This document shows positions 1 to 64,000 of a stretch of 64,000 nt of DNA, one piece after another. The stretch spans positions 14,840 to 78,839 of the forward strand of contig JABHWZ010000003.1 in assembly GCA_018657525.1 (NCBI GenBank). Reading direction: 5' to 3'. This DNA is from an archaeon (GTDB lineage: Archaea > Nanobdellota > Nanobdellia > Pacearchaeales > GW2011-AR1). Each line of letters starts with the position of its first letter. Positions within the stretch are counted from its first letter, which is position 1. The position numbers and the translations under genes are program-made. The notes under the pieces are model-generated. The model had not been told where the DNA came from, ran no database searches, and was given only the letters and a program-made list of their open reading frames with translations.

Positions 1-1
1 T

Positions 2-697
2 GATTTTAATGAGTTTCTTAATGGAGGTTATGAAAAAGATGTTATCACTATGATTGCTGGGCCGCCGGCGTCTGGGAAAACTAATTTGGGAATTCTTGCA
101 GGATGTAGTTGTTCGCGGGAGGGGAAGAAAGTTATTTTTATTGATAGTGAGGGCGGGTTTTCTGTTGAAAGGGTTAAGCAGATTGTCGGGGAAAACTTTG
201 AAGAAATTTTGGAGAGGTTTTTTTTGTTGGAGCCTGTGAATTTTAAGGAGCAGGCAGAATCGTTTAAGAAACTTTTGCAATATTTGAAAAAGGAGCAGGT
301 AGGTTTGATTGTTATTGATGGGATGTCAATGCTTTATCGGATTGAATTAATGGATGCGTCAAAATCTAAAGATATTGAAAAAGTGCGTGGGGTAAATGGG
401 GAGATGGCAAAACAGATGAGGACTTTGGCAGAGATTGCGCGGAAGCAGAAGATTCCGGTTTTGATCACTAATCAAGTTTATTCAAGTTATGTTGAAGGGG
501 ATGCATTTTCTGAGGAGAAAAAAGTAAATATCATTGGGGGAGATTTGTTTAAGTATTGGAGTAAATGTATTATTCAATTAAATAAAAGTTCGAGTAAACG
601 GAAAGCTATTTTGTTAAAACATCGAAGTTTGCCAGAAAAAGAAATGAGTTTTGAGATTCGGGATAAAGGAATTTTTAAGAAAAAGGGTTTGTTTTAG
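2..697 (+). CDS. radB: RadA/RadB-family recombinase (RadB-like). The frame is open to the window edge, so the 5' end may be truncated; first in-frame ATG is at 50.
   Basis: Walker A GPPASGKT is preceded by ...GGYEKDVIT as in RadB N-termini. Walker B LIVIDG. About 220 aa. Confidence 0.8.
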   Translation, partial: DFNEFLNGGYEKDVITMIAGPPASGKTNLGILAGCSCSREGKKVIFIDSEGGFSVERVKQIVGENFEEILERFFLLEPVNFKEQAESFKKLLQYLKKEQVGLIVIDGMSMLYRIELMDASKSKDIEKVRGVNGEMAKQMRTLAEIARKQKIPVLITNQVYSSYVEGDAFSEEKKVNIIGGDLFKYWSKCIIQLNKSSSKRKAILLKHRSLPEKEMSFEIRDKGIFKKKGLF

Positions 698-729
698 GTG
701 TTCCTATAAAGTGATTACATTTAGAAAGA

Positions 730-737
730 TTTATAAA
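730..737 (+). promoter_or_regulatory. TATA box (TTTATAAA)
   Basis: 10-22 nt upstream of the two candidate ATGs (747, 759); suggests a short leader or none. Confidence 0.4.
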
Positions 738-746
738 TGGTTTTGA

Positions 747-1439
747 ATGATAAAATTTATGGAAAAATATTTGACTTTGGATGAGATGAGACAAGAATAT
801 CCAATTGTGTTAGTTGATACTTCAGCGATTGCCCGTTATTGGACTATTGATCCAGATAAATCTAATCGTTGGATAAATGATTGTTCAGATCAATTAAGAC
901 TTAATGCTTTATCTTTTTTTGATAGACTTTCTGAGGAGGATACTGTTTCTTTTTATATTATAGGTGGAGTTTATAATGAATTAAGGAGTGCTTCTAAAAA
1001 AAAGGTTAAAGGAAAAAAGGATAATAGATTTAAGGGGGGGAAGAGAATAAAAATCAGGAGTAATGGGGATAAGGATAGAGGTTTAACTAAGGTATTGGCG
1101 GGAAATACAAGAAGGTTAGGAAATAGACTTAAGTCAAGAGGTTTTGTTGTTGATTTAAGTGAGGAAGAAAAATTAGCTAAGCAAAGATTTGAAAGTGAAT
1201 ATTTTGGACTTAAAGGAGAGTATGGATTGAGTGAGGTTGATTTTGAACACTTATCTACTGGGGCTGTCTTATCTAAATCAAGAGGTTCTACAGCATTGGT
1301 TTCATTAGATTTGCCTTTGGTTAATTCTTGGAAGAGATTAGTTAGAGAAGGAGTTTGTTCTTATTCTTCTTTGGGGTTTTTTTTGAGAAAAGGTGGAATA
1401 AATTCTTTTGAAAGAAATTTGGTAGATCTTAGAGGTTAA
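747..1439 (+). CDS. hypothetical protein (N-terminus VLVDTSAI is faintly PIN-like)
   Basis: Long ORF with a TTTATAAA box at 730-737. No diagnostic motif recognised. Confidence 0.4.
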   Translation: MIKFMEKYLTLDEMRQEYPIVLVDTSAIARYWTIDPDKSNRWINDCSDQLRLNALSFFDRLSEEDTVSFYIIGGVYNELRSASKKKVKGKKDNRFKGGKRIKIRSNGDKDRGLTKVLAGNTRRLGNRLKSRGFVVDLSEEEKLAKQRFESEYFGLKGEYGLSEVDFEHLSTGAVLSKSRGSTALVSLDLPLVNSWKRLVREGVCSYSSLGFFLRKGGINSFERNLVDLRG

Positions 1440-1444
1440 GATTT

Positions 1445-1831
1445 TTAATTAGCGTAAAGTTTTGTTCTTGTTTTGTTTAGTATTTCTTTTTCTCTTTTTG
1501 ATAAGGGTTGTCGGTAGATAGCATTACATTTTGGACATTGATATGTTGATATTGGTTCTTCCATGTCGGGTAAGTGTTCACTACTAGTTGATTTATTTAA
1601 TTTTGTTTCATCAAAAAAACAAGTATCTCTATGGGATGTTTTTGAAATAAATGCTAATCTATAAGATGCTCTTCCCCAGGGAATTATTATTAAGCCGCTT
1701 ATTCCCTCTGCATCTAATTCTTCTCTTTTTCGTTGGAACTTTTCTTCCCACATTTTGTGAATTTTATCTTGTCTTTCACATGCTCTTGTATTTGCTTCAC
1801 GACTTCTTTGTACATCTCCTAAGTTTGCCAT
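1445..1831 (-). CDS. hypothetical small protein with a C-terminal zinc-ribbon-like CPKC motif
   Basis: 128-aa ORF with YQCPKCNAIY, filling the gap between flanking genes. Confidence 0.4.
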   Translation of the reverse strand: MANLGDVQRSREANTRACERQDKIHKMWEEKFQRKREELDAEGISGLIIIPWGRASYRLAFISKTSHRDTCFFDETKLNKSTSSEHLPDMEEPISTYQCPKCNAIYRQPLSKREKEILNKTRTKLYAN

Positions 1832-1943
1832 CTCCTCTCTAATTGTTTGTCCTTTTTAAGAATTGTTATCTTGTTTTGTTAAATTTGAGATTGGTTAGTT
1901 TGAGAATATAAATGTTATTATAGTTGTAAGTTTATTTTTATTT

Positions 1944-3152
1944 ATGGGGGATAATATTCGTTTTGAAGTTGTGAAGAAAATTGCTGAGACTAATTTTAAA
2001 CTTAAGAATTTAGATAAAATTTCGCAGTTGAATTCTGTTAGTCCGCCGAGTGTTTTTATTGGTTCGAAGTTGAAGTATCCGTTTATGAATGTGGGGATTT
2101 TGTCTCCGATTCAACGGGAGGAAAATGCGTGGGTTTATGATGATGCGAAATATTGGGCGCAGAATGATTTTCAGATTTCTGATGTTATTAAATTGAGAGA
2201 GAGTTTGTTGAATTCTAGATTTAGAACTCGGGCAGGAGATGTGCGTCGGAAAAATAAGTTTTTGGATATTGCAAAAGAGTTAGCTGTTGCTTATAAGCCG
2301 GTTGATGTTGAGATTGAATTAAAGCGACGTGTTAAAGTTTATAGGCAGAAAGACCGTGTTACAATGCCGCAGGCGATGGGTGCTCCGTTGCAAAAAGCAA
2401 GGATTACTTCAAATGTTAAAGTTCATCAGAAAGTTGATAAAATGATGAATGATGAGGTGAAGGCTTCAGAGGCTTTGGGAATTTTGTATAAGACTAATAT
2501 TGATGAATATGCTTTGAGTAAAATTTTGAGTATTGGTGCTTTGGGTTTAAAGAAAAATAAAAAGTTGGTTCCGACGCGTTGGTCGATTACTGCTACTGAT
2601 GATTCTCTTGGGAAAAATTTGTTAAGTAATATTCGAGATTATAAATGGATTGAAGATTATGAATTGTTTTTTGGAGAGTTTATGGGAAATCAGTATTTGA
2701 TTATGCTGTTTCCGAATGTTTGGAGTTATGAGCTGTTTGAATTGTATTATCCTGGAAGTTCTTGGAATCCGAGTTCGGAGATTAAGGCTTCGACGGATTT
2801 TGAAAGTTATGGTGGGCGGAAGAGTTATGCATTTAATTGTGCAGGAGGGTATTATGCTGCGCGGTTGCCGATTTTAGAGTATTTGGAATCAATTAAGCGA
2901 CAGGCCAGTGTTTTGGTTATTCGTTTGGAAACGCCATCTTATTGGGCGGCTTTGGGGGTTTGGGTTGTGAGGGAAAGTGTCAGGAAAGCGATTAAAAATG
3001 GAGTTAGATTATTTGATTCTCGAGAGGAACTTTTGGAGAGTGTTAAAAAAATTGCAAAGATAAAATATGATTTTGATGCACATCAGATTTTGAATCAAAG
3101 TAAATTATTATTGCAGATAAAAAATCAGCGGAATTTGGGAGAATGGTTCTAA
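1944..3152 (+). CDS. nreA: NreA-like archaeal DNA-repair protein (Nre N/C domains) with a C-terminal PIP box
   Basis: About 400 aa with a conserved-looking PTRWSITATDD block. The extreme C-terminus QRNLGEWF matches the PCNA-interaction consensus Qxx[LIM]xx[FWY][FWY]. Family assignment is from memory of this family. Confidence 0.6.
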   Translation: MGDNIRFEVVKKIAETNFKLKNLDKISQLNSVSPPSVFIGSKLKYPFMNVGILSPIQREENAWVYDDAKYWAQNDFQISDVIKLRESLLNSRFRTRAGDVRRKNKFLDIAKELAVAYKPVDVEIELKRRVKVYRQKDRVTMPQAMGAPLQKARITSNVKVHQKVDKMMNDEVKASEALGILYKTNIDEYALSKILSIGALGLKKNKKLVPTRWSITATDDSLGKNLLSNIRDYKWIEDYELFFGEFMGNQYLIMLFPNVWSYELFELYYPGSSWNPSSEIKASTDFESYGGRKSYAFNCAGGYYAARLPILEYLESIKRQASVLVIRLETPSYWAALGVWVVRESVRKAIKNGVRLFDSREELLESVKKIAKIKYDFDAHQILNQSKLLLQIKNQRNLGEWF

Positions 3153-3194
3153 GTCAAGGGTAAAGATTTTGGGAATTTTTTAGTTAATTTTAAA

Positions 3195-5630
3195 TTAATT
3201 TGCAGAATTTTCCATATCTTTTTTATACTCTTCTTTCTTTTTTTCCCAAGCTTGATTTGTGGGGCATTTTGGATTAAAGCAGAATATCCATGGTTTCTTT
3301 TTTGGTTGAAGTGCCATTAGCAGAGGGTATTGACATTCTTTGCAAATTTGTTTTGTTTTTTTGATTGTTCTATTTGGAGGAAGACTAAGAGTATTTTTAC
3401 AATTTGGGTAAGAATCGCAAGCGATGAAAGATCTTTTCCATTTTTTTGAATAATTTATTGCAAGGTCTCCTTTTTTACATTTTGGACATTGGATTATTTT
3501 GTTTTCAATTTTTTGCTGTTCTCGCTGTTTAACATTTGCTTCAAGTAATTCTTTTCCAATATCTTTTTCATTTTTTTCAAAATCTTTGGCTATCTGGGTA
3601 ATTTTTTCCTTTGCTTGATTTAATGTTTCTTGTTCTTTTTCTATTAGGTTTTTTTTGTTTTTTGTTTCGCGGATTTTTTCCATTTCTCCTTCAAATTTTC
3701 TGGTTAGTTCTGCATCAATTATTATTGGAGAATATTTTTCCAATGTATCTATTAAAGATATCCCTAATGATGTAGCTTTGATGCTTTCTCCTTGGATGTA
3801 TCCCCTGTCGTAAAGAGTTTCTAAAATTGATGCTCTCGTTGCCTTTGTTCCTAAATTCCTTTTTTCTAGTTGTGTTAATATTGAGGCCGGAGAAAATCTT
3901 TTCGGAGGCTGTGTTTCTTTTTCTTCTATCCTTGAATTGGTGATTTTTACTTCTCCCTCCATATCAGGGATTTTTTCTTCTTTTATTTTTGCGGGGTAAA
4001 TTTTTAGCCAATTTTTTTCTCGTATTACTGCACCTCTAGCTGAAAAGATTAATTCGTTCATTTTTGTTTTGACAGTTTTGTTATCAATTATTGCGTCCTC
4101 GCAGAATAGAGATAAGAATCTTCTTGCGATTAAATTATAAATTTTTTCTTCATTGCCTGATAAAATTTGTTCGTTTCCGGTAGGGTAGATGGATGGATGG
4201 GCAGGGTCTTCTTTTTTACCTTCAGTGGGGGTATTTTTTTTAATTAAGTTTTCAACCTTATATCTTTTGGAAATTTTTTTTAAAATTGTTTTGTATCCTA
4301 TTTCTTTAGGAAGTTTTTGTGAAGAGGTTCGGGGGTAAGATATTAATCCAGATAAATAAAGTGCTTGCGCGGAACGGAGAGTTTTACTGGGGGTGATTCC
4401 ATGTAATTTGTATGCTTCTCTTTGGAGGTCTGTTAAATTAAAGGGGGTTGGTGGAGGCAATATTTGTTCTCTTTTTTTTGTTTCAGCGATGGTTGTTTTT
4501 CCATTAAGATTTTTAAATTTTTCAAGTTCTTTTTTATCGAAGATATCTTGATTATGTTTTAATTCTAATTTATTTTTTTTATTGTTAATTGTTATGAATA
4601 TTTGCCAAAAAGGTTCTGATTTAAATTTGGAGATTTCTTTTTCTTTATCAACTATTAATTTTAGTGCTGGACCTTGTACTCGTCCAATTGACATAATTCT
4701 AAATTTGCCTGTTGTTTTTATTGCATTCATTAAAGCTCTTGAAAGATTGATTCCATAAAACCAATCTAGATAGTGTCTGGTTTCTCCTGCTATTGCTTGT
4801 CCCCATTCAATGGTGGGGAGTTTGTTTTCATAGGCATTATTAAGTTCATCTTTTGTTAAGGTCGAGAATTTCATTCTTTTTGCATCTTTTTGATTACAAA
4901 TATAACGAACAATGTTCATGCCGATTACTTCCCCCTCTATGTCAAAATCTGTTGCGACAGTTAATGATCCTGCATTTTTTGTTAATTTTAAAATTGTATC
5001 ATGATATTTTTTTGTGAAGTCTCCTTTTCTGGCTAAATAGTTTGGAATCCATTTGACTTCAAATATTGGAATACTTGATCCAGCAATTATTTGTTTGAGA
5101 GTGAATAAATGACCCACTGCACAAGCGACGATTATTTTTTGTCCGTTTCTATCAACTTCATAATAGGGTATTTTATTATTTTCTTGAGTTATTGTATCTC
5201 CAAGTGCGGTTGCTATTTTAAGAGCGGCTTGTGGTTTTTCAGTTATAATTAATTCATATCCTGTATTTTTTAATCCTATTTTTTGAGGATTATATTTGAC
5301 TATTTTTGAAGTTGTTGTCTTTGCTTTTTTTTTGGCTTTTTTTCTTGTTCCCTTTCTTTTTTTATATTTTCTTTTTGGTTTTATTGGAGTTGATTCAATG
5401 GTTTCTAAAGATTCTCTATCAGGTCTGCTGAACTTTTTCTCAATGGTTGCTTTGGAGATTTGTTCTTTTGATAATGGCATTTCAGGTATTTTTCTTTCTG
5501 TAATTTTTTTTTCTTCTACGATTGTGTTTTTTACTTTTTTTTCGGTTGCTCTTTCTACATTTGATTCATCTACTCTAAAAAAGTTTTCTACAATTTTTTC
5601 TTCTCGGGGTTTTTGTTTTTTTAGGGGCAT
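3195..5630 (-). CDS. topA: DNA topoisomerase, type IA, with C-terminal zinc ribbons and a lysine-rich N-terminal extension of about 120 aa
   Basis: Toprim motifs LIITEKPQAA and ATDFDIEGE; active-site region ISYPRTSSQ; C-terminal CPKC..C..C and CKEC..C..C fingers. Confidence 0.9.
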   Translation of the reverse strand: MPLKKQKPREEKIVENFFRVDESNVERATEKKVKNTIVEEKKITERKIPEMPLSKEQISKATIEKKFSRPDRESLETIESTPIKPKRKYKKRKGTRKKAKKKAKTTTSKIVKYNPQKIGLKNTGYELIITEKPQAALKIATALGDTITQENNKIPYYEVDRNGQKIIVACAVGHLFTLKQIIAGSSIPIFEVKWIPNYLARKGDFTKKYHDTILKLTKNAGSLTVATDFDIEGEVIGMNIVRYICNQKDAKRMKFSTLTKDELNNAYENKLPTIEWGQAIAGETRHYLDWFYGINLSRALMNAIKTTGKFRIMSIGRVQGPALKLIVDKEKEISKFKSEPFWQIFITINNKKNKLELKHNQDIFDKKELEKFKNLNGKTTIAETKKREQILPPPTPFNLTDLQREAYKLHGITPSKTLRSAQALYLSGLISYPRTSSQKLPKEIGYKTILKKISKRYKVENLIKKNTPTEGKKEDPAHPSIYPTGNEQILSGNEEKIYNLIARRFLSLFCEDAIIDNKTVKTKMNELIFSARGAVIREKNWLKIYPAKIKEEKIPDMEGEVKITNSRIEEKETQPPKRFSPASILTQLEKRNLGTKATRASILETLYDRGYIQGESIKATSLGISLIDTLEKYSPIIIDAELTRKFEGEMEKIRETKNKKNLIEKEQETLNQAKEKITQIAKDFEKNEKDIGKELLEANVKQREQQKIENKIIQCPKCKKGDLAINYSKKWKRSFIACDSYPNCKNTLSLPPNRTIKKTKQICKECQYPLLMALQPKKKPWIFCFNPKCPTNQAWEKKKEEYKKDMENSAN

Positions 5631-5680
5631 TTTTATGCTTTTATAAGGGAATTAGTTTTTATATGTTTTTGTTTGTTGGA

Positions 5681-6523
5681 TTATATCTTAAAATATTTGT
5701 TTATTTCTTCCAGTCTTTTTTCAGAATCCATTGAAGAAGAAAACATTTTCCAGAAGATTTTTTTTATCCACTCTGTCCATTCTTTATCTTTGATTGTATA
5801 GAAGACAAATATTTTTTTGTTTAATTCTCCGGTTTTTCCAGTTGGTTCTTTTATTTCTTTTAGTCTAAATGTTTTATCATCAAAAATTATTGCTCTTAGT
5901 GGCTGTTCTCTATGCCTTATTTCTATTAGATTTTTATTGTGTTTGAAATTTAAGGCTAAAACTTTTTCTATGTTTTCTTTTCCTATTAAATCTACTCTAC
6001 AGATTATCTTTATCTTTATATTTTTTTTGATTAATTTTTCAAGTAATTTTAAGAAATTTGTTGCCTTATCTTTGAGGTTGGTCCAAGACAAATTTCCTGA
6101 GAAAATAATAACTTCTTTTTTGGCTTTTTCAAAAAGTTCTGTTAATTCTTGGAAATTTGTTTTATCTTCGGAGCTTGCTTTTTCGATTGTTATTTTTTTA
6201 TCTTTATCTTTGACTTGTTGGAAAATATCAAAACCTGAAAAAGATTCTTTTGTTTTAGAATTCATTATTTGATTTTCTAAGTTTTCTTGAAGTTTGGTTT
6301 GTTTAGCATTTTCATTTAAATTCCAGTAAACTATTTTTAATGCTCCTCGTGTTCCGCCTCGGAAAGTTCTTGTTTCGATTGTTCCAAATTCTTGAGTTAT
6401 TTGTTGGATATATCTATCGGCTGTCCTCCAATTTTTTTTAATATATTCAGCCACTTCATTTATGCTTCGTGGTTTTTGAGAAACAAATTCTTCTATTTTT
6501 TTGATTATTTCTCGATTTAACAT
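5681..6523 (-). CDS. putative winged-helix regulator (TrmB-like architecture)
   Basis: N-terminal wHTH-like segment (RSINEVAEYIKKNWRTADRYIQ) plus a C-terminal alpha/beta domain. Weak assignment. Confidence 0.35.
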   Translation of the reverse strand: MLNREIIKKIEEFVSQKPRSINEVAEYIKKNWRTADRYIQQITQEFGTIETRTFRGGTRGALKIVYWNLNENAKQTKLQENLENQIMNSKTKESFSGFDIFQQVKDKDKKITIEKASSEDKTNFQELTELFEKAKKEVIIFSGNLSWTNLKDKATNFLKLLEKLIKKNIKIKIICRVDLIGKENIEKVLALNFKHNKNLIEIRHREQPLRAIIFDDKTFRLKEIKEPTGKTGELNKKIFVFYTIKDKEWTEWIKKIFWKMFSSSMDSEKRLEEINKYFKI

Positions 6524-6610
6524 ATAGAAATTAATATTTTGAAGTTTTTAACTATTGTGCAACTATGTGTATATATTTTTGTAGGTAAATGTCATAAATA
6601 ATACAACTCT

Positions 6611-7219
6611 TTGAATATTATGGAAAAAAATAGGTTGATTTTAATCGGCGGGTGTCCTGGAACAGGTAAAACAACTTTGGCAATTAAACTTGCGGATAAA
6701 TTGGGGATTGATCAGGTCGTTTCTACTGATACTGTTAGGGCGTGTTTAAAAAGTGTTTCTGATTGTGATTCTAACCCTTTTTTATTTACTGTTACTCATG
6801 AGGCTTGGAAGATTCTTGGAGAGAGAACAAATGAAAATATTTGGGGGGGATTTCTCAAACATTGTGAGATAATTTATTCAAGTTTAAAATTTATTATAAA
6901 TAAATCTGCAATAGAGGGGAGAGATGTAATTATTGAAGGAGCGCATCTTATACCAAATTTTTGCAAATTTATTGATACAAGTAAATTTGATGTTCACTTC
7001 TTTTTTTTAAGAGTTGAGTCTGATTCTGGTTTAATCAGAAGGTTTGATTTGAAAAATTCTTGTAGAAGGATTAATTATTCTGGATGGGGGAAAAATTTAA
7101 AAATTATACGTTTTATTGAGGGTAAAATTTTTAAGAAATTGCCAAATAATGTTTTTGTTTTGAAAAATGAGGATCTTATTTTTTCTTTAAATAAATGTTT
7201 GGAGACTATTTTTAAATGA
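6611..7219 (+). CDS. P-loop kinase, 2-phosphoglycerate-kinase-like
   Basis: LIGGCPGTGKTTLAIKLADKLGIDQVVSTDTVR resembles the 2PGK/COG2074 N-terminal signature. Confidence 0.5.
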   Translation: MNIMEKNRLILIGGCPGTGKTTLAIKLADKLGIDQVVSTDTVRACLKSVSDCDSNPFLFTVTHEAWKILGERTNENIWGGFLKHCEIIYSSLKFIINKSAIEGRDVIIEGAHLIPNFCKFIDTSKFDVHFFFLRVESDSGLIRRFDLKNSCRRINYSGWGKNLKIIRFIEGKIFKKLPNNVFVLKNEDLIFSLNKCLETIFK

Positions 7220-8385
7220 GGTTTTATATTTTTAATTCTCAAATTTGTATGAGGTTAAAATTGTTTGGAGAGGATTTGAAGAAATTATTTATCTTGAACG
7301 GATGGGAAGAAACTTCTTTAGAGACCGCAGATTATATTTTTATTAATTCTTGTAGTTTTTTAAAATCTAAAGAAGATTTTTTTATTAAAAAAATTGGAGG
7401 TTATGATTTTTCAAAAAAGAGAAGTCAAAAAATATTTGTTTTTGGGTGTTTATCTTCTTCGAATCCATCTAGAATTGAGGCGATAAATAAGGAGATTGTT
7501 TTATTTGGTAGAGGATTGGAGCAGTTTGTTGAATATTTTAAATTTAAAAAGACAGACTTTTCTTGTAGTTATACTTCCGTTGAAAAATTATCTTTTTATA
7601 AACAATTTTTGTCTTTTATGAATTTTTTTTTATGGCAGAATCCAAATATTGATTATCGGTTAAAAAGGGATAAGATTTTTCATTTGAAGATTTCTGAAGG
7701 TTGTTTGGGTAATTGTAGTTATTGTTCAGAAAAGTTCACCACTAAATTAAAGAGTAGGAAGATAAACAATCTAATTTTTGAATTCAAGGAGGGGATAAAA
7801 AGAGGATTTTCTATTTTTTGTTTTAATTCAGATGATACTTCTGTTTTTGGAAGGGATAATGATGAAAATATTTATGATTTGTTGGCAGGAGTCTTAAATT
7901 TGAATGGAGATTTTTTATTAGCAGTCACAGAATTTAATCCGGGAGGTTTATTGGATGAAAGGGCAGTGGATTTATTAACTTCTTCTAAAATTTGTTATAT
8001 CACTTTGCCGATTCAGAGTGGAAGTCAAAAAATCTTGGATAAAATGAATAGGTGTTATAATATCAATGAGATTATTGATAAAATTTTACTTATTAAAAAG
8101 TTAAATCCTTTAGTTAAAATAAATACTCATTTAATTGTGGGCTTTCCTGGGGAAACAGATTTTGATTTTGATAAGACCCTGTCTTTGGTTAAAAGTGGAG
8201 TTTTTGATAGAGTTAAAATTTTTAAATATAGTAATCGGCCATTTACTAAAGCTTCTAAATTTATAGGTAAAATTTCTGAGGAAATTAAAGATAAGAGGGT
8301 TAGAATGATTAAGAAGGCTATTTTACTCAATATTATTAAAAAAGGGAGTTTCCCAGATTTCATTCTTAATTTTGGGGGTATATGA
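7216..8385 (+). CDS. radical SAM methylthiotransferase-like enzyme (MiaB/MtaB/RimO family)
   Basis: Three N-terminal Cys in MTTase-like contexts (..QIC.., FINSCSF, VFGCLSS). Radical SAM motif CLGNCSYC. Start overlaps the upstream stop. Confidence 0.7.
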   Translation: MRFYIFNSQICMRLKLFGEDLKKLFILNGWEETSLETADYIFINSCSFLKSKEDFFIKKIGGYDFSKKRSQKIFVFGCLSSSNPSRIEAINKEIVLFGRGLEQFVEYFKFKKTDFSCSYTSVEKLSFYKQFLSFMNFFLWQNPNIDYRLKRDKIFHLKISEGCLGNCSYCSEKFTTKLKSRKINNLIFEFKEGIKRGFSIFCFNSDDTSVFGRDNDENIYDLLAGVLNLNGDFLLAVTEFNPGGLLDERAVDLLTSSKICYITLPIQSGSQKILDKMNRCYNINEIIDKILLIKKLNPLVKINTHLIVGFPGETDFDFDKTLSLVKSGVFDRVKIFKYSNRPFTKASKFIGKISEEIKDKRVRMIKKAILLNIIKKGSFPDFILNFGGI

Positions 8386-9251
8386 TGTTTCAAGATTGTG
8401 ATTATATTTTGGATGAAGAAGATAATTTTTGGATAGTTCATAAAGGGGGAAAAGAAGTTTATGCTAATCGGGTTTTTAATGTGGATGAAAATGGGGATCG
8501 ATATAATGCTTTAACTAAAAAAAAATATTCTAAGGTTATTTTAGATAATTTTTCTATCCAGATTTTTAAGGGAAAGATAAAACGTATTTTTAAACCACGA
8601 GAATTTTTTAAAGATAACTTTGAGGTAATGTCCCTTTCTTGGAAAAAAATTCCTCTTGCTTTAATGAGTGTCGGCATTTCCAAGGAGAATATAGGAATTT
8701 TTGGATCATATATGTTAGGGTTTGAAATTATTAAAGATGTGGATTTTATTGTTTATGGATTGGCTAATTTTAAAATTATTAAAAAGAATATAAAAAAAAT
8801 AAAAGAAATTTTGCATACTTCAGATATAACCCCCGAGCATATAGATTATCAAATTAAAAAATATGCTTTTTTATATTCCTCTGAAAATCAATTCGGAAAA
8901 ATTCTTCAAAGAAATTGGGCAGGGATACAGATTGGAAAAGGAGTTTTGAGTACAATTAGATTCGTTTATTTCAATGATGAATCTCCTAAAGATCTATTTA
9001 TTAAATTTGGAGCAAAAACTATTTTGAAAGGAATTGTTGTTGAATCAGAGGGAACTAATTTTGTTCCCCGTATAGCTTTTATAGATTCTCCTTTTGGAAG
9101 AATTAGAATTCTTAGTTATTTTTGGATGTTTAATTCTTTTTTGAAAAAAGGAGAAGAGATTAAGATTTGTGGGGATTATTGCGAAGAGAATAAAACAATT
9201 TATCTTTCAGATGATGACTCTTGGATTAAATATCTGGGGGAAGATTGTTAA
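8382..9251 (+). CDS. predicted nucleotidyltransferase-fold protein
   Basis: GIFGSYMLGF..KDVDFIVYG fits the G[SG]x9-13DxD Pol-beta NTase signature. ATGA overlap with the upstream gene. Confidence 0.4.
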   Translation: MMFQDCDYILDEEDNFWIVHKGGKEVYANRVFNVDENGDRYNALTKKKYSKVILDNFSIQIFKGKIKRIFKPREFFKDNFEVMSLSWKKIPLALMSVGISKENIGIFGSYMLGFEIIKDVDFIVYGLANFKIIKKNIKKIKEILHTSDITPEHIDYQIKKYAFLYSSENQFGKILQRNWAGIQIGKGVLSTIRFVYFNDESPKDLFIKFGAKTILKGIVVESEGTNFVPRIAFIDSPFGRIRILSYFWMFNSFLKKGEEIKICGDYCEENKTIYLSDDDSWIKYLGEDC

Positions 9252-9252
9252 A

Positions 9253-9813
9253 ATGATTAAAAATATTAAAATTGTCTTTATTGGAAGAAGTAGTTCCGGA
9301 AAAACAACTTTGTTAAATGAATTTGGAAGAAGAGGATGTAAGTGTTTGCATGAGACTGCAAGAGAAGTTTTGAAAGAAAGAAAACAGATTTTAGTCAGAG
9401 GGAAATATGAAAATCCTGATTTGCAAGAACATTTTATTAGACAAAAATTAATGTATGAAAAACAATTGGAAAATGAAAAAAAATCTTCTGGGTTGGTTTT
9501 TCATGATCGAAGTTTAGTTGATGTTTTGGCTTATACAAATTATTTTGGGGTTGACGATTCATTTATTGATAAAAATTTATTGAGGGGGAGATATGATTTG
9601 GTTTTTAATCTCGAACAAAGAGAATTTATTGTAGATGAAGAAAGAATCGAAAGCGGAGCGGAAGAGGCTCAAAGGATTCATGATTGCGTGTTGGAGACTT
9701 ACAAGAATTTGGGTTATTCATTAATTATTGTTCCTAATTTTCGTGAAGATAGATTAGATAATGCAATGCAGCGAGCTTGGTTTGTTAAGAATTCTATTTG
9801 TGAAAGGAGGTGA
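9253..9813 (+). CDS. P-loop NTPase (AAA_28/NadR-kinase-like)
   Basis: MIKNIKIVFIGRSSSGKTTLLNEF Walker A. Start chosen 2 nt after the upstream stop; the longer track ORF from 9169 overlaps the previous gene. Confidence 0.55.
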   Translation: MIKNIKIVFIGRSSSGKTTLLNEFGRRGCKCLHETAREVLKERKQILVRGKYENPDLQEHFIRQKLMYEKQLENEKKSSGLVFHDRSLVDVLAYTNYFGVDDSFIDKNLLRGRYDLVFNLEQREFIVDEERIESGAEEAQRIHDCVLETYKNLGYSLIIVPNFREDRLDNAMQRAWFVKNSICERR

Positions 9814-10109
9814 AAAATAAAATGAAAAGAGATATGAGAAAAAGTGAATTTTCTTTTGAATGCTTGGGACCAGATTCTTTTGGAGGGCGAGATGTAAATT
9901 TTAATTGTCTCCCGGATGGTCATCAACATCAGTGCCCATTAAGAAAATTTTTGCATAATGATATTTTGTATGGAGATAATTCAGGAGAATGGAAGTGTAC
10001 TTCTCCCAAAGGTGAAAGAGAGGTTGGAGATTTAGGAGGTCCAGGAGATTTTTCTAAATGTGATTATTTTGGAGAGTATCGGGATTGTAAATTTTTTATT
10101 TCAGAGTAA
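9810..10109 (+). CDS. small Cys-rich hypothetical protein
   Basis: 99-aa ORF with 6 Cys. GTGA start/stop overlap with the upstream gene (GTG at 9810, upstream TGA at 9811-9813). Confidence 0.3.
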   Translation: MKNKMKRDMRKSEFSFECLGPDSFGGRDVNFNCLPDGHQHQCPLRKFLHNDILYGDNSGEWKCTSPKGEREVGDLGGPGDFSKCDYFGEYRDCKFFISE

Positions 10110-10119
10110 AAGGATTAAT

Positions 10120-10725
10120 CTAAATTTCGAAAATGGCAGGTTTTCGTGCAACATTTATTACTTTTGTTTTTCCTATTTTTTCTTCAATTCCTCCTGCCTC
10201 GTGAATGTGGGCAGTTATTGCAATGTCTGGGGAGAATTTTTTAATTGCTTTAGTTACTGCTTCTGAGCCTGGGAAACCTGTGAATTCTGCTTGGCCACCT
10301 TTAGGATGCATGTGGGTTACCATTATTTTTCTTTTTGAATCTTTTAATTTTTTATTTCCTTTTTCAAGTAAATTAAATAATTGTTTAGATTTGTGTCCCT
10401 TAATTCCCCAATCAACTGTGCCTGCTCCAAAAATTCCTAAATCTCCTTTTTTAATTGAATAGCCATGGAGATTTGTAGTTCCTGGTCCGTACATTTCTGC
10501 GAGGAATTCTGTTGTTGCTACAGATTCATGATTTCCCGGGATTATGATGACTTCTTTTTTTTCTTTTAAAAAAGGACCAATTAAATTTTTGGTAGACATT
10601 TCTCCCATTGTTAAATCGCCAGCTAGAATGACTAAATCTACTTTTTCTTTTGTTGCTCTTTTTGCTAGTTTTTTTACGAGGCCAGTATCTCCGTGAATGT
10701 CTCCGACCGCTAAAATTTTTGTCAT
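10120..10725 (-). CDS. metallophosphoesterase (YfcE/MJ0936-like)
   Basis: Motifs ILAVGDIHGD, GDL, GNHE, VTHMHP and AHIH. Confidence 0.8.
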   Translation of the reverse strand: MTKILAVGDIHGDTGLVKKLAKRATKEKVDLVILAGDLTMGEMSTKNLIGPFLKEKKEVIIIPGNHESVATTEFLAEMYGPGTTNLHGYSIKKGDLGIFGAGTVDWGIKGHKSKQLFNLLEKGNKKLKDSKRKIMVTHMHPKGGQAEFTGFPGSEAVTKAIKKFSPDIAITAHIHEAGGIEEKIGKTKVINVARKPAIFEI

Positions 10726-10775
10726 ATTTTATTAAAGAGGATAATGTTTATAAACAATCTGTATTTTTTTAATTG

Positions 10776-11411
10776 ATGGATTCAGAATTTAATTGGATAA
10801 AACTCAACTTGCACTTTCCTGAATGGGCTTCAGTGGATGGGAAGAAAGAGGAAGTTTCTTGGAAGGGGTTTACTTTGTCTCCGACTTTTAAAAATGGAGT
10901 AGTGGACTTTGCTTTGGGAGATTATGGTTTTCAATTGTTTGTGCAAAATTTTTTGCCTTGGTTGGGCCAAGTGCCCGGGGTTGAGGAGAGATATAAAGTT
11001 AAATTGAAGCAAGTTTATGAACAGGTTAGAGAAGAGTTGGAACAATGCATGTCAATATTTGAATCTTGGAGGCCCAATGTTAATCGTGGTACTTTGCATG
11101 GACATGAAAGCAGAAGTCTTTCAAATCATTTAGAATTTACTCAATCTTATGAGAAAGTTCATGTTTGGGATTATTGGAAAATTGCAGGCAAAAAAGATGT
11201 TTCTCCAACAGATCAACTTTTATTTTTAAAGGGTTTGCCTACGGAAATTTTAAATGAAAAATTTTTAGCTATACAAAAGCTTGGAGACTTTGTTTCTGAA
11301 TCTAATTGGGATTGTAATAATATTTCTGGAGATAGTTTAGTTGATTGTGTTAATAATGCAAATGCAATTTATTTGAGGGTTTCTCGAGGAGAATTTTTGA
11401 ATTTGGAATAA
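10776..11411 (+). CDS. hypothetical protein
   Basis: 212-aa ORF; ATG at 10776, one codon after the TTG used by the track. Confidence 0.4.
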   Translation: MDSEFNWIKLNLHFPEWASVDGKKEEVSWKGFTLSPTFKNGVVDFALGDYGFQLFVQNFLPWLGQVPGVEERYKVKLKQVYEQVREELEQCMSIFESWRPNVNRGTLHGHESRSLSNHLEFTQSYEKVHVWDYWKIAGKKDVSPTDQLLFLKGLPTEILNEKFLAIQKLGDFVSESNWDCNNISGDSLVDCVNNANAIYLRVSRGEFLNLE

Positions 11412-11434
11412 TTCTCTTTTTCACAATTCGCATT

Positions 11435-11481
11435 CACGCTTAAAAATTTTATTTTTACCTCCGGGATTAAATTTCGCGTAA
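11435..11481. repeat. module F1 (CACGCT..AAATTT..CCTYCGG..AATTTCGCGTAA), copy 1
   Basis: Aligns by eye with 22365..22411 and partly with 32078..32113 (inside polB). Confidence 0.7.
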
Positions 11482-11488
11482 TTGCTCA

Positions 11489-11714
11489 CCCACTATGTAA
11501 TGAATATCTATATATTACAAAAGTTTTATGTTTCGCGAACAAGTCGCTCACTGCATTTTGAAATTATCTAAAGTTTTTCAAAACACAACGTCGGATATAA
11601 AATCCTTGCTGCATTTTGAAATTATCTAAAGTTTTTCAAAACACAAAGGTTCCCTTATAAAACTTTATTTTCACTCCCACTATGTAATGAATATATATAT
11701 TACAAAAGTTTTAT
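11489..11714. repeat. nested direct repeats A-x-B-y-B-z-A
   Basis: A = cccactatgtaatgaatat(ct)atatattacaaaagttttat at 11489-11529 and 11676-11714. B = a 38-nt perfect repeat at 11551-11588 and 11609-11646, separated by 20 nt. Confidence 0.9.
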
Positions 11715-11770
11715 AAGGACAACCCTATCTGAATATATAGGTTAAAGTATATATTAGCCTACTAAATAAA

Positions 11771-12037
11771 ATGAAAGATAATTTTGATATCTTTTTTAGA
11801 CGAAAGCCGGCCTTGATGTTGGTATCTCTGAAGAAGAATACGCGAATGCGGTATGGAAGTATTTTGGCAAAAGAAGTTGATTGCACATACAGTCATGCTG
11901 TGAAAATCCTGCAAACGCTTGAAATTTTGAAGTTGGTCGAGTTTGAGAAGAGAGGAAGAATAAAGATAATTAGACTGACTAAGAAAGGAAGAGATGTTGC
12001 AGATGCTATTGAAAATATTCAAAAGCTAGTTAAGTAA
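11771..12037 (+). CDS. small winged-helix DNA-binding protein
   Basis: 88 aa. YGSILAKEVDCTYSHAVKILQTLEILKLVEFEKRGRIKIIRLTKKG looks like a wHTH (helix-turn-helix plus wing). Confidence 0.55.
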   Translation: MKDNFDIFFRRKPALMLVSLKKNTRMRYGSILAKEVDCTYSHAVKILQTLEILKLVEFEKRGRIKIIRLTKKGRDVADAIENIQKLVK

Positions 12038-12178
12038 TTATTTTTGGCACTCTGAGGTGAGGTGCCCAATTTTTTTTAGAAAAGAAGGAAAAAAGAGATT
12101 TAGAATAATTATTCTTGATTCTGTAATAAAATATATTACAAGTTCTGTTTTCTTAGATAAATTTATAAAGATTATATA

Positions 12179-12391
12179 ATGAATAAAATTATGAAAAATA
12201 TTGAAACTCGTGTTGAAGTTTCTCCTAACTCTGGCGTGGAACATGATTTAGAAATTAACCAAGAGGTGCCGGGTTATGTGGCTATCTTATTACCCTTTTT
12301 GATTCTCGGAGCTGTTTATGGATTGTATAAAGCTGTGCTAGATATGCCTAATCAGATAGGAAAGAGTATGGGATTGAAAAGATATCAATAA
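12179..12391 (+). CDS. small single-TM protein
   Basis: 70 aa with hydrophobic helix GYVAILLPFLILGAVYGLY. Confidence 0.35.
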   Translation: MNKIMKNIETRVEVSPNSGVEHDLEINQEVPGYVAILLPFLILGAVYGLYKAVLDMPNQIGKSMGLKRYQ

Positions 12392-12395
12392 TTTT

Positions 12396-12620
12396 GAAAG
12401 ATTATAAATATGGCCTCGATAACCTAAAGGTCACGAGAACCTGTAGGCAGGAGGGATTTAGTCGCTTCGCTCTCAACTTCGCTGAACATCAATTTCGCTA
12501 AAATTGACATAAACCATCGACAACTTCTGTGGAAGTAAAATATTTTTGAATTTCCAAACATTAAAATTTCTTTCAGAAATTGTTATAATCTTTTTGAGAA
12601 AGATTATAAATATGGCCTCG
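12396..12620. repeat. 23-nt perfect direct repeat (tRNA-Lys acceptor 3' strand plus 15 nt of 3' flank) bracketing a 179-nt GC-richer insert
   Basis: gaaagattataaatatggcctcg at 12396-12418 and 12598-12620. The insert starts with module GATAACCTAAAGGTCACGAGAACCTGTAGGCAGGAG. Confidence 0.9.
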
Positions 12621-12687
12621 AAGGGATTTGAACCCTCGACACCCAGATTAAGAGTCTGGTGCTCTGACCAGGCTGAGCTACGAAGCC
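12613..12687 (-). tRNA. tRNA-Lys (anticodon CUU)
   Basis: Hand-folded cloverleaf: GGCTTCG/CGAGGCC acceptor, GCTC/GAGC D stem, CCAGA-CTCTTAA-TCTGG anticodon arm, GAGGG-TTCAAAT-CCCTT T arm. 75 nt. Confidence 0.85.
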
Positions 12688-12774
12688 ATATATAAAATAA
12701 CTATTTATTAACAATTTAAAAAGATGTTGTTTTATCACAATTTATTTTAAAAAGGAGAATCTCTATTTTTCTTT

Positions 12775-13980
12775 ATGGTTAAAAGAATTGATGCTATTCA
12801 AAGAGCTTTAAAGTTAAGACAAACTCTTTTAAGGGGGGATAAATTGCTTGTTGCGGATTTTTCAGAAACTCTCCAGGGTAAAGATACTTCTAGAGTTATT
12901 GATTTAATGCCAGATGTTGAAACAGGGAATTATGTTTTTCGAGCTAAAGTGAATGTTAAGGACATTGACCCTATTGCTGCTTCAAAGTATGGAGTGGATT
13001 ATTTTGATGTAACTAAAAAGGATGATTCTGAAATTGAAGATTTGATTAAAAGATCAGAGTTTGATTTTCCCCTATGGTATAAAAATGATTCTGGTTTTGA
13101 AATGAGGAGAGTGGGAGATTTTAATTTACCATTTATACTTCAAGTTGCAGGGTGCAATTTTCATGATGGGACAAAAGTGGGGGGATGTACTTATTGTTTT
13201 GTGGATGACGTTAGCAATGATGGAATTCCAGGGGAAGGAAAATCTTTCTTAAGTTATAAATCTGCTATTGAAAGTATGCTTCAGGCTAGGGAAAAAATTC
13301 ATGCCGCTTATCAAGAGCATGGTTTGGATTTAGGTATTAGAACTTTTCGAACTTCTGGAGGGGAACCTACAATTGCATTAGATTGGATTTTAAATGCTTG
13401 GAGGGAAATTGATAGAAGAGGTTTAGATTTTGTTGGACAATTAGATAGTAATTTATCCACTGGTCCTTTGGTAGATCAATTTGAAAATGGGGGCATATAT
13501 GAACAAGATATTTTAAGAAAATTAGGAGAATATCCAATTAAAGTTTTGACTGCTTTTAAGGGAACCGATGAAAGGAATATTCAAGAAAATGTTCAAGCTA
13601 TGACTTCTTTAGAAACTCAATTATATTCACTTAAAAAATTTATAGGAGCGGGTTTTGATATTTATCCTCAGCTTTATAATCCGAATCCTATGACTTTAAA
13701 AAGTTTTTTGGAAAGAGTAGATTCTGAGGTGGAAAATCTTTCTTTAAGAATTCATATTGGTCCTTTAAAATTATATGGTCCAAATAGTGAGAGATTGAAA
13801 TGTCAAGCAGATCAGCTGGGAGTTGATCCCGGTAAATTTATCGCTGATAAAAAGTCTGAATGGGATTCAAATTATTCTCATGGTTGTGAAATTATTGATG
13901 GCTATCTGAATGATACTTATGGAGTAGGATATAGAGACTTAGTTAGATCAGATGTTCCTCTTAAGATATTAAAGAAATAA
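12775..13980 (+). CDS. radical-SAM-like protein with an expanded Cys motif
   Basis: AGCNFHDGTKVGGCTYCF (C-x11-C-x2-C) and SGGEPT. No closer assignment. Confidence 0.5.
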   Translation: MVKRIDAIQRALKLRQTLLRGDKLLVADFSETLQGKDTSRVIDLMPDVETGNYVFRAKVNVKDIDPIAASKYGVDYFDVTKKDDSEIEDLIKRSEFDFPLWYKNDSGFEMRRVGDFNLPFILQVAGCNFHDGTKVGGCTYCFVDDVSNDGIPGEGKSFLSYKSAIESMLQAREKIHAAYQEHGLDLGIRTFRTSGGEPTIALDWILNAWREIDRRGLDFVGQLDSNLSTGPLVDQFENGGIYEQDILRKLGEYPIKVLTAFKGTDERNIQENVQAMTSLETQLYSLKKFIGAGFDIYPQLYNPNPMTLKSFLERVDSEVENLSLRIHIGPLKLYGPNSERLKCQADQLGVDPGKFIADKKSEWDSNYSHGCEIIDGYLNDTYGVGYRDLVRSDVPLKILKK

Positions 13981-13985
13981 TTTTT

Positions 13986-14129
13986 TCATATTTTCTTATA
14001 AATTATAATGAGTATAACTCCTAAAATAATTATCCAGTAAATATAACTAATTGCTTTTGGGGGGAAGAAAAATATTGAGGTAAATAAAATTAAAATTATT
14101 GTGAATAAAATTTTTTTGAAATCAGTCAT
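13986..14129 (-). CDS. possible 47-aa two-TM micro-protein, start overlapping the tfs stop
   Basis: MTDFKKILFTIILILFTSIFFFPP..WIIILGVILIIIYKKI. Its ATG lies within the last codons of tfs (TATGACTGA). Confidence 0.3.
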   Translation of the reverse strand: MTDFKKILFTIILILFTSIFFFPPKAISYIYWIIILGVILIIIYKKI

Positions 14130-14430
14130 AGTTTCGATGTGTGTGGCTGCACTTTGTGCATTTGAAGAATTTTGTTTCTGCTTCGTCTGATGCTCGTGTT
14201 TGGACTGTCCAGAAGTATGCTTCTTCGTTTCCACATTTTGTGCATTTATCCTGAACAATTGGTTCTGTTTGAATATTTTGTTTAAGGACAGTTATTTTTT
14301 TTATTTCTGGACCTTTTTCAGAAGTTTTTAATTTTGTGACTTTTCCTTTTGAAATGTAACTGCATCTTGGGCAACCTAATTTTTTAGTTTTTTTTATTAG
14401 TACTGCTCCGCATTTTGGGCAAAATTCCAT
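14122..14430 (-). CDS. tfs: transcription factor S / RNA polymerase subunit M (TFIIS-type)
   Basis: N-terminal CPKCG..CPRC ribbon and C-terminal CTKCG...QTRASDE..F.CTKC ribbon carrying the acidic loop. Confidence 0.85.
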   Translation of the reverse strand: MEFCPKCGAVLIKKTKKLGCPRCSYISKGKVTKLKTSEKGPEIKKITVLKQNIQTEPIVQDKCTKCGNEEAYFWTVQTRASDEAETKFFKCTKCSHTHRNYD

Positions 14431-14620
14431 TATATGAATCTCCCTACTAATTTTGCATCAACAATGCTTTGCTGTGTTAGACAAAACTCCATTAGAAGAT
14501 ACTCCTTACTAATTTTGCATCAACAATGCTTTGCTGTGTTAGACAAAACTCCATTAGAAGATACTCCTTACTAATTCTGCATCAACGATATTTGAAGTTA
14601 TTAGATAAAATTCCATTATA
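14421..14620 (-). repeat. about 3.2 tandem units of 62 bp, each restarting with the tfs start (ATGGARTTTTGY)
   Basis: aaaa[tc]tccat at 14421, 14483, 14545 and 14607. The units encode 20-codon uORFs linked by UAAUG overlaps. Confidence 0.9.
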
Positions 14621-14688
14621 GTTTTTATAAGTCACTCTTTTTAAAACTTTTTATTTAGGATTTATGAGATTTTAAATGTTTTGATTGG

Positions 14689-15315
14689 TTAATTTTCTTT
14701 ACAAAATCCTTTTTCTTGTGGTGCCTTTAAACCTTCAAAAAATATTAATTTAATCCAACCTAAATATGGAGCAACTTTGAAGACTGCTTTTCCAACTATT
14801 TGATTTTCTTGGATATTTTTTTCAATTGATAATTGTCCATTGTTATTGTCGCCAATTGTTGAAAATGTTTTTTTGTCTTCAGTTTCATTTATTGCTATTA
14901 TTCTGTGGATTATCGGATGGGCCCTACCTGCATTGAATATTACTACATCTCCAACTTTTAGTTTATTTGTATTTGCGCCGATTATAAATAAAATGTCTCC
15001 TTTGTTGAATCCGTTTTGGAATATGAAATTTTTGAATGCTTCTTGGGTTAAATCAAAGTTTGAATATTTTGTTTTATGATTTTCCCACCAATTGGCATTG
15101 TTCGACAGTAAATTTCCTGAGTGATACATTGAGCATGATTCTACAATTGCTAATGGGAGAGTTGTTCCAGTTACTAAACTTAGAGTCGGGAAAAAAATAA
15201 ATTTGATTAATATAAATAGGAAGATTATAGAGATTATCCAGCCTTTAAATGAGTCGTCTTTCCAAACAGTAAAATAAAATTTATTCCACCATTTTTTGAA
15301 ATCCTCTTTTTTCAT
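14689..15315 (-). CDS. signal peptidase I, archaeal/Sec11 type
   Basis: N-terminal TM; catalytic-Ser context VESCSMYHSG; GDILFI; HPIIHRII His box. Confidence 0.75.
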   Translation of the reverse strand: MKKEDFKKWWNKFYFTVWKDDSFKGWIISIIFLFILIKFIFFPTLSLVTGTTLPLAIVESCSMYHSGNLLSNNANWWENHKTKYSNFDLTQEAFKNFIFQNGFNKGDILFIIGANTNKLKVGDVVIFNAGRAHPIIHRIIAINETEDKKTFSTIGDNNNGQLSIEKNIQENQIVGKAVFKVAPYLGWIKLIFFEGLKAPQEKGFCKEN

Positions 15316-15345
15316 GGACTCAAGAACTTTTTTTAGTTTATATAA

Positions 15346-16329
15346 TTAGTGTTGTTGATTTGCTAATAAGATTTCTGGAAAGAATTTGTATTCATGTTTT
15401 TTGAATATTGGTATTATTTCAATGGATCTAATTTTTTCTTTTAGGTAATTTTGGATTTCTTTATAAAATTGCCACATTTCTTCTTGAGTTGCTGTTTCAA
15501 TAGTTATTGAGAAATTAAATTTTCCCACCATTTTTAATATTCCTATTGCGTTTTTTTTAGAAGATAAAAATTCTATAAAGTCTGTTTCTTCTTTTTTAGT
15601 CATTTTATTTAAATCAAGGTAGATTTTGCTTGGAAGATAACCTATTTTAGACAGATTAATAAATGGTCTGAATCCAGTTATTACTCCCTCTGTTTTTAAT
15701 TTTTTAATTTTTCGGATAATGGTTTTGTAATTGATACCGGTTTCTGATGCTATTTGGATTATATTTTTTCTGGCATTTTTAGAAAGGGCTTGTAATATTT
15801 TTAGTTCAGTTGCAGAAGGTGAAACTATCTTTTCTTCTCCGAATGAAATTGTTTTTCTTTCATTTTTTTTCTGATAAATATATTTTCTTCCAAAACTTGA
15901 ACCTCCCATTGAAATAAATAAATCATAATTTACAATTTGATCTGAATATTCTTCTAAAAGTTTTGAAAATTCTTTTTGAAAATTTACTGAATTTTTTGAA
16001 ATCGTATTTACAATTAGATCCCATTTGCCTCCACATTCAGAAACAGATAAGATTTCCTTTTTTTGATATAGCTCTTTTATAATTTTTTCTTTTTCTTTTT
16101 CATTTAAATTTTTTAGTTTTACCATAATTATATAATTGGAGAGTCCAAACGCTAAAAAGTGGATTACCGTAAAAAATTCAGTTATGATTTCTCTCTCGAT
16201 TAGTTGTTTAATTCTATAATTTATTACTTGTTGTGATTTTCCAACTTTTTTGCCTATCTGCGAATCTGTTTGTCTTGAATTGATGCTTAATTCATATAAT
16301 ATTTTTGAATCTAATAAATTTAGTTCCAT
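15346..16329 (-). CDS. tandem Lrp/AsnC-type HTH regulator
   Basis: Two HTH_AsnC-like segments (LDSKILYELSINSRQTDSQIGKKVG and LKILQALSKNARKNIIQIASETG), each followed by an alpha/beta domain. Confidence 0.6.
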   Translation of the reverse strand: MELNLLDSKILYELSINSRQTDSQIGKKVGKSQQVINYRIKQLIEREIITEFFTVIHFLAFGLSNYIIMVKLKNLNEKEKEKIIKELYQKKEILSVSECGGKWDLIVNTISKNSVNFQKEFSKLLEEYSDQIVNYDLFISMGGSSFGRKYIYQKKNERKTISFGEEKIVSPSATELKILQALSKNARKNIIQIASETGINYKTIIRKIKKLKTEGVITGFRPFINLSKIGYLPSKIYLDLNKMTKKEETDFIEFLSSKKNAIGILKMVGKFNFSITIETATQEEMWQFYKEIQNYLKEKIRSIEIIPIFKKHEYKFFPEILLANQQH

Positions 16330-16421
16330 ATTTGTATTATAGGTATTCTTATTTATAAATTTAACTATATTACAAAGATATCTTAAAAAAGCTTTAAATA
16401 TTTAGATGTTGTTACTATTGT

Positions 16422-17369
16422 ATGGAAATAAAATACAAAAAGTTCGATACGCATAGTCATATTGGAGTTGATGCGCGGCATCCTTTCATTTCAAATATCG
16501 AAGATTATGTAAGAAATGCCAAGCAAAATGGAATTAATAGATCTCTTTTAATTGGAGTGCCGTTACCGGTTTATCCTAAAGAAGGAGGGATATTTACCCC
16601 TCTTAATTGGAATCTTTCTGGAATTAATTTTGTTATTGCTTCTGAATTTGTAGATTCTGATGGAAATTTAATTCGCGGGAATGTTGAAGAAAACCCTTTT
16701 GCTGAATCGAATTCTCTTTTAGAAACACAGGTTAAGAATAATTCTTCTACAGATTTGAAGTTAGATTTTGTCCCTCATGTGCATCCTTTGTTGGATACTG
16801 AGATGCATTTAAATGAAACTTTGGAAAAAAAACCTCTTGCAGTAAAAGTACATGGTTCTTCTTGGGGGATTAATCCTAAAGATATTTCTCCTTCTTTTTT
16901 TCAGACTTTAAAAAAATATAATGTCCCATTAATAGTTCATACGGATTATAATCAAGATCCACAAAATGGTAGACATTTAATTCAAAAAATGAATGATCCA
17001 TTAGTTTGGATTGATCTGTGTCAAAGATATGGAGTGAGAGCTTCGCTGGCTCATGGTTTAAGACTTTGTCAAGAATCTTGGAAAAAAGTTTCTAAATCTG
17101 GAGGGCAGTTTATTGTTGGTTTTGGACCTAAGTTGGATACAAAACAATCTCATCGAGTAAAAACAACTGGAGTTGATTATACCCCTGCTTTGTTAGGTAT
17201 GGCAGATTTATCCAAACTTACTTATGATGTAGATTTTGCTTGGAATACTGAAAGTTATGACTTTCTTGATTGGACTCTGGGAGATGAATTAATTGGGAAA
17301 GTTTCTGAGGATGAATTAATGGCGGTTTATGCTGGCAATGCTAGAAGGTTTTATGGAGGGATAGATTAA
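16422..17369 (+). CDS. metal-dependent amidohydrolase-fold protein
   Basis: FDTHSHIG N-terminal metal motif, later HVH, VHTD and AHG. Confidence 0.5.
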   Translation: MEIKYKKFDTHSHIGVDARHPFISNIEDYVRNAKQNGINRSLLIGVPLPVYPKEGGIFTPLNWNLSGINFVIASEFVDSDGNLIRGNVEENPFAESNSLLETQVKNNSSTDLKLDFVPHVHPLLDTEMHLNETLEKKPLAVKVHGSSWGINPKDISPSFFQTLKKYNVPLIVHTDYNQDPQNGRHLIQKMNDPLVWIDLCQRYGVRASLAHGLRLCQESWKKVSKSGGQFIVGFGPKLDTKQSHRVKTTGVDYTPALLGMADLSKLTYDVDFAWNTESYDFLDWTLGDELIGKVSEDELMAVYAGNARRFYGGID

Positions 17370-17395
17370 TAAAATAATCTGTTTTTATATTTAAA

Positions 17396-17920
17396 ATGAT
17401 ATCGCCTAAATTAGAAAGTGAAAGATTGTTATTAAAGAATTGGGAATTGAAAGAGGCAAAGGAATTTGTCAAATTAGCTAAAGATCCTAAATTGATTTTT
17501 GGAGATATGCCTTTTCCGTATCTTTTAGAGCATGCTCAATTTTGGATTAAAAAAGTTTTGACCCTCGATGATAAATATTATTTTGCGATACATGAGAAAA
17601 CAACAAAGAAAATTGTGGGGTTTTGTTGGATTACTATTTATTTGAAAAAGAATGAAGGATTGATTGCTTATGGGTTAGGGAATGAGGCTAGAGGGAAAGG
17701 ATATGCTACTGAAGCAGGAAGGTTAATGGTAAATTTTGTCTTTAAAAAATTAAAGTTAAAGAAGTTGTTAGCTGAAACTAAAGCAGATAATTTTGGTTCA
17801 CACAAGGTTCTAAAGAAATTGGGATTTAAAGTTATTCGTAAAATGAAGAATGGACATAGAGATGTAATTACAGACGAAATTCAAGATCAGTGGTTTTGGG
17901 AAGCCAAAAATTTTCTTTAA
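17396..17920 (+). CDS. GNAT N-acetyltransferase (RimJ/RimL-like)
   Basis: RLLLKNWE.. N-terminus and an ARGKGYATEA acetyl-CoA-binding motif. Confidence 0.75.
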   Translation: MISPKLESERLLLKNWELKEAKEFVKLAKDPKLIFGDMPFPYLLEHAQFWIKKVLTLDDKYYFAIHEKTTKKIVGFCWITIYLKKNEGLIAYGLGNEARGKGYATEAGRLMVNFVFKKLKLKKLLAETKADNFGSHKVLKKLGFKVIRKMKNGHRDVITDEIQDQWFWEAKNFL

Positions 17921-18268
17921 CTTTGCTCACTTTTTAGTAATTCTATTTCACTTACTAATGCTCCTAAACTATTTTTTAGTTGTTATAAATGTTTAAATAA
18001 AAAGTGTATTTTAATTGGGTATGTTAAATCAAATGCTTCTTTGCAGTGATGTGAAGAACGGGGCTTGCTTAAGTTTGAGAGAAAGAGCGTATGTCCTCGA
18101 CAGTATTTCTCATTCGTCTTTTTATGCAGACGAGTTTGGAGAGTTGAATTCCAAGGACGAAGAGAGATTAATTGTTTCTATTTTTAATAAGATGCAGGCC
18201 CTTTGATCTGAGGGTTTGTTTCTTTTTTTATTTTAATTTTTAGATTTTTCCTTGATAATTTTTATAAA

Positions 18269-18487
18269 ATGACTTTTTTAATATGTGTTATGGAGCGAAG
18301 AGTAAAATGTGAGTATGCGCACAATATGAGGGTGAGAGGTTGCATTCATTATGAATCTGCTGAAGATTCTTTGGTTTGTTCTCATGAATGTGATTATGCT
18401 GAAGCAATGGATGAAGCTAGACAAGAGGATGATAGTAAAAAGATTGGAGAGCTTTTGGAATGGGGGAACATCGGAATATTTAAATAG
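18269..18487 (+). CDS. small Cys-rich hypothetical protein
   Basis: 72-aa ORF with 5 Cys. Weak. Confidence 0.25.
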   Translation: MTFLICVMERRVKCEYAHNMRVRGCIHYESAEDSLVCSHECDYAEAMDEARQEDDSKKIGELLEWGNIGIFK

Positions 18488-18524
18488 TGTATATTTATTG
18501 TGTATACAACTAAGTGTATATAAA

Positions 18525-18881
18525 ATGACAGATATATTTGACAATACGATTTTGTGTAAAAAATGCAAACGTCCAATGAAGAGGGCAAAGTTAATTAAAA
18601 ATGGATTTGGTTTTAGGGCGGTTGTATGTCCTAATCTTAATTGTCATGAAAAGATAATTCATCCCCTTGATCAAGAAAGTTATGATCGATTTAAAAATTT
18701 GAAACGTAAACAATTTAGTGTTAAAATGAGATTAGTCGGAAATAGTTATGCAGTTTCAATCCCAATGGAAATAGTAAATTTTATGAAGGAACAAGAAAAG
18801 GTAATGAATGATATGGTAAAATTATGTTTTGAAGATGTTGGAAGATTAAGTTTAAATTTTGGAGAATTGGACAATGAATGA
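18525..18881 (+). CDS. zinc-ribbon plus AbrB/SpoVT-like DNA-binding protein
   Basis: CKKCKRP...CPNLNC ribbon, then VGNSYAVSIPMEIV (looped-hinge-helix signature). Internal ATG chosen over the long track ORF. Confidence 0.5.
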   Translation: MTDIFDNTILCKKCKRPMKRAKLIKNGFGFRAVVCPNLNCHEKIIHPLDQESYDRFKNLKRKQFSVKMRLVGNSYAVSIPMEIVNFMKEQEKVMNDMVKLCFEDVGRLSLNFGELDNE

Positions 18882-19464
18882 AAGCTTACCCTTAAATAGA
18901 ACACAAGCAATTGAATTGTTGAAGTCGATGAATCAAGAAGAATCTAATATGAATCATTATTTGGAAAGTGAAGCAATCATGAAAAAACTTGCAGAGCGGT
19001 TTGGGATGAATGTGAATTATTGGGGTATGTTGGGGTTGTTGCATGATGTGGACTGGGCAGATACAAAAGATAATTGGGCAGAACATACAATTAAAGCAGA
19101 AGAGATATTAAAAGAAAAAGGTTTTGATGAAGATTTTATTCAGATTATTCAAAGTCATGGATATGGTTATGTTGAAATTCCTATCCATAAAGAAAAGGAA
19201 AGGAAAGAGAAAGTTGAAAATTCCCTCGCTGCTGCGGAAACATTGACTGGATTAATTTATGCATATGCTTTGATGAGGGGAGGAAAAATTTCAGATATGG
19301 AATCCAAGGGATTAAAAAAGAAATTTAAAGATAAATCTTTTGCAGCAAATTGTGATCGAGAGATAATTCTTGAAATTGAAAAAACTGGTTTAGAGTTAAG
19401 TGAATTTTTGGAGTTAGCTATTGACGCTATGAAAGGAATTAAAGATGAGATTGGATTAAATTAA
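18874..19464 (+). CDS. HD-domain phosphohydrolase
   Basis: LGLLHDVDW HD motif and later SHGYG. The start ATGAATGA overlaps the upstream stop. Confidence 0.7.
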   Translation: MNESLPLNRTQAIELLKSMNQEESNMNHYLESEAIMKKLAERFGMNVNYWGMLGLLHDVDWADTKDNWAEHTIKAEEILKEKGFDEDFIQIIQSHGYGYVEIPIHKEKERKEKVENSLAAAETLTGLIYAYALMRGGKISDMESKGLKKKFKDKSFAANCDREIILEIEKTGLELSEFLELAIDAMKGIKDEIGLN

Positions 19465-19465
19465 A

Positions 19466-21772
19466 ATGGTAGAAAAAAATAAAAAAATAAATTTGAGAGT
19501 TGCAGAATCTTTACAGGATGATGCATATAAGGGAATTGCTAGAATTGATATGGAAATGATGAGGGAGTTAGGTGTGCGGCGAGGTGATATAATTAAGATT
19601 AAGGGAAATAAGGAAACTGTGGCTGTTGTGGATCGAAGTTATCCAGCAGATGTTGGGACAGGAATAATTCGTATTGATGGTATTTTAAGAAGGAATGCTA
19701 AAACTGGAATTGGTGATAATGTAATTATTTTGAAGGCGGAAGTTAAAGAGGCTAAAAAGATTAGCATTGCTCCTGCTCAGCAAGGGATTATGGTCCAAGC
19801 AGATTCAGAAACTTTGAGAAGGGGTCTTTTGGGAAGAGCATTAGTTAAAGGAGATATATTGATGATTGGAGGTGCTCGTCGAAGAATGGATTTGATGGGG
19901 GGAGATATGGGGGATTTTGGTGGAATGTTAGGAGACATGTTGGGAAATGCAGGATTAGGGAATTTGGGGGGAGGAGTTACTCAAATTAAATTTGTTGTAG
20001 TAAATACTAATCCTAGTCAAGCAGTTGTAATTAATGAAACTACTGAGATTGTTTTAAATTCAAAAGCAGTAGATACTACTGATGAAAAAATTCCAGATAT
20101 TACTTATGAAGATATTGGAGGGTTAAGTGAAGAAGTTAAGAAGATTCGAGAGATGGTAGAAATTCCTATGAAGCATCCTGAAATTTTTCATAAGCTTGGG
20201 GTGGAGCCACCAAAGGGAGTTTTGTTGCATGGGCCTCCTGGGACTGGTAAAACGCTTTTAGCCAAGGCTGTCGCAAATGAATCAGACGCTAATTTTATTT
20301 TATTAAATGGGCCTGAGATTATGTCAAAATTTTATGGTGAATCAGAAAAGAAGATAAGGGATATTTTTGAGGAAGCAGAAAAAAATGCTCCTTCAATTAT
20401 TTTTATTGATGAGATTGATGCTATTGCTCCAAAACGAGAAGAGGTTCATGGGGAAGTTGAGCGAAGGGTTGTTTCTCAGATTTTGACAATGATGGATGGT
20501 TTAAAGTCTCGAGGGAAAGTTATTGTTATTGGTGCAACTAATCGAGTAAATGCACTTGATCCTGCTTTAAGAAGGCCAGGAAGATTTGACAGGGAAGTAG
20601 AAATTGGGGTTCCAGATAAAGCCGGAAGATTGCAGGTGTTAAAGATTCATACCCGGGGAATGCCTTTAATAAAAAATGTGAAGTTAGATGAAATTGCTAC
20701 TTTGACTCATGGGTTTGTTGGAGCTGATTTGGAATCTTTAACTAAAGAAACTGCAATGGTTGTATTAAGAAAATATTTACCTGAAATAAAATTGGAGGAC
20801 GGGTTTGAACAAATACCTCCTGAGATTTTATCAAAATTAGTAGTGAGTCATGAAGATTTTTTAGATGCACTTAAAGTTGTAAGACCTTCTGCTATGAGGG
20901 AAGTTCTTGTTGAGACTCCAAATATTAACTGGGAAGATGTTGGGGGATTAGATCTAGTTAAACAGGAATTAAAGGAAGCTGTTGAATGGCCTATGAAATA
21001 TCCTGAGAGTTTTGTTAGAATGGGGATTAGGCCTTCGAGAGGGATTTTACTTTATGGTCCACCTGGAACAGGAAAGACTATGCTTGCTAAGGCTGTCGCA
21101 AAAGAATCAGAAGCGAATTTTATAACTGTGAAGGGGCCGGAATTGTTGAGTAAATGGATTAATGATTCTCATGCTGGCTTGAAAAAAATGTTTGAAAGAG
21201 CAAGGCAGGTTTCTCCATGTATAATCTTTTTTGATGAGATTGAGGCAATAGCTAGAAGAAGAGGAGGGGAGTCTAATGTTGCAATTGAAGATTCTAAAGT
21301 TTTGAATCAGTTATTAGCAGAGATGGATGGTCTTGAAGATTTAAATGATGTTTTGATAATTGGAGCTACAAATAGGCCAGATATGTTGGACGCGGCTATT
21401 TTGAGACCAGGAAGATTTGATAAAATTTTATTTGTGAATGCTCCAGATGAAAAAGGACGAGAAAAAATTTTAAAGATTCATACTCGAAGTATGCCGATTA
21501 AGGGAAAGGAAAATTTAATTGGTAATCTTGTTAAAAAGACAGAGGGTTACACTGGAGCGGATTTAGAGGCTGTGACTCGTGAAGCTGCGATGTTGGCGTT
21601 GAGGGAAAATATGGATTCTCAAGATATTAAGAAAAGTCATTTTGATGAAGCTTTGAAAAAAGTGAAACCTTCTGTAACTAAAAATACTATTGCTAATTAT
21701 AAAAAAATTGAGGATAGTTTTTTACAATCTGCCAAGGCCGCAATTCCTGCTGCAGAGGGATATTTAGGATAA
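19466..21772 (+). CDS. cdc48: Cdc48/VCP-like AAA+ ATPase (paralog 1)
   Basis: N-domain plus two AAA modules (GPPGTGKT twice, DEID/DEIE Walker [20 protein letters not shown]). Confidence 0.95.
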
Positions 21773-22176
21773 TGGGATTTTTTGACGAAGACGGATTTGG
21801 AATAGAAGAGTTTTTTAAGAATTTTAATGGGGGAGAAAATGTTGCGGAATATACTACTGTTGGTTCAGACGGAAAAAAAAGAACTATGCGAAATACTCCT
21901 AGAAATTCAAAGGGTATTCCTGCGAAGCAGGTTGTTTCTCAAGATGAAGTTTTTTTTATTTTTGATTTTTCTGGAGAAAATAATGTTCATGTTGAAGTTG
22001 GAGATGAGTTAGTTTCTAATAATTATGGGGAAAAAGTTTCAACTGGACAAAAAGTTTTGAATATTAAATCATCTAGTAAAGATTTGGGAAATTTTGTTCT
22101 TTCTAAAAAGATTAAATTAAAAACGCTGGAGTTTACATTTAATAATGGAATCTTGGAGGTAAGTTTTAAAAAATGA
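21772..22176 (+). CDS. small Hsp20/alpha-crystallin-like protein
   Basis: The beta-sandwich-like C-terminal half ends in FNNGILEVSFKK (compare the NGVLxI motif). Sits between the two cdc48 genes with ATGA-type overlaps. Confidence 0.45.
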   Translation: MGFFDEDGFGIEEFFKNFNGGENVAEYTTVGSDGKKRTMRNTPRNSKGIPAKQVVSQDEVFFIFDFSGENNVHVEVGDELVSNNYGEKVSTGQKVLNIKSSSKDLGNFVLSKKIKLKTLEFTFNNGILEVSFKK

Positions 22177-22459
22177 AAAACGGATTAATGTTAGATATTG
22201 TTAAACCTAAAAGACACCCGCTGGTTTCTTTTGAACTTCCTCAAAGCTCGGCTCGGCGATTTCCAATTGCCTCCTGCGAAATCGCAAGGTTGTTAAGACA
22301 CTCGTTGATTTCTTTTGAACTTCCTCAAATATCGGTTCGGCAACATCTTTCAATAACTCAAGTCCACGCTCGTAAATTTGAAATTTGCCTTCGGAAGTTA
22401 ATTTCGCGTAAACTTTCGGCCTCCGAGGAATGTTGTGGGCTTCAACAAGGAGATAGAAA
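22173..22459 (+). repeat. 287-nt composite insert beginning with a diverged copy of the cdc48-2 start; the track ORF 22173..22463 is not considered a real gene
   Basis: ATGAAAAACGGATTAATGTTAGATATTGTT versus ATGAAAAATGGATTGATGTTAGATATTGTT at 22460. Internal 50-nt repeat (22213-22262 and 22297-22346), the GGAGGCAA-loop hairpin, and module F1. Confidence 0.85.
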
Positions 22460-24709
22460 ATGAAAAATGGATTGATGTTAGATATTGTTGAAGCAGAAAA
22501 AGATTATTTTGGGAAAAATGTTGTTACGTTGTCATTTGGTGATATGAAAAGATTAGAAATTGTTTCAGGAGATATTTTAAAAGTTAACGGAGAAAAGGAG
22601 TTATATTTTCGAGCAATTAGAACTAATTCCGAGGAAGGAACTATTGGGATTGATGGAGTAGCTAGATCAGTTATTGGGATTTCTGTTGGGGAAAAAGTTC
22701 GAGTTGAAAAAGCTAAAAAATTAGACAAACTAAAAGGGATTACTCTTTCTATTTTGCCAGATAATAATTATAGCAATGATCAGTTAAAGAGTTTTAATGC
22801 TCAGTTAAAAGAAAATGAATTTTTTAGGAAGGTGTTGATTGATTCTCCATTTACTTTAGGTCAGAAAATTTCTGTTCCAACTAATGTGGGCAATTTGACT
22901 TATGTTGTTTCAAAGTGTTTGCCGAAAAAATGTAGTTCGGGAATTGTTGCGGAAGGTACTCGTGTTGATGTAAGTGAGGAGGTTGGTGAGGGTTCAGGAG
23001 TTAATGTTTATTATGAAGATATTGGAGGGTTAAAAGAAGAGATAGAAAAGGTTAGAGAAATGATTGAGTTCCCAATGAATCATCCAGATATTTTCCAGAA
23101 GTTAGGGATTAGTGCACCGAAGGGAGTTTTGTTGACAGGCCCTCCTGGTACAGGTAAGACTCTTTTAGCGAAAGCTGTTGCAACTGAAACTGATGCTAAG
23201 TTTATTTCAATTGCAGGTCCAGAGATAATGAGTAAGTATCATGGGGGATCTGAAGAAAATTTAAGGGCAAAGTTTGAGGAGGCAGAAAAGAATTCTCCTG
23301 CGATTATTTTTATTGATGAGATCGATGCAATTGCTCCGAAGAGAGGAGAGACTCATGACCAGTCTGAGAAAAGGGTTGTTACTCAGCTTTTGACTTTGAT
23401 GGATGGTTTAAAGTCTCGAGGGCAAGTTGTGGTTATGGCAGCGACAAATCGTCCAGAAGATTTAGATGAGGCTCTTAGGCGGCCAGGAAGATTTGATCGG
23501 GAGTTAAGACTTAATCCTCCTTCTGATGCAGGTAGAAAAGAAATCTTGAAGATTCATACTAGAAATATGCCGTTAGGTAATCGGGAGGAAATTTTGGAAG
23601 AGTTTTCTAATAAGACTCTTGGTTATACTGGAGCTGATTTAGAAGTGCTTTGTAAAGAAGCAGCGCTTCGAGCGGTTAAACCATTTTATGCTAAGTTGGT
23701 GGGGATAGAGGATTCAGAAGAAGAGGCCTCGTCGCTGGATTTAAAGAAACAAGAATTGATTTCTCGGGTTGTTGTAACCAAAGAGCATTTTGATTATGCT
23801 ATGAAAATTGTGGAGCCGTCAGCGATGAGAGAAGTGTTGATTAAAAAACCTAATGTTAAATGGGAAGATATTGGAGGTCTTGAAAAAGCAAAGGATAAAT
23901 TACGTGAATTAGTTGAATTGCCGTTGGTGCGTCCGGATTTATTTGATATGGCTGGGATAAAACCCTCAAAAGGCGTTTTAATCTCTGGAGGACCTGGAAC
24001 GGGGAAGACACTTTTAGCGAAGGCAATTGCAAATGAGGCTAAGGCAAATTTCATTTCAGTAAAAGGACCTGAGCTGATTAGTAAATGGGTTGGTGAATCA
24101 GAAAAGCATGTTAGGGAAATTTTTAAGAAAGCTAGGCAAGTTGCACCAGCAATTATTTTCTTTGATGAGTTTGATTCAATTTCAAAATCTCGGGGGGGAA
24201 GTTTGAATGATTCTTCTGAGAAAGTTGTTAATCAGTTATTGACTGAGCTTGATGGAATTGAAGAGTTGGAAAAAGTTATTGTTATTGCGGCGACTAATCG
24301 GAAGGATTTAATTGATCCTGCTGTTCTTCGTCCTGGGAGAATTGATGCTTTGGTTGAATTAGAGATTCCAGATAAAGATACTCGAAAAAAGATTTTTGAA
24401 GTGCATACTAAGAAAATGCCTTTAGATAAATCTGTTAAATTAGATGAGTATGTTTCTAAGAGTGAAGGTTGGACTGGTGCAGACATTGAGGCTGTTTGTA
24501 GAAATGCTGGGATAAATGCGATTAAGGAAGTTTACAAGTTGGATAGTTCTAAAGGATTTAAAATTACAAAAAAAGATTTTGATTATGGCTTAGAAACTGT
24601 AGCACATTCTTCTGGAAGAGAAATTTTTGTAGATAAAAAGACTGGGAAAATTTCTGGGGCAGGGAAAAAAGGAAATTTAACTGAGAATAAAAAAATTAAG
24701 AAGAAATAA
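22460..24709 (+). CDS. cdc48: Cdc48/VCP-like AAA+ ATPase (paralog 2)
   Basis: Same two-AAA architecture ([16 protein letters not shown]). Confidence 0.95.
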
Positions 24710-24711
24710 AT

Positions 24712-25593
24712 TTATTCACTCGTTACAATCTTTTTATCTTTAGTGATTAGAATCGTATTCTCTGCCTGCGCGACTTTTTCTTTAGAGATTTCTATTAGTT
24801 GAGGATATTGATGTAAAATTCCTTGTGATTCTAATTGATGTAATGCGATTTTTGCTTTTGTTCCGAACTTTTTAATTAACCATCTTTCGCAAAAGGGTAA
24901 GCTTCCGTGTTCTTCTGTGATATAGCTTAGTATTTCTCTTGCTATCGGGCTTCGAGTGTTTTTGTCGTCGATTATTTGGTATATTCCAGAAGGTCTACCA
25001 TCTTGGACTTTTCCTGAGCCGGTTGTGCTAAATGGTTCGATTGCATAAAGTCCGTCTGTTAATTCAGTTTGATTTTGAGTATTAATATTTGGGATAGTGA
25101 TCCCGGCGTGAAGGTCGTATTGTTCCATGCTGTGTCCAGAAAGATTTAGTATTGGAGAGAATCCTTCTGCTTCAATTGTTTCTTGGATTGTTTTGCCAAT
25201 TTCTCCAAGAGTTGTTTTTTCTTTTTGTATTAAATCTATTGCGTTTTTTAGAGCAGCTTCAGCTGCATAAATTAATTTTTTATTTTTTTCTGAGTTTTCT
25301 AAATCTACTGAGAAAGCTGTATCTGCTACCCATCCGTCTATATGAACTCCCAAATCTATTTTTAAAAGTCCGTGTGCTTTTGTTTCATCGTCGAAAGTTG
25401 GAGTGTAATGCGCGGCTATTTCATTTATTGAAAGGTTTGTTGGGAAAGCTGATTTGCCTCCTAGTTTTTCTATTTTTGATTCTATTTTTTTTGCAATTTC
25501 TAAAAGTAGCATATCTTTTTTAATAAATGATTTTGCATATTCTTTAACTTGAGTTGCTATCTTTCCAGCTTGGATTATTTTTTCTTGTTCCAT
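24712..25593 (-). CDS. map: methionine aminopeptidase, type 2 (archaeal)
   Basis: FPTNLSINEIAAHYTP, DLGVHIDGW, GHS and EPF metal-ligand contexts. 293 aa. Confidence 0.9.
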   Translation of the reverse strand: MEQEKIIQAGKIATQVKEYAKSFIKKDMLLLEIAKKIESKIEKLGGKSAFPTNLSINEIAAHYTPTFDDETKAHGLLKIDLGVHIDGWVADTAFSVDLENSEKNKKLIYAAEAALKNAIDLIQKEKTTLGEIGKTIQETIEAEGFSPILNLSGHSMEQYDLHAGITIPNINTQNQTELTDGLYAIEPFSTTGSGKVQDGRPSGIYQIIDDKNTRSPIAREILSYITEEHGSLPFCERWLIKKFGTKAKIALHQLESQGILHQYPQLIEISKEKVAQAENTILITKDKKIVTSE

Positions 25594-25680
25594 TTTATTT
25601 TAAGAAATTTAGAGTTTAAGAATTTTTGTAATTTTTCTTTTTATGGCAATACTTAAATATTCTAGGGTCTTGTAAATATT

Positions 25681-26049
25681 ATGAAAGAATTAGTGCGAGA
25701 AAAATATGAATATCTTGGCAAAGACCCGGTTACTTTCGGGAAAATGGTAGTTGATAATTGTTCTAGAGCTTTTGGGGCGTATTCTCATGGTTCCTATTCT
25801 ATATCTGAGGAGGGGAAAAGTAAGAAGTTAGAAGTAAGCCTTTCCTTTCCACAAAGACAAGGGTTAAGTTTTCACATAATTCAAGGTCGTCGTAATAGTG
25901 CGTTGCCGGGATTAAATGATTTTTGTTGTGATGATAGTTATACTCTTTTCTATTTAGAGGGAGATGAAAATAGTGAAGAAGTTGAATTTGTTAGAAATCG
26001 GTTGATAAATGTAGTTGGATTTAGTTCTCATAGTGTTTGGGGAGATTGA
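25681..26049 (+). CDS. hypothetical protein
   Basis: 122-aa ORF in its own intergenic slot. Confidence 0.35.
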   Translation: MKELVREKYEYLGKDPVTFGKMVVDNCSRAFGAYSHGSYSISEEGKSKKLEVSLSFPQRQGLSFHIIQGRRNSALPGLNDFCCDDSYTLFYLEGDENSEEVEFVRNRLINVVGFSSHSVWGD

Positions 26050-26067
26050 TTTTTGAATCATTTTTAT

Positions 26068-26583
26068 TTATTGTTTAACTGCTTTTTCTTTGACTCTTCT
26101 GTTTTTTGGAATGAAATTTGAAATCTTTTTTTCTGAAACTTTTCCACAGCCCCAAAAATCTTCTTTGAACTTTATTACTTTGAATCCTCTAGTGAATTTT
26201 TCTGGTTCATTTGCAATTTCGTTTTCGGATTTGGAGGATAGATAATTTATTTCATCAAAATATAATTCTTCTCCTTTGAGATATTTTTTTGCTTGTTCTT
26301 CAGTGAGTTCTAAAATGTTTTCTGTTATTTGGTCTTTTAGTATGTGTGTGCCCTCGATACTCAATCTAATTTCGTTTTCTCCAGGGATTAATTTAGCAAA
26401 GTAAGTCCCAACTCTTTCTATTGGTATTGTCTTTTCAAGTTCCCATATCTCAGGAGCGGTTAATGAACCTTGATATAAAAATAATCTTTCTTCTCCTCGC
26501 TGAACAATTAATCCTTGAACTTCTTGAATTCCAAATTGTTTTTTTAGAAGTTGAACTATCTTTTCTTTTTCTTTTCTAGTCAT
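26068..26583 (-). CDS. Nip7-like (pre-PUA/PUA) RNA-binding protein
   Basis: The N-terminal half resembles Nip7 (..RLFLY.., VGTYFAKL). It lies next to the NSUN methylase. The 36 extra N-terminal codons of the track ORF are encoded by a repeat element. Confidence 0.45.
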   Translation of the reverse strand: MTRKEKEKIVQLLKKQFGIQEVQGLIVQRGEERLFLYQGSLTAPEIWELEKTIPIERVGTYFAKLIPGENEIRLSIEGTHILKDQITENILELTEEQAKKYLKGEELYFDEINYLSSKSENEIANEPEKFTRGFKVIKFKEDFWGCGKVSEKKISNFIPKNRRVKEKAVKQ

Positions 26584-26629
26584 TATTTTTAATCCTTTAT
26601 ATTCTCTGGAAAATTTGTGTTGTTTCATT

Positions 26630-26734
26630 GCGAGACAACCCCTTGTTTTCCTCGCGCTCCTTCCTCGAAGCTCTGATACTCCGAAGGGCACGAGAGGGTA
26701 GCATCTTTAAATTGCCTCCGTCGGATGCCACATG
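26630..26734 (-). repeat. 105-nt structured element, copy 1 (immediately 5' of an ATG on the minus strand)
   Basis: Near-full-length match to 42612..42716 in the opposite orientation. Contains the GGAGGCAA-loop hairpin and the GGGCACGAGAG module. Confidence 0.9.
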
Positions 26735-26760
26735 AGCTGATTAATTTATTTTGTTTTATT

Positions 26761-26966
26761 TTTGATATTTTCATTCTTTTATTTTCCTAAATTTACTTAT
26801 GAAGAACCCCTCTGCTCGTGAACCTTCATTGTTATTGAATCTTCTGCTTGTCATTTTATTTTTTTGAATTTTGAAATGAAGAACCCCTCTGCTCGTGAAC
26901 CTTCATTGTTATTGAATCTTCTGCTTGTCATTTTATTTTTTTGAATTTTGAAATGAAGAACCCCTC
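26761..26966 (-). repeat. triplicated NSUN gene 3' end (77-bp units) plus a codon-diverged displaced end
   Basis: Units start at 26799, 26876 and 26953. See findings. Confidence 0.9.
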
Positions 26967-28031
26967 GGTATTATTATCATGAGGATAAACTCTGCAACAT
27001 AATTTTACTTTTGGGTTGAAATTTATTTTTGGATTTTTTTCAGACTTTGCTGTTCCCTCCCGCGAACCACCCTGGGACTCGCTTAGCTCGCTTGATTTAA
27101 TTAACGCAAAGTCTTCTTTTTTTGGATTCCATTCTGTGATTCCTTCTCGACATTTTATTGGGAGTTCTACTTTTTTGATTTTAATTTTATCTCCAAATTC
27201 TTCTAGGGCCCAACTTACTATTGCTTCGTTTTCTTCTGGGGCGTGAGTGCAAGTTGAGTAAATTATTTCTCCGTCAACTTTTAAAATTTCAAAAGCGTGT
27301 TTGAATAATCTTTTTTGAATTTGTGGGAGTGCTTTTGTTACATTTTTTATGTTCCACATTTTGTAGGTTTTATAAGCGCTTCTTAAAGTTCCTTCGCCAG
27401 AACACGGGGCGTCCACAAGGATTTTGTCAAATTTTATTTCTGGGTTGAATTTTGCTAATCTTTTACAAAGTGCGGCTCCTTCTTTTCTGCTGATTATTGT
27501 ATTTGTGACTCCGCATCTTTCTAGGTTTGAAGAAAGAATTCTGAGTCGGCCCATTGAAATTTCATTGGCGATTATTGCTCCTTGGTTTTCCATTGCTGCT
27601 GCTATCTGAGTTGTTTTGGATCCGGGTGCTGCGGCTAGATCTAGGATTAATTCTCCTGCTTTTGGTTTGAGTGCAATTATCGGAAGCATTGAGGCAAGTT
27701 CTTGAATATAATAATATCCGAGTAAATGTTCTTCTGCCCTTCCGAGTTCTCCTGGTTCAAGTGAGATTAAATTATTTTCAGAATTATATTTTCCTTCGAT
27801 AATCATGACTTCCGGGTTTGATTCCCACGGGCGAGATATTTTCCATGTTTTTTCTTCTAATCTTTTTTTTAATTTTTCAGGAGATATTTTTAAGGGGTTG
27901 CAACGGATAGAATTTACTGGTTTTATTTTTAGGATATCCAAATAGGATTGAAAATCTTTTTTATCTGGAAGAAGCTGTTTTATTCGTTCTTCGAATTCAG
28001 GTTTCATTTCTGGAATTTTTATTTTTGTCAT
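26928..28031 (-). CDS. NOL1/NOP2/Sun-family RNA cytosine-C5 methyltransferase
   Basis: DLAAAPGSKT SAM motif; DAPCSGEG and YSTCT catalytic Cys motifs; C-terminal EGFFI. Confidence 0.85.
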   Translation of the reverse strand: MTKIKIPEMKPEFEERIKQLLPDKKDFQSYLDILKIKPVNSIRCNPLKISPEKLKKRLEEKTWKISRPWESNPEVMIIEGKYNSENNLISLEPGELGRAEEHLLGYYYIQELASMLPIIALKPKAGELILDLAAAPGSKTTQIAAAMENQGAIIANEISMGRLRILSSNLERCGVTNTIISRKEGAALCKRLAKFNPEIKFDKILVDAPCSGEGTLRSAYKTYKMWNIKNVTKALPQIQKRLFKHAFEILKVDGEIIYSTCTHAPEENEAIVSWALEEFGDKIKIKKVELPIKCREGITEWNPKKEDFALIKSSELSESQGGSREGTAKSEKNPKINFNPKVKLCCRVYPHDNNTEGFFISKFKKIK

Positions 28032-28067
28032 AAAAACAGAATAGAACTTGTGTTTTTAAATGTGGGG

Positions 28068-28679
28068 TTAACACTTACAACATTTAATTTTTTTGTTTAA
28101 GAAAAAGAAAGGGAATATTATATCTGAAACACAACACGGGATTATCACGGCAATTATGATAATTATTAATGCTGCTATGAAAAATAATGTGTTAAAGTTT
28201 TGACTGAAGGCTAGAAGATATGATGAACTGGCAAAGACAGATAAGAAAACATGGAGAGCGTGGGACATTTTTGTTTTTGTAGTTAAGGTTCCGATGCTTG
28301 CTCCAATTAAAGCGAAAGTTAAAATTTTTATTGGCTCGTTTATTATTGGTAAATGGAGTTGGACATTTAATCTAAAAATTAATCCTCCTAGATATGGAAA
28401 GAGAGTATCACTCACACTGCCGATAAGAATTGCTCCTGTTATTCCTACAAGGATTGCTTTTAATTTGTTTTTTTGATAACTATAGAATATTGCAGAAGTG
28501 ACAATTGCTGAAAAAATTATATGAATTGGATGAATTACTTCAAAAATAGATTCTGAAATGTTTGCTTGCAAAATATAGTTAATGAATAATATAGATGATA
28601 TTCCGATTAAACTAGCAATTGCAGTGAAGGGGAGGTGGTGTTTTAGTTCATGGAGCAGCTCTTTTGTTTTGAATTCCAT
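28068..28679 (-). CDS. polytopic membrane protein, unknown function
   Basis: About 6 hydrophobic helices, His-rich loops, C-terminal CCKC. Confidence 0.45.
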   Translation of the reverse strand: MEFKTKELLHELKHHLPFTAIASLIGISSILFINYILQANISESIFEVIHPIHIIFSAIVTSAIFYSYQKNKLKAILVGITGAILIGSVSDTLFPYLGGLIFRLNVQLHLPIINEPIKILTFALIGASIGTLTTKTKMSHALHVFLSVFASSSYLLAFSQNFNTLFFIAALIIIIIAVIIPCCVSDIIFPFFFLNKKIKCCKC

Positions 28680-28752
28680 AATTGATTTAATGTTGAGAGG
28701 TTTTTATTGTTTGGGGTTAATATTTAAAAAGTTTATTTTGTTTTATTTGTTT

Positions 28753-30243
28753 ATGGTTGAAAAAAGTTATAGTGAAGAATATAGTTCACGAATTGCTGGA
28801 AAATTACAAAAATTGGAGTCAAAGATAGGCAAAGAGAGAGTTCGTTCTATTGTTGATGTGTCTAAATTGTACAGTAGAGATTTGGAAGTTTTAAATGCTT
28901 TAGTTAATTATGGATTAAGAAATCCAGAATTAGTGGAAGGGGGAGTTGAACAATTTAGAGATAGAAAAGTGGTAGATTATTTAGGCAAATTAACTACCGA
29001 TAATCTTCCTTATAAGGTGGCTGTGCAGGGGTTGATGGATGCTCATCCTTATCTGGCTGCTTCTTTGGTAGATGTTTTAAAGAAATATTCTAAACCTCAA
29101 ATTTTAGATGTTGCTAATTGGTTAAAAAGGTTAAGTAGGAGAGCTAAGGAGAGAAAAAATATTGAAGATATTCCTGGTTTTATGTCTGATGCGATAAGTA
29201 GATTGGGGGATGAAACCGTTGTTAATAAATTGGAAGATGAATCTGGTGATTCTCAGAAGGATAAAAGAAGAGTCGTTCAAATAACGGGTATTGATCCGAA
29301 TGAAATTGGTTATGTTGTTCCAGTTAAAGGTTCGGGTAGAATTCCTGAAAATGAAGTGTCTCAGCTTGAACATTATTCAAGAGTATTTATGGAAGGTTTA
29401 AGAAAATCAGATCCTGATTGCGTATTTCTTTGTGCTGCTTCTGGAGTTCCAATGGGGTGGGCAGTTAAATCAGCTTGGAAGGCTGCTTATCCTGGAGAGA
29501 AGATTCCGGCTTTTTATACTATTGATCCAAAAGCACCTTTTAGGTCAGATAAAATTCTTAAAGATTTTTTTGGGAAAAAAATTCCTCAAAATGCGAGAGT
29601 TGTTATTTCAGATGATCAGTTAGGAACTTCTTCTGGTTTTGCTAGGGATATGGTTAATAAATATGCAAAAATATCTGGCACAAAATTAGATTTACTGAAG
29701 CTCAAGGAGTGGGTATATCCGGGATATTTTTATAGATTATTTGATTATAAAGGTTTGCCTGGTCCGGTAGACGAGGGTAAGGAAGTTGCTCCGGTAGTAA
29801 GATTTTTTGGGGCTCATCGTAAATCTGCAAGAAAAGTTCCTTTTTATGGAGAGCTTTCTCCTGGACAATTGAAGAAATTAGAAGCAGAGGGAAAAGCTAG
29901 TTTGGCAGGGAGGAGAAAACCTAGGGGGGCTGAAAAGGGGGCTTTAACTTATATTAGGACTTTGAAGAAAATTGGACAGGTTGCTGGAGAAAAATTAAAG
30001 AGAGAAATGGAAGGGGGAAAATCTACTTTTAATTTAGAAAAACAACTTTATTCTATTTTAGCAGTTGGAGGAATTCTTTTTGGATTAATTTTTGGAGGAT
30101 TTAATTTGACAGGGAATGTTATTTTAGGGTTCTCAAGTAGAATTAGTTCTTCAATAAGTGGGATTTCTTTTTTGTTAGGAATATTTGCTAGTTTTTTATG
30201 GTTAATGGAAAATAAACGTGGACGTTATTATAAAAAATATTAA
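28753..30243 (+). CDS. hypothetical protein with a phosphoribosyltransferase-like motif and a C-terminal TM-NLTGNVI-TM module
   Basis: ARVVISDDQLGTSSGF resembles a PRPP-binding loop. C-terminal hairpin anchor. Start moved to MVEKSY because the track N-terminus is antisense to the neighbouring gene. Confidence 0.45.
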   Translation: MVEKSYSEEYSSRIAGKLQKLESKIGKERVRSIVDVSKLYSRDLEVLNALVNYGLRNPELVEGGVEQFRDRKVVDYLGKLTTDNLPYKVAVQGLMDAHPYLAASLVDVLKKYSKPQILDVANWLKRLSRRAKERKNIEDIPGFMSDAISRLGDETVVNKLEDESGDSQKDKRRVVQITGIDPNEIGYVVPVKGSGRIPENEVSQLEHYSRVFMEGLRKSDPDCVFLCAASGVPMGWAVKSAWKAAYPGEKIPAFYTIDPKAPFRSDKILKDFFGKKIPQNARVVISDDQLGTSSGFARDMVNKYAKISGTKLDLLKLKEWVYPGYFYRLFDYKGLPGPVDEGKEVAPVVRFFGAHRKSARKVPFYGELSPGQLKKLEAEGKASLAGRRKPRGAEKGALTYIRTLKKIGQVAGEKLKREMEGGKSTFNLEKQLYSILAVGGILFGLIFGGFNLTGNVILGFSSRISSSISGISFLLGIFASFLWLMENKRGRYYKKY

Positions 30244-30252
30244 TTCTTAGTT

Positions 30253-32871
30253 TTAAAAATCTCCAAGAGTCATTTGTTTTTTGCCCTCGAGAATTTCTTT
30301 GATATTGACATCTAAAACTTGGAAAATATTTTCTACTGCCGGAAGAATTTGTTTGTTCAAATAATATTCAATTTCGTATTCTCCTTTTTCAGTTGGAAGT
30401 TTTACTTTATCTCGTACGAGTTTTACTTTTTTCCCTCCTGTCTCGGCGATGTAATATTCAATTAAATTCCCTTGAGAAACAGGGATTTCTTGTTCTTTCA
30501 TTTTTTTTGCTGCAATCACATGTGGGCCCTGAGCTTTGTATTCTGAGAGGGGTTTTTTCAGTTGGGTTTTAATCATTAATTCTTTTAATTTAATTTCTCT
30601 GTTTTTTATTTTTTTTACAATTTCTTTGATATAAATTAAGGCTTTTTTTTCGTTTCCGTCTTTTAAAACTAACTGGATAATTTTGTTTTGTGTTTTTCTT
30701 GCTAGTTTACACCAGTCTCTTCGAACTGTTTCAAAACCGCGGATTTTTATTTTGTCTTCTTTGTCGATTAAGGCGTATTTCTTTTTCGCACCTGTTGTTC
30801 CTGCGCGAGTTGTTACCCAAAGTCCTTTTTCAAAAAATCCTTCAAGTTCGAGTTCCATTATTCCTGGAAGTTTGGAGTTGATTTGTTTTAGAGTTTCTTT
30901 GACTTCTTTTTTGGTCTTTTCGTTGATTAAAAATGCGATTGAATCTGTGTCAGAGTAAATTGTTTTGTAGCCTTCTTTGTCAATTCCCTTGATTGTGTTT
31001 TTAATGAAGTCGCGACTGATTGCGGTTGCTGCTCCAGAGGCTTCAGGACAATAATATCTTGCGCCGAAAAATCCCATATAACCATAAGATGCGTTTGCTA
31101 AAAGTTTGAAAGCATTGCTTCGCGCTTTTTTTAAAACGTCTGGTTTTTCAAACAGTTCTTTTTTGTATTGTTTTCTTTTTTCAATTATTTCTTTTAATAG
31201 TTCTGGAAAGAAACCTGTTTTTTTTGTGAAGTAAACTTTTTTTCCCAGGACTTCAGCTTCGACGGAATCTTTTTCTTTTTTTTCTAGGAGGGTTGATTTT
31301 GATAAATTAAATGTTACTATTATGCTTGGCCAAAAACTTGTGAAATCAAACATTGCAATGTTTTCGTATAAATTTGGGATTGGTTCGAAGACAAATGCGC
31401 CTTCGTATTTTTCTCTTTCTCTTCTTTCTTGGATTTCTTTGTAGCCTGCTTTTCTTTCTGGAATTTCGTTGAAGCGTTTTAAATTATGTAGAATATAATC
31501 TTCAACATTTGAAGACATTCCTTTCCTTGAGACATCAAAGGGGGGTTCTTGAATTACTCTTGAGAATTCTAAAATGTCTGGCCAGAATTTATTGAATAAC
31601 TGGAATGTTAAGAGTGAATCGTGCAAATTGTATTCATAATATTTCTCCCATTCGTTTTCTTTTATTTTTGAAGAGTGTTTAAATTCAAAGTCTTTTTTTG
31701 TGTCGCCTAAAAATTCTTTTGAAACTTCATTTAGCGAGAGAGTTTCTGATTGCATGTACTGAGAGTATGCGGTTCTGATGAATTTTAATAAGTCAATATG
31801 GGGAATGCCTTTTATTTTGCATTTTAAATCTCTGCCTCCGCCGGTTCTTGAAAATCTTGGTTGTGAGTCGTCGAGTCCTAGGTTTAATTTAATGTTGAAT
31901 TTTTGAGCTCTTGCTTTTATGTAGGGTAAGTCAAAACCGTCTGAATAATATCCTACTAAAAAATCAGGGGAGATTTTTTTTACATATTCAATAAATTTTT
32001 CAATTAGTTCTGCTTCGTCCTCGACATATTCCACTTCATTTGATTTATGTTCTGATGGCTCCTGACCTCGCTCGGAATTTTTATTTTTACCTTCGGAATT
32101 TTTTCTCGCAAAATCACTCGTTTTCCATGTTATAACTTTTTTGAAATTGTCTGAAACTAAAGACACCATAAGAATTTCTCCTTCCCCGATTCCGATTTCA
32201 TCTGTTTCAATATCAAAGGCAAGGGTTTTTGGAGTAAAAGTTTTTTTGATATCCTTTTCTCTAATTTTTTTTATTGTGTTTACTTTTATGCACATATCAA
32301 CATCAAGTGCCATGTCAATGCCTCCGAATTCTTCTGAGTTGTTGAGTAATTCTCCTTCAATTTTATACCAGTTTAGTGGGACTAATTCTTTTTCTATAAT
32401 GTAATGGCTGATATATCCCAAGTCATAGCCTCTTCTTTTGTCAATTTCTGGGAAGTCGATGTGGCTTGCAATGTCGTGCATGTCTTTATAGTTTGTCGCG
32501 AATACTTTTAGGGCCTGGACTTTTTGCCCAAGGAAATTTTTTTCATGTAACTCTACTTTTTCAACTTTTGTTTTTCTGCCTTTTACATCTAATTGAATTT
32601 TAAGAATTTTTTTAGTTATTTTTTCAACACTGCTCAGTGTGCCTTTCTTTGCGGACCGATCGGCATACTCCAAAAAGTTTGAATTCTGGAGCAAGTGCTT
32701 GGGTGTTTTGATTTGAGAAATTTTTGGTTTTAGAATTGCCCAGAGATAAACTGGACATTCATCTATAATGCAAATTTGTTTGCCTGTTTCGTTTCTTCCG
32801 ATGATTCGCGCGTAGTTTCTTCCTTTAAAATCAAAGTAATCGTAGTCAATTGGGATGAATTTTGTTTCCAT
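30253..32871 (-). CDS. polB: family-B DNA polymerase
   Basis: Exo motifs FDIET and YSDGFDLPYI. Pol motifs SFWPSIIV, KLLANASYGY and YSDTDS. C-terminal QMTLGDF is PIP-like. Start at METKFIPIDYDYF; upstream track codons are rejected. Confidence 0.95.
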   Translation of the reverse strand: METKFIPIDYDYFDFKGRNYARIIGRNETGKQICIIDECPVYLWAILKPKISQIKTPKHLLQNSNFLEYADRSAKKGTLSSVEKITKKILKIQLDVKGRKTKVEKVELHEKNFLGQKVQALKVFATNYKDMHDIASHIDFPEIDKRRGYDLGYISHYIIEKELVPLNWYKIEGELLNNSEEFGGIDMALDVDMCIKVNTIKKIREKDIKKTFTPKTLAFDIETDEIGIGEGEILMVSLVSDNFKKVITWKTSDFARKNSEGKNKNSERGQEPSEHKSNEVEYVEDEAELIEKFIEYVKKISPDFLVGYYSDGFDLPYIKARAQKFNIKLNLGLDDSQPRFSRTGGGRDLKCKIKGIPHIDLLKFIRTAYSQYMQSETLSLNEVSKEFLGDTKKDFEFKHSSKIKENEWEKYYEYNLHDSLLTFQLFNKFWPDILEFSRVIQEPPFDVSRKGMSSNVEDYILHNLKRFNEIPERKAGYKEIQERREREKYEGAFVFEPIPNLYENIAMFDFTSFWPSIIVTFNLSKSTLLEKKEKDSVEAEVLGKKVYFTKKTGFFPELLKEIIEKRKQYKKELFEKPDVLKKARSNAFKLLANASYGYMGFFGARYYCPEASGAATAISRDFIKNTIKGIDKEGYKTIYSDTDSIAFLINEKTKKEVKETLKQINSKLPGIMELELEGFFEKGLWVTTRAGTTGAKKKYALIDKEDKIKIRGFETVRRDWCKLARKTQNKIIQLVLKDGNEKKALIYIKEIVKKIKNREIKLKELMIKTQLKKPLSEYKAQGPHVIAAKKMKEQEIPVSQGNLIEYYIAETGGKKVKLVRDKVKLPTEKGEYEIEYYLNKQILPAVENIFQVLDVNIKEILEGKKQMTLGDF
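32622..32672. repeat. hairpin element AACACTGCTCAGTGT..TTTGCGG.., copy inside polB (in frame)
   Basis: Aligns with 39901..39951. Confidence 0.8.
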
Positions 32872-32967
32872 GTTTTGGTAAAAGACTGTAGATTTATATA
32901 TTTGATTGTATTTTTTGTTACCCCTCTTAAATGCTAAATACCAAAGATTTATATAGTCCTGGGCCCT

Positions 32968-33429
32968 ATGAGTAATATGGATACAACTGGTTATTCGGAA
33001 GGATTTCTCTCCAGTGAAGGAGGAGCACTTGTATCTGTTGGTGTCGCAAATCAACCAGATCCTGTTGATTATGATGCTTTGGAAGTAAAATATGGCCGAA
33101 CAAAGGATCAAGAACCTAGCGTTAAAGAATTGATTGATATTTCTGAAGAATCGTGTAGGGGAAGACAAGTACTTTTAGGAGATGAATTTGAGACTCTTGA
33201 AGATAATGCTGAGTTAAGGAAAGCTAGAAATTTATTGGGCAGATGTGATTTTGCTTGGGGTGTTTGGGGCGAAGATACTTGGAGGATATATGGTTTGCCA
33301 GTTCTTAGAGCGGTTGAAAAAGAGTATGGTCTTGCACCTATTAAATCTAGGAAAATTCCTCTTTCAAAGAAACTTTGGATGAGAAGAGATTTTTTAGCTA
33401 ATAAAATAACTGAACTGCAACATCAATAA
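32968..33429 (+). CDS. hypothetical acidic protein
   Basis: 153-aa ORF divergent from polB. No motif. Confidence 0.35.
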   Translation: MSNMDTTGYSEGFLSSEGGALVSVGVANQPDPVDYDALEVKYGRTKDQEPSVKELIDISEESCRGRQVLLGDEFETLEDNAELRKARNLLGRCDFAWGVWGEDTWRIYGLPVLRAVEKEYGLAPIKSRKIPLSKKLWMRRDFLANKITELQHQ

Positions 33430-33468
33430 ATATTTATATTCTGTTTTTCTTAGTTTTATTAATAGAAT

Positions 33469-33561
33469 AAATTTAATCAGCCCAATTCGCTCTCGCTCAT
33501 TTTCCCAACCGCGAGTCCTATTTGCTGAAATTTCATAGAAATTTCAGTTATGAATAAATTT
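33469..33561 (+). mobile_element. MITE-like element A, copy 1 (93 nt, 10-11 nt terminal inverted repeats)
   Basis: AAATTTAATCA...TGAATAAATTT ends, internal CAGCCCAATTCGCTCTCGCTCATTTTCCCAACCGCGAG, and a subterminal hairpin. Confidence 0.75.
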
Positions 33562-33602
33562 ATTAAAAAGTAAAAGGAATAAAATTTAAAAATAAAAATA
33601 AA

Positions 33603-34640
33603 ATGGGATTAAATATTCGAGATATTATACCGAAAAAAGAATTGCAACTTGAGAGTTTGAATGGGAAGACTCTTTGTGTTGATGCGTTTAATACTTTATA
33701 TCAGTTTTTGTCAAGTGTGCGGCAGATGGATGGGACGCCTTTGATGGATTCTAAAAAACAGATTACTTCTCATCTTTCTGGGATTCTTTATCGTAATGCG
33801 GCTTTGTTAGAGCAAGGAATTAAATTAGTTTATGTTTTTGATGGGAAGGCCCCAGATTTAAAAGCGAAGACTCACAAAAAGAGAAAGGAAGCTAAAGAAC
33901 TGGCTGCTGAAAAATATGAAGAGGCAAAGCAAGAAGAGGACATTATGAGAATGAAAAGATATTCTAGCCAATTAGTTCGTTTAGATGATGAGATGATTAA
34001 AGAGAGTAAAGAATTATTGATTGCTATGGGAGTGGCAATTGTGCAGGCACCGTCAGAGGGAGAAGCAGAGGCAGCTTATTTGGCAAAGAAAAAAGAAGTT
34101 TATGCTGCAGCGAGTCAAGATTATGATAGTTTGCTTTTTGGAACTCCTCGTTTAATTCAGAATTTGACTTTGGCAAGAAAGAGAAAAACTATTTCAGGTT
34201 ATCGAGAAGTAAATCCTGAATTAATTGATTTGCAAGAAGTTTTGGATAGATTGGAAATTGATTTAGATCAATTAATTTGTTTGGGAATTTTGGTTGGCAC
34301 AGATTATAATCCGAAGGGGATTCCAGGGATTGGACAAAAGAAGGCATTACAAATTGTTCAGAAATTTAAACAGCCGGTTTTAATTTTTAAGGAAATCAAT
34401 GAAAAAATTTCTTCTTTGCCAGAGGAAGATCAATTTGATTGGAAAGAAATTTTTGCATTGTTTCATAAACATCCTGTTAAGGATGTGGAATTTGATTTTG
34501 GGAAAATTGATGAAGATAAAATTCGTGAAATACTTGTGACAAGACACGAATTTTCTGAAGAGAGAGTTGAAAAACAGATTGAGAGATTAAGGAAAATTGA
34601 AGAGAAAGGAAAACAAAAAGGTTTGGATAAGTGGTTTTAA
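33603..34640 (+). CDS. fen: flap endonuclease 1
   Basis: MGLNIRDIIP.., VFDG, EGEAEAAYL, GTDYNPKGIPGIGQKKA (H3TH). C-terminal PIP box QKGLDKWF. Confidence 0.95.
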   Translation: MGLNIRDIIPKKELQLESLNGKTLCVDAFNTLYQFLSSVRQMDGTPLMDSKKQITSHLSGILYRNAALLEQGIKLVYVFDGKAPDLKAKTHKKRKEAKELAAEKYEEAKQEEDIMRMKRYSSQLVRLDDEMIKESKELLIAMGVAIVQAPSEGEAEAAYLAKKKEVYAAASQDYDSLLFGTPRLIQNLTLARKRKTISGYREVNPELIDLQEVLDRLEIDLDQLICLGILVGTDYNPKGIPGIGQKKALQIVQKFKQPVLIFKEINEKISSLPEEDQFDWKEIFALFHKHPVKDVEFDFGKIDEDKIREILVTRHEFSEERVEKQIERLRKIEEKGKQKGLDKWF

Positions 34641-34645
34641 GAAAC

Positions 34646-34738
34646 AAATTCAATCAGCCCAATTCGCTCTCGCTCATTTTCCCAACCGCAAACCCTAATT
34701 GTAAAATTTCTTTTAGAAATTTTATTATGATTGAATTT
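34646..34738 (+). mobile_element. MITE-like element A, copy 2
   Basis: AAATTCAATCA...TGATTGAATTT. The first 50 nt are nearly identical to copy 1. Confidence 0.8.
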
Positions 34739-34791
34739 AGAAATTAAATATGGAATAAAAAATAATTGAAATATATTTTACAAAATAAAGT

Positions 34792-35169
34792 TTATTTTTT
34801 ATGTTTATATTCTTGATAAACTATAATTCCTAGAATTACTAATACTAAAATAAATAGAACTTGACCGAATTCGAATTTGTCAAACCAATCCCAGATGTTC
34901 CAGCTGAAATTGAAACTCGGGCTTTTCATTGAACCTATTCCGTAAGTTATTAATATTGCTAGGGAGAGTGCAATTATGTTTCCTATTTTTTTGTTTTCGT
35001 CTTTGAAGAATTTTGTTAACGCGAAACTTAAAAGAGCGAAGGCAATAACGAAAGTTGTGATAAGAATTACCGAGGTGGAATCAACGCTGTCTATGAAGTC
35101 TCTTGCACCTTGTGCGCTTATTTGGCTTATTAAAAAAACACCAATTAAAAATAATCCTTTCTTTTCCAT
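34792..35169 (-). CDS. small membrane protein (signal peptide plus 3 TM)
   Basis: Hydrophobicity pattern only. Confidence 0.45.
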   Translation of the reverse strand: MEKKGLFLIGVFLISQISAQGARDFIDSVDSTSVILITTFVIAFALLSFALTKFFKDENKKIGNIIALSLAILITYGIGSMKSPSFNFSWNIWDWFDKFEFGQVLFILVLVILGIIVYQEYKHKK

Positions 35170-35226
35170 ATTATCTTTTGGGAATTGCTTTTTATAAATT
35201 TTTGGATATTTTAAATTAGGATAATC

Positions 35227-35234
35227 TTTATAAA
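35227..35234 (+). promoter_or_regulatory. TATA box (TTTATAAA)
   Basis: 21 nt before ATG 35256. Confidence 0.4.
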
Positions 35235-35255
35235 GTATTTTTGCATGAACATAAT

Positions 35256-36047
35256 ATGAAAAAGGGATTGAGTTTAGTGTTTGCGAGTTTGTTGGTGTTA
35301 ACTATTTTTAGTAGTGCTTTTATTTCTGCTCAAGAAGAAAAAGGATTTTGGGCAAGTTGGAAAACTGGAGAGATTAATAATGACCTTTTGAAATATATGC
35401 TTTTGATTATTGTCACACTTGTTGTTTTTATGTTTCTTGCAGTTATGAATTTTCCTTCGAAGGGGAGTGGAGTTATAAGATTATTACTTTCCGTCTTTGT
35501 AGGGTTTTTAGGAACTTGGTTAATTAAAGGTACAGAACTTTATGCTGTTTTGGTTTCTTATTCTGGTTTAGGATTTGCTATAACTGTATTTTTGCCAATT
35601 ATAATTTTGGTGTTTATTACTCTTGGAATGGGTAAGAAAGGGAATATGTTTGGAATTTATTCTTCTATAATTTTATGGGTGATTTACTCCTTATATGTAT
35701 TTTTTAAGGGAGCAGTGATTTTAATGAGTAAAGCTACCCCCACTTTTCTTGGAGACTTTTTTGGTCAGCCTTTTTGGTATGAAACTAGAGAGTTCTTTAT
35801 AAAAGCAGGACTTTCTGAGGAGAGTTTTAAAATTGTAGGGATAGAAAATATCGAGCCTATTTGGGGATATCTATTGATGATTTTAGGAATTGCAACTTTT
35901 GTGTTTGGGGTTTTATTAGTTGGGAAGTGGAGAAAATGGATGATGGAAAAATTAAGTGATTCTCAAATTGATATTTGGGCAGATACTGTGAAAAAAGCAA
36001 GCGCTAATCTTGGTGCAGCAGCTAATCTTGGTAGTGATGATAAATAA
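35256..36047 (+). CDS. polytopic membrane protein (signal peptide plus about 6 TM)
   Basis: Hydrophobicity pattern. TTTATAAA at 35227-35234, about 21 nt before this ATG. Confidence 0.45.
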   Translation: MKKGLSLVFASLLVLTIFSSAFISAQEEKGFWASWKTGEINNDLLKYMLLIIVTLVVFMFLAVMNFPSKGSGVIRLLLSVFVGFLGTWLIKGTELYAVLVSYSGLGFAITVFLPIIILVFITLGMGKKGNMFGIYSSIILWVIYSLYVFFKGAVILMSKATPTFLGDFFGQPFWYETREFFIKAGLSEESFKIVGIENIEPIWGYLLMILGIATFVFGVLLVGKWRKWMMEKLSDSQIDIWADTVKKASANLGAAANLGSDDK

Positions 36048-36174
36048 TTTTGTTTGAGATAGTTAATTTTTGAAGAGAAATAATTTTGAGAAGTTTTAGA
36101 ATGGAGTTTTAAATAATAAGTAATTTTGGTTGGAGTTTCTATAATGTTAGATTCAGGATATTTTTATGAGAATT

Positions 36175-37083
36175 TTATTTTCCTAATTCTTCTGCTGCTT
36201 CACCAACTGCTCCGAGAGTTTTTAATCCTTTGATTCCTGTCTCTGCAGTTCTTTTTGCTTTAGCTCGGAAGCCAAATGCTTCAGAAATTATTTTGTCTAA
36301 TAGTTTAAAGATTAACGCTAAAATCAATGCGATTAGTATCGACGCTATGATTGATATTATTAAAGTATTTTTAAAGTTGGGTTCAAATTTGATAATTCCA
36401 AAAAGAATTGTAACTAGTTTGAAGAGCCATTCTTTGAAAAAATTACTGAGACTAATTATTAATTTATTGTCTTGTATTGTATAAAAAAATGCTCCTCCCA
36501 ATACCAGCCAAAGACCTGTGTTAATACTTCCTCCAAATTTAAGAATTTCTGCTACGGGTTTGATTACAGGGATTTTATCTGCAATTAGTTCTAGAAGATA
36601 GAATCTTATTAGTATTATTATCACAAGAGGGATTAGGAAATATTTTAATATGTTCCAGATAGTATTGAATTCATTTTGGATAAAGTTTCCTAATAAATTT
36701 CTTAGTTCTTTTTCTTTTTCTTCTAGAGTGTTTTCTTTGTCTAGTAATTGCTGTTGTATTTCTGGAAGGCTTTCATAGAGTTTTATTAAAGCATTATCAT
36801 ATAATGTAGTTCCTTCTGCATCTTTATTTACTTCTTCAAAGTTATCTAATTCCTCGTTAACGGTTCCTAATTCATTTGCTAATTTTTTTATTTCTTCTTT
36901 TAATTCTTTTACATCTTTTTCTAATCCTTTCTTTGCTGTTTCGTACGCAGATTGGCTCGTTGCTGAAGGGGATGTGGTTGGAGGGGCGGGGGCATTTTGA
37001 GCTTGAACTGTTTGAATTGAGAAAACACTTATTAAAAAAATTGATAGAATCATTAATGATAAAAATATTTTTCCCTCTTTCAT
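36175..37083 (-). CDS. membrane protein: signal peptide, Pro/Thr/Ser linker, coiled coil, about 5 TM
   Basis: MKEGKIFLSLMILSIFLISVF.. then NAPAPPTTSPSATSQS, a heptad-like KELKEEIKKLANEL segment, and hydrophobic helices. Confidence 0.45.
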   Translation of the reverse strand: MKEGKIFLSLMILSIFLISVFSIQTVQAQNAPAPPTTSPSATSQSAYETAKKGLEKDVKELKEEIKKLANELGTVNEELDNFEEVNKDAEGTTLYDNALIKLYESLPEIQQQLLDKENTLEEKEKELRNLLGNFIQNEFNTIWNILKYFLIPLVIIILIRFYLLELIADKIPVIKPVAEILKFGGSINTGLWLVLGGAFFYTIQDNKLIISLSNFFKEWLFKLVTILFGIIKFEPNFKNTLIISIIASILIALILALIFKLLDKIISEAFGFRAKAKRTAETGIKGLKTLGAVGEAAEELGK

Positions 37084-37175
37084 GTTTGGAATATGAAAAG
37101 TTTCTTTAAATAGTTTATCATTTTTTGAATTGTGCAGAATGGTTTGGGTTTTGATTTTTTGGATTCCCACTATTA

Positions 37176-37226
37176 GTTGAGCTTTAGCTCAACGACCCAC
37201 CCTCGCCATCCCTCCCCCTTCGCCCC
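37176..37226. repeat. GC-rich element: perfect palindrome GTTGAGCT-TT-AGCTCAAC followed by GACCCACCCTCGCCATCCCTCCCCCTTCGCCCC
   Basis: Lies in the divergent intergenic region. Shares CCCTCGCC and CCCTCCCCC blocks with elements at 55129 and 58246. Confidence 0.6.
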
Positions 37227-37304
37227 AAAAATTTGTAAAAAATCAAACCTTATATAGAGTTAAATTATAAGAAGATATTTAAATAACATTTTCTATTTTA
37301 GTTT

Positions 37305-38201
37305 ATGAAAAGAAGAGGTTTAGTTGGTGATAAGCGAGGAGTTTCTTGGGATTTTTTAAAGAGTATAAAATTTTGGGCAATAGCCATAGTTTTCCTTCTT
37401 TTATTATTTTTAATTATTCGGGTATTTGATTATTCTTTTAATTCTAAATCTTTCCCAGATAAGGATGATTCTGTTGTGGTTAAGTATTTTCTTGAACCTT
37501 TTAGTAAGGGATTAATTGGTCCAAAAGGGATTCCTTTAAGTGTTGGTCCCGGGAAATATGGCGAGTTGTCTTGGAAAGAAATGTTTATAGATGATTCTTC
37601 AACAAAGAAATATGATCCTCCAATATTTCTTTCATTTAAAAATAAAGAATGGAAAGAGATGGGGTATTTTGTAAGATATAAATTTTATTCTATGTTAAAT
37701 TTGTCTGAAACGGCGTCAGGCACGGGTAAAATGATTGCTCGTTGGTTTGTGAGATCTGTTGGTAAATTTATTAGATTTTTTTTAATTGGGTTACTTGCGT
37801 TTTGGCCTGTGTCTGTACTTTTGTCTTTGTTAGTTAAATGGAGGGTTCTTGGAGGAGAAGAGGGATTTTTTGATAATTTTAAAGAAGGGAGTAAGACTAA
37901 AAAATCTATGGTGTTGATTGTTGCTTTAATTTATGCTGTTTTGATGGTTGTGCCTGTACTTGCAACTTTTATTGATATTATAACTTTAGGTATTATTTGG
38001 AGTGTTTTACCTTGGCCATTAAATCAGATTACAAGAATTTTTTTCTTAGCCATTTTTTTATTTATTTGTGCTTTTATAATTGGATTTTTTCCTGCGTTGA
38101 GAAGGAAGAAAAAAGAAACTGCTGAATTAGAAGGTATGAGAAATATGGCTGCTGGTTTAGCAATGAATCGTGTTATTGGTAAAATGGTTCGGGGAGATTA
38201 G
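37305..38201 (+). CDS. polytopic membrane protein
   Basis: N-terminal TM, an extracytoplasmic domain of about 110 aa, and 4 further TM. Confidence 0.45.
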   Translation: MKRRGLVGDKRGVSWDFLKSIKFWAIAIVFLLLLFLIIRVFDYSFNSKSFPDKDDSVVVKYFLEPFSKGLIGPKGIPLSVGPGKYGELSWKEMFIDDSSTKKYDPPIFLSFKNKEWKEMGYFVRYKFYSMLNLSETASGTGKMIARWFVRSVGKFIRFFLIGLLAFWPVSVLLSLLVKWRVLGGEEGFFDNFKEGSKTKKSMVLIVALIYAVLMVVPVLATFIDIITLGIIWSVLPWPLNQITRIFFLAIFLFICAFIIGFFPALRRKKKETAELEGMRNMAAGLAMNRVIGKMVRGD

Positions 38202-38210
38202 TAATTAAGT

Positions 38211-38876
38211 TTATTCTGGTTCAGGAGTGCTACCCATGTTAAAATTTGGATTTTGTCCATATTGTCCATTTATTGCTTGTTGATACATCATAGCTTCATA
38301 GAAGTCTTGCATCTTTGCTTTTCTTTCTGCTTTTTGTTGCATTTTTATTTGCTCCATTACTGCTTTGTAACCAGCTTCTATTTCTGGGGCTTTTTTTGCT
38401 CCTTCTTTAAAGAAGTATTTTCTTAAACCAGATAAATCTGTTTTTGTTCTAGTTTCTTCTTTTGCTTTTTGTATTTTTCTTTTTTCAAAAGTGTTATAGA
38501 GGTTTAACATTGTTTCATTTTCAGGTTGATCCTTAAAAAAGGTATCAAATTCTTTATTTTTATATTGCTCAAATACCTCTTCTGCTGTTGCATCTTCCCA
38601 TTGTCCAATTAGTTCCTTTTCTTTATCTGTTGCCACGTCTTCAATAGTATATTCTGCTATTTTTTCTTTAATTTTATCTCTTCTTTTTAGTGTGGGTTTT
38701 GATATTGAATATCCTGCTTGAGCCATTTCTGAACCTGCTTGAGTTAGTTGCCACCAGCATCTTCCAGCTTCGGAAATTGTGTCTAAAAATTGGGCTCCGA
38801 CTTCATAGATAGTTCCTAAAATTCCTGGTTTGTTTGAGGCATTTTCTACCAATTTTTGTGTTAATGTTTGTGTCAT
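38211..38876 (-). CDS. soluble charged/coiled-coil protein, unknown function
   Basis: 221-aa ORF with a Gln/Asn-rich tail. Confidence 0.4.
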   Translation of the reverse strand: MTQTLTQKLVENASNKPGILGTIYEVGAQFLDTISEAGRCWWQLTQAGSEMAQAGYSISKPTLKRRDKIKEKIAEYTIEDVATDKEKELIGQWEDATAEEVFEQYKNKEFDTFFKDQPENETMLNLYNTFEKRKIQKAKEETRTKTDLSGLRKYFFKEGAKKAPEIEAGYKAVMEQIKMQQKAERKAKMQDFYEAMMYQQAINGQYGQNPNFNMGSTPEPE

Positions 38877-38997
38877 TTTCTTACTTTTCTAAACACTTTA
38901 TTCTTTATAAACCTTTCTATTCTGTTACTACTTCAAAGTAAACTATTTGTTTTATTAATTGAGATAAGTTTAAAAGTTTATGATTTTTTATTAATCT

Positions 38998-39882
38998 ATG
39001 AGGGGGAAATTTATTTTTGGGGTGTTTTTTTTGTTCTTATTATTGGGGAATTTGGGTGCTCAAGTTGGTGGGGACGAGATAGTAAAGGGGGGGGAAGCTG
39101 TTGAAAAAGTTGAAGAGCTTTTTTCTGAACCAGATACTGCTCTGGATTATTTGAGGAGAGAGTGGACAAAGATTTTTGAAACAAAGCCGTATATTGGAAA
39201 AACACTTTCTGTTTTAGATTCTGTTTTTACTTGGGTGAGTCCTTTTTTTAAATATGTTTTAGGAATTTCTTATGCAATGAGTTTTGAGTTTTTTTTGACT
39301 TTACTTTTCTTTTTAGTTTTATCAATTTGGGGTTTTAGGATTTCTGCTTTTTTTATACCGTTTTCAATTAATTATGGGAGTTATTTAAGGTGGGCAGGAA
39401 CGTTTGGGATTATTTTAATTTTGAGGTTTACTCTTTTTCCGCATTTTATTTTGACTACTATTTTTAATCAGGTTTCTAAACTTGATGCTTGGTATAATCA
39501 GATTGTATTTGTGTTAGTCTTTTTTTCTATTTTAGCTGTTTTACATGCTTATTCTAAAAATTTGGAAAAAGCCTTTGAAAATTGGGGAACTGGGGTTAAG
39601 AGAAAGTTTTTTGACAATAAAACCCTAGAGGCAGAAGCGAAAGCAGAAGAAGCTAAGGAAGAAGTTAAAGCTATTGTTAGTGGTAAGATTCCTTTCAGAA
39701 AAGGAGCGGGAGCAGGAACTCCAATTATTCAATATGGAGATCCAATAACTGGAAAGAAATCCAAATCTGAATTATTTGAGAAAGCATGGGAAGATTCATT
39801 GGAAATTTCTAAGAAAATTAAAACGCCTAAGATTCCAAAAGTTCCAAAGTATGGTAAGAAGTTAAAAAAAGAAGGGCTTTAA
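38998..39882 (+). CDS. membrane protein (signal peptide plus about 5 TM, Lys-rich tail)
   Basis: Hydrophobicity pattern. Confidence 0.45.
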   Translation: MRGKFIFGVFFLFLLLGNLGAQVGGDEIVKGGEAVEKVEELFSEPDTALDYLRREWTKIFETKPYIGKTLSVLDSVFTWVSPFFKYVLGISYAMSFEFFLTLLFFLVLSIWGFRISAFFIPFSINYGSYLRWAGTFGIILILRFTLFPHFILTTIFNQVSKLDAWYNQIVFVLVFFSILAVLHAYSKNLEKAFENWGTGVKRKFFDNKTLEAEAKAEEAKEEVKAIVSGKIPFRKGAGAGTPIIQYGDPITGKKSKSELFEKAWEDSLEISKKIKTPKIPKVPKYGKKLKKEGL

Positions 39883-39900
39883 TTTTTTTGAGATTTATTT

Positions 39901-39951
39901 TTTTAACACTGCTCAGTGTACCCCTTTTTGCGGTTTGCTTGGGCATATTTC
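39901..39951. repeat. hairpin element AACACTGCTCAGTGT..TTTGCGG.., copy forming the 3' end of CDS 39913..40692
   Basis: Aligns with 32622..32672. Confidence 0.8.
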
Positions 39952-40692
39952 TTCTTTTTTAGCTTTTTTTGCGTTAGCTTTTGCAATTTCAATTAGTTTG
40001 TAAAGTTTGTTTGCGTTTCTCACTTTAATAAAAAGGGTTATGAATAAAACAAAAAAAATAATTGCGGTTAAATTTGTTATAGGTTTTGTTATTCCCCCAA
40101 TTGCGTTGCCAGTTATATTTGGTGTTGCTAAAAAAACTGAGATTAAAAGAAAACTTAGGAGGGTTATTATTATTTGGGCGGTTCCATATGTGCCTGTTCC
40201 GTCATCTTCTAAATCAGTAACTGGTTCTTCATCCTCTGCGGTGGGTCTTTGTTTTCTTGCGACGAGGTACTTTGCTATAGCAGTTTGTTGAGCTTGATTT
40301 CTCTCTTCTTGTTCTGCATATTTTCTAGATCTATTTGGATTATAATTTCCTTTTCCTTCAATATAATCTTCTAAATTACCTATGCCTCCAAAAACTTCTT
40401 CAATATTTTGATTTAATCCATAGGCAGATAAAGTTTCTCTTGCAGCTATTTCGTTGAGTATCATTTGGCGGGTGATAGTTCTTCCGGATTCTTTGCTTAA
40501 GCTTTCTGCCGCGTTACCAAGTTGTTGATGGATTGCAGAACCTTTAGAAATTGTTTGATATTCATCGTATAACGTTGCGGCTTTTACTGCACCAGATGCA
40601 ATGCCTTTCCATAATCTTCCGTAAAGTTTAGCAAGTCCCTTTGTAATTGTAAATGGAGAAGTTACTAATTTTCTCACCAAACTTTTTGCCAT
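39913..40692 (-). CDS. hypothetical protein with a C-terminal TM-NITGNAI-TM module; its last 12 codons lie in a dispersed repeat
   Basis: ..LLISVFLATPNITGNAIGG..IIFFVLFITLFIKV. The tail EICPSKPQKGVH* is encoded by the ACACTGCTCAGTGT element. Confidence 0.45.
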   Translation of the reverse strand: MAKSLVRKLVTSPFTITKGLAKLYGRLWKGIASGAVKAATLYDEYQTISKGSAIHQQLGNAAESLSKESGRTITRQMILNEIAARETLSAYGLNQNIEEVFGGIGNLEDYIEGKGNYNPNRSRKYAEQEERNQAQQTAIAKYLVARKQRPTAEDEEPVTDLEDDGTGTYGTAQIIITLLSFLLISVFLATPNITGNAIGGITKPITNLTAIIFFVLFITLFIKVRNANKLYKLIEIAKANAKKAKKEEICPSKPQKGVH

Positions 40693-40728
40693 ATAAAATT
40701 TAATCTTTTTTACTTTAAAATTCTTTCC

Positions 40729-40977
40729 CTACTCTCTTCTGTAACCAATTACTTTTTTACCTTGGTAAATTGGGATGTCGCCTTTGCTTTGTGAGTATTT
40801 TTTCCCTCGAAGCAATATAATCCCCATGACAATTACCACCACAGAGATTATCATCATTTGAAAATTTGTAATGGATTCTAGAAATTTGATTTGAGTAATT
40901 TCTTTAACTTTATCAAAAGTTAGGCTTAAGCCGATTAGACCCAATATTGAGAGAGTGTATCCCATCACCTTTTTCAT
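40729..40977 (-). CDS. small 2-TM protein
   Basis: 82 aa with two hydrophobic helices. Confidence 0.4.
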   Translation of the reverse strand: MKKVMGYTLSILGLIGLSLTFDKVKEITQIKFLESITNFQMMIISVVVIVMGIILLRGKKYSQSKGDIPIYQGKKVIGYRRE

Positions 40978-41057
40978 GTAATTAATAAGTCAATTAGTTT
41001 TATAAAGTTTTGTAAACAAAGAATATTATGAGATCTTATAGTGTTTAAATAAAAAGG

Positions 41058-41065
41058 TTTATAAA
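41058..41065 (+). promoter_or_regulatory. TATA box (TTTATAAA)
   Basis: 22 nt before ATG 41088. Confidence 0.45.
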
Positions 41066-41087
41066 CTATTTATGACACGTATAAATT

Positions 41088-41636
41088 ATGGTTAATAAGT
41101 ATGAACTTAAGTTTACCTCTTTACAAACTCGGATTTTTAGATTATTTTGTATAAAAACTGGAGAAACATTGAATCAGCGAGAAATTGCAAGAAATTTGGG
41201 GGTTTCAGCTACTGCTATTTCTAAATCTTTAGATTTATTAGAGAAAGAAAAATTAATTATTGTGAATAAAAATAAAACTATGAATTTAAATTTAATTGGA
41301 TTAAATCAAGATTCAAAAAAAGTTGTTGAATTAAAACGCGTTGAAAATATGGGATTTATTTATAAATCTGGGTTAGTGGATTTTCTTGAGGTAAATTTTC
41401 CTGGTTCAGTAATTATTTTATTTGGTAGTTATTCATATGGTGAAGATAATGTTGATTCAGATATTGATATTGCTGTTTTTGGGAGTTCTAAAAAAAATTT
41501 GAATTTATCTAGATTTGATGATTTTTTGGAAAGAGAAATTAGAGTTAATTTTTATAAAGATTTTAATGAAGTGAATAAAAATCTTATGAGTAATATTTTT
41601 AATGGAATTATTTTATCCGGGAGGATTAGTTTATGA
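41088..41636 (+). CDS. wHTH plus minimal nucleotidyltransferase (MNT-type)
   Basis: GSYSYGEDNVDSDIDIAV NTase signature after an N-terminal HTH (LNQREIARNLGVSATAISKSL). Confidence 0.65.
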   Translation: MVNKYELKFTSLQTRIFRLFCIKTGETLNQREIARNLGVSATAISKSLDLLEKEKLIIVNKNKTMNLNLIGLNQDSKKVVELKRVENMGFIYKSGLVDFLEVNFPGSVIILFGSYSYGEDNVDSDIDIAVFGSSKKNLNLSRFDDFLEREIRVNFYKDFNEVNKNLMSNIFNGIILSGRISL

Positions 41637-42055
41637 AAGATTTTGATGACTTTCTAAAAAGAGGGGTGGTTAAAAAACAATCTGTTAATGAGCCAAGAGC
41701 TAAAGATTTGGTTTCTGAAGCTGAAAGAAAATTAAGTTCAATGAATCGTGTTATTAAGAAAATAGGAATTGATGACGCAAATGCTAATGATATTATTGAA
41801 AATTGTTGCGATATTATTCTTAGTTTAATACGTTCGAAAATGTTTTTGAAGGGGTTTAGCGCTTCTGGAAGTGGAGCTCATGAAGCAGAAGTTTCTTTTT
41901 TAAAAAAATTGGAATTTAATGAACAACAAATCGAATTTATTAATTCTTTGAGATATTTTAGGAATGGAATTTTGTATTATGGAAAACGATTTGATAAAGA
42001 ATATGCAAAAAAAGTAGTCAAATTTTTAAAACAGGTAAAGGTTAAATTAAAATGA
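41633..42055 (+). CDS. HEPN-like domain protein (partner of the MNT)
   Basis: 140-aa all-helical protein with a 4-nt overlap with the MNT gene. The R-x4-H position reads FRNGILYY (His replaced by Tyr). Confidence 0.5.
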   Translation: MKDFDDFLKRGVVKKQSVNEPRAKDLVSEAERKLSSMNRVIKKIGIDDANANDIIENCCDIILSLIRSKMFLKGFSASGSGAHEAEVSFLKKLEFNEQQIEFINSLRYFRNGILYYGKRFDKEYAKKVVKFLKQVKVKLK

Positions 42056-42987
42056 GATCTTATAGTGTTTTGGGGAATATAGCGTTGGTTAATTTTCCGA
42101 GGGAATTTAAAGGAAGCAAAATTAATTTTGCTAAGAAAATTTTGAAAGAGAACAAATCAGTTAAGACTGTTTTGGAAAAAGTGGGAAAATTTTCTGGGAG
42201 GTTGAGGAAGATTTCAACTAAATGGTTAGCGGGGGAAAAAAATAAAGAAGTTTTGTATAAAGAAAATAATTGTGTTTTTAGATTTAATATTGATTCAACT
42301 TATTTTTCTCCGAGGCTGAGTAATGAGCGGAAAGAGATTGCAGGATTGGTTAAGAAAGATGAAAATGTTTTAGTTATGTTTGCAGGGGTGTCACCGTTTT
42401 CAATTGTTATTGCGAAGAATTCAAAAATTGGGCGTAGTTCTGCGTACCCTAAATTGCGGAATGCTAAGGTATATTCAAATGAGATAAATCGCGAAGCAAA
42501 TAAATACGCGAAGTTAAATATTGAATTAAATAAATTGAAAGAGAGGGTTGAATTGTTGCCTGGTGATATCAAAAAAGTTACTGAGAAAATTTTGAAGGGG
42601 TGGAGGGAAAACCATGCGGTATCTGTAGGAGGCAAAGAAAAGATGCCGCCCTCTCGTGCCCTTGAGGGTATCAGTGTTTCGAGGAAGGAGCGCGAGGAAA
42701 ACAAGGGGTTGCCTCGCTTTGATGTGATTGTAATGCCGCGACCGCAGTTGAAAGATAGTTTTTTGGAGCAGGCGTTTAAGTTGTCAAAACGCGGAACGCG
42801 AATTTATTATTATGATTTTTGTAAAATTGATGCTCTTGAAGGAACAAAGTATTTTGATTTGATTATTAAGAAGATTAAAGATGAGGCAAAAAAAGCTGGG
42901 AAGAAAATTAGAATTGTGAATAAGAAATTGGCGGGAGATATTGCTCCGTATAAGTATCGTGTGCGGGTTGATTTTATAATTTTGTAA
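42052..42987 (+). CDS. Trm5/Taw22-like tRNA (m1G37) methyltransferase carrying two in-frame repeat insertions
   Basis: YFSPRLSNER, VLVMFAGVSPFSI, YSNEIN, and FDVIVMPRP (NPPY-equivalent). Confidence 0.7.
   Translation: MRSYSVLGNIALVNFPREFKGSKINFAKKILKENKSVKTVLEKVGKFSGRLRKISTKWLAGEKNKEVLYKENNCVFRFNIDSTYFSPRLSNERKEIAGLVKKDENVLVMFAGVSPFSIVIAKNSKIGRSSAYPKLRNAKVYSNEINREANKYAKLNIELNKLKERVELLPGDIKKVTEKILKGWRENHAVSVGGKEKMPPSRALEGISVSRKEREENKGLPRFDVIVMPRPQLKDSFLEQAFKLSKRGTRIYYYDFCKIDALEGTKYFDLIIKKIKDEAKKAGKKIRIVNKKLAGDIAPYKYRVRVDFIIL
42612..42716 (+). repeat. 105-nt structured element, copy 2, in frame inside the Trm5-like CDS
   Basis: Encodes ..HAVSVGGKEKMPPSRALEGISVSRKEREENKGLPR.. between conserved Trm5 motifs. 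Confidence 0.9.
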
Positions 42988-43001
42988 TCTTTTTGTTTTA
43001 T

Positions 43002-43077
43002 ATCGAAGATTTTATCTTCTCGTGTAGTGTACTACACTTCGAAGACACGTTTTACTTTGTAAAATAAAATCTTCGAT
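43002..43077 (+). terminator. long imperfect hairpin just after the Trm5-like stop codon (possible terminator or small RNA)
   Basis: ATCGAAGATTTTAT (43002-43015) pairs with ATAAAATCTTCGAT (43064-43077). Inner palindrome GTGTAGT-GT-ACTACAC. Confidence 0.4.
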
Positions 43078-43149
43078 CTAATTTCAAAAATCTTCACAAA
43101 ATTATGGTGGTATGGGGATAAGGGAAAGAAGGAGAGAGGTTTAGAAAAG

Positions 43150-43158
43150 TTTATAAAA
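43150..43158 (+). promoter_or_regulatory. TATA box (TTTATAAAA)
   Basis: 17 nt before ATG 43176. Confidence 0.4.
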
Positions 43159-43175
43159 TTAATTTACTTATTTTA

Positions 43176-43613
43176 ATGATGACTAAAAAAGAGTATACTC
43201 CTGAGCAAATTGCAGAGAGAATTAAGAATCCTCAAGAAACAAGTGAGGAATATGGGCAGAAAAGTTTTCTTGAGAGGATGATTGCTGATTTATATCGTGG
43301 CCCTTCAGGTGAGGGAGGAGATTCAGAAAAAAGAGAGAAACGTGAGAAGAACTCCCGAATTTATAAATTGCTTTCTATGAAGGCTAGAAGAGATCCTTTG
43401 GATTTCGAGGGAATTTCTAAAGCGTTTAATGAATTAGCTAAAGATCGTCCTTCTTATTTTGCTTTTTTATTTATCTTTTCGCTACTATTTTTGTCCCCTA
43501 ATATGACCGGAAATGCAATCATGGATTTGTCAAATTCTGCTTCGAATTTTTTAGGAATTATTTTTTTCGTTCTAGGATTGATTTTAACTTATGTTTGGGT
43601 TAAAAGAAATTGA
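43176..43613 (+). CDS. hypothetical protein with a C-terminal TM-NMTGNAI-TM module
   Basis: ..FIFSLLFLSPNMTGNAIMD..IIFFVLGLILTYVWVKRN. Confidence 0.4.
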   Translation: MMTKKEYTPEQIAERIKNPQETSEEYGQKSFLERMIADLYRGPSGEGGDSEKREKREKNSRIYKLLSMKARRDPLDFEGISKAFNELAKDRPSYFAFLFIFSLLFLSPNMTGNAIMDLSNSASNFLGIIFFVLGLILTYVWVKRN

Positions 43614-43692
43614 CTTTGGGGTTTAGTCGGGATATGATATCTCGGAGCGCAGCTTGGTCGCCGTTAATTTTGACTGCGGTGGGAGCCTCGCC

Positions 43693-43802
43693 AATTCCCA
43701 ACCCTGATTTTTTTCCCATTACCCCTTTTTTATTTGAAAGCCCCAAAAATCAAAGTTGCTCGCCATGCCAGACACTCCAGCGAATCACAACCGCTTCTTC
43801 AT
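43693..43802 (-). repeat. 110-nt insert at the HerA-like gene 3' end (TTCCCAACCCTGATTTTT...AAAATCAAAGTTGCTC module plus a new 5-codon tail)
   Basis: Bracketed by two copies of the GEAPTAVK-coding 24-mer (43669-43692 and 43803-43826). Confidence 0.85.
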
Positions 43803-45095
43803 TTTGACTGCGGTTGGTGCTTCCCCTCCGTGCCAAGTAAATCTCGGACGAATTCTCATTGGATAAATTCTTTCTGAATTGTCATCTAAAATTATGGCTG
43901 AACCTTTCAGGGTTGGTAAATCATTCATATACTGTTGAATACTATTTAAAAGATAGCTTTGCATAATTTGATTTAGGGCTTCTATGTCGGGTTGAGAAGT
44001 AACTCTGTGTGAAATAACTATATCTGACTGAGTCATAACGTCGGTGTGGATTTTCCCGGGTTGTTGTGTTGCGAGAACTACTGAAATGCCGGGTTGTCGT
44101 CCTTCTCTCAATAATTGAATCAATGCATCTGTTGCCAAAGTTTTTCCTTCTTTGGGTAAAAATTCATGACCCTCGTCGATAAATATCCAAACAAGGGGGT
44201 ATTCTTTTTTTTCTTGCGTCGTTAAAATATCCAACCCTTGTGAAACTGCATTTATTTCTTCTTTTTTTCTTGCGTCCATTCGCTGATTGAAAATTTTTCT
44301 TGAAATTAAACTTATAACTAATGCCCGCACATTAAATGCTCCAACAGAATTGTAAACGCTTAAATCTAAAATGGAAGTCATACCTCGATTTATTAATTCT
44401 GTTACCGCTGTTGGTTTGTCCCCTGATTTTGCAAATACCCCCCATGTGTTCGCTGCTTCGAATAATCCCATTGTTGCATTTTTGGTTTCTTGAGAAGATT
44501 TTTCATCTTTTTCAATTTCAGAAATTATTTCTTCTAAAAAATAATTTCCTTCTTCTTTTAATTTTGTGATTGTTCTTTCGATTAAAACTGCGATTGGATG
44601 AGTTAAGTCTAAGTTAAAAGTTAGAATCCAATCTTCGGGATTCATTTCTGCAATGTCTAGTGCGAATTTTTCGTCGATGGGAATGCCTTTTTCAAGATAT
44701 GAATTAAAATGTCCAGCTGGGACAAAAACTTTTATTGGTAAGTTTTTGGCTTTTAAATCCCATTCTTCTAAAAGTTCCCTATCCTTTTTATTTTGATATT
44801 TCATTGTCCAGTAAATTCCCATTGTGTCAAAAATTAGAGAGGATAAGTTTTGAGAAACTTTTTTTGGTAAGTTTGTAAGTTCTTCTGCTAATGAACCCAA
44901 TGTGTAACTTTTACCTGAACCTCTTTTTCCTGCCACTAGGACAACGTGCGATCTGGCGACGTCCATGAAAATTTTATTTGAAAGAGAAGTGTATTGCCCC
45001 ATTTTTACAAATCCTTTTCCGATATAAATTAAACCTTCTTTTCCAAATGTTTTTTTATCACTTGCATTTCTTCCAAGGATTATATCATAAGCCAT
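43785..45095 (-). CDS. HerA/DUF87-type P-loop ATPase (VirB4/FtsK-HerA superfamily)
   Basis: VLVAGKRGSGKSYTLG Walker A, VWIFIDEGHEF Walker B, and VVLATQQPGKI..SDIVISHRV. Confidence 0.75.
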   Translation of the reverse strand: MAYDIILGRNASDKKTFGKEGLIYIGKGFVKMGQYTSLSNKIFMDVARSHVVLVAGKRGSGKSYTLGSLAEELTNLPKKVSQNLSSLIFDTMGIYWTMKYQNKKDRELLEEWDLKAKNLPIKVFVPAGHFNSYLEKGIPIDEKFALDIAEMNPEDWILTFNLDLTHPIAVLIERTITKLKEEGNYFLEEIISEIEKDEKSSQETKNATMGLFEAANTWGVFAKSGDKPTAVTELINRGMTSILDLSVYNSVGAFNVRALVISLISRKIFNQRMDARKKEEINAVSQGLDILTTQEKKEYPLVWIFIDEGHEFLPKEGKTLATDALIQLLREGRQPGISVVLATQQPGKIHTDVMTQSDIVISHRVTSQPDIEALNQIMQSYLLNSIQQYMNDLPTLKGSAIILDDNSERIYPMRIRPRFTWHGGEAPTAVKMKKRL

Positions 45096-45181
45096 TAAAA
45101 AATTCCTTCTTTTTTCATATTTTATTTTATGTCTTCAGGGTTTTTAATATTTTGTAGTTTGAAACAAATTTTACCAAAATA

Positions 45182-45189
45182 TTTATAAA
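45182..45189 (+). promoter_or_regulatory. TATA box (TTTATAAA)
   Basis: 22 nt before ATG 45212. Confidence 0.45.
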
Positions 45190-45211
45190 TGAATTTTTAC
45201 TGAATTAAAAT

Positions 45212-46225
45212 ATGGAAGAGTTTGAGCATAAAAATGAGGTGGTTTCAAGTATGGATTATTCTGAGGAGAAACCTGACGAGAAAAAGGAAAATAATATTCG
45301 TGAAACTAAAAAAGCATTGACTGAACGAATGAGAGAAAATCCTTGGATGTTTGCAACTATGATTTTGGGAGTTGTCACATTAATTTTATTAATTGGTAAT
45401 TTTCAGGGAGGGATGACTGGCGACGTTATTGATTCAGACGTTGCTGGAGCAAAACTTTTAGCTTATTATGAATCAACTGGGGCTCAAGGATTAGTATTAG
45501 AATCAGTTGAGGAAGAGAATGGATTGTATAAAGTTAATTTTGAATATCAAGGAGCTATTGTTCCAATTTACATGACGCAAGATGGGGCATTGGCAGGTTC
45601 GATGAATTCGTTGGTTGTTGAAGCTACTTCTGATATTGGAACTGATGCTCAAGAAGTGCCTAAATTAGATAAACCAAAAGTTGAATTATTTGTTTGGAGT
45701 TATTGCCCGTATGGTGTTCAAGCTCAAGGTCCTATGGCTGAAGTTGTTTCTCTTTTGGGAGATGCTGCCGAATTTGTAATTGTTCCTTATTACGATGGAC
45801 ATGGGGAATATGAAGCGCAACAAAATAAAATTCAATCATGTATTCAAAAATTAGATACAGATAAATATTGGGCTTACGCTGCAGGTTTTGTAGAAGATAT
45901 TTATGATACTTGTGGTTCAACTCGGGACGCTGAATGTGACAAAAGTGAATCAATTAAGTTAATGGATTCTTTGGGAATTGATTCTGATGAAGTGATAAAA
46001 TGTGTGGATTCAGAAGGAGATGATTTGTTTGAAGAAGCAGTTTCCTATTCGAGGCAGAATGGAGTTCAAGGCTCACCAACAATTTTAGTTAATGGAGTTA
46101 AAGTAAGTGTAGCAAGAAATGCTGAATCAATTAAGGCAGCAGTTTGTGAAGCATTTAATGACGCGCCTTCAGAGTGTTCAGAAGTTTTAGATTCAAGTGC
46201 AGCAGCAGCTGCAGGTAATTGTTAA
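45212..46225 (+). CDS. membrane-anchored thioredoxin-fold (DsbA-like) protein with a single-Cys CPYG site
   Basis: N-terminal TM. WSYCPYGVQ stands where CxxC is expected. GSPTILVNG cis-Pro loop. Confidence 0.5.
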   Translation: MEEFEHKNEVVSSMDYSEEKPDEKKENNIRETKKALTERMRENPWMFATMILGVVTLILLIGNFQGGMTGDVIDSDVAGAKLLAYYESTGAQGLVLESVEEENGLYKVNFEYQGAIVPIYMTQDGALAGSMNSLVVEATSDIGTDAQEVPKLDKPKVELFVWSYCPYGVQAQGPMAEVVSLLGDAAEFVIVPYYDGHGEYEAQQNKIQSCIQKLDTDKYWAYAAGFVEDIYDTCGSTRDAECDKSESIKLMDSLGIDSDEVIKCVDSEGDDLFEEAVSYSRQNGVQGSPTILVNGVKVSVARNAESIKAAVCEAFNDAPSECSEVLDSSAAAAAGNC

Positions 46226-46281
46226 AATTAATTTGATGTTATTATATAAATTCTTATAAATGGGGGATTAGTTAAGTATTG

Positions 46282-46617
46282 ATGGATGAAGAAAGAGAAG
46301 TTTTTTACGGAAAGGAGGGTATGTGTTCTGGTTATTTTGTTTTAAGGGATACGCCTCGAGGTGAGAATGTAGTTAGAGTTGAGACTTTTTTTTCGGGGGG
46401 TTTTCTTGGACAGAGAGCAGAAACTTCTGAAACAGATTTTTTTAATGTATTGACCCTTCCTTATGGGATTTATTCAGATCTTGCTGTGTCTTTTGCAAGG
46501 AACCTTAGAGAAAGTTTAAGAGATACAGATTATGGTGCGATAATTACCATGAAAAAAATTGGATCTAATGAGGTTTTAGTAAATTTTCCTAAAAGAATTA
46601 AATTAACTAGAATTTAA
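46282..46617 (+). CDS. hypothetical protein
   Basis: ORF with CTTATAAA at 46253-46260. Confidence 0.35.
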   Translation: MDEEREVFYGKEGMCSGYFVLRDTPRGENVVRVETFFSGGFLGQRAETSETDFFNVLTLPYGIYSDLAVSFARNLRESLRDTDYGAIITMKKIGSNEVLVNFPKRIKLTRI

Positions 46618-46675
46618 TGAGGGGTGGAATATTTTTTAAGTAAAACTTTTTAAATGGATAATCCATTTTTGAGAT

Positions 46676-47029
46676 ATGGAAAAAATGCTCCAATTGAATA
46701 ATCAAACAGGAATAAGTAATGATTACGTGAATGCTTTTGTGCTTTTATCTATAAATTGTATGGCGTATAGACGTCGTTTAAAAAATTTTGAATCTAATCT
46801 TCCAGCAATTCGAAGTACATTAAAAAAGTATGGGGAACGTTATCCTGCTGAAACATATGAAAAAGTAATTACGCCTAAAAATCAAAAAGCTGTTAAGAGA
46901 CTTGATGAACTTGTTGATGCGTTAAGAAATATTTTAGAAGAAGATTATTTAGAGATTGTGGCTAAAATTGATTCCCATTTATATCCTTTGCTTGATGAAG
47001 TAACCAAATTAATTTATGGTGCTTCTTAA
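46676..47029 (+). CDS. hypothetical helical protein
   Basis: 117-aa ORF. Confidence 0.35.
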   Translation: MEKMLQLNNQTGISNDYVNAFVLLSINCMAYRRRLKNFESNLPAIRSTLKKYGERYPAETYEKVITPKNQKAVKRLDELVDALRNILEEDYLEIVAKIDSHLYPLLDEVTKLIYGAS

Positions 47030-47064
47030 AATTAGCTAGTTTTTTAAGCTTTAATGTAGAAATA

Positions 47065-47072
47065 TTTATAAT
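47065..47072 (+). promoter_or_regulatory. TATA box (TTTATAAT)
   Basis: 21 nt before ATG 47094. Confidence 0.4.
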
Positions 47073-47093
47073 ACACTTTTTATTCAGTAGAAT

Positions 47094-47921
47094 ATGAAAA
47101 AAGTTGTGATTGTTTTTTTGTTTATTTTTTTGATAAGTGGATTTGTTAATGTGGATTTTTCTGCGGGTTTAGAAGATATGCCCCCAGAAGTTACAATTCT
47201 TTTTCCTGAAAATGGTTCTAGTTATGTTCGGTCTCCTTTAGCGTTGAAGTATTCTGTGTTTGATGACGTTGCTGTTGATAGATGTTGGTATTCTTTGGAC
47301 GGGGGATTATTTAATGTAACTCCTATTAGAAAGGTGGGCAATTTTACGAATCTTGTTGCTGTCGAGGGGATTAATGTTTGGACTGTTTATTGCAATGATA
47401 GTTCTGGAAATGAAGTTAGTTCTGTTGTGGAATTTATTTTTGACACTACTGGTCCTTATTTAGTTGGATTAGAAAATATTACAATTTTTGATAATGAAAG
47501 TTTGGAATATCCTATTAATTTTTCTGATGATGGCGTTGGAGTCAGTTCTTATTCGCTTTCTCCAAGGGGACTTTTTTTAATTAATAGAAACGGGTTGCTA
47601 ATAAATATTTCAGAATTAATTGTTGGAGAGTATAGTCTTAATTTCCGTGTTATGGATTTTCTTCGTAATACAAATAGTGTTGCTTTTTTGGTGAAAGTTA
47701 TTTCTTCAGATATTGAACCTCCTGAGGAAGAGCATTATAAATTAGAAAAAGAGGAAAAAGACGACGCGGATGAAGATGAAAATCAGGATGGATATGTTAC
47801 TTTGAGTGAGGTTGAGGATATTAAAAATAAATGGTTAAGAGGAGAATTAAATGAGTTGCCTTTGCATAAGGTTGCTAAAGCTGTTCATCGATGGAATAAA
47901 AAGAATCATATTAATTTTTAA
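47094..47921 (+). CDS. secreted protein with Ig-like repeats and an EF-hand/dockerin-like Ca-binding loop
   Basis: Signal peptide MKKVVIVFLFIFLISGF. DEDENQDGYVTLSEVED fits a DxDxDG loop. Confidence 0.45.
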   Translation: MKKVVIVFLFIFLISGFVNVDFSAGLEDMPPEVTILFPENGSSYVRSPLALKYSVFDDVAVDRCWYSLDGGLFNVTPIRKVGNFTNLVAVEGINVWTVYCNDSSGNEVSSVVEFIFDTTGPYLVGLENITIFDNESLEYPINFSDDGVGVSSYSLSPRGLFLINRNGLLINISELIVGEYSLNFRVMDFLRNTNSVAFLVKVISSDIEPPEEEHYKLEKEEKDDADEDENQDGYVTLSEVEDIKNKWLRGELNELPLHKVAKAVHRWNKKNHINF

Positions 47922-49099
47922 TGAGTTTCTAAATATGCAATTTCGTCTTCGTTGAGTTTGAGTTCGCTTTGTATTTTTTCATCCGATTTAATAATTTGTT
48001 TTATTATTGGGAATTCTTTTTGTGCTCTTTTTTGACCGACATGAACTAGTTTTGCATATTTTTGTGCGATGGATTTTTTCTTTGCTGTTCTTTGATTATT
48101 TAACCAAATTTTTAGGATTCTAGATGGTTTGTTATATTTTGTAAAATTTTGTTTTGAAAAGTTTGAATTTTTTGCAGCTGATATTCCAAAACTCAAAAAA
48201 ATATTTTCGTAAACCATAAATCTCCAATATTGTTGTTTGTAAATTCTGCCTTTGAATAAATCTACGTGGGCAAGTGCTTTGTAAGCTTTTGCTAATTCAA
48301 GACCGTTGTATTCTTTTGGAATGTTTTCTTCTACCCACAGAATTATATTATCCATTGAAAGTTTTACTGAATCAAATACTCTAAGGATTTCGTTTGTTGG
48401 TTGTTCTTTGAAAACTCTTTGTAATGCGTGGAAAATATCTACTTCCTTGTTTCTTTCTGCAAGTTCAATTTGTGACGGGTCTGGGAGGCTTGCTGCTGTT
48501 TGTAAATCGTTTATTGCTGCTCTTATGTCCCCTTTTGCATTAATGGATATTTTAGTTAGAACATCTGAGTCAATGAATTGTTTTTCTTTTTTTAGTACAT
48601 TAATCAAAACGTCCTTGATAATTTTGTAGTGTGGTTCCTTAATTTGAATTAGGTCGCATTTTTTTCTTAGTGCACTGAATTTTGAATTCCAGATATCATT
48701 TGCAGTTATAATTATTGGAAATTTTGTATCTGCAATTAGTCTGATTAATTCGGGGACACCTCCCCTGTCTGTTCCAGAGATTCCATCTGCTTCGTCTACT
48801 AAAATTATTTTTCCTTTTTTTATTAGAGATTGTTGTTCGATTGCAGGTTTAAGAACTTCTTGTAATTTAGTTTTATTTCTGAAGTCAGATGCATTTAATT
48901 CAAAAATTTCTGAGTCTGTTTCAATTGCTGCAACTAATGCTAAAGTTGTTTTTCCGGTTCCAGGTGGGCCGTGCAAAATTATTGCTTTCTTTTTTGTTTT
49001 AGGAAAATTAGTGATAAAATTTTCAATTGTTACAACTGCTTCTTCTTGCCCTCTAATTTCTTCAAATTTTTTTGGACGGTGTATTTCTGTCCATGGCAT
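47918..49099 (-). CDS. rfcL: replication factor C large subunit (short form)
   Basis: [41 protein letters not shown], and a sensor region. Confidence 0.85.
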   Translation of the reverse strand: MPWTEIHRPKKFEEIRGQEEAVVTIENFITNFPKTKKKAIILHGPPGTGKTTLALVAAIETDSEIFELNASDFRNKTKLQEVLKPAIEQQSLIKKGKIILVDEADGISGTDRGGVPELIRLIADTKFPIIITANDIWNSKFSALRKKCDLIQIKEPHYKIIKDVLINVLKKEKQFIDSDVLTKISINAKGDIRAAINDLQTAASLPDPSQIELAERNKEVDIFHALQRVFKEQPTNEILRVFDSVKLSMDNIILWVEENIPKEYNGLELAKAYKALAHVDLFKGRIYKQQYWRFMVYENIFLSFGISAAKNSNFSKQNFTKYNKPSRILKIWLNNQRTAKKKSIAQKYAKLVHVGQKRAQKEFPIIKQIIKSDEKIQSELKLNEDEIAYLETH

Positions 49100-49171
49100 T
49101 TTATTTTAAGTCCTCCATTTTAATAATGTTGATAATGGATTTGAATTTATAAATAATTGTGTGATTCAAAG

Positions 49172-49561
49172 TTATTTTCTACAAAGAGAGTGATCGCTTC
49201 TCGCAATTTTAGCAAAGTGTGCTTTTTCTTTGGAAGTTAGGGCTGTTCCAAAGTAAGTTCCCTTTCCATATTCTGTTTCTATTTTTTCTATTCTTGAAAT
49301 GAATTTTTTTATTTGGGGAATTTTGTAAGGTTTTTGAGGAGAGTACGTGGTGCTAGTAAAGAGGATTTTTGTGGAAGTTGTTTGAAGTTGATTTAAAGTG
49401 TTTAAGTGTCTTGTAATATCTTCTTGTGTTTGGGAATTTCTTTGATATTTTTTTCTTCCTTTTGAATCATAGACACTTGTAAATACTATGGGATATCTTT
49501 CTGATATTTCTTGAAGTTTGTTTTCAAGATTTTTTATTGTTTGTAGTTTGAAAAATAGCAT
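49172..49561 (-). CDS. hypothetical protein, paralog of 50317..50733
   Basis: Shares QTIxNLExKLQEISERYP and a ..YSP.K......I..F..R.E.IE...GKG.Y.. pattern with the other copy. Confidence 0.45.
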   Translation of the reverse strand: MLFFKLQTIKNLENKLQEISERYPIVFTSVYDSKGRKKYQRNSQTQEDITRHLNTLNQLQTTSTKILFTSTTYSPQKPYKIPQIKKFISRIEKIETEYGKGTYFGTALTSKEKAHFAKIARSDHSLCRK

Positions 49562-49562
49562 T

Positions 49563-49943
49563 TTAGTTGCCTCTGGCATGATTTAAATAAGGTAAATATT
49601 CTCTTTCTAATCTTTTTAATTCTTTGTGGGATAATCTTCTCGGATTTTCGCAGAACTCTTCAGCCTCGGGTAGCTGTGCTAGGAGTAGTTCAGCTTTTTC
49701 TTTTTCTACTCGTGCTCTTATTTGTTCTCCAGTTAATTTGAGGCTGGTTCTCCAAGAGTATATATCAAAAACTATCAAATGTGGATGCTCTTCTTTTAGT
49801 TCTCTTATATCTTTTAGATATTGTACATAAGATTCTGGTGATTGATCTATTTCAGGGGGTGATTGTTTACTTGCGGATTTGACTGCTTCTACAAGTGCAG
49901 TATATCTTGCTGGGTAATCTTTTCCTATTATTAAAATTTTCAT
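49563..49943 (-). CDS. hypothetical protein
   Basis: 126-aa ORF with an ATGA overlap with the upstream gene. Confidence 0.4.
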   Translation of the reverse strand: MKILIIGKDYPARYTALVEAVKSASKQSPPEIDQSPESYVQYLKDIRELKEEHPHLIVFDIYSWRTSLKLTGEQIRARVEKEKAELLLAQLPEAEEFCENPRRLSHKELKRLEREYLPYLNHARGN

Positions 49944-50308
49944 TTTATTTTTTTTAATATTAATGCAGATCCTTTTGGATCCCTTGGATTTTCTAATCCT
50001 CTTCTTTCTATTTCTTCTCTATGTTCTTTTAAGATTGGATTGAATTCTATTTGATAGTTTGTTGGAAGTACCCAAAGACATTCTCTGTTTTTGCGCCCTC
50101 TTTTTTCTCCTTTACTTAAAACTTGATAGACTCTTCCTTCGGGAATATCCGTCGCATAATCTCCTCTTTCTAAGGGAGATTTTAGATAACTGCCTTGGAT
50201 AAATCTTTTAGATAATGATAATGAATGTTCTTGAGTTTTAAAATTAATACCATGAATTTGATATTTTAATTTTGTCGTTTTTATTCTTTTGGGTAGATTT
50301 ATTTTCAT
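49940..50308 (-). CDS. hypothetical basic protein
   Basis: 122-aa ORF. Confidence 0.4.
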   Translation of the reverse strand: MKINLPKRIKTTKLKYQIHGINFKTQEHSLSLSKRFIQGSYLKSPLERGDYATDIPEGRVYQVLSKGEKRGRKNRECLWVLPTNYQIEFNPILKEHREEIERRGLENPRDPKGSALILKKIK

Positions 50309-50316
50309 TTTATTTT

Positions 50317-50733
50317 TTAATGGCCATATTTTTTATGAAATGCTTCTGTTTCTTCTCTTTCCTCTTCAGGTGTCATGGCTGATATAGAATATGCTCCTTT
50401 TCCTGAAATAGATTCTATTTCTTCAACTCTTCTTACAAATCCTTCTATTCTCATTAATGTTCCTCGTTTCATGGGAGAATATCTTAGTTTGGTTAATGGA
50501 ATTCTTTTTGATTTATCTTTTAATGTCCTTAAAGTTGAAATGTGTTCTTGGATTTCTTGTTGGGTTAGATAATTAAAATGTCCTTTAAAACATTTGTTTT
50601 CTTCTTCATTGGATTTACTCGCTCCTATCTCTTGTGCCAGTTCTATTAAATTTCTTGCTCCCGCTGGATATCTTTCAGATATTTCTTGAAGTTTGCTTTC
50701 AAGATTTTCTATTGTTTGTGGTTTTAAAAACAT
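50317..50733 (-). CDS. hypothetical protein, paralog of 49172..49561
   Basis: See the paralog entry. Confidence 0.45.
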   Translation of the reverse strand: MFLKPQTIENLESKLQEISERYPAGARNLIELAQEIGASKSNEEENKCFKGHFNYLTQQEIQEHISTLRTLKDKSKRIPLTKLRYSPMKRGTLMRIEGFVRRVEEIESISGKGAYSISAMTPEEEREETEAFHKKYGH

Positions 50734-50751
50734 TTTAGTTTGTCATAATTA

Positions 50752-50834
50752 TAATTCAATCAGCCCACCCTTATTGTGGAATTCCGCGAACCCAAATTGC
50801 AAAACATAAAAGATGTTTTGTTATGATTAAATTA
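50752..50834 (+). mobile_element. MITE-like element A, copy 3 (diverged)
   Basis: TAATTCAATCAGCCCA...CCGCGAACCCAAATTGCAAAA-hairpin-TTATGATTAAATTA. Confidence 0.6.
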
Positions 50835-50885
50835 TAATTATTTTTATTAATGAATGTATTTTTATTCCTTTCCTAATCCTGCTAA

Positions 50886-50919
50886 GATACCCTAAAGGGC
50901 ACGAGAATCCTTGCAGTTA
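50886..50919. repeat. about 34-nt insert (GATACCCTAAAGGGCACGAGAATCCTTGCAGTTA) between two copies of the rfcS 3' end
   Basis: See findings. Confidence 0.85.
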
Positions 50920-51882
50920 TCATTCTTTTCCAAGTCCTGCAAGGACAAAACTTGCTAATAGAGCTTGGAGTTGAATAAATGGGTCAGAACCCTCGACGAT
51001 TCTAAATTCAGCCTCTCCTGTTTTTTCAGTTAGTTTAACTTTTATTTCTGGTTCAACTGGGAGGTTCCAAATTTCTTTTTGAATTCCCTTGATTACATCT
51101 TGACCTGAGATTGATTCTTTTAACATTACGTCTAAAAGTTTTTCTCTTGCCTTTAAGAAATCTCCTGATAAAGCGTAATCTAAAACTACTTTGATATCTT
51201 TTGGTTTTGCATTAGAGATAATTGTTTCAACTAGTTGAGAAGTTATGTTTGGGGATATTGAAGCAGTTGATTGAATAATGTTTGTTGCCCGACGGCAGTC
51301 GCCTTCTGAACCTTCATAGATAATTTCATATGCGTCTGGATTAATTGTTAATCTTTCGTTTTCAGCTATATGTTTTAAATATTCTTCAATGTCTTTTTTT
51401 TCTAGTAATTTGAATCTGAAAAGAGCGCATCGTGACTGTATTGGATCGATTATTTTGCTTGAGTAATTACATGATAATATAAATCTACAGGTCGCTGAGT
51501 AATTTTCCATTGTTCTTCTCAGGGCTTGTTGAGCTTCGGGGGTTAATGCGTCTGCCTCGTCGAGAAATATGACTTTGAATGGGACACCGCCAATGGATTT
51601 TGTTCGCGCGAAATTTTTAACTTTTTCTCTAACTATTTGGATTCCTCGTTCATCAGAAGCGTTTAGTTCTAAGTAATTGTCTTTCCAGTCTTTGCCGAAA
51701 AGTTGCTTTACGATAATTAATGCTAGTGTTGATTTGCCTGTTCCTGCTGGGCCTGCAAAGAGTAGATGTGGGATATTTAGCGAATTAGTCAGGGCTTCTA
51801 ATCTTTTGATTATGTCTGTTTGACCAACGACTTCGGAGAATTTTGAGGGTCTATATTTTTCAGTCCAGATTTCAGATGTCAT
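50920..51882 (-). CDS. rfcS: replication factor C small subunit
   Basis: WTEKYRP, FAGPAGTGKST, FLDEADALT, SCNYSSKII and SRCA motifs. Confidence 0.95.
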   Translation of the reverse strand: MTSEIWTEKYRPSKFSEVVGQTDIIKRLEALTNSLNIPHLLFAGPAGTGKSTLALIIVKQLFGKDWKDNYLELNASDERGIQIVREKVKNFARTKSIGGVPFKVIFLDEADALTPEAQQALRRTMENYSATCRFILSCNYSSKIIDPIQSRCALFRFKLLEKKDIEEYLKHIAENERLTINPDAYEIIYEGSEGDCRRATNIIQSTASISPNITSQLVETIISNAKPKDIKVVLDYALSGDFLKAREKLLDVMLKESISGQDVIKGIQKEIWNLPVEPEIKVKLTEKTGEAEFRIVEGSDPFIQLQALLASFVLAGLGKE

Positions 51883-51981
51883 ATTTTAATTTAGATGATT
51901 TGGCTTATAAATATTGTTATGGTTAATAGATAGAATTGGGGGGGTTAGTAAGAAGGAATTGTTAATGTTTTCTTCTCTGCA

Positions 51982-52200
51982 TTATGGTAGATATAATTCG
52001 GAATAATCACTTTCTGGAGCAGTAAGATTTTCTATTTCTGGATAGTTTACAAATTCTTCTAAGAGTTCAACTATTTGATCCTTCTCAACACTATCTAATT
52101 GAATTTTTCCTCTTTCTAAATCTTCTAAAAAATTAAGGGTTCTTTTTACTAGTCTTTGAACATCATTTTCACATTTTTTCCCTGTTGGATAATATGCCAT
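51982..52200 (-). CDS. hypothetical small protein
   Basis: 72-aa ORF. Confidence 0.3.
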   Translation of the reverse strand: MAYYPTGKKCENDVQRLVKRTLNFLEDLERGKIQLDSVEKDQIVELLEEFVNYPEIENLTAPESDYSELYLP

Positions 52201-52221
52201 ATTAAATCTTTAACTTATTTT

Positions 52222-52563
52222 TTAATAAGCATCAACTCTCACAAATTCATTTTTTCTATTTCGGTATAATCTAGCTAATAAGCTTGAATTTTTGGAGTTA
52301 GTAGATACTTCCAAAGTTAGTTCTGTCCCGTGAGTATTTCCCCTATATTGATGGCTTTCTAGTTCTAACCAATAATCTTCTTTTGGACAATATCTTGATT
52401 GTTCTCCATCTTCTAGTCCTGTATTTTTATAACCTAATGTACTTTTATGATTGTCTGTTAGTTGTAATGTTCCTGAACAACTTGGGCATCTAGTTAATTT
52501 AAGTTCTCGGAATATTTCTGTTACAATTTCTTGATTTAGGGGAATTTTTCTTCTTTTACTCAT
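52222..52563 (-). CDS. hypothetical protein with a CPSC zinc-knuckle
   Basis: 113-aa ORF. Confidence 0.35.
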   Translation of the reverse strand: MSKRRKIPLNQEIVTEIFRELKLTRCPSCSGTLQLTDNHKSTLGYKNTGLEDGEQSRYCPKEDYWLELESHQYRGNTHGTELTLEVSTNSKNSSLLARLYRNRKNEFVRVDAY

Positions 52564-52623
52564 ATTAATAAAATAATTATTCTCCTTTTAAAAATAAATC
52601 TATTCTCTAAACTCTATTTAGAA

Positions 52624-52740
52624 TTATCTAGATCTCGCTCTTCTTACTTTTCTCTTTCGCTTTTCTTTTCTAAGTTTTTTACGTTGCCACTTCCAACGCA
52701 TTTGTCCTTTCTTTTTCCATCTACGGCTTGATCTTTTCAT
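52624..52740 (-). CDS. rpl41e: ribosomal protein L41e (38 aa; below the ORF-track cutoff)
   Basis: Hand translation MKRSSRRWKKKGQMRWKWQRKKLRKEKRKRKVRRARSR* shows the extreme Arg/Lys/Trp composition and size typical of L41e. Confidence 0.7.
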   Translation of the reverse strand: MKRSSRRWKKKGQMRWKWQRKKLRKEKRKRKVRRARSR

Positions 52741-52794
52741 AAGAATTCTTAGAGAAATTGGTTTAAAAAGGTTTTGGGAAGAAAATTTGGGGGT

Positions 52795-53448
52795 TTATCT
52801 ACTTCTTTTAATTCCAATTTTTTTACAGAATTTGTTAAGTGGACATTTTGAGCACCAAGGAGAAATCGGTTGGCAGATTTCTCGTCCGAATTGAACAAAA
52901 ATTGAATTAAATTTTTGCCAGTATTTTTTTGGAAGGATTTGTTCGAGTGCGGTTTCGGTTTTTTCTGGAGTTTTGGTTTGAATCCATCCTATTCTATTTG
53001 GGATTCTGTGGCAGTGTGTATCTATTGGAAGCACGGGCTGATTGTATGCAAAATTTAAAACTATATTCGCTGTTTTTGGTCCAATTCCTTTTATAGATAA
53101 AAGTTCTTCTTTTGTTTTTGGAACTTGGGAATTGAATTTGTTTATTAATTCTTGAGAAACATGTTTTAATGTTTGGGCTTTTTTGTGATAATGTCCTGAA
53201 GAAAAAATTAATTTTTCTAATTTTTTGATTGAAAGTTTTAATATTTGTTTTGGTGTATCAGCTACTTTGAAAAGTTGTTTTGAAACTTTTTCTGTATTTT
53301 CATCTCGGGCTCTTAGAGAAAGTAAACAAGAAATTAAAATTTTAAAAGGATTTGTTTTGTCTTCTTGGCTCATCCTATTTAGAGTGGTAACTCCTCTATT
53401 AGGATATTTTTTAGAGAGGATTTTCATAATTTTATTAATATTTTTCAT
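52795..53448 (-). CDS. nth: endonuclease III (HhH-GPD, 4Fe-4S)
   Basis: LLSIKGIGPKTANIVL HhH. C-x6-C-x2-C-x5-C cluster CQPISPWCSKCPLNKFC. Start at MKNINK, 10 nt after the upstream stop. Confidence 0.85.
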   Translation of the reverse strand: MKNINKIMKILSKKYPNRGVTTLNRMSQEDKTNPFKILISCLLSLRARDENTEKVSKQLFKVADTPKQILKLSIKKLEKLIFSSGHYHKKAQTLKHVSQELINKFNSQVPKTKEELLSIKGIGPKTANIVLNFAYNQPVLPIDTHCHRIPNRIGWIQTKTPEKTETALEQILPKKYWQKFNSIFVQFGREICQPISPWCSKCPLNKFCKKIGIKRSR

Positions 53449-53458
53449 AAAGAATTGT

Positions 53459-54043
53459 TTATTTTTTTCTATATAAAATTTTGCCAAATGCATTTTTTGC
53501 GATTCCTGCGGCGTTTCCTTCGTCAGTATCTAAATGTAATGCCAGATTTCCTTCTTTGATTCTTACAATTACATCTTGGAAAATTATTTTCCTCTTATTG
53601 TCCACTTGGATATTTATTTTTTGTTTATCTTTTAATTTTAATTCTATTGCGTCTTCTTTTGAAAGATGTAAGTGGTTTTTAGCAATTATTATTGAAGATT
53701 TTATTTTTCCTTCAGGCCCATAAACTATAATTTTGGAAGTGTCGAAAAGATTTCCGGATATTCTAATTTCAGGAAGTGGGCTTAGTTTGAGATTGTATGC
53801 GTCAGTAAGAGAGATTTCTATTTGAGATTTTTTTCTTAATGGACCTAAAACAAGTAATTTTAATTCGTTGTTTTTATTTTTTATTTTAACTTTATCTATT
53901 GTTGAAAATTCTCCTTTTTGAGAAAGCATTTTTATTGGATTTAGTTTGTGGTCTTTTCCAAATAAAATTTTCATATCTGTTTCTGAAAGATGAATGTGTC
54001 TTCCCGAAATTTCTATTGGAATTTTTGTTTTTAAAATTTTCAT
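53459..54043 (-). CDS. pduL: PduL-type phosphate acyltransferase
   Basis: Two PduL half-domains with SGRHIHLS and AKNHLHLS, and HLDTDEGNAAG at the C-terminus. Confidence 0.75.
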   Translation of the reverse strand: MKILKTKIPIEISGRHIHLSETDMKILFGKDHKLNPIKMLSQKGEFSTIDKVKIKNKNNELKLLVLGPLRKKSQIEISLTDAYNLKLSPLPEIRISGNLFDTSKIIVYGPEGKIKSSIIIAKNHLHLSKEDAIELKLKDKQKINIQVDNKRKIIFQDVIVRIKEGNLALHLDTDEGNAAGIAKNAFGKILYRKK

Positions 54044-55074
54044 ATTATTTTTAATACTTCATTTAATATTATTTTTTCCTCATTTGTTTTACGAACATAA
54101 ACTTTTACTTTTGAAGTTCTGGATGATATTATTTCTTTGTTTTGTAAGTTTTTATTCTTATCTAATTTGATTTTTAAAAATTCTAAGTGACTGCAAATGT
54201 CTTTTCTTAATTTTGAAACATTTTCTCCGATTGGTCCTGTGAAGACTAAATTGTTTAGTCCGTTGAGTGCTGCAGTGTATGCTCCGATTTGTTTAGTTAT
54301 TTGATAGCACAGTATTTCGTAAGCTAGTTTATTGTTTGGTTTGCGGAGATTTTTTATTATTTTTCTGAAGTCTGAAAAGCCGGAAATTGCTTTTAGTCCT
54401 GATTGAGTATTTAAAATTTTATTTGTGTTAAATCCTTTTTTTTCTAAAAAGATTACTAATCCAGAGTCTATGTTTCCTGAACGAGTTGCCATTATTATTC
54501 CTTCATTGGGGGTTAGTCCCATTGTAGTATCTATTGAAATTTTATTTTTTATAGCAGTTATGCTTATTCCTGCCCCTAAATGGCAGGTGATAGTTTTTCC
54601 TTTTAAATTTTCTGAAACTGATTTATGTGAAAGCCCGTGAAATCCGTATTTTTGTAGGGAATATTTTTTTGCAATTTTTTTTGGGATTGGATAAATTTTT
54701 GCAACTTTGGGAAGTTTGGAAAAGAATTGAGTATCAAATACTGCATATTGTTTTGGGTTTATTTTTTCGGCTAAGTTTATAATTAATAGTTGTTTTGGAT
54801 TGTGGAGAGGAGCAAATTGGGAAAATTTTTTTATTTGATTTTTTATTTTTGAATTTATTCTGGAAGGTTTTTTGATTTCTCCTCCGTGGACAACTCGATG
54901 GATTATTAAATCAACTTTTTTCTTTTTGACTGATTCTTTTATTTTATTGAATGATTTTATGTAATCTGATTTGCTTTTTAGTTTTTCGTATTTGTTTGAA
55001 ATGATTAATTTTTTATTTTGAAATAAACTATATTTTATTGAAGAGCTTCCTACATTGAAAATTAGTATTTGCAT
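54040..55074 (-). CDS. ackA: acetate/propionate kinase (short form)
   Basis: ILIFNVGSSSIKYSLF, HRVVHGG, GFHGLSH, CHLGAGISITAI and TTMGLTPNEG. Confidence 0.8.
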   Translation of the reverse strand: MQILIFNVGSSSIKYSLFQNKKLIISNKYEKLKSKSDYIKSFNKIKESVKKKKVDLIIHRVVHGGEIKKPSRINSKIKNQIKKFSQFAPLHNPKQLLIINLAEKINPKQYAVFDTQFFSKLPKVAKIYPIPKKIAKKYSLQKYGFHGLSHKSVSENLKGKTITCHLGAGISITAIKNKISIDTTMGLTPNEGIIMATRSGNIDSGLVIFLEKKGFNTNKILNTQSGLKAISGFSDFRKIIKNLRKPNNKLAYEILCYQITKQIGAYTAALNGLNNLVFTGPIGENVSKLRKDICSHLEFLKIKLDKNKNLQNKEIISSRTSKVKVYVRKTNEEKIILNEVLKII

Positions 55075-55140
55075 TTTTCACCTTATAAATAAATAGGAAA
55101 ATGATTATATAAATGTATTTTAGAAAACGCCCTCGCCGAA

Positions 55141-55281
55141 AAAGTTCCCAACCCTGATTTTTAATTTTATAATTTACTTTCAGGATTTAATTAAAATCAA
55201 AGTTGCTCATCGAACTTATAAAAAGCTTTCTGAATTTACTCCAAAACTCTACGAGTTTAACAGCATTTAACAATGCTGGTT
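55141..55281 (-). repeat. 141-nt insert with the same TTCCCAACCCTGATTTTT...AAAATCAAAGTTGCTC module, bracketed by 14-nt tRNA-Glu 3'-end copies
   Basis: acgccctcgccgaa at 55127-55140 and 55282-55295. Confidence 0.85.
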
Positions 55282-63053: not shown

Positions 63054-63161
63054 GTTTTGTAAAAGGAAAGCGAGTTTATAAATTTTTGATTTTTAATTGG
63101 GTTATCCTAGGGATAGATTAATTTGGGAATATTTAAAAGGGAGTAAATTGCTTTTTTAATT

Positions 63162-63653
63162 ATGGTTTGGCGAGTTTGTTCAGGACAAGATAGAAATGAA
63201 GTAATAGGGTTTTTAACAGAGATGGATAGAGAAATTTCTCCTCCAGTTTCAACTTTTCCAGGAGGATTAGGGGGAGTTGTCGATTTATTTTTAAAAAAAG
63301 GAAAAATCTTAATTGCAGAATATAAAACTAAACCAGTTGGGTTATTAGGATATTGTTTGGGGGAGCCATCAACAGATTATTGTGATTCTTCTGTCGGATA
63401 CATATATTTGACTATTTTGCACCCAGAGTATAGGGGGAAACCCTCAATTTCTAAAGAATTATTAAAGAGAGTTACAAAGGAAATGGAAATTGATGGAGTA
63501 AAAGAAGTTCGGTTTAAAGCATATAAAGATAATGAATACACAACTGAATTGTATTCTAAACTTGCTAAACCTGTTAGAGAAGAACTTAATACTCAAGGAA
63601 AATTATGTGTTCTTTACGGGGTTGATTTGAAAGAGTGGAAAGAAAGATTTTAA
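63162..63653 (+). CDS. GNAT-family acetyltransferase
   Basis: YRGKPSISKELL in the acetyl-CoA loop position. About 160 aa. Confidence 0.55.
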   Translation: MVWRVCSGQDRNEVIGFLTEMDREISPPVSTFPGGLGGVVDLFLKKGKILIAEYKTKPVGLLGYCLGEPSTDYCDSSVGYIYLTILHPEYRGKPSISKELLKRVTKEMEIDGVKEVRFKAYKDNEYTTELYSKLAKPVREELNTQGKLCVLYGVDLKEWKERF

Positions 63654-63830
63654 TTTAAATTTATCCCTGAATTTCTGTGCCTATAAATTTCTTTTGATTT
63701 AGTAAATTATCTAATTGTTTCATGTTTTGTCCGAGGATGTAAGTCGGGATTTTATTTTGTTATCCTTGGCAAAAACTAACTTTTATTTTTAAACAAAAAC
63801 ATTTATAAGTGAGTTATAACATGTTATAAC

Positions 63831-64000
63831 ATGCAAAAATTAATAAAACCAATAGTTAAAGTAGGAAATTCAGCAGGAGTAATTCTCCCAAAAAAATGGT
63901 TACATCATGAAGCAAAAATAGAAATTATAGTTAAAACTCCAAATATTTTAGAAATCTTACAGCAGGAAAAAATACCTTTAGAAAAAGTAAAAGGAATCTA
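63831..64000 (+). CDS. AbrB/SpoVT-domain protein, 3'-truncated by the window end
   Basis: MQKLIKPIVKVGNSAGVILPKKW. Confidence 0.5.
   Translation, partial: MQKLIKPIVKVGNSAGVILPKKWLHHEAKIEIIVKTPNILEILQQEKIPLEKVKGI

Follow-up and report, generated by a model that had tools for sequence, protein, structure and literature searches.

Experiments in Haloferax and E. coli have demonstrated termination-reinitiation between genes that overlap by -1 or -4, an effect that collapses with distance, and a short 3' part of the upstream ORF has been found sufficient for coupling (Huber et al. 2019, 2023; PMC6728339, PMC10666635). Ribosomes also bind uORFs whose AUG is 5'-terminal on SD-led mRNAs, and such uORFs can affect the cistron that follows (Beck et al. 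2016, PMC4965119). [quoted passage not shown] 2015, PMC4633059; Canestrari et al. 2020, bioRxiv 10.1101/834739). The E. coli cleavage-factor gene greA has a special autoregulatory leader with a terminated small RNA (GraL) and an intrinsic terminator (Dylewski et al. 2019, PMC6829880).

The array of tandem 62-nt units described here lies directly upstream of the archaeal gene tfs in the window (the whole 64-kb stretch of DNA analysed). It shares with the overlapping pairs the 1-nt UAAUG overlap of co-directional ORFs and an SD motif inside the upstream ORF, and overlaps are likewise common in this genome, 10/40 co-directional gene pairs of the 64-kb window overlapping by -4 or -1. In contrast to those pairs, the ORFs upstream of tfs are decoys of 20 codons that reproduce the start of the gene they precede, the units are in tandem, so that a ribosome would be handed over serially, up to three times or more, the first mini-ORF is predicted to be leaderless, and the heteromeric-complex logic does not apply. 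The layout predicted for tfs, a leaderless short ORF followed by an SD-led real gene, is also that of the 5'-AUG uORFs and of the mycobacterial leaderless first-cistron sORFs, but these are bacterial, single-copy and not derived from the start of the regulated gene. The counterpart of the Cys-attenuator duplex at the tfs junctions would be a helix between the core of one unit and the head of the next ORF, which was predicted at 7/10 junctions and is 96% compatible but shows no real covariation; furthermore, the mycobacterial sensors need a run of cysteine codons, whereas the unit peptides contain no conserved codon run.

In eukaryotic leaders of the GCN4/ATF4 type, serial short uORFs and reinitiation set the ribosomes that reach the main ORF; such leaders involve scanning and long spacers, whereas the tfs array is archaeal and consists of near-identical repeats with one-base junctions. 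Bacterial contingency loci carry tandem repeats, usually of 1-10 nt, that switch a gene on or off. The tfs array resembles them in its head-to-tail units between promoter and gene, in a copy number that appears to vary among close relatives and in recombination or slippage as the putative mechanism of change; however, because each 62-nt unit would be a complete coupling module, tfs should stay expressed at any copy number, unlike genes at contingency loci. The likeness to greA, a functional analogue of TFS, is a special leader on the gene for a transcript-cleavage factor; it is an analogy of gene function only, since the tfs leader has no terminator-like structure and no sequence or architectural similarity to GraL.

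Organization of tfs and the 62-nt units

The features of the locus, all on the minus strand, are as follows.

14122..14430, minus strand: tfs (transcription factor S, 102 aa; Pfam PF01096/PF02150)
13986..14129, minus strand: hydrophobic 47-codon ORF (MTDFKKILFTIILILF...), its ATG overlapping the end of tfs
14555..14616, minus strand: unit A, 62 nt, mini-ORF MEFYLITSNIVDAELVRSIF*, predicted leaderless
14493..14554, minus strand: unit B, 62 nt, mini-ORF MEFCLTQQSIVDAKLVRSIF*
14431..14492, minus strand: unit C, 62 nt, mini-ORF MEFCLTQQSIVDAKLVGRFI*, its stop overlapping the tfs ATG
14552..14556, minus strand: stop/start overlap TAATG, A to B
14490..14494, minus strand: stop/start overlap TAATG, B to C
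14428..14432, minus strand: stop/start overlap TAATG, C to tfs
14564..14569, minus strand: SD-like AAGGAG before the unit B ATG
14502..14507, minus strand: SD-like AAGGAG before the unit C ATG
14440..14445, minus strand: SD-like AGGGAG, 9 nt ahead of the tfs ATG
14570..14586, minus strand: conserved core of unit A, GTTGATGCAGAATTAGT
14508..14524, minus strand: conserved core of unit B, GTTGATGCAAAATTAGT, with anti-head GCAAAAUU
14446..14462, minus strand: conserved core of unit C, GTTGATGCAAAATTAGT

The tfs product was assigned to TFS by PF01096 (E = 5.5e-16) and PF02150 (E = 5.8e-07), and the N-terminus MEFCPKCG is kept among its homologues (n = 964). The 47-codon ORF overlaps the end of tfs through its ATG (overlap sequence ATGACTGA), so that its co-transcription with tfs is probable. 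A comparable small overlapping ORF was also seen directly 3' of tfs in one relative (L005), and a gene for an Lrp/AsnC-type regulator lies two genes upstream of the tfs array.

Three head-to-tail 62-nt units occupy 14616..14431 directly upstream of the tfs ATG at 14430, each beginning with ATGGA(A/G)TTTT, running through 20 open codons and an (A/G)GGAG motif, and ending in TAATG on the next start. A sequence-only reading of this DNA had reported the 62-nt repeat, its start positions and three 20-codon ORFs, together with a one-base TAA/ATG overlap and a GGAG about 10 nt before each downstream ATG, and we recovered all of these, the overlap and the motif at all three junctions (GGAG at -13..-10 relative to each next ATG); the GAG/TGT codons that it noted in place of the tfs GAA/TGC occur in units B and C. 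Tandem Repeats Finder delimited the repeat at 14420..14586 (period 62, 2.7 copies, 93% matches, score 285), and a repeat search returned three in-register 62-nt copies with identities of 100/87/71%, whereas a unit-length match was expected 0.00 times in shuffles of the window. The spacing of the SD-like motif at tfs is that of internal operon genes in the window, and a 5-bp mini-hairpin (AGGAG-UAU-CUUCU) is possible at the AAGGAG motifs before units B and C. Unit A is the most divergent of the three. Unit B is an exact chimera of the first 48 nt of C and the last 14 nt of A, the outcome of one duplication or deletion of 62 nt that was out of register.

Every unit head copies the first 13 nt of tfs (ATGGAATTTTGCC), and the similarity to tfs ends there, the remaining ~49 nt resembling neither tfs nor its promoter to any detectable degree. 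Derivation of the unit body from tfs coding sequence was rejected by local alignment against nine tfs genes (z~0), and nhmmer matched unit positions 1-42 to tfs 5' ends only weakly (E 0.02-0.7) and mainly through the head. The core type upstream of tfs is GTTGATGCAAAATTAGTAAGGAG-like. Within the core of unit A lies an 'anti-head', CAGAAUU, whose complement is nt 5-11 of the ORF that follows; in unit C the anti-head (GCAAAAUU, 14456..14449) complements tfs nt 5-12 perfectly over 8 nt. No further unit copy was found in the 64 kb, either with up to 3 mismatches or by profile search, or elsewhere in the flanking DNA of about 110 loci, all copies lying directly upstream of tfs. A plus-strand ORF at 14434..14574 (46 aa) was dismissed as a by-product of unit repetition, being impossible in single-unit lineages.

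Promoter and predicted transcription start

Promoters were scored with a matrix trained on the window's own leaderless genes. Among first genes in the window, the majority are leaderless and have a TATA box that ends near -23, and SD motifs precede internal genes. Two TATA-like boxes were found by the matrix in the spacer upstream of unit A.

14638..14646, minus strand: proximal TATA-like box TTTTAAAAA, centred at -26 from the unit A ATG
14670..14676, minus strand: distal TATA-like box TTTAAAA in AAACATTTAAAATC

The proximal box scores 10.4 bits and puts +1 precisely on the unit A ATG (14616), a geometry that it shares with most first genes of the window; it is the best site of the whole spacer, lies in the top percentile of the window and is predicted to be the main promoter of the unit-tfs transcript. 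The distal box (7.4 bits, implied +1 at 14647) would leave a 31-nt leader before unit A and matches the tfs promoter of unit-less relatives (L005 and L006 were compared; AAACATTTAAAAG in L005), and the window spacer upstream of unit A is identical at 30/40 positions to the tfs promoter of unit-less L103. Internal promoters within the units were rejected because the matrix gives -9.0 to -2.4 bits ahead of B, C and tfs. In relatives L008, L022 and L098 the best site likewise falls at 0/+1 of the first unit ATG (9.1-9.6 bits), and the mRNA 5' end is accordingly predicted at the first unit AUG in four lineages; placement at the first ATG is less clean in L093 and L039, which carry divergent units. 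Of 87 tfs loci, 58 have a site scoring 4 bits or more at the ATG of tfs; in the unit-bearing loci this site is lost. The sequence-only reading had held that a transcription start downstream of all units would speak against its proposal; the predicted start falls on the first unit ATG.

Distribution and copy number in relatives

A unit array directly upstream of tfs was found in the window lineage and in four other Pacearchaeota-like lineages, across which TFS identity is 64-79%. There are three copies in the window, two in L001, one each in L008, L022 and L098-L101, at least two in L102 and at least three in L090, the unit numbers between lineages being 1, 1, 1, 2-3 and at least 3; the invariant number that the sequence-only reading would have counted against itself was thus not what we found (1, 2-3, at least 2 and at least 3 units). 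Two further relatives carry divergent versions that begin with the tfs head, one of 68 nt that stops 2 nt before the tfs ATG (L093) and one of 58 nt that stops 7 nt before it (L039); in L039, comparison of the unit body with that genome's own tfs or upstream spacer was not significant. About 85 other relatives have no unit, and tfs there is leaderless as judged by promoter position. They include close relatives of unit-bearing strains, namely L005 (TFS 86% identical to that of L008) and L092 (92% to that of L090). Pattern matches in the metagenomes L089/L091 were discarded as chance hits within a coding region.

Copy number also differs at short range. L098 and L102 have one and at least two units, respectively, with tfs differing by 2.5%, and the window has three units where contig L001, otherwise 100% identical over ~6 kb, has two and lacks unit B; this within-strain difference may be due to assembler collapse. 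Source samples include ERZ27237545 for the two-unit form and ERZ4200990 and ERZ23491642 for the three-unit form. Three contigs end inside the array. The array as a whole was rejected as an assembly artefact on the grounds of its presence in independent assemblies and in five lineages.

Sequence conservation of the units

Unit identity between lineages is 75-84%, whereas that of tfs third-codon positions is only 54-64% and 35-57% of tfs 4-fold sites differ; because the units are more conserved than tfs third-codon positions, they are under constraint. By the per-site differences (head 0.12, core 0.10, middle 0.52, the middle being saturated), this constraint is regional, confined to head and core, and not peptide-like. 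A conserved micro-protein was not supported, because codon-position differences (0.19/0.22/0.28) show weak periodicity only and most unit changes are non-synonymous; the unit peptide is variable except for MEF..L and VDA.L.

There are no indels among the units, and the 62-nt length, the frame and the stop/start overlap are kept. In a permutation test, six units all open and with a stop at nt 61-63 were unexpected (P~0.013), whereas openness alone was not significant (P=0.27), the A/C-rich middle offering few possible stops anyway. TAATG is present at every 62-nt-family junction in the four other lineages, which amounts to 5/5 family lineages vs 6/85 unit-less loci, and the SD-like motif occurs in 6/7 unit-bearing vs 10/85 unit-less loci, although the unit-bearing lineages are homologous, so that 5/5 and 6/7 are not independent observations. 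The 20-codon frame with its UAAUG overlap is kept in relatives, where its absence had been named beforehand as an argument against a termination-reinitiation ladder; as anatomy, the ladder architecture holds.

Proposed mechanism

We favor, with a probability of about 0.55, the reading that the units are a transcribed and translated 5' leader of relay mini-cistrons, with leaderless entry at unit 1 and hand-on by termination-reinitiation. The ancestral state would have been a leaderless tfs with its ATG ~26 nt after the TATA box, as in relatives, and a duplication or insertion copying the first ~13 nt of tfs would have placed a decoy start where the leaderless one had been and moved the real tfs downstream by 62 nt, TFS expression being kept only where the decoy ORF ended on the real ATG. 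In the present arrangement RNA polymerase would start at or within 1 nt of the unit A ATG, and the 5'-terminal AUG of unit A would load ribosomes that translate its 20 codons. The translating ribosomes would melt a junction stem-loop in which the core (GCAAAAUU) is paired with codons 2-4 of the next ORF, an unmasking that would free the SD and UAAUG, and termination at the UAA that overlaps the next AUG by one base would be followed by re-initiation aided by (A/G)GGAG 9-10 nt upstream. The hand-over would be repeated through units B and C and then to tfs. The pairing and folding results given below with the structural alternative (core:next-head compatibility, predicted folds, the 8-nt complement, the anti-head counts and the L090 core/head matches) speak for this junction stem. 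Because some ribosomes are probably lost at each hand-over, TFS output should scale with the number of units, probably decreasing as units are added. Having its own SD, tfs might also be translated independently of the units.

Units would be gained and lost by unequal recombination between identical stretches, and recombination between a unit head and the tfs head could delete the whole array precisely, which would account for the patchy distribution. From sequence we infer uORF translation, coupling, the transcription start and a dosage effect, and only by inference would the units have a regulatory or rheostat role for TFS. The stronger claim, that the array is a heritable and reversible TFS dosage rheostat of hand-over modules that recombination adds, removes or erases, head-head recombination restoring a leaderless tfs, is one that we put forward tentatively and consider rather unlikely. 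More speculatively, the leader might exert feedback on TFS activity as well, in the manner of the E. coli greA leader.

Alternative explanations

The array could instead be a structured RNA leader in which the mini-ORFs are incidental and the head/core helices or protein binding mask or expose the tfs SD and AUG, a reading that we consider unlikely. Conservation that is regional and not codon-like fits two stem arms and a variable loop, and the 4-fold sites of the core (GTT GAT GCA ... GTA) are as invariant as its other sites. The core:next-head pairing is compatible in 96% of cells vs 36-63% when slid; together with the helix between a unit's own head and core, compatibility across units is 92-96%. 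Where the core:next-head helix was the predicted fold, the SD and UAAUG/AUG sit in its loop; all z-scores were negative, if modest, and the junction helix of L093 reaches 12 bp (z=-3.0). The perfect 8-nt complement between core and tfs head was recovered by an independent inverted-repeat scan as well, and the anti-head is specific to unit-bearing leaders (6/7 vs 2/84 unit-less loci, the two exceptions, L057 and L026, being mere TATA box tails). In L090 the last core, CAGAAUU, pairs with the tfs head AAUUCUG and an internal core, CAAAAUU, with the internal head AAUUUUG, and L008 has an A x C mismatch at a site where L090 has a compensated pair; nevertheless, neither helix showed statistically meaningful covariation in the 7 sequences.

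A purely structural role leaves several features unexplained: the constant length of the saturated 'loop', the open frame with a UAA exactly on the next AUG in a variable tail (the permutation result above), and a promoter placement that makes the first AUG 5'-terminal. Fold energies were also ordinary. An exceptionally stable RNA was rejected because whole-unit and whole-leader folds were no better than shuffles (z~0), and Rfam 15 matched only two tRNAs and no cis-regulatory RNA at the gathering threshold, a permissive scan of 14300..14800 giving chance-level matches only. A transcription attenuator of the trp/his type was rejected on the same folds and on a search of 14050..14750, which contained T4 runs only and no terminator-like site.

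Less probable still, in our estimate, is a neutral scar, that is, a tolerated tandem duplication across the tfs start, with the compact genome retaining only duplications that leave one intact gene copy and with conservation reflecting concerted evolution or recent spread. Similar events are visible in the same window, where a 77-nt array lies on the 3' end of an RsmB-like gene and a copy of the cdc48 head lies 287 nt upstream of cdc48; L039 has an apparently younger, separate event without an SD, many close relatives have no unit (L005 and L092 among them), and the unit peptide is not conserved. On the other hand, the units exceed tfs synonymous-site conservation although other intergenic sequence of these lineages is barely alignable, and the SD, UAAUG and anti-head are retained. 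Moreover, the heads of units from different lineages have GTCTAAC in common and not the GCCCAAA of the tfs in their own genome; they therefore go back to one old event and were not re-copied recently. The sequence-only reading had offered an insertion duplicating the gene's 5' end as an equal alternative. As an account of origin it stands, since the ~13-nt head copies the tfs start, whereas as a full explanation it is insufficient, there being no terminal inverted repeats, no dispersed copies and a conservation well above the synonymous-site level.

A role at the DNA level, either as periodic regulator-binding sites or as weak promoters with the core AAAATTAG as TATA box, is very improbable. 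In its favor, the core shows nucleotide-level conservation, one core reaches a promoter score of 4.6 bits (with +1 at 14483, within unit C), and the Lrp/AsnC-type gene two genes upstream would supply a candidate regulator. However, promoter scores before B, C and tfs are negative throughout, the core is still conserved in single-unit lineages, where a start driven by it would lie within tfs, it lacks dyad symmetry, and neither the frame nor the stop/start overlap is explained.

The least credible reading, finally, sees the array as left behind by a mobile or integrative element that duplicates its target gene's end, an account of origin only and not of function: it would accommodate the ~49 nt of each unit that are unlike tfs or promoter, and the window's tRNA-Gln, tRNA-Glu and tRNA-Lys genes are each followed by inserts and then by copies of their own 3' ends, but known elements are larger than 49 nt, the tRNA-associated inserts showed no similarity by eye, expansion has kept an exact 62-nt register as expected from recombination between repeats, and a dispersed repeat or MITE was rejected for want of other copies in the 64 kb or in the flanks of about 110 loci and of inverted termini, a scan of 14400..14700 giving only head/core complements and AT-rich promoter matches.

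Implications of the relay arrangement

If the relay of mini-cistrons is correct, duplication of its own start can turn a leaderless archaeal gene into a coupled, SD-led internal cistron, and the relatives would provide a ready-made series of 0, 1, 2 and 3 units for studying archaeal termination-reinitiation and leaderless initiation. Should copy number scale TFS output, the array would be a simple, recombination-driven means of tuning a core transcription factor in DPANN archaea, which have a very small regulatory repertoire. In compact genomes, an insertion at a gene start may be retained only where its decoy ORF terminates on the true start. In practical terms, the array breaks assemblies and can mislead start-codon calling.

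At the cdc48 locus of the same window we observed a like design of decoy ORF and true start. Small ORFs beside CDC48 in L005/L006 proved to belong to another Cdc48 paralogue and were uninformative on the 96-aa ORF of the window.

Anatomy of the array upstream of tfs

The leader of tfs, the gene for transcription factor S (TFS), is a real, conserved and copy-number-variable element built of mini-cistrons that copy the gene's own start. The 258-nt minus-strand spacer between a peptidase-like gene and tfs holds three head-to-tail 62-nt units:

14689..15315, minus, peptidase-like gene
14616..14555, minus, unit A, 20-codon mini-ORF MEFYLITSNIVDAELVRSIF, then stop
14554..14493, minus, unit B, 20-codon mini-ORF MEFCLTQQSIVDAKLVRSIF, then stop
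14492..14431, minus, unit C, 20-codon mini-ORF MEFCLTQQSIVDAKLVGRFI, then stop
14122..14430, minus, tfs

The sequence-only reading had claimed three 20-codon ATG ORFs in 62-nt tandem units before tfs, which was confirmed by ORF listing and repeat searches; the proposed one-base overlap of each unit's TAA with the following ATG (TAATG, the junction) was found at all junctions, and the GGAG said to precede the downstream ATGs is present as (A/G)GGAG at -14..-9. Tandem Repeats Finder scored the array at 285 (period 62, 93% matches), a separate search recovered three copies, all in register, and the chance expectation of a unit-length match was 0.00. No further unit copy was found elsewhere in the 64-kb window. 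Unit B is an exact chimera of the first 48 nt of C and the last 14 nt of A, the pattern that a single 62-nt duplication out of register, or the converse deletion, leaves behind. The gene 3' of the array is a bona fide TFS (PF01096 and PF02150), whose N-terminus MEFCPKCG is kept in homologues.

Distribution and copy number

TFS homologues carried the names Pacearchaeota, Woesearchaeota or Nanoarchaeota, the closest being 77% identical, and the order of peptidase-like gene then tfs is conserved in relatives. The array itself is patchily distributed among the related loci compared (L numbers).

Units found 5' of tfs
Window, L002, L003: 3 units
L001: 2 units
L008: 1 unit; TFS 76-77% identical to that of the window
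L022: 1 unit; TFS 65% identical
L098-L101: 1 unit
L102: at least 2 identical units; same TFS protein as L098, tfs DNA 2.5% different
L090: at least 3 units (contig ends in array); TFS 64% identical

Two further loci bear atypical units. In L093 (632-800), a strong promoter-like site is followed by a decayed ~66-nt unit copy in which ATG has become ATA (ATAGAATTTTAC...), then by an intact divergent 68-nt unit (MEFCHLSDCVCEVVDKISKER, then stop) that stops 2 nt before tfs; by this arrangement, L093 offers a naturally occurring leader whose first mini-ORF has lost its 5'-terminal position. The 58-nt unit of L039, in which no SD was found, has a head matching its own tfs over ~22 nt and stops 7 nt before tfs; it looks like a younger and probably separate event. 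The unit is absent at ~85 other tfs loci, among them close kin of unit-bearers: the TFS of unit-less L005 is 86% identical to that of L008, and that of unit-less L092 is 92% identical to that of L090. A route to loss is readily imagined: a unit head recombining with the identical tfs head would excise the array exactly. Apart from unit B, nothing separates the window from L001-L004 over ~6 kb (100% identity), so the 2- versus 3-unit difference may reflect either true instability of the repeat within one strain or a collapse by the assembler; L004, L090 and L102 terminate inside arrays.

Constraint on the unit

Between lineages, units are 75-84% identical versus 54-64% at tfs third-codon positions, and 35-57% of tfs 4-fold sites differ. 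That the units are conserved beyond the synonymous level points to some function, and the constraint, as read from the alignment, is regional rather than peptide-like.

Pairwise difference along the unit
nt 1-18, head (includes the copy of the tfs start): 0.12
nt 19-30, A/C-rich middle: 0.52 (saturated)
nt 31-53, core plus SD: 0.10
nt 54-62, tail: 0.32

Differences at the three codon positions were 0.19, 0.22 and 0.28, with non-synonymous changes in the majority, and thus there is no strong coding signature. The aligned 62-nt units contain no indels and all are open; in the variable tail, the TA that forms a stop codon with the A of the next ATG never changes. A permutation test gave P=0.27 for openness alone, an unremarkable value, and P~0.013 for all six units being open and also stopping at the junction. 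TAATG precedes tfs in 5/5 family lineages versus 6/85 unit-less loci, and an SD-like motif in 6/7 unit-bearing lineages versus 10/85 unit-less loci, counts that are not independent as unit-bearers share ancestry. Unit heads across lineages share GTCTAAC, versus GCCCAAA in each genome's own tfs; the 62-nt family therefore descends from one old event, without continual re-copying from tfs.

Predicted transcription start

In most first genes of the window a TATA box (TTTATAAA or TTTAAAA) has its end close to -23 relative to the ATG, and these genes are therefore leaderless, while internal operon genes have GGAG-type SD motifs in front. In a promoter matrix built from 34 such first genes, the highest-scoring site of the spacer, at 10.4 bits and in the window's top percentile, implies +1 exactly at 14616, the A of the unit A ATG, where transcription is thus predicted to start; equivalent positions before B, C and tfs scored -9.0, -2.4 and -2.4 bits. 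The best sites in L008, L022 and L098 (9.1-9.6 bits) fall at 0/+1 of the first unit ATG, and in L093 an 8.8-bit site points to the decayed head's first base. The tfs ATG itself has such a site at 58/87 loci (median 6.8 bits) but not in unit-bearing loci. The spacer 5' of unit A is identical at 30/40 positions to the tfs promoter of unit-less L103. These comparisons suggest that tfs was ancestrally leaderless and that the first unit ATG now occupies the old tfs position.

A candidate junction stem-loop

The core holds GCAAAAUU (the anti-head), which is complementary to nt 5-12 of the ORF that follows (AAUUUUGC in tfs), and an inverted-repeat scan recovered this complement independently. Core and next head can pair in 96% of alignment cells versus 36-63% when slid; pairing of the core with its own unit's head is possible in 92%. 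In local folds, 7/10 junctions, L093 and L039 among them, form the core:next-head helix with the SD and UAAUG in the loop (12 bp, z=-3.0 in L093), and in the remaining 3/10 the SD region pairs with the tfs head. Junction z-scores were negative in 10/10 but modest, and folds of the whole leader and of whole units were no better than shuffles. The 40 nt before tfs include an anti-head in 6/7 unit-bearing lineages versus 2/84 unit-less loci, again with shared ancestry making the counts non-independent; in those two loci it is a mere TATA-box tail. In L090 the last core, CAGAAUU, matches its own tfs head AAUUCUG, and the internal core, CAAAAUU, the internal head AAUUUUG; at the base pair that differs between the L090 cores, L008 is mismatched. 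The stem-loop is specific and plausible, if unproven.

Relay translation and its alternatives

The mechanism best supported is the relay proposed from sequence, with a probability of roughly 0.55, control of TFS by the array being only putative. Transcription would begin on the unit A AUG, giving leaderless ribosome loading; the ribosome would translate 20 codons and open the junction stem, terminate on the UAA overlapping the next AUG, re-initiate with SD aid, and repeat the hand-over unit by unit into tfs. The array has the format of termination-reinitiation as established by experiment, a process that depends on -1 or -4 overlaps and is lost as the spacing grows to about 20 nt (PMC6728339, PMC10666635). 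In this genome, overlaps of these lengths are frequent (10/40 co-directional pairs). Bacteria have 5'-terminal AUG uORFs on SD-led mRNAs (PMC4965119) and leaderless short ORFs controlling a masked downstream ribosome-binding site (bioRxiv 10.1101/834739). No account of relay uORFs that are both repeated in tandem and derived from a gene's start was found for archaea.

An RNA-only leader would account for the regional conservation but does not explain the fixed length, frame, junction stop or promoter position. The array matched no Rfam family, and no terminator was found at the leader. A neutral scar would agree with other end-straddling duplications in the window, yet does not fit the conservation of the units. 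DNA-level sites or internal promoters fit poorly with the negative matrix scores before B, C and tfs. As to origin, the array may be a mobile-element footprint, its 49-nt unit body being untraceable, but it has neither inverted termini nor dispersed copies. Within the relay reading, the array may be either adaptive, as a dosage rheostat, or a merely tolerated, compensated duplication.

Other repeats and neighbouring genes

26777..26966, minus, 77-nt tandem array straddling the stop codon of an RsmB/NOL1-type methyltransferase gene (26928..28031)
22173..22463, plus, 96-aa ORF without Pfam match (region 22167..22499)
11479..11714, intergenic nested direct repeats
58140..58460, 136-nt direct repeat
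56020..56600, minus, tRNA-Gln(CTG) (56506..56580) and inserts
56106..56297, minus, tRNA-Glu(CTC) with a 117-nt anticodon-loop intron
12396..12419 and 12598..12621, exact 24-nt direct repeat
13986..14129, minus, 47-codon strongly hydrophobic ORF (MTDFKKILFTIILILF...)

The 77-nt array, a 3'-end mirror image of the tfs array, comprises two 100% identical copies and one older diverged copy, each re-supplying the C-terminus ...EGFFISKFKKIK and stop (...EGFFISKFRKIKE and stop in the last). The 96-codon open frame starts over the stop of the preceding gene, opens with the first 14 codons of downstream cdc48 (46-nt repeat, spacing 287 nt) and has an 84-nt repeat within it, where GC content is relatively high. 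At its end it overlaps the real cdc48 start as ATGA, with AAGGAG in front of that start; it shares the tfs-unit design of a decoy ORF ending on the true start. Among the nested repeats is an exact 38-nt pair with 58-nt spacing (11551-11588 / 11609-11646); repeats of 35 nt and 24 nt, at ~185-nt spacing, flank it. The copies of the 136-nt repeat are 83% identical at a spacing of 185 nt, and a 20-nt motif has a third, partial copy; the repeat lies in the interval from gene 57610..58134 to ORF 58392..58826.

Behind tRNA-Gln stand two extra copies of its last ~16 nt (ATCCTGGAGGGGCTAT) with inserts between. Motif GGCACAAGAACCTGAGGACAGGAT and a hairpin, TTCGAACC-AA-GGTTCGA, both lie in the first insert. 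Neighbouring tRNA-Glu is followed by an insert of this type and then by a copy of its own 3' end. These inserts are possibly integration scars or non-canonical tRNA introns. Default ARAGORN and Rfam missed tRNA-Glu(CTC), which ARAGORN detects only with intron search. One copy of the 24-nt repeat crosses the 3' end of tRNA-Lys(CTT) (12612..12688, minus) and the other lies 202 nt downstream; the pair looks like attachment sites around a very short remnant.

The hydrophobic ORF's ATG overlaps the tfs end (ATGACTGA), and L005 has a similar small overlapping ORF behind tfs. Directly past tfs, several relatives (L006:3087-3419, L094:1219-1554, L097:1336-1668) have a second TFS/RPB9-like gene of ~110 aa (weak PF02150, faint PF01096) encoded on the other strand; the window has a radical-SAM-like gene there instead.

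Follow-up and report, generated by a model that had tools for sequence, protein, structure and literature searches.

The 5' end of cdc48-2 in the 64,000-nt stretch of Pacearchaeales DNA analysed here (the window) probably records the insertion, at an ATGA gene junction, of tandem units of an element from a tRNA-intron family, with duplication of the target and with a bridge open reading frame (ORF) through the insert that would now couple translation across it. What entered the junction of a co-oriented gene pair, an sHSP-like (small heat-shock protein-like) gene and cdc48-2, was a small, structured and mobile element in two tandem units, and 36 nt of target, namely a leader of 3 nt and 11 codons, was duplicated. 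From the downstream copy cdc48-2 regained an intact 5' end, and a meaningless ORF now starts in the upstream copy.

An earlier, sequence-only reading of this DNA had described two start regions for the gene, and both are there: ATGAAAAACGGATTAATGTTAGATATTGTT at 22173 and ATGAAAAATGGATTGATGTTAGATATTGTT at 22460, which differ at two synonymous sites (AAC/AAT and TTA/TTG). The other sequence features that it had listed were also all found where it had placed them. A blastn search within the window recovers a duplicated core of 33 nt (94% identity, E=1.8e-8), and the best-supported boundaries are those of a 36-nt direct repeat (33/36 identical) made up of three upstream bases and 11 codons. The upstream copy (22170-22205, + strand; AAA and 11 codons) is contiguous with the sHSP-like gene and the downstream copy (22457-22492, +) with the body of cdc48-2; the 11th codon is AAA (K) in the upstream copy versus GAA (E) in cdc48-2. 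With three mismatches between the copies, the insertion event is not recent. The cdc48-2 gene itself (22460-24709, +) is intact, encoding 749 aa with a CDC48_N and two AAA domains, and its N-terminus aligns to orthologues from residue 1. Upstream lies an ORF of 134 aa (21772-22176, +), a gene for a divergent and putatively sHSP-like (alpha-crystallin) protein. It found no match in Pfam and, as a single sequence, none in the PDB; a profile of three of its orthologues matches the sHSP structures 5ds2, 5ds1, 2h50 and 1gme over residues 62-132 (E=5e-4 to 9e-3). The TGA of this gene overlaps the ancestral cdc48-2 ATG at 22173, and an ancestral Shine-Dalgarno (SD)-like GGAGGT (22155-22160, +) stands 12 nt before the old ATG. 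The same motif is kept at the same distance in the orthologues with empty sites (L003-L006) and here probably now serves the pseudo-ORF.

The stretch between the two ATGs is open in frame, as had been claimed, and forms a pseudo-ORF of 96 codons (22173-22463, +) that extends from the old ATG to a TGA overlapping the real ATG at 22460. It reads the element in the latter's only open sense frame, the other two sense frames of the insert containing 7 and 8 stops. An assembly artefact is excluded: the 96-aa ORF was read, unchanged and between the same genes, on 24 contigs, and it is indexed in 32 blocks of the collection. Comparison with orthologous junctions had been suggested as a way to tell repeat-derived sequence from a conserved protein family, and this comparison came out on the side of the former: the loci L003/L004 and L005/L006, as well as the gene calls of the P0002 contig, lack the 96-aa ORF. 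At these orthologous loci, where Cdc48 is 76-85% identical, an upstream gene of 134 or 122 aa overlaps cdc48-2 by ATGA, uninterrupted, which indicates a lineage-specific insertion with target duplication.

Public assemblies annotate the ORF as a gene and its frame is kept in a strain variant of 68 aa, as might be expected of a genuine small protein gene. It is, however, extremely unlikely to be one. Among 5.8 billion proteins its only relative is that strain variant, it has no Pfam match, it is missing from the orthologous loci, and its sequence arises by translating a non-coding element, an intron at other sites. Judged by these sequence comparisons, the 96-aa ORF is not a protein family. A minus-strand frame that is open across the whole insert and resembled a winged-helix C-terminus was considered as a fragment of a protein gene and rejected because its homology is weak: a search of 1.84 billion representatives returned four weak matches (E 3e-5 or worse) to proteins of 52-90 aa, and the frame has no Pfam match. 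Translational bypassing between the two copies was also rejected, the gap of 287 nt being far larger than the ~50 nt of known bypasses and the real start having an ATG and SD of its own.

The insert proper (22206-22456, +) is 251 nt long and absent from the orthologous junctions. It consists of CCT, element units and a terminal ...AAGGAGATAG, and has a GC content of 0.44 versus 0.30 and 0.365 in the flanking genes. The view that it is composite and nested was borne out by a covariance model of sequence and structure (R1: P1 of 10 bp, linker CUUCCUC, P2 of 8 bp with loop UAAUUGCCUCC), which matches it at 22209-22288 and 22293-22354. The first match, unit A (+), covers the model over its full length (positions 1-80; 86.6 bits, E=1.3e-15) and is a complete, canonical element copy in which a P1 hairpin (AAAAGACACC/GGTTTCTTTT) is followed by a linker with CUUCCUC and a P2 hairpin (GCGATTTC/GAAATCGC, loop CAAUUGCCUCCUG); it is ~85% identical to the tRNA-Lys(CTT) intron of locus L051. 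The second is a partial match (22.4 bits, E=0.011) to the 5' part of a unit B (+), with a second P1 and linker and without a canonical P2. The internal repeat that had been noticed in this region runs over 22211-22257 and 22295-22341 (87% identical, period 84). The hairpin does exist, with loop GGAGGCAA on the minus strand (22267-22274), and its loop octamer occurs 8 times in the window versus 1.24 expected. Module F1 (22348-22411, +; loop ...TTTGCCTTCGG...) was confirmed as well; it has relatives in the window at 11418-11481 and 32050-32113 and seems to represent a hairpin module of this element family that has diverged. The insert has no stable global fold (z-scores -0.8 and -1.2); only the modular helices matter. 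Searches against Rfam recovered two tRNAs at gathering score in the window and only noise, at E up to 10, in 22100-22560. We rejected the terminal motif TTTAGGTT as a hallmark of the family, since its three occurrences in the window are fewer than expected; insert/repeat junctions account for two of them (22204 and 12421), and a gene contains the other.

The insert is polymorphic. Alignment of L007 and L008, which are 100% identical otherwise, shows that the 68-aa strain variant is missing a unit of 84 nt, or 28 codons (22225-22308, +; boundaries ambiguous within an identical 21-nt core of the internal repeat). The repeat that remains in the variant is a hybrid, with copy 1 on the left and copy 2 on the right.

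The element family is widespread in Pacearchaeota, Woesearchaeota and Nanoarchaeota, which belong to the DPANN group of very small archaea. A scan of metagenomes yielded at least 119 stretches, and the DPANN matches in a scan of GTDB genomes all have the same 51-nt spacing. We found no account of the family in the open-access literature searched, and it was apparently undescribed before. Its fold consists of two helices and a loop contact. In the helices, 98.1% of cells are paired and compensatory changes are seen at seven pairs; covariation is scored at 0.185 versus 0.089 for shuffles (0/500 reach 0.185), with slid controls at or below 0.076. The loop contact, 12:46, is made by GC, UA, AU and CG pairs among copies. 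Wobble pairs proved uninformative for strand assignment (G:U 32 versus A:C 30): the balanced mispairs are compatible with either strand as the functional one, and with selection on RNA or on DNA. Most copies have a precise terminus, (T)AAAAGAAACC, that adjoins the duplication, and the 3' end is variable, for example ...AAGGAGATAG or ...GAGCCCAA. The element ends share no inverted similarity; there are no terminal inverted repeats.

Introns at the canonical tRNA position (37/38) account for 17/116 copies, all in sense orientation, and occur in tRNA-Lys, Ser, Phe, Thr, Leu and Gly. By their sequence and position, we take these family members to be bona fide tRNA introns in related DPANN archaea. 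In the tRNA-Lys of L051, the bulge-helix-bulge (BHB) motif, the signature recognised by the splicing endonuclease EndA, reads CUCU[UAA]...GGAG[AAA]UCUGG and has a central helix of 4 bp and an outer helix of 5 bp. Intron-bearing tRNAs were missed by default tRNA scans. The copies outside tRNA introns (99/116) include some at the starts of protein genes, at tRNA 5' and 3' ends and at in-frame positions inside proteins. A copy of module F1 in PolB forms a 23-aa in-frame insertion relative to Pfu PolB (2jgu), at the position where the PolB of L081 has a canonical element, and the ~45 extra residues of Trm5b relative to 5yac contain the element of a second sub-family. In these two coding genes the frame is kept; at cdc48-2 the element lies in the bridge ORF and not in the gene.

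The spliced tRNA introns of the same sequence family raise the question of whether the insert could be a functional BHB intron in the mRNA. EndA would then cut both repeats at equivalent positions and ligation would restore the ancestral ATGA junction, making the bridge ORF irrelevant. Broad-specificity splicing endonucleases are known in DPANN archaea (PMC3239211), and the 3' segment of the element pairs with the end of the upstream 'exon', like a BHB central helix. We consider this very improbable. In a scan, no motif that would remove exactly 287 nt rose above background. Among candidates with a full 4-bp central helix, the outer helix did not exceed 3 bp, a length that matches the 95th percentile for random pairs, whereas the tRNA-Lys control (L051) scored 4+5. 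In addition, the pairing between target end and element is a continuous helix of 8-10 bp that lacks the two 3-nt bulges, and splicing would leave unexplained both the frame bias of such insertions, all at distances of 2 mod 3, and their open frame.

These two features emerge from the comparison of loci. Three other loci, representing two further target genes, have the same architecture at the start of a protein gene. The distance from ATG to ATG is 143 nt in L212, 134 in L029, 167 in L233, 287 at cdc48-2 and 203 in its strain variant; thus, all distances at protein-gene 5' ends (four insertions in three target genes, plus the variant) are 2 mod 3, where the targets count as three independent ones because the same gene is hit in L029 and L233, possibly in a single old event. 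All of these insertions are open in the frame ...KR(H/N)PLVSF(E/K)LPQ..., and in each the stop falls within an AAATGA that overlaps the real start, although an overlapping stop is cheap to get by chance, given that 27/56 genes in the window begin with ATGA. Insertions associated with tRNAs have distances of 109-168 nt with residues of 0, 1 and 2 mod 3.

The shared 2 mod 3 distances, the common open frame and the AAATGA stops lead us to favour, from this comparison, the interpretation that the pseudo-ORF keeps translational coupling. Initiation would have stayed at the old ATG, with the old SD and the ATGA overlap with the sHSP-like gene. Ribosomes would then traverse the element in its single open sense frame, terminate at the TGA within AAATGA and re-initiate at the real ATG. 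A second bridge ORF is found in the window between a HIT-family gene and pheT (60506-60631, -). Elsewhere in the window, we tested a 136-nt repeat (58140-58460) as the template and variable repeats of a diversity-generating retroelement and rejected it, as its mismatches are not adenine-specific.

Long target duplications of 10-75 nt, defined by an anchored repeat score of at least 10, accompany 22/96 copies (shifted control, 2/95) and are often located at gene termini. Lengths in single cases include 15, 18, 19, 21, 22, 24, 31, 33, 36, 39 and 43 nt; in L212 the repeat is perfect over 39 nt. Copies at tRNA 5' or 3' ends have target duplications of 15-43 nt. Where coding is dense, insertions that duplicate a long target are likely to be tolerated chiefly at places where a gene end falls within the duplication; those at the starts of protein genes would need an open frame as well.

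The AAGGAG that had been pointed out 7 nt before the real ATG is present at 22447-22452 (+) and is borne by the element, as seen from homologous element ends in L212 (AAGGGGATAG), L029 (AAGGAGAATTGAA) and the tRNA-Lys intron (GAAGGAGAA). It may assist re-initiation; an SD-like 5-mer precedes 5/56 genes in the window versus a background of 3.4%, a weak enrichment, and with SD use this weak the importance of AAGGAG is uncertain. The 3' segment of the element, GCTTCAACAA (22439-22448, +), is a perfect complement of TTGTTGAAGC at 22485-22494, a stretch that runs across the 3' end of the duplicated target. Between the paired segments, a loop of 36 nt holds both AAGGAG and the real ATG, and this 10-bp clamp may serve to present the two. 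A target-complementary segment of 8-10 nt is also carried by the elements in L212, L029, L233, L148/L181 and L184, and exact complementarity of at least 8 nt was found in 7/15 cases versus 3/206 mismatched pairings.

No enzyme for the mobility of the element was identified. Tentatively, the insert may be a fossil of the way in which protein-spliced archaeal introns move: a structured intron RNA of ~85 nt (or a copy of it) would pick targets by the pairing of its variable 3' segment and then be written into DNA where an RNA or a gene ends, with duplication of 15-43 nt of target. Target pairing would then be the same contact that forms the BHB central helix in tRNAs.

An unlikely alternative to dedicated transposition is that the element was pasted by template switching during replication or by microhomology-mediated repair. 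A nascent strand would have left at ...ATTGTTGAA, copied a donor with similar flanks and re-entered upstream at AAAATGAAAAAT, which would yield the duplication. The targets at cdc48-2 and L212 do have both repeat ends in common (AAAATGAAAAAT and ATTGTTGAAGC), and their elements are nearly identical, including an extra CCT at the 5' junction. A variable duplication length, an insert that is a mosaic of partial units and a unit number that shifts by recombination, as in the 84-nt polymorphism, fit as well. Template switching does not, however, predict a target-complementary segment in unrelated sub-families (L148, TGCATGAT; L119, GCTACGAGCC; L029, GCAGCTTC), nor a precise conserved terminus abutting the duplication in most copies, nor the sense-only orientation of the introns.

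When integrative elements of archaea enter a target gene, tens of its bases are duplicated. It has also been proposed that introns may be gained, and tRNA fragments duplicated, when a mobile element integrates into a tRNA gene (PMC3293823). The direct repeats could be the attL and attR cores of a larger, integrase-encoding element that has since decayed to 251 nt. The chance of this is remote, as the insert consists entirely of short family modules, neither strand has protein homology that could mark an integrase remnant, and the same core is found in elements of 100-130 nt next to a variety of targets whose repeats differ in sequence, which an att site carried by the element cannot explain.

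The element has partial parallels in several known systems. A mobile element in an archaeal tRNA gene duplicates part of that gene and has been tied to intron gain (Sugahara et al. 2012, PMC3293823). Similarly, part of a tRNA gene is duplicated beside the inserted element in our family, but the element described there is 1.8 kb long and encodes a recombinase, whereas ours has 85-250 nt, no coding capacity and many targets. BHB introns of Thermoproteales are alike across many tRNA species, implying movement (Fujishima et al. 2010, as summarised in PMC4033280). Our family resembles these transposing introns in occupying the canonical position in six tRNA species, and differs from them in being found in DPANN archaea, in lying mostly outside tRNA introns and in having a two-helix fold with a loop contact supported by covariation. 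Like MITEs and other non-autonomous DNA transposons, the element is small and structured, has many copies and no coding function, and lies between direct repeats of its target; unlike them, it lacks terminal inverted repeats, its target duplication is long and variable rather than fixed, and one of its ends is precise and the other ragged. Retroposition of SINEs and LINEs produces variable-length target duplications and elements with one precise and one variable end. The same pattern is seen here (precise end ...GGTTTCTTTTA, on the opposite strand), but the element has no A-tail and no reverse transcriptase is linked to it, so this is a resemblance only. Finally, the palindromic elements of Rickettsia (RPEs; Ogata et al. 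2000) are reportedly short, GC-shifted repeats that form hairpins in a genome both reduced and AT-rich, and are said to enter protein-coding and RNA genes with reading frames kept open, much as in PolB and Trm5b here. To our knowledge, these elements are bacterial, are not introns, and have no long gene-terminus duplications and no SD or target-complementary segment, in contrast to our archaeal, intron-forming family.

For archaeal tRNA-type introns, similarity across tRNAs had hinted at transposition, and we know of no insertion footprints available so far. The cdc48-2 locus and its relatives provide such footprints, with filled and empty sites, defined duplication ends, a precise terminus and a complementary segment, and a further one in the polymorphism of unit number within a natural population. 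The same layout at other archaeal genes suggests that introns in archaea are spread as mobile DNA. In a genome of such compactness, insertions in operon junctions and essential genes are tolerated by means of a bridge ORF ending on the next start, an element-borne SD-like motif, and in-frame read-through as in PolB and Trm5b; in DPANN genomes, gene callers label such bridge ORFs hypothetical proteins. If the mobile-intron interpretation is true, this would be a family of mobile introns, guided by RNA, that settle alike in tRNA genes, at mRNA starts and in coding sequence, and that bring along their own ribosome-binding site and open frame, with which the host genes survive.

The start of cdc48-2 (22460..24709, +), which encodes a Cdc48 ATPase, is duplicated as the sequence-only reading had described, with near-identical starts at 22173 and 22460 spaced 287 nt apart. 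The direct repeat is best bounded at 22170-22205 and 22457-22492 (36 nt, identity 33/36); two of its three differences are synonymous, and the third falls in codon 11 (GAA in cdc48-2, AAA in the upstream copy). The other features claimed for this junction also hold: the intervening sequence is open in a single sense frame, as a 96-aa ORF (22173..22463, hereafter the bridge ORF) whose TGA overlaps the real ATG, the Shine-Dalgarno (SD)-like motif AAGGAG lies 7 nt 5' of that ATG, and a nested internal repeat has an 84-nt period (22211-22257 and 22295-22341, 87% identical). The insert (22206..22456), the 251 nt that separate the repeat copies, has a GC content of 0.44; the flanking genes have 0.30 and 0.365 and the AT-rich window 0.32. 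Going by the Cdc48 proteins nearest to its own, the window derives from an archaeon of the Pacearchaeota/Nanoarchaeota type (DPANN). The same arrangement is found on 24 public-assembly contigs, and thus is not an assembly artefact.

The bridge ORF had been taken for repeat-derived sequence, and orthologous junctions agree, being uninterrupted and lacking the ORF. In the loci of the closest non-identical Cdc48-2 proteins, a 134- or 122-aa upstream gene ends in a TGA that overlaps the cdc48-2 ATG, with nothing between (P0003, 79% identical, and P0004, 76%; for P0002, 85%, gene calls were used). Base-by-base comparison shows that the left repeat copy is continuous with the upstream gene (21772..22176, +) and its conserved GGAGGT, and the right copy with the conserved cdc48-2 body. 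These continuities, together with the empty orthologous junctions, indicate that the 36 nt were ancestrally present in single copy. The locus is thus an insertion of two tandem units of an element family, with a 36-nt target duplication that left cdc48-2 intact. The upstream gene had no match in Pfam; a profile of three of its orthologues matched small heat-shock protein structures (E=5e-4 to 9e-3), by which it is probably a divergent small heat-shock-like protein.

We rejected the 96-aa ORF as a real gene on the basis of the orthologous junctions, the lack of a Pfam match and its sole relative among 5.8 billion proteins, P0121 (68 aa). This relative is encoded on two contigs (sample accessions ERZ27237599 and ERZ27237606) whose sequence matches that of the window at 100% identity through the junction, apart from the exact loss of 84 nt, and their remaining internal repeat is a hybrid, its left part from copy 1 and its right part from copy 2. 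Given identical flanks and six differences between the two internal repeats, the repeats recombined recently, and unit number thus varies within the natural population. The deletion equals 28 codons, so the bridge ORF remains open in the strain variant. The minus strand of the insert is likewise open throughout; its translation gave only four weak matches, to proteins of 52-90 aa, among 1.84 billion representatives.

The element belongs to a family of small structured repeats in DPANN archaea. The recurring hairpin reported previously, with minus-strand loop GGAGGCAA, was indeed found repeatedly in the window, and its stems vary between copies through changes that preserve pairing. When one genome per GTDB species was scanned with a degenerate pattern, many random bacterial matches formed the background to a conspicuous set in Pacearchaeota, Woesearchaeota and Nanoarchaeota, all with the 51-nt spacing of the insert, and a tighter 22-mer pattern matched at least 119 metagenome stretches. 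On the cdc48-sense strand the consensus reads (T)AAAAGAAACCCGCUGGUUUCUUUUGAACUUCCUCAAA...GAACGGCGAUUUCUAAUUGCCUCCGAUGAAAUCGC and then runs into a variable tail. Aligning 36 diverse copies supported a helix P1 of 10 bp, a helix P2 of 8 bp whose 14-nt loop is conserved, and a two-base contact linking the P1 loop to the base of P2, with 98.1% of cells paired, compensatory changes in 7 pairs and a covariation of 0.185 vs 0.089 when shuffled (0/500); slid controls were far lower. No family in Rfam resembles the element. The covariance model built from this alignment (R1) scored 86.6 bits over its full length at 22209-22288 (E=1.3e-15) and 22.4 bits at 22293-22354, a partial second unit, confirming the composite insert of the sequence-only reading. 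Short tandem arrays in metagenome contigs L126 (~4130-4400) and L145 (1940-2040), with periods of 122 and 76 nt, resemble the two-unit array at the cdc48 junction. In a Woesearchaeota genome (L084, ~7768-7818, -), a copy directly adjoins the 16S rRNA gene at its 3' end, with flank AGGAGGTGATCC; the rRNA retains the CCUCC anti-SD.

Module F1 of the insert (22348-22411) looks like a diverged hairpin module. In the window PolB gene (30253-33168, -), F1 at 32044-32118 adds 23 residues in frame (RKNSEGKNKNSERGQEPSEHKSN) to the exonuclease domain when compared with Pfu PolB, and PolB of the related genome L081 has a canonical element at this site. A second repeat-derived stretch in the window PolB, 32608-32685, matches 39878-39933. 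The Trm5b-like gene (42052-42987, +) has ~45 extra residues at ~42580-42716 (TEKILKGWRENHAVSVGGKEKMPPSRALEGISVSRKEREENKGLP) relative to Trm5b 5yac; these hold an in-frame element of a second sub-family, also present at 26597-26745 (-), where it lies 5' of the gene at 26068. Directly after a gene stop, an F1 copy (11418-11481) lies just upstream of a ~51-nt direct repeat from an AT-rich intergenic region (11479-11529 and 11666-11714), which brackets an insert holding a perfect 38-nt repeat (11551-11588 and 11609-11646).

The family includes real tRNA introns. Intron-aware ARAGORN placed 17 of the 116 unique listed copies, every one in sense orientation, at the canonical intron position inside tRNA genes; a further 20 adjoin tRNA genes and 79 lie elsewhere. 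The interrupted tRNAs are Lys(CTT), Ser(GGA/GCT), Phe(GAA), Thr(GGT), Leu(CAA) and Gly(GCC), and the 85-nt tRNA-Lys intron at locus L051 forms the expected bulge-helix-bulge (BHB), CUCU[UAA]...GGAG[AAA]UCUGG. The element strand that is sense in tRNAs corresponds to cdc48 sense in the window. The window's own tRNA-Glu(CTC) with a 117-nt intron (56106-56297, -) was found with the ARAGORN intron option only, and missed by default ARAGORN and Rfam. Downstream of both tRNA-Glu(CTC) and tRNA-Gln(CTG), ~14-19 nt of the 3' end of the tRNA gene recur (56040-56105 and 56340-56505, -), twice in the case of tRNA-Gln(CTG), and two such repeats enclose homologous ~55-nt elements (...GTTCGATACC...CACRAGAACCTGAGGACAG), one 3' of each tRNA gene. 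At 12396-12621, a perfect 24-nt direct repeat (GAAAGATTATAAATATGGCCTCGA), made up of the last 9 nt of tRNA-Lys(CTT) and downstream flank, brackets a 178-nt insert whose end beside the repeat reads CCTTTAGGTTA (compare CTTTTAGGTTT at the cdc48 insert).

Target duplication is recurrent in the family. Direct-repeat searches anchored at the conserved element terminus found a flanking repeat scoring at least 10 in 22/96 usable listed copies vs 2/95 with the anchor shifted by 60 nt. Duplicated targets include the 5' ends of tRNA-Glu (loci L071, L218 and L079; 21, 18 and 15 nt) and tRNA-Lys(TTT) (L119 and L136; 24 and 22 nt) and the 3' ends of tRNA-Gly (L156 and L162; 19 nt). Beyond cdc48-2, three more protein-gene starts have element-flanking repeats. 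The cleanest is L212, where a pilin-like gene carries a perfect repeat of 39 nt (AAAATGAAAAAT...ATTGTTGAA) and an element nearly identical to that of the cdc48 insert, sharing its 5'-junction CCT and 3' end ...GCTTCAACAAGGGGATAG; in L029 and L233 another gene (MITYNDIYEA...) has its first 10-11 codons duplicated. In all four loci a bridge ORF begins at the old ATG, reads the element in a common frame (...KR(H/N)PLVSF(E/K)LPQ...) and terminates with the TGA within AAATGA, which overlaps the real ATG. The element end AAGGAGATAG has homologues in L212 (AAGGGGATAG), L029 (AAGGAGAATTGAA) and the intron (GAAGGAGAA), and thus the SD-like motif is supplied by the element. The ATG-to-ATG distances (287, 143, 134 and 167 nt, and 203 in the strain variant) are all 2 mod 3, with a chance of ~0.004 given three independent targets and two frame-preserving within-lineage length changes; tRNA-associated cases show residues 0, 1 and 2. 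A second bridge ORF in the window (60506-60631, -; 41 codons, MKKIKKLNVFHATSVGGNLRSCPTASRGKVKRRKPQVSSHG) lies between a HIT-family gene and pheT; its ATG overlaps the HIT-family stop (ATGA, 60628-60631), its stop overlaps the pheT start, 8 nt into pheT, and the related element that it reads through (R1 19.4 bits, 60512-60601, + strand) is antisense to pheT.

Part of the element's 3' segment is exactly complementary to the duplicated target at its 3' end: GCTTCAACAA against TTGTTGAAGC in the window and L212, GCAGCTTC in L029, CAGCTTCG in L233 and TGCATGAT in loci L148/L181. Complementarity of at least 8 nt occurs in 7/15 repeat-flanked cases vs 3/206 mismatched element/target pairings, two of the three being window-by-L212 cross pairs. 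The corresponding segment of the tRNA introns pairs with the exon 1 end, giving the central helix of the splicing motif; at protein genes the predicted target-end helix would loop out the SD and real ATG (35-37 nt). This suggests that base pairing is involved in target choice or insertion, though no mechanism considered fits every junction. Splicing of the 287 nt was rejected. A BHB scan for their exact excision found nothing above background, candidates with a full 4-bp central helix having outer helices of at most 3 bp, the 95th percentile of random pairs (tRNA-Lys control, 4+5), and the target end pairs with the element segment in one unbroken, bulge-free helix. The frame bias likewise argues for an RNA that would be read and not spliced.

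The element lacks terminal inverted repeats, its duplications vary in length, and one end is precise and the other ragged, which argues against a classical cut-and-paste element. By their defining tests it is neither a MITE nor an integrase att duplication. Template switching between loci with similar flanks may have produced the insertion, in keeping with the repeat ends common to the window and L212; alternatively, integration may have been RNA-mediated, guided by the 3' segment. G:U and A:C mispairs are balanced and favour neither strand as the selected one. No account of the family turned up in a search of open-access literature. The closest known system is the transposition of tRNA introns among tRNA genes proposed for Thermoproteales (Fujishima et al. 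2010, as described in PMC4033280), and a related system is intron gain tied to mobile-element integration (PMC3293823). Inside proteins, as in PolB (23 aa) and Trm5b (~45 residues), it behaves like Rickettsia palindromic elements. We file the finding under two known kinds, mobile archaeal intron and frame-tolerant short repeat.

The window has further repeats. Three tandem 62-nt units (14415-14600, -) are copies of the ribosome-binding region and the five initial codons of a Zn-ribbon gene (MEFCPKCG...); two of the upstream units form mini-ORFs (MEFCLTQQSIVDAKLVRSIF*), their stop overlapping the ATG that follows. A 77-nt tandem array (26777-26966; 2.5 copies, 91% identical) has as its unit the last ~12 codons and stop of an RsmB/NSUN-like gene (26928-28031, -) plus 41 nt. 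For a 136-nt repeat pair (58140-58275 and 58325-58460, 83% identical) with internal hairpin GACAAATCTCTGGCGAGATTTGT, a diversity-generating retroelement was rejected since the mismatches are not adenine-specific.

The bridge ORF has the geometry needed for termination-reinitiation. Ribosomes would pass through it, terminate, and re-initiate at the real cdc48-2 ATG, for which the element-borne AAGGAG may matter. ATGA starts occur in 27/56 window genes, and SD-like motifs are weakly enriched before them (5/56 vs 3.4% background). The old SD region (22151-22164, CUUGGAGGU) can pair with an anti-SD-like stretch of the insert (22412-22428, GCCUCCGAGG) over 14 bp with one bulge, and further element motifs are CUUCCUC and UUGCCUCC, so the element might sequester SD sequences. 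In so dense a genome, insertions would persist only if the duplication spans a gene end, and at protein-gene starts the right frame would also be required.

Follow-up and report, generated by a model that had tools for sequence, protein, structure and literature searches.

The window analysed here, a continuous stretch of 64,000 nucleotides, contains five copies of a structured repeat element as recognised by the covariance model R1. They are designated C, D, B, A and D', and each unit is composed of a 5' hairpin (H1) and a 3' hairpin (H2). Within the window, copies A, B, C and D were detected with E-values of 1e-18 to 5e-5. The loop motif GGAGGCAAWW occurs six times in the window, as compared with 0.74 expected occurrences, and none of 100 shuffled sequences reached six.

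Copy A (26629..26731, minus strand) belongs to subtype I, carries an 18-nt internal insertion and lies 5' of a PUA/Nip7-like gene. Its H1 consists of the arms GUGGCAUC and GAUGCUAC (26731-26724 and 26705-26698, minus strand, with one G.U pair) and the loop cgacGGAGGCAAUUuaaa (26723-26706). H2 (26655-26630) is followed by a single A and then by the ATG of the PUA/Nip7-like gene at 26628. The TATA-like sequence AAAATAAA ends 21 nt 5' of an ATG that overlaps the first base of H1. A history in which an RsmF gene was split and rejoined by copy A was considered and rejected; the downstream gene resembles a stand-alone PUA/Nip7-like protein, and the RsmB/F gene upstream retains a normal C-terminus. 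Copy B (42616..42717, plus strand), also of subtype I, lies in frame within a Trm5/TYW2 gene (42052..42987). The arms of its H1, GCGGUAUC and GAUGCCGC (42616-42623 and 42642-42649, plus strand), form one U.G pair and enclose the loop GGAGGCAAAG; H2 is located at 42692-42717.

Copy C (60514..60598, minus strand; 88 bits with R1) represents subtype II. H1 extends over 60598-60566 with the arms GCAACUUC and GAAGUUGC (60598-60591 and 60573-60566, minus strand), and H2 (GCGAAGGAAACCgcaGGUGUCCUCGC, 60539-60514) is immediately followed by the pheT start codon at 60513, with GGUG 7 nt 5' of the AUG. Copy D (22209..22285, minus strand; 71.5 bits) is of subtype IV and antisense to the surrounding plus-strand genes. 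Its H1 arms are GCGAUUUC and GAAAUCGC (22285-22278 and 22263-22256, minus strand), and H2 is found at 22232-22209. The degenerate copy D' (22290..22388, minus strand; 24.5 bits, E = 5e-4) stands in tandem with D and shares part of its H1 region with the D7 repeat (22348-22411).

The initial annotation had described four hairpins with a common loop and paired stems at the positions of A, B, C and D. All four are present and their stems do pair, but the stems are 8 bp long and not 6 bp as stated. The element does end at the start codon in A and C, as had been claimed, but the abutting part is H2 and not the hairpin with the GGAGG loop. The hairpin GGCAATT-TATTTT-AATTGCC at 58828-58847, which had been listed as a related form, received only 6.3 bits from R1 (E = 8.5); it is a separate hairpin in a 40-nt gap with convergent genes on either side.

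Structure and conservation of the element

Alignment of the window copies with their relatives defined a unit of 80-105 nt whose 5' part is formed by H1. This hairpin has a covarying stem of 8 bp and a loop of 14-18 nt (cNNCGGAGGCAAUUaaa). H1 loops contain GGAGGCAA(UU), from which the loop of copy B deviates. H1 is followed by the linker CCnUYCmGyG, a purine box (GAGGAAG or GAGGGAA) and H2, which has a covarying stem of 10-12 bp with a conserved inner part, AAACC-NNN-GGUKU. The outer stem of H2 exists in the variants GCGAGG/CCUCGC, AAAAAA/UUUUU, AAAGA/UCUUU and GGU..AAG/CUU..ACC. A spacer of 0-2 nt separates H2 from the adjoining functional unit. The sequences of H1 and H2 are unrelated to each other. 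The copies fall into discrete subtypes that differ chiefly in H2, and a single genome may hold several of them. In the window, C is of subtype II and D of subtype IV, and subtype I is represented by A and B, whose identity is 84% along 110 nt.

That the stems vary while their pairing is kept and the loop is conserved, as originally proposed, was borne out by compensatory changes in sets of 39 and 119 aligned copies. Compensatory double changes were present in 15 of the 16 modelled pairs. In these alignments 88-90% of the cells were paired, versus 37-58% when the partners were slid, and none of 500 shuffles matched the observed value. Chance hairpins or ordinary intergenic terminators that share a purine-rich loop are a practically negligible explanation: the genome is AT-rich with many hairpin-capable spacers, A and T runs flank H2, and the hairpin at 58828-58847 is of just that type, but the motif count, the E-values of the covariance model, the 146 related and covarying copies, their occurrence in coding regions, and the conserved loop, linker and second hairpin all speak against it.

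A search of the whole window against Rfam 15 at the gathering threshold returned two tRNAs only, and copies A and C, searched with E-values up to 10, gave nothing beyond noise of 5-14 bits and no tRNA-like match. A full-text literature search yielded no description of this two-hairpin element. The element appears to be previously undescribed, with no counterpart found in Rfam or in the literature.

Several further features were considered and rejected. The idea that the element codes for a small protein, suggested by an ATG 10 nt after GGAGG in A and B, is contradicted by differences between A and B that are mostly amino-acid-changing, by an early stop in copy C and by the absence of the ATG from other copies. 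By inspection, a K-turn or K-loop in H2 was dismissed, as the unbulged strand lacks the tandem G.A/A.G arrangement, and pseudoknot pairing of the H1 loop, with either the linker or the 3' strand of H2, was feasible in some subtypes and not conserved. For a helix that would close the unit by pairing the 5' flank with the GAGGAA box, the score was 5.09, in effect that of a composition-matched control (5.05).

Distribution and sampling

A total of 146 copies were gathered from genome and metagenome contigs of Pacearchaeota, Woesearchaeota and Nanoarchaeota. R1 identified 27 copies with E < 0.01 in the window and 80 Trm5-centred loci (1.2 Mb); the Trm5 homologues of the window protein originate from Pacearchaeota, Woesearchaeota and Nanoarchaeota MAGs, and one of them, on an ENA contig of 101,681 nt, is identical to it. 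Many of the contigs stem from groundwater sampled at Hainich, a site for which a preprint (10.1101/2025.05.30.656956) reports metatranscriptomes. Metagenomes were scanned with a pattern in which the commonest H1 stem and the loop were fixed, and at least 119 stretches matched. In the first 100 of the at least 119 metagenome loci R1 identified 119 copies; since this sample was chosen by a pattern that fixes stem and loop, context frequencies and H1 statistics drawn from it are biased. The search of viral contigs gave no match to the element. No transposase, recombinase or autonomous parent copy came to light; among the ~119 pattern matches listed, there is none in which a gene separates H1 from H2.

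Copies at start codons

Adjacency to start codons, noted in the initial annotation for two loci, proved to be general: 48 of the 146 copies lie 0-4 nt 5' of the ATG of a real gene and in the orientation of that gene. Copies at gene starts in the opposite orientation number only two in a separate context classification. The genes concerned, most of which were named from their N-terminal sequences, include pheT, the small and large subunits of RFC, a HerA-like ATPase, S3Ae, an L37Ae-type ribosomal protein, S10, SRP54, EF-1 alpha and beta, Spt5, Mre11 and SMC. Recurrence at the same gene over several contigs was observed for pheT, S3Ae, RFC, SRP54 and the HerA-like gene. The pheT start holds a copy at the same place in the window and in contigs L110, L141 and L173, with other subtypes in the latter three. 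Tandem arrays of the form element-ATG-element-ATG-gene were also found.

The background is largely leaderless, with a TATA box that ends exactly 21 nt 5' of the ATG in 376 of 1371 ORF starts. Genes preceded by the element have no TATA box at this position. For 19 of the 48 start-codon copies (40%; background 5%) the TATA-predicted start site lies 2-39 nt 5' of H1, and the element is therefore predicted to form a new leader of ~90-120 nt there. Copy A of the window is among the copies with an upstream TATA box. A promoter within the element was rejected, as the position 21 nt 5' of the ATG of the gene has no TATA box and is GC-rich in subtype I. Insertion precisely at the old leaderless start was also rejected, as no sharp peak of TATA boxes appears 21 nt 5' of H1.

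In native ORFs without a TATA box, GGAGG ends 9 nt 5' of the ATG. H2 carries AGGU (spacing 8) or GGUG (spacing 7), which corresponds to the native Shine-Dalgarno register. By its spacing H2 qualifies as a Shine-Dalgarno sequence, if the anti-Shine-Dalgarno sequence is taken to be the one general in archaea; neither the window nor any of the collected loci contains a 16S rRNA 3' end. The GGAGG in the H1 loop is located 65-90 nt 5' of the ATG, which is outside the native spacing, and at this distance it cannot serve as the Shine-Dalgarno sequence of the gene. The loop as such is Shine-Dalgarno-like, as had been noted earlier: 24 of 40 copies, taken from the set that was not selected by the stem-fixing pattern, match AGGAGGUGAUC over at least 5 nt, versus 4 expected. 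It occurs in two registers, GGAGG and AGGUG. Both variants are present in contig L082, and co-evolution of the loop variants with the genome was rejected on this ground.

Copies within protein-coding genes

Approximately 20 copies are located within long ORFs in the orientation of the ORF, all of them in frame and free of stops. Copy B is most likely translated as part of Trm5. It covers residues from ~aa 188 to aa 222 and ends right before the FDVIVMPRP motif of this protein; the solved Trm5b structure (5yac) has nothing aligned to aa 177-221 of the query. Many Trm5 orthologues are without the insertion, and in eight the element occupies precisely this site. Three subtypes are represented among these eight copies, and the reading frame differs between them (P0010 uses the +1 frame of the same nucleotides); thus the conservation acts on the nucleotides and not on the peptide. 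All 67 Trm5 sites are open and in frame, and all length differences are multiples of 3. In PolB the same site is occupied in five contigs with differing peptides. Other hosts of in-frame copies are Nth, RsmB/F (directly 5' of FDRILIDAPCSG), Ogt (before PCHR) and Cbf5.

The copies thus share the properties of palindromic elements of the Rickettsia type (RPE, see below), namely in-frame, stop-free insertion in unrelated genes with orthologues that lack the element, and conservation at the nucleotide level, as seen from the differing frames at the Trm5 and PolB sites and from the covariation of the stems. They do not behave like introns of mRNAs; ORF copies are always in frame, with indels that are multiples of 3. 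Most of the ORF copies are in the orientation opposite to that of an intron.

Copies in and next to tRNA genes

The canonical intron at position 37/38 is formed by the reverse-complemented element in 14 tRNA genes (12 of 12 cases by ARAGORN and two checked by hand, both of the latter in initiator tRNAs). ARAGORN detected these tRNAs only when introns of up to 200 nt were permitted. The hosts are tRNAs for Glu, Phe, Lys, Gly, Ser, Asp, Arg and initiator Met, and the intron-bearing tRNA is always encoded on the strand opposite to the element. Read in the sense of the tRNA, the order is 5' splice site, H2', linker, H1' with the loop AAUUGCCUCC, and tail; in the folded tRNA-Glu arm of L086 the intron tail pairs with the anticodon region. 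Only in tRNA genes does the reverse complement qualify as a bulge-helix-bulge intron, with a pairing of exon and intron that would permit the splicing endonuclease to cut. The window has a tRNA-Glu gene of its own, whose intron is not related to the element.

Apart from the introns, six copies adjoin the 5' end of a tRNA encoded on their own strand, at its position +1 (e.g., in L099, L130 and L086), four lie immediately 3' of a tRNA on the opposite strand, and 19 adjoin the 3' end of a convergent gene.

Evidence for insertion and mobility

The HerA-like gene provides empty and occupied sites. In most of 57 loci the TATA box CAATTAAAAAT is followed by 21 nt and the ATG. In L021 the same promoter and 21 nt are followed by 'AT', the element and the ATG, and in L001 and L062 the order is promoter, 21 nt, ATG, ~22 nt, element and ATG. 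In the window, copies D and D' are flanked by two versions of the CDC48 gene start, in the manner of a target duplication. The upstream version (22173..22202, plus strand; ATGAAAAACGGATTAATGTTAGATATTGTT) opens a 96-aa ORF (22173..22463), and the downstream version (22460..22489, plus strand) is the true start of CDC48 (22460..24709); 28 of the 30 nt are identical. The 96-aa ORF consists of the duplicated CDC48 start reading through the reverse complements of D and D', and stops in an ATGA that overlaps the true start of CDC48.

Flanking direct repeats with a score of at least 10 were present in 7.9% of the copies versus 0.7% of the controls, with observed lengths of 11-33 nt, and most copies have no clear target duplication. 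The repeats vary in length from 3 to ~33 nt, with 30 nt at 22173/22460 of the window; we know of no transposase class that would fit duplications of 3 to ~33 nt. On the downstream side the repeat starts 0-4 nt past H2, and on the upstream side it ends 0-30 nt before H1. At the left junction of the 48 start-codon copies NTG was found in 34, of which 22 have ATG; tRNA-intron copies differ in this respect.

The same gene starts (pheT, S3Ae) and the Trm5 site carry different subtypes in different genomes, and copies at non-orthologous sites can be 97-99% identical. Conservation of a subtype is high where the Trm5 proteins are ~60% identical, with 88% identity between copy C of the window and the Trm5 copy of L005. 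Similarity was 0.67 within contigs versus 0.71 between contigs; since the copies of one contig are not more alike than those of different contigs, there is no sign of recent bursts, and recent proliferation inside one genome is not supported. Judged from these comparisons of sequences, the empty and occupied sites and the target duplications show what appears to be an inserted mobile sequence and not a dedicated RNA gene.

Which strand is under constraint

A functional RNA strand had been proposed from G-U pairs in the stems of copies A and B. In copies not selected by the stem-fixing pattern, ~9 G.U versus 2-3 A.C pairs were read from the listed copies at H1 positions 1-7, which lends the argument weak support; the outcome varies with the choice of alignment and sample. 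Counts over all eight positions and over model-fitted alignments disagree and are both biased. Against the argument, the two strands are equally stable in start-codon copies (24 of 48), and in tRNA genes it is the opposite strand that is transcribed. In 10 of 14 tRNA-intron copies the strand in the sense of the tRNA is the more stable one, by 1.6 kcal/mol, and z-values of -3.6 to -4.1 were obtained for intron-containing anticodon arms of pre-tRNAs. In the sense of the initial annotation, the folds of the window copies reach only z = -1.0 to -1.7. There is accordingly no single 'functional RNA strand'; pairing is preserved on both.

Interpretation

The element is probably a selfish mobile repeat of DPANN archaea, with two hairpins and the habits of RPE and MITEs, that persists where it is spliced out, is harmlessly translated, as in surface loops of Trm5, PolB and other proteins, or rebuilds a ribosome binding site. 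Its copies occur as insertions in genomes with mostly leaderless genes, and presumably only harmless insertions persist. They are of three classes. In the first, the element lies at or just after a start codon in gene orientation and would be transcribed from the native promoter as a 5' leader, and the 3' half of H2 would supply AGGU or GGUG at native spacing and so keep the gene translated. Such a supply of a Shine-Dalgarno sequence to a formerly leaderless gene would explain both the tight abutment and the orientation bias. In the second class, stop-free insertions at tolerant sites of proteins are most likely translated in frame, as in copy B. In the third, the element lies reversed within canonical tRNA introns beside the 5' splice site and would be removed by splicing. 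Pairing within H1 and H2 may be kept because lineages that propagate depend on it, for mobility or for folding of the transcribed strand.

Conservation across genomes, abutment to the ATG and recurrence at housekeeping genes would be fitted equally well by a selected function. A cis-acting 5' leader RNA, selected for translation or regulation of leadered housekeeping mRNAs, would offer 30S subunits a standby site in the loop of H1, H2 would present or mask the real Shine-Dalgarno sequence, and copies in ORFs and introns would be by-products. Besides the 48 of 146 copies that adjoin an ATG in gene orientation and the repeated use of pheT, S3Ae, RFC, SRP54 and the HerA-like gene, such a role would account for a Shine-Dalgarno-like H1 loop with two alternative registers, for AGGU/GGUG of H2 in the native register, for the native promoter closely upstream in 40% of the start-codon copies and for the strong sequence conservation between distant genomes. 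It is nevertheless unlikely, because orthologous genes often lack the element and have a plain leaderless promoter instead, the host genes have no common pathway, and the same sequence is tolerated in frame in at least six proteins and in reverse in tRNA introns. Moreover, start-codon copies show no strand asymmetry in folding (24 of 48), single-sequence folds in that sense are unremarkable (z = -1.0 to -1.7), and one site may hold different subtypes. The reading of the hairpins as a selected RNA structure in the initial annotation accords with the covariation, the Shine-Dalgarno-like loop and the adjacency to ATG, but it does not accommodate copy B, which is in frame in Trm5, or the evidence of insertion, which points to mobile DNA.

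It is quite improbable that the element is a tRNA intron by origin, or that it shuttles between tRNA introns and genes. The form of this proposal in which units of intron length, from H2' at the 5' splice site to the variable 3' tail, were pasted into the first codons of leaderless genes and into tolerant coding sites, with target duplications of varying length, is similarly doubtful. Introns released by splicing may, in a variant, act back on the leaders as antisense RNAs. If an origin from introns were true, leaderless genes would have been turned into Shine-Dalgarno-led genes by a mobile 'leader cassette', possibly by an RNA-mediated route; to our knowledge no retroelements exist in these archaea.

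Two further proposals are very improbable. One holds that the element is an RNA 'punctuation' signal, in which H2 and one unpaired base mimic the acceptor/T minihelix of a tRNA and an endonuclease, for instance tRNase Z or RNase P, cuts where the element ends on its 3' side, so that an mRNA without a leader or a tRNA with its mature 5' terminus is freed. Such a signal would fit a strongly leaderless genome, the distance of only 0-4 nt between element and AUG, and the six copies that end right at position +1 of a tRNA of the same strand (e.g., L099, L130, L086); yet essential genes with in-frame copies (Trm5, PolB) would be severed, the loop of H2 has 3-5 nt and is not a T-loop, no tRNA-like match was obtained from Rfam even at E up to 10, and the Shine-Dalgarno spacing is a simpler account of the abutment.

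The other, with an equally small chance, is a trans-acting antisense system in which excised introns, through the loop AAUUGCCUCC, form kissing contacts with sense copies in leaders and tune their translation. Kissing-loop antisense RNAs are usually built with a conserved loop on a variable stem, each orientation is transcribed in one context or another, the folds in the intron sense are stable, and some contigs, e.g., L153, L139 and L086, contain both kinds of copies. Complementarity of a sequence to its own reverse complement is, however, universal and requires no selection, and no tRNA-intron copy is among the 27 matches (E < 0.01) in the 1.2 Mb of Trm5-centred loci. The tRNA-Glu intron of the window is unrelated to the element, and the joint occurrence of GGAGG and AGGUG loops in L082 indicates that the loops have not co-evolved.

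Read as a selfish mobile repeat, the element family shows how a repeat can spread even in a small, gene-dense DPANN genome. DPANN genomes are very small and gene-dense, with little space for selfish DNA. The element accounts for the varying lengths of conserved DPANN proteins and for their odd inserts of low complexity, for spurious ORFs such as 22173..22463 of the window, and for tRNA genes that are overlooked by standard tools. Evolution of tRNA introns and evolution of mRNA leaders are tied together by one shared sequence. Mobility would represent a new route of transposition if it proved to be RNA-mediated or to rely on the splicing endonuclease.

Comparison with known systems

Palindromic coding repeats have been reported in Methanocaldococcus jannaschii, too. 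The Rickettsia palindromic elements, which Ogata et al. are said to have described in 2000, are reportedly hairpin-forming repeats of ~100 nt that are inserted in frame and translated. Similar to RPE, the present element is a hairpin repeat of ~100 nt with compensatory changes in the stems, is found in frame at tolerant sites of unrelated genes as well as in intergenic DNA and RNA genes, and no transposase of its own has come to light. It differs from RPE in having two unrelated hairpins instead of one long palindrome, in its preference for the start codons of leaderless genes in one orientation, to which it brings a Shine-Dalgarno sequence, in its reversed occurrence in tRNA introns and in the variable length of its target duplications. 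The likeness is one of behaviour; homology is not expected, the hosts being archaea in one case and alpha-proteobacteria in the other.

With MITEs, REP/BIME and elements derived from IS200/IS605 it shares a short, structured, non-autonomous and multicopy nature with subfamilies, and also the presence/absence polymorphism at orthologous sites. No partner transposase was noticed. Unlike in classical MITEs, GCGAUUUC... at one end and ...GGUUGUUUUCA at the other are not inverted repeats of each other, and the duplication length is not fixed. Unlike in REP and IS200/IS605-derived elements, H1 and H2 are dissimilar and thus not matched hairpins of a left and a right end, and no conserved GTAG/CGTC tag is present outside the stem.

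Bulge-helix-bulge introns have reportedly spread among the tRNA genes of Thermoproteales. As in that case, one intron core recurs at position 37/38 of many different tRNA genes and is followed by a tail complementary to the anticodon. The present element differs in being far commoner elsewhere, in coding sequences and the leaders of mRNAs, where its orientation is mostly the one that is unable to be the intron strand. In its position relative to genes the element resembles the Shine-Dalgarno leaders inside archaeal operons, with AGGU or GGUG 7-8 nt 5' of the AUG (native GGAGG at 9 nt), but the motif is here part of the 3' strand of a conserved hairpin in a portable unit of 80 nt, and a second Shine-Dalgarno-like motif is located in a loop 65-90 nt upstream.

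Insertions in the Trm5 gene and in the element

The Trm5/TYW2 gene of the window (42052..42987, plus strand), which carries element copy B in frame (42616..42717), contains a second, smaller insertion, SKIGRSSAYPKLRNAK, at 42420-42470 (approximately amino acids 125-138 of Trm5). Trm5 orthologues read SKA--KK at this place, and the insertion was found in none of the 24 other aligned orthologues. At the Trm5 site that copy B occupies in the window, the contig loci L019, L021, L038 and L072 have other, longer inserts without a match to the two-hairpin element, as do the homologous proteins P0052, P0075, P0105 and P0117; among them are ...SLRSQIDKKLL... and inserts whose last residues are ...QRANLPKFD. 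This site has the look of a hotspot for in-frame insertions in general. Inserts are also nested within the element itself: an insert of about 21 nt, TCTTTAAGACCTACTCGGTCG, recurs in the linker between hairpin H1 and the purine box (loci L126, L134, L161 and L195), and the copies in L081, L155, L162 and L198 contain different nested inserts of 30-50 nt.

Other repeats in the window

The D7 family consists of a 64-nt repeat at 11418-11481, 22348-22411 and 32050-32113. On the minus strand it forms a degenerate H1-like hairpin with the loop CGAAGGCAAAUU or CCGGAGGUAAAA. One D7 copy is part of D', the degenerate element copy (22290..22388, minus strand), and another lies within a 971-aa ORF (30253..33168). 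D7 is possibly a diverged relative of the two-hairpin element.

Two 97-nt direct repeats, 77% identical and containing CAGCCCAATTCGCTCTCGCTCATTTTCCCAACCGCGAG, flank the gene 33603..34640 (33466-33562 and 34643-34739); they may represent a further repeat family or a flanking duplication. A 136-nt direct repeat (58140-58275 and 58325-58460, 83% identical) overlaps the start of ORF 58392..58826.

A tandem array of about 2.5 copies of a 77-nt unit is located at 26777-26966 (minus strand), a short way upstream of element copy A, which precedes the ATG of the PUA/Nip7-like gene. In this unit the final 36 nt of the RsmB/F gene are repeated together with its stop codon (…EGFFISKFKKIK*), and each unit includes the inverted repeat ATGAAG...CTTCAT.

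Promoter geometry and tRNA-Glu(CUC)

The leaderless promoter geometry is very rigid in the window and loci L001-L199: 376 of 1371 ORF starts have a TTTATAAA-like box whose end lies exactly 21 nt upstream of the ATG, and in ORFs without a TATA box GGAGG ends 9 nt before the ATG.

A tRNA-Glu(CUC) gene (56106-56297, minus strand), undetected by Rfam at the gathering threshold, is interrupted at the canonical position by an intron of 117 nt that is unrelated to the two-hairpin element. The mechanically predicted ORFs 55974..56261 and 56240..56536 overlap this gene and are probably spurious.

Follow-up and report, generated by a model that had tools for sequence, protein, structure and literature searches.

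The 3' end of an archaeal NSUN gene has probably given rise, by duplication, to a locus-specific tandem array of variable copy number that is kept as a relay of short, hairpin-bearing ORFs. The array lies on the minus strand of the 64-kb stretch of DNA analyzed here, which we call the window, in a neighborhood that comprises DNA polymerase B, two ORFs without a Pfam match, NSUN, a PUA-domain gene, M24 peptidase and CDC48. The NSUN protein, whose C-terminus reads ...TEGFFISKFKKIK with the proximal 'A' tail, matches the Pfam families Methyltr_RsmB-F (5.7e-46) and RsmF_N (6.9e-11) and has more than 7,000 homologues, the best of them from DPANN archaea. NSUN and the PUA protein are the catalytic and the C-terminal halves, respectively, of a split RsmF-like enzyme; a fused NSUN-PUA homologue exists (P0098). 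The features of the locus are the following:

26928..28031, minus strand: NSUN/RsmF-type m5C RNA methyltransferase, 367 aa (ORF, Pfam, homologues)
26953..26966, minus strand: first copy of the core, GAGGGGTTCTTCAT, which lies within NSUN and codes for E-G-F-F-I
26851..26931, minus strand: module 1, mini-ORF MTSRRFNNNEGSRAEGFFISKFKKIK up to its stop codon; an exact repeat, with a covariance-model match of 91.3 bits
26875..26907, minus strand: hairpin 1, predicted by RNAfold, formed by AAUGAAGG... of the spacer and ...CUUCAUU of the core after it
26771..26854, minus strand: module 2 (terminal), mini-ORF MTSRRFNNNEGSRAEGFFISKFRKIKE up to its stop codon (from translation)
26799..26830, minus strand: hairpin 2, the same predicted pairing, here with the terminal copy's core (sequence and consensus structure)
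26625..26774, minus strand: 49-aa ORF tiling a GC-rich element of ~105 nt, with ATGA overlaps at both ends
26068..26628, minus strand: PUA-domain protein, 186 aa (Pfam Methyltranf_PUA, 1.7e-06, above the cut-off)

Read on the minus strand, the NSUN gene ends GAG GGG TTC TTC ATT TCA AAA TTC AAA AAA ATA AAA TGA (26966-26928) and is directly followed by a 38-nt spacer, caagcag...cacgagca (26927-26890). Exact second copies of the 39-nt gene end (26889-26851) and of the spacer (26850-26813) come next, and then a third, diverged gene end, GAGGGGTTCTTCATAAGTAAATTTAGGAAAATAAAAGAATGA (26812-26771), in which ATA/AGT/TTT replace the ATT/TCA/TTC of the first two. An earlier note on this DNA had described a tripled NSUN end with two exact 39-nt and 38-nt copies and an outermost end that uses ATA/AGT/TTT codons, and the minus strand reads exactly so at these coordinates. 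The same is true of the 14-nt core that the note saw as shared: it occurs three times, and the 38-mer spacer twice, in the 64 kb of the window, with none expected in shuffled sequences. A repeat search and Tandem Repeats Finder agree on a period of 77, 2.2 copies and 100% matches at 26799-26966. The unit of 77 nt, which is 78 minus the single nucleotide shared in an ATGA overlap, amounts to 25 codons plus TG. Module 1 consists of the first spacer (26890-26927) and the second gene end (26851-26889); module 2 consists of the second spacer (26813-26850) and the diverged 'B' gene end (26771-26812).

These units form part of a chain of co-directed ORFs joined by 4-nt stop/start overlaps. Module 1 starts at an ATG that overlaps the NSUN stop codon (ATGA) and ends in a stop that the next ATG overlaps in turn; the 'B' gene end carries an SD-like AGGA ahead of the ATG that follows; and the 49-aa ORF connects the array to the PUA gene, whose ATG overlaps the stop of that ORF. 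There are four consecutive ATGA junctions in all, NSUN -> mini-ORF1 -> mini-ORF2 -> 49-aa ORF -> PUA. The counterpart of the 49-aa ORF in L002, the genome with the closest NSUN orthologue, is a conserved 38-aa ORF, and the GC-rich element has a second copy in the window at 42613-42717. Pfam searches gave no match for the 49-aa ORF or for a 97-aa ORF that is inserted in L035. Strict termination-reinitiation coupling has been demonstrated experimentally for gene pairs with ATGA overlaps in an archaeon and in a bacterium (PMC6728339), and we infer that the mini-ORFs are translated in this way.

The ancestry of the two kinds of tail can be read from related genomes. The NSUN orthologue of L002 (70% identical by BLASTP, 78% in the trimmed alignment) is syntenic, with the order NSUN-PUA-M24-CDC48 common to both genomes. 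It ends ATA AGT AAA TTT AAG AAA GTG AAA AAA TGA and runs on into the GC-rich downstream element that it has in common with the window, and that of L006 ends ATA AGC AAG TTT AGA AAA ATA AAG GAT TAA. Between the proximal and distal tails of the window the changes are T>A, TCA>AGT, C>T, AA>GG and an indel of 3 nt. Across 87 lineages, the tail nearest to the distal one is that of L002 (21/24 bases); the proximal one agrees with L007 at 23/24 bases, mostly in AAA codons, a likeness that could be convergent. In the nearest-neighbor grouping the distal tail falls with its sister L002, and the proximal tail with the AAA-rich tails of unrelated lineages. From this comparison the distal 'B' tail is the ancestral NSUN gene end, orthologous and still in place. 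The earlier note had taken the distal copy for a gene end with a coding past and had denied that it was a decayed target-site duplication. The first claim fits the ATA AGT AAA TTT ending and the same downstream sequence in L002; the second stands because both orthologues, L002 and L006, carry a matching coding end. L002 also shows the empty-site-like state, with a distal-type end, that the note had anticipated in relatives.

Copy number varies at this locus, because a contig from another sample (L001), 99.8-100% identical, holds one unit where the window holds two. The two sequences are exactly one unit apart, with 7 mismatches over about 7 kb, and in a JGI contig the spacing matches two units. 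Such a change between near-identical genomes is as expected for unequal recombination or slippage. The two marks of a tandem repeat, exact head-to-tail copies and a copy-number difference between near-identical genomes, are both found here. That the array was made by strain collapse or by a repeat loop during assembly is unlikely to the point of being hardly credible. It is true that the source contigs are short-read metagenome assemblies, in which copy numbers of at least 3 would be collapsed. But the exactly periodic stretch is 168 nt long with a period of 77, so that k-mers longer than 91 are unique by arithmetic; the L001 contig, to judge from its name (k141_...), probably comes from MEGAHIT run at k = 141, and repeated k-mers of at most 91 nt, being shorter than that, should leave an unambiguous path. 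Moreover, independent assemblies gave one and two units with identical junctions, and ten unrelated assemblies, made with different assemblers, all have this architecture.

The arrangement recalls the scar of an integrative element, and the earlier note had read it as attL, tandem element and attR. Part of this reading holds: a direct-repeat core lies at both ends and the native gene end is displaced distally. The rest of it does not, as a recombinase and cargo are both missing and the spacer was not found elsewhere. The syntenic neighborhood holds no recombinase or other mobility gene, in agreement with the note's own remark that the 77-bp element has no recombinase nearby, and searches of viral, metagenome and genome collections found neither an element body with cargo nor the unit in another context. 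The 22-nt spacer center had no match in the metagenome and genome collections, nor the full 38-nt spacer in the viral collection, nulls which say only that the population is missing from those collections. A degenerate junction pattern matched only NSUN ends, apart from chance matches that include one viral contig. We consider it improbable that the units are the attL/attR arms of a virus or plasmid that once sat at the NSUN 3' end and has lost its body. Such a remnant would account for the identical 14-nt core on both sides of the unit, for a proximal end diverged from, yet synonymous with, the distal native one and for the empty-site-like state in a relative. Against it stand the lack of an integrase or mobile-element gene nearby, the synteny kept with L002, a unit of only 77 nt, a spacer unmatched in the collections and a junction pattern with a single chance viral match. 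In addition, nine lineages share the tiny size, the frame and the ATGA overlaps, on which independent decay would not converge. The note's idea of incoming DNA with a surrogate gene end is not supported, on similar grounds, namely the lack of a mobility gene, the 77-nt unit and a module family confined to one locus.

Some other identities were tried and rejected. The 39-nt repeats and 38-nt spacers are as regular as those of a CRISPR array, but the two spacers are identical and what is repeated is the 3' end of a protein-coding gene. An archaeal bulge-helix-bulge mRNA intron was dismissed, as the folds did not surpass those of shuffled sequence (z +0.46 and +0.31) and contained no such motif, and so was a diversity-generating retroelement, as the tail differences are not adenine-specific and the neighborhood has no reverse transcriptase. 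With Rfam 15, which includes C/D-box sRNAs, only two tRNAs in the window reach the gathering score; around the arrays the best matches are snoRNA models with 17-19 bits against cut-offs of 52-70. A REP-like dispersed element would be present in many copies, whereas the motif had no occurrence away from the NSUN end, either in the 64-kb window or in the sequences flanking 87 loci.

The module is not peculiar to this genome. It stands directly 3' of NSUN in 5 of 80 species-representative genomes (L016, L022, L035, L048 and L077) and in the metagenome contigs L088, L091 and L092, so that the window and eight other DPANN lineages make at least nine distant carriers, with arrays of 1-3 added units. 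Two of them depart from the ATGA-ORF rule: the unit of L048 is 78 nt long and meets an early stop, and in L022 the units are in frame with NSUN and TGA replaces CGA. L073 has a plain duplicate of the last 24 NSUN codons, which lacks the hairpin and is decaying. A covariance-model search of all loci found no further carriers, its weaker matches being NSUN gene ends, and most lineages have no module; a 16-mer had no other occurrence in 0.9 Mb of loci. Full-text literature searches returned work on termination-reinitiation and no description of the module.

Carriers are spread over the NSUN tree, with NSUN proteins 55-71% identical to one another, and every carrier has nearer relatives that are non-carriers. 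Between lineages the first 45 nt of the module are 62-82% identical and the conserved 45 nt of NSUN that adjoin the core 62-80%. The module has diverged about as much as NSUN itself and is therefore old rather than recently transferred; no near-identical modules were seen in distant hosts among the carrier lineages compared. Its vertical inheritance would need very many independent losses, and a single ancient origin does not predict that the first 15 nt of the L048 module are identical to the start of that genome's own PUA gene. As to the source of the first half of the module, resemblances noticed by eye to PUA gene starts (L005, ATGACAAG; LNEKEK motif), to P-loop kinase starts (GSGK) and to NSUN's own CRV...NNTEG were examined and none was convincing.

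The patchy distribution of carriers is also what an import would produce, in which DNA of a carrier recombined into a naive NSUN gene and pushed the native tail downstream. The left arm of such an exchange would be conserved NSUN sequence and the right arm the module's own second tail, so that a foreign proximal tail and a module would be installed together, as a C-terminal displacement in miniature and with no recombinase involved. It is the last tail that agrees with the non-carrier sister in both the window and L048, and the first tail that stands out. The last 30 residues of the window NSUN are nearer to P0004 and P0007 (26/30) than to the sister P0002 (22/30), to which the center of the protein is 88-90% identical, and the near match of the proximal tail to L007 points the same way. 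But the mosaic signal amounts to 4 residues, the AAA-rich proximal tail makes convergence easy, and the homology of the right arm would be only 14-39 nt. A core-core deletion in the sisters would also leave a distal-type tail, so the position of the native tail does not discriminate. Since the modules have diverged as far as the conserved coding part of NSUN has, and distant hosts do not share near-identical ones, we regard an import as possible but doubtful.

A hairpin is conserved as well. One of its arms is the conserved module block AATGAAGG.T.CC, the reverse complement of the following tail's EGFFI core. In the window hairpin 1 is weak, with an RNAfold energy of -7.8 kcal/mol (z = -1.9), and hairpin 2 has lost one closing pair because the tail reads CTTCATA. 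The energies obtained were -18.3 (z -5.0), -17.6, -16.7, -16.5, -12.1, -11.4, -11.3 and -7.8 kcal/mol, the last being that of the window, so that a stem-loop between cistrons is predicted here and, at -11 to -18 kcal/mol and z values down to -5, in the other carriers. In a consensus hairpin over ten units 91.7% of the cells are paired, against 41-69% when the alignment is slid. Covariation is thin: a single compensatory pair was seen, and G-U pairs are numerous. Where a newly made fold-back copy would place A opposite U, every lineage has G, a shared derived trait. Long-range pairing of the NSUN core with downstream sequence is no general feature of non-carriers (median z -0.5), and a scan for bacterial-type terminators made no call at the units.

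The frame, too, is kept open. The first half of the module has 1, 16 and 17 stops in frames 0, 1 and 2, respectively, and the chance that all eight in-frame versions would be open is about 1e-4 by shuffling. In four lineages the terminal tails have the better SD-like AGG codons, and the reverse was never seen. The mini-ORFs share the consensus M-x-K-x-K-x-x-x-N-E-G-[SC]-R-[VA]-[EK]-GFF-[IV]-A-K-F-[KR]-[KR]-x-K. Since the frame is kept and a peptide consensus can be defined across carriers, the mini-ORF might be a functional micropeptide that mimics the C-terminal strand of NSUN (...EGFFIAKFKKIK), a proposal that we find very improbable. The variable columns of the module number 6, 10 and 9 by codon position, which is not a coding pattern; the conserved residues are exactly those of the hairpin 5' arm; and L022 and L048 have no ATG-started peptide.

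The same features bear on whether the array has any function. A slippage-prone tandem duplication without function could be tolerated as long as NSUN and the downstream gene stay intact, and the copy-number difference between near-identical genomes, the decaying plain duplicate that L073 has at this very site, the weak hairpin of the window and the absence of the module from most lineages would all suit it. However, a 14-bp stem and an open frame persist across lineages whose NSUN proteins are only 55-71% identical to one another, direct repeats 77 nt apart should vanish quickly without selection, and the shared G-U pattern speaks against repeated fresh origin. We therefore find neutrality unlikely. 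Given the age of the module and its retention by several DPANN lineages, selection has presumably acted on its hairpin and open frame, and an intercistronic regulatory role seems the most plausible function.

A relay of hairpin-bearing ORFs, which we favor, could work as follows. A module of 25 codons plus TG falls in frame automatically after an ATGA stop/start overlap, so that a ribosome terminating on NSUN may restart on a mini-ORF of 26-27 aa and again on the next one. The relay would end at the terminal ancestral tail, whose SD-like AGGA and ATGA would serve the 49-aa ORF and then PUA. In the sense transcript the conserved block and the EGFFI core of the next tail would form the stem-loop. 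The array could grow and shrink by unequal recombination or slippage between identical cores and units, and the outermost tail, at the array edge, would escape homogenization and retain its old codons. The whole might act between NSUN and the cistrons after it, tuning or insulating translation or the fate of the mRNA, with copy number as a rheostat.

Two further ideas, which may be combined, seem to us rather unlikely. One is a recombinase-free, (semi-)selfish cassette: as both flanks copy the universally conserved NSUN core, it could spread by homologous recombination among DPANN archaea, and each arrival would bring a new gene tail and displace the native one. The other is an operator bound by NSUN/PUA, in which the hairpin would be a substrate mimic for the split methyltransferase and array length would set an autoregulatory feedback.

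If the relay proposal is true, archaea with tiny genomes maintain, at one conserved junction, a device that was built by reusing a gene end and can be amplified in tandem, and that joins a translated relay ORF, a part-coding stem-loop and a duplicated ribosome-binding and restart site. Repeat number would then tune the stoichiometry of a split enzyme or insulate neighboring cistrons, with a bearing on expression control in the long ATGA-chained operons of DPANN archaea. A second array of like design is present in the same window at 14430-14616, upstream of the TFS gene, with a period of 62 nt (63-1) and TAATG overlaps, and suggests that this genome uses the mechanism generally. Arrays of this kind look like att-site scars or like the alternating repeats and spacers of CRISPR, and hidden in them are ORFs of 26 aa that standard gene callers are expected to skip for their length.

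Several known systems resemble this locus in part. Integrative elements duplicate gene 3' ends at attL and attR, their targets being tRNA, tmRNA and protein genes, and the NSUN array is like an att-site duplication in its proximal replacement end, its short identical core, its displaced native end and its synonymous-site differences. It differs in having no recombinase or cargo and a 77-nt unit that is in frame and ATGA-linked, and in being an old, host-co-diverging family at one locus whose copy number would change through homologous or slippage events. As in the C-terminal displacement of Rhs and CDI loci, a coding motif lies at the junction, the new end is used and the old one persists with a motif stub. 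The displaced 'orphan' pieces of those loci, hundreds of codons long, are working toxin-immunity cassettes and a source of functional diversity, whereas the NSUN tails are near-synonymous ends of 12 residues, and horizontal import at NSUN is only a candidate. The REP/BIME sequences of enterobacteria are intercistronic stem-loops, sometimes in tandem, that are thought to set mRNA stability or expression and are non-coding and dispersed in hundreds of copies. The NSUN module is likewise a stem-loop between operon cistrons, in tandem; unlike REP, it is confined to one gene end, is putatively translated in frame and has a stem arm that copies coding sequence. With VNTR and contingency loci it shares exact head-to-tail units, near-identical genomes that differ in copy number and a diverged edge copy, but its 77-nt unit has an ORF, a hairpin and SD/ATGA signals and is conserved in very distant lineages, and we know of no phenotype switch linked to it. 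The ATGA-coupled gene pairs (Huber et al. 2019, PMC6728339; PMC10666635) show the same 4-nt overlaps, with an SD sequence inside the upstream ORF and with partners that belong to one enzyme as its subunits, as the NSUN and PUA halves do here; what sets the NSUN locus apart from them is the series of hairpin-bearing short ORFs, variable in number, between the partners.

The minus-strand NSUN gene encodes, according to Pfam, an RsmB/F-family m5C RNA methyltransferase with an RsmF N-terminal domain, and the RsmF PUA-like domain lies on a separate downstream gene, so that the enzyme is split in two; a fused homologue of 619 aa exists. The DPANN archaea that carry homologues and related loci go by the names Pacearchaeota, Woesearchaeota or Nanoarchaeota. 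The features at the end of NSUN are the following:

28031..26928, minus strand: NSUN ORF, 367 aa, ending GAG GGG TTC TTC ATT TCA AAA TTC AAA AAA ATA AAA TGA
27043-27113, minus strand: GC-rich in-frame insertion inside NSUN, peptide ...SSELSESQGGSREGTAKSE..., flanked by the 8-bp inverted repeat GACTTTGC/GCAAAGTC
26931-26851, minus strand: mini-ORF 1, MTSRRFNNNEGSRAEGFFISKFKKIK and stop
26854-26771, minus strand: mini-ORF 2, MTSRRFNNNEGSRAEGFFISKFRKIKE and stop
26625-26740, minus strand: copy 1 of a GC-rich element of ~105 nt, read as a 49-aa ATGA-bounded ORF at the junction of array and PUA gene

The NSUN end is followed by a 38-nt spacer, by an exact copy of gene end and spacer, and then by a diverged end, GAG GGG TTC TTC ATA AGT AAA TTT AGG AAA ATA AAA GAA TGA. 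This minus-strand reading, together with repeat finders (period 77 and 100 % identity at 26799-26966), confirmed the claim of the earlier note that the gene end is present three times with a diverged outermost copy. The 38-mer occurs twice and the 14-nt core three times, against a chance expectation of none. The G+C content is ~32 %. The periodic stretch measures 168 nt and k-mers longer than 91 nt are unique, which argues against an assembly-graph artefact. The identical NSUN protein was found on at least 24 contigs. One of these, L001, comes from a different sample and a different assembly; over 7 kb it matches the window at 99.8-100 % identity, but it carries a single 77-nt unit, composed of proximal end, spacer and distal end. 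The two-unit spacing was found in a JGI contig. The array is thus real and polymorphic.

Orthologous NSUN 3' ends bear out the proposal of the earlier note that the distal copy descends from coding sequence rather than being a decayed target-site duplication. Synteny (NSUN, PUA, M24 peptidase, CDC48) is seen for the nearest orthologue, L002, whose NSUN is 70 % identical to that of the window by BLASTP and 78 % in a trimmed alignment. It ends with distal-type codons (ATA AGT AAA TTT AAG AAA GTG AAA AAA TGA) and runs on into the same GC-rich sequence that stands 3' of the distal copy in the window; the L006 gene ends ATA AGC AAG TTT AGA AAA ATA AAG GAT TAA. Among 87 lineages compared, the distal tail was best matched by L002 (21/24 bases) and the proximal tail by L007, an unrelated lineage (23/24). 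Since the latter match rests on AAA codons and several further unrelated AAA-rich tails reach 22/24, this likeness may be convergence. The distal copy is the ancestral gene end.

We surveyed 80 NSUN loci of species-representative genomes and scanned metagenomes with a degenerate pattern. Eight lineages (L016, L022, L035, L048, L077, L088, L091 and L092) show the same arrangement directly behind NSUN, with one to three added units of 77-80 nt each, and L073 has a simpler duplicate of 71 nt. A covariance model of the unit gave the hairpin-type carriers 82-97 bits, except L022 at 46-51 bits, and found no further carriers in the locus set. Carriers are scattered over the NSUN tree, their NSUN proteins being mutually 55-71 % identical, and each has closer non-carrier relatives (L035/L043 87 %, L048/L042 81 %, window/L002 78 %). 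The gene 3' of the array varies among them (PUA, P-loop kinase, Fic protein or Cys-rich ORFs), which ties the module to the NSUN end and not to the downstream gene. The reading of the three gene ends as attL, tandem element and attR is not supported: a decayed integrative element is unlikely, given that no recombinase lies in the syntenic neighbourhood, that all lineages share the same tiny in-frame size and that no copies of the unit occur elsewhere in the loci and sequence collections searched. BHB intron, CRISPR, DGR, C/D sRNA and known Rfam families were also tested and rejected for the array.

The first 45 nt of the unit are 62-82 % identical among carriers, and in the same genomes the highly conserved 45 nt of NSUN adjoining the core are 62-80 % identical; this comparison gave no indication of a recent transfer. 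Horizontal import through homologous recombination, in the manner of Rhs/CDI C-terminal displacement, is a possible, weakly indicated rival reading. The best fit is a module of old age that selection maintains and that recombination between its direct repeats readily removes. After such a removal the distal tail would be left as the gene end, which would also explain why sister lineages carry distal-type codons, and the outermost tail, at the array edge, would escape homogenisation. As in the window, the inner units of L088 and L022 are identical and the terminal unit is diverged.

A unit runs from the ATG of one ATGA stop/start overlap to the next ATGA. The distal stop overlaps the ATG of the 49-aa ORF, whose own stop overlaps the ATG of the PUA gene, so that the NSUN-to-PUA interval is wholly tiled by ATGA-linked ORFs. 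Because 77 nt are 25 codons plus TG, any duplicate that ends at the ATG falls in frame by itself; the unit lengths 71, 77 and 80 nt each leave a remainder of 2 on division by 3. In the first halves of the carriers' units there is one stop in the ORF frame against 16 and 17 in the other frames, and shuffling gave a probability of ~1e-4 that all eight in-frame versions are open. The exceptions are L048 (a 78-nt unit with an early stop) and L022 (78-nt units in frame with NSUN, where TGA replaces the CGA of other lineages). In L048 (4268-4350) the first 15 nt of the unit equal the start of that genome's PUA gene, and a 7-A run shifts the unit out of frame; the units of L022 (6943-7240) include a lineage-specific tail extension, ELEGGI..., versus the native EVNGGVIR. 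In the window, L048, L088 and L092 the better SD-like AGG codons stand in the terminal tail, and the reverse was never seen; the last tail thus retains the signals for restart on the real downstream gene.

Other arrangements were also observed. In L035 (7046-7339) a 97-aa Cys-rich ORF, without a Pfam hit, lies exactly between the ATGA of the module and that of the PUA gene; it is missing from the sister L043 (87 % identical), and at the right edge of this insertion AAAAYAAAATGA of the NSUN tail occurs again. In L091 (947-1890), as at other loci, ATGA overlaps join unrelated genes into long chains, such as mini-ORF, Fic-domain protein, cytidylyltransferase-like protein and one more gene. AGGAGG is often encoded in NSUN tails directly ahead of the overlap, and the last NSUN codons thereby double as the ribosome-binding site of the next gene.

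The sole strongly conserved part of the non-tail half of the unit, AATGAAGG.T.CCGAG, is reverse-complementary to the core that follows it (GGGATTYTTCATTG), giving a stem of 12-14 bp and a loop of 7 nt.

Hairpin of the unit in the window and seven other lineages
L016: -18.3 kcal/mol, z -5.0
L088: -17.6 kcal/mol, z -5.0
L077: -16.7 kcal/mol, z -4.4
L022: -16.5 kcal/mol, z -3.7
L092: -12.1 kcal/mol, z -2.0
L048: -11.4 kcal/mol, z -1.8
L091: -11.3 kcal/mol, z -2.3
Window: -7.8 kcal/mol, z -1.9

RNAalifold recovered the helix, with 91.7 % of cells paired versus 41-69 % when the partner was slid. The covariation is weak, with one pair changed from G-C to A-U and many G-U pairs; since the latter work in the sense strand alone, they point to RNA. 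Variable columns number 6, 10 and 9 per codon position, with no pattern of peptide selection, so that the stem probably gives rise to the conserved 'NEGSR' peptide as a by-product, and the pattern speaks against a functional micropeptide. Neutral slippage leaves the conserved stem and the open frame unexplained. Where a newly made inverted copy would have A, all lineages share a G, which favours a single origin over repeated formation de novo.

Other repeats in the window involve the following features:

14122-14430, minus strand: TFS gene (TFS/RPB9-type Zn-ribbon)
14430-14616, minus strand: a further array built like that of NSUN, three 62-nt units lying upstream of TFS
42613-42717, plus strand: copy 2 of the GC-rich element, in frame inside a TRM5/TYW2 methyltransferase ORF (42052-42987)

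The mini-ORFs of the TFS array, of 20 aa each, are MEFYLITSNIVDAELVRSIF, MEFCLTQQSIVDAKLVRSIF and MEFCLTQQSIVDAKLVGRFI. Each unit opens with the MEFC codons of the TFS gene itself, contains AAGGAG and closes with a TAATG that overlaps the start after it (62 = 63-1), and the outermost copy is the most diverged. With the NSUN array, this indicates that junction duplications preserving a coupled ORF chain recur in this genome. The two copies of the GC-rich element are 85 % identical; the second splits the Pfam match of the TRM5/TYW2 ORF into two stretches, and in L002 (3495-3595) a version lacking 18 nt occupies the same NSUN/PUA junction. The element resembles Rickettsia palindromic elements in that it appears to insert into ORFs in frame. 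A weak third copy is possible at 60574-60635. The GC-rich insertion within NSUN is missing from the sisters L002 and L005, and other such in-frame insertions stand at several positions in the NSUN homologues P0004, P0005, P0008, P0011, P0027 and others. A tandem repeat with a 40-nt period (2.2 copies, 76 % matches) was found at 4233-4318.

Experiments have established, for archaea and bacteria, that termination-reinitiation takes place at ATGA overlaps (PMC6728339). Ribosomes finishing NSUN would restart on the mini-ORF or mini-ORFs, pass the stem-loop, stop at the duplicated tail and start anew. Every relay, and the hairpin too, would alter the translation, or the transcript amount, reaching the downstream cistrons, and relay number would be changed by unequal recombination. 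As the hairpin of the window is weak, the function may be relaxed there. A full-text literature search found no description of this conserved tandem gene-end module of DPANN archaea, which, as far as that search shows, was previously undescribed. It combines features of known kinds: VNTR, coupled overlapping ORFs and intercistronic stem-loops.
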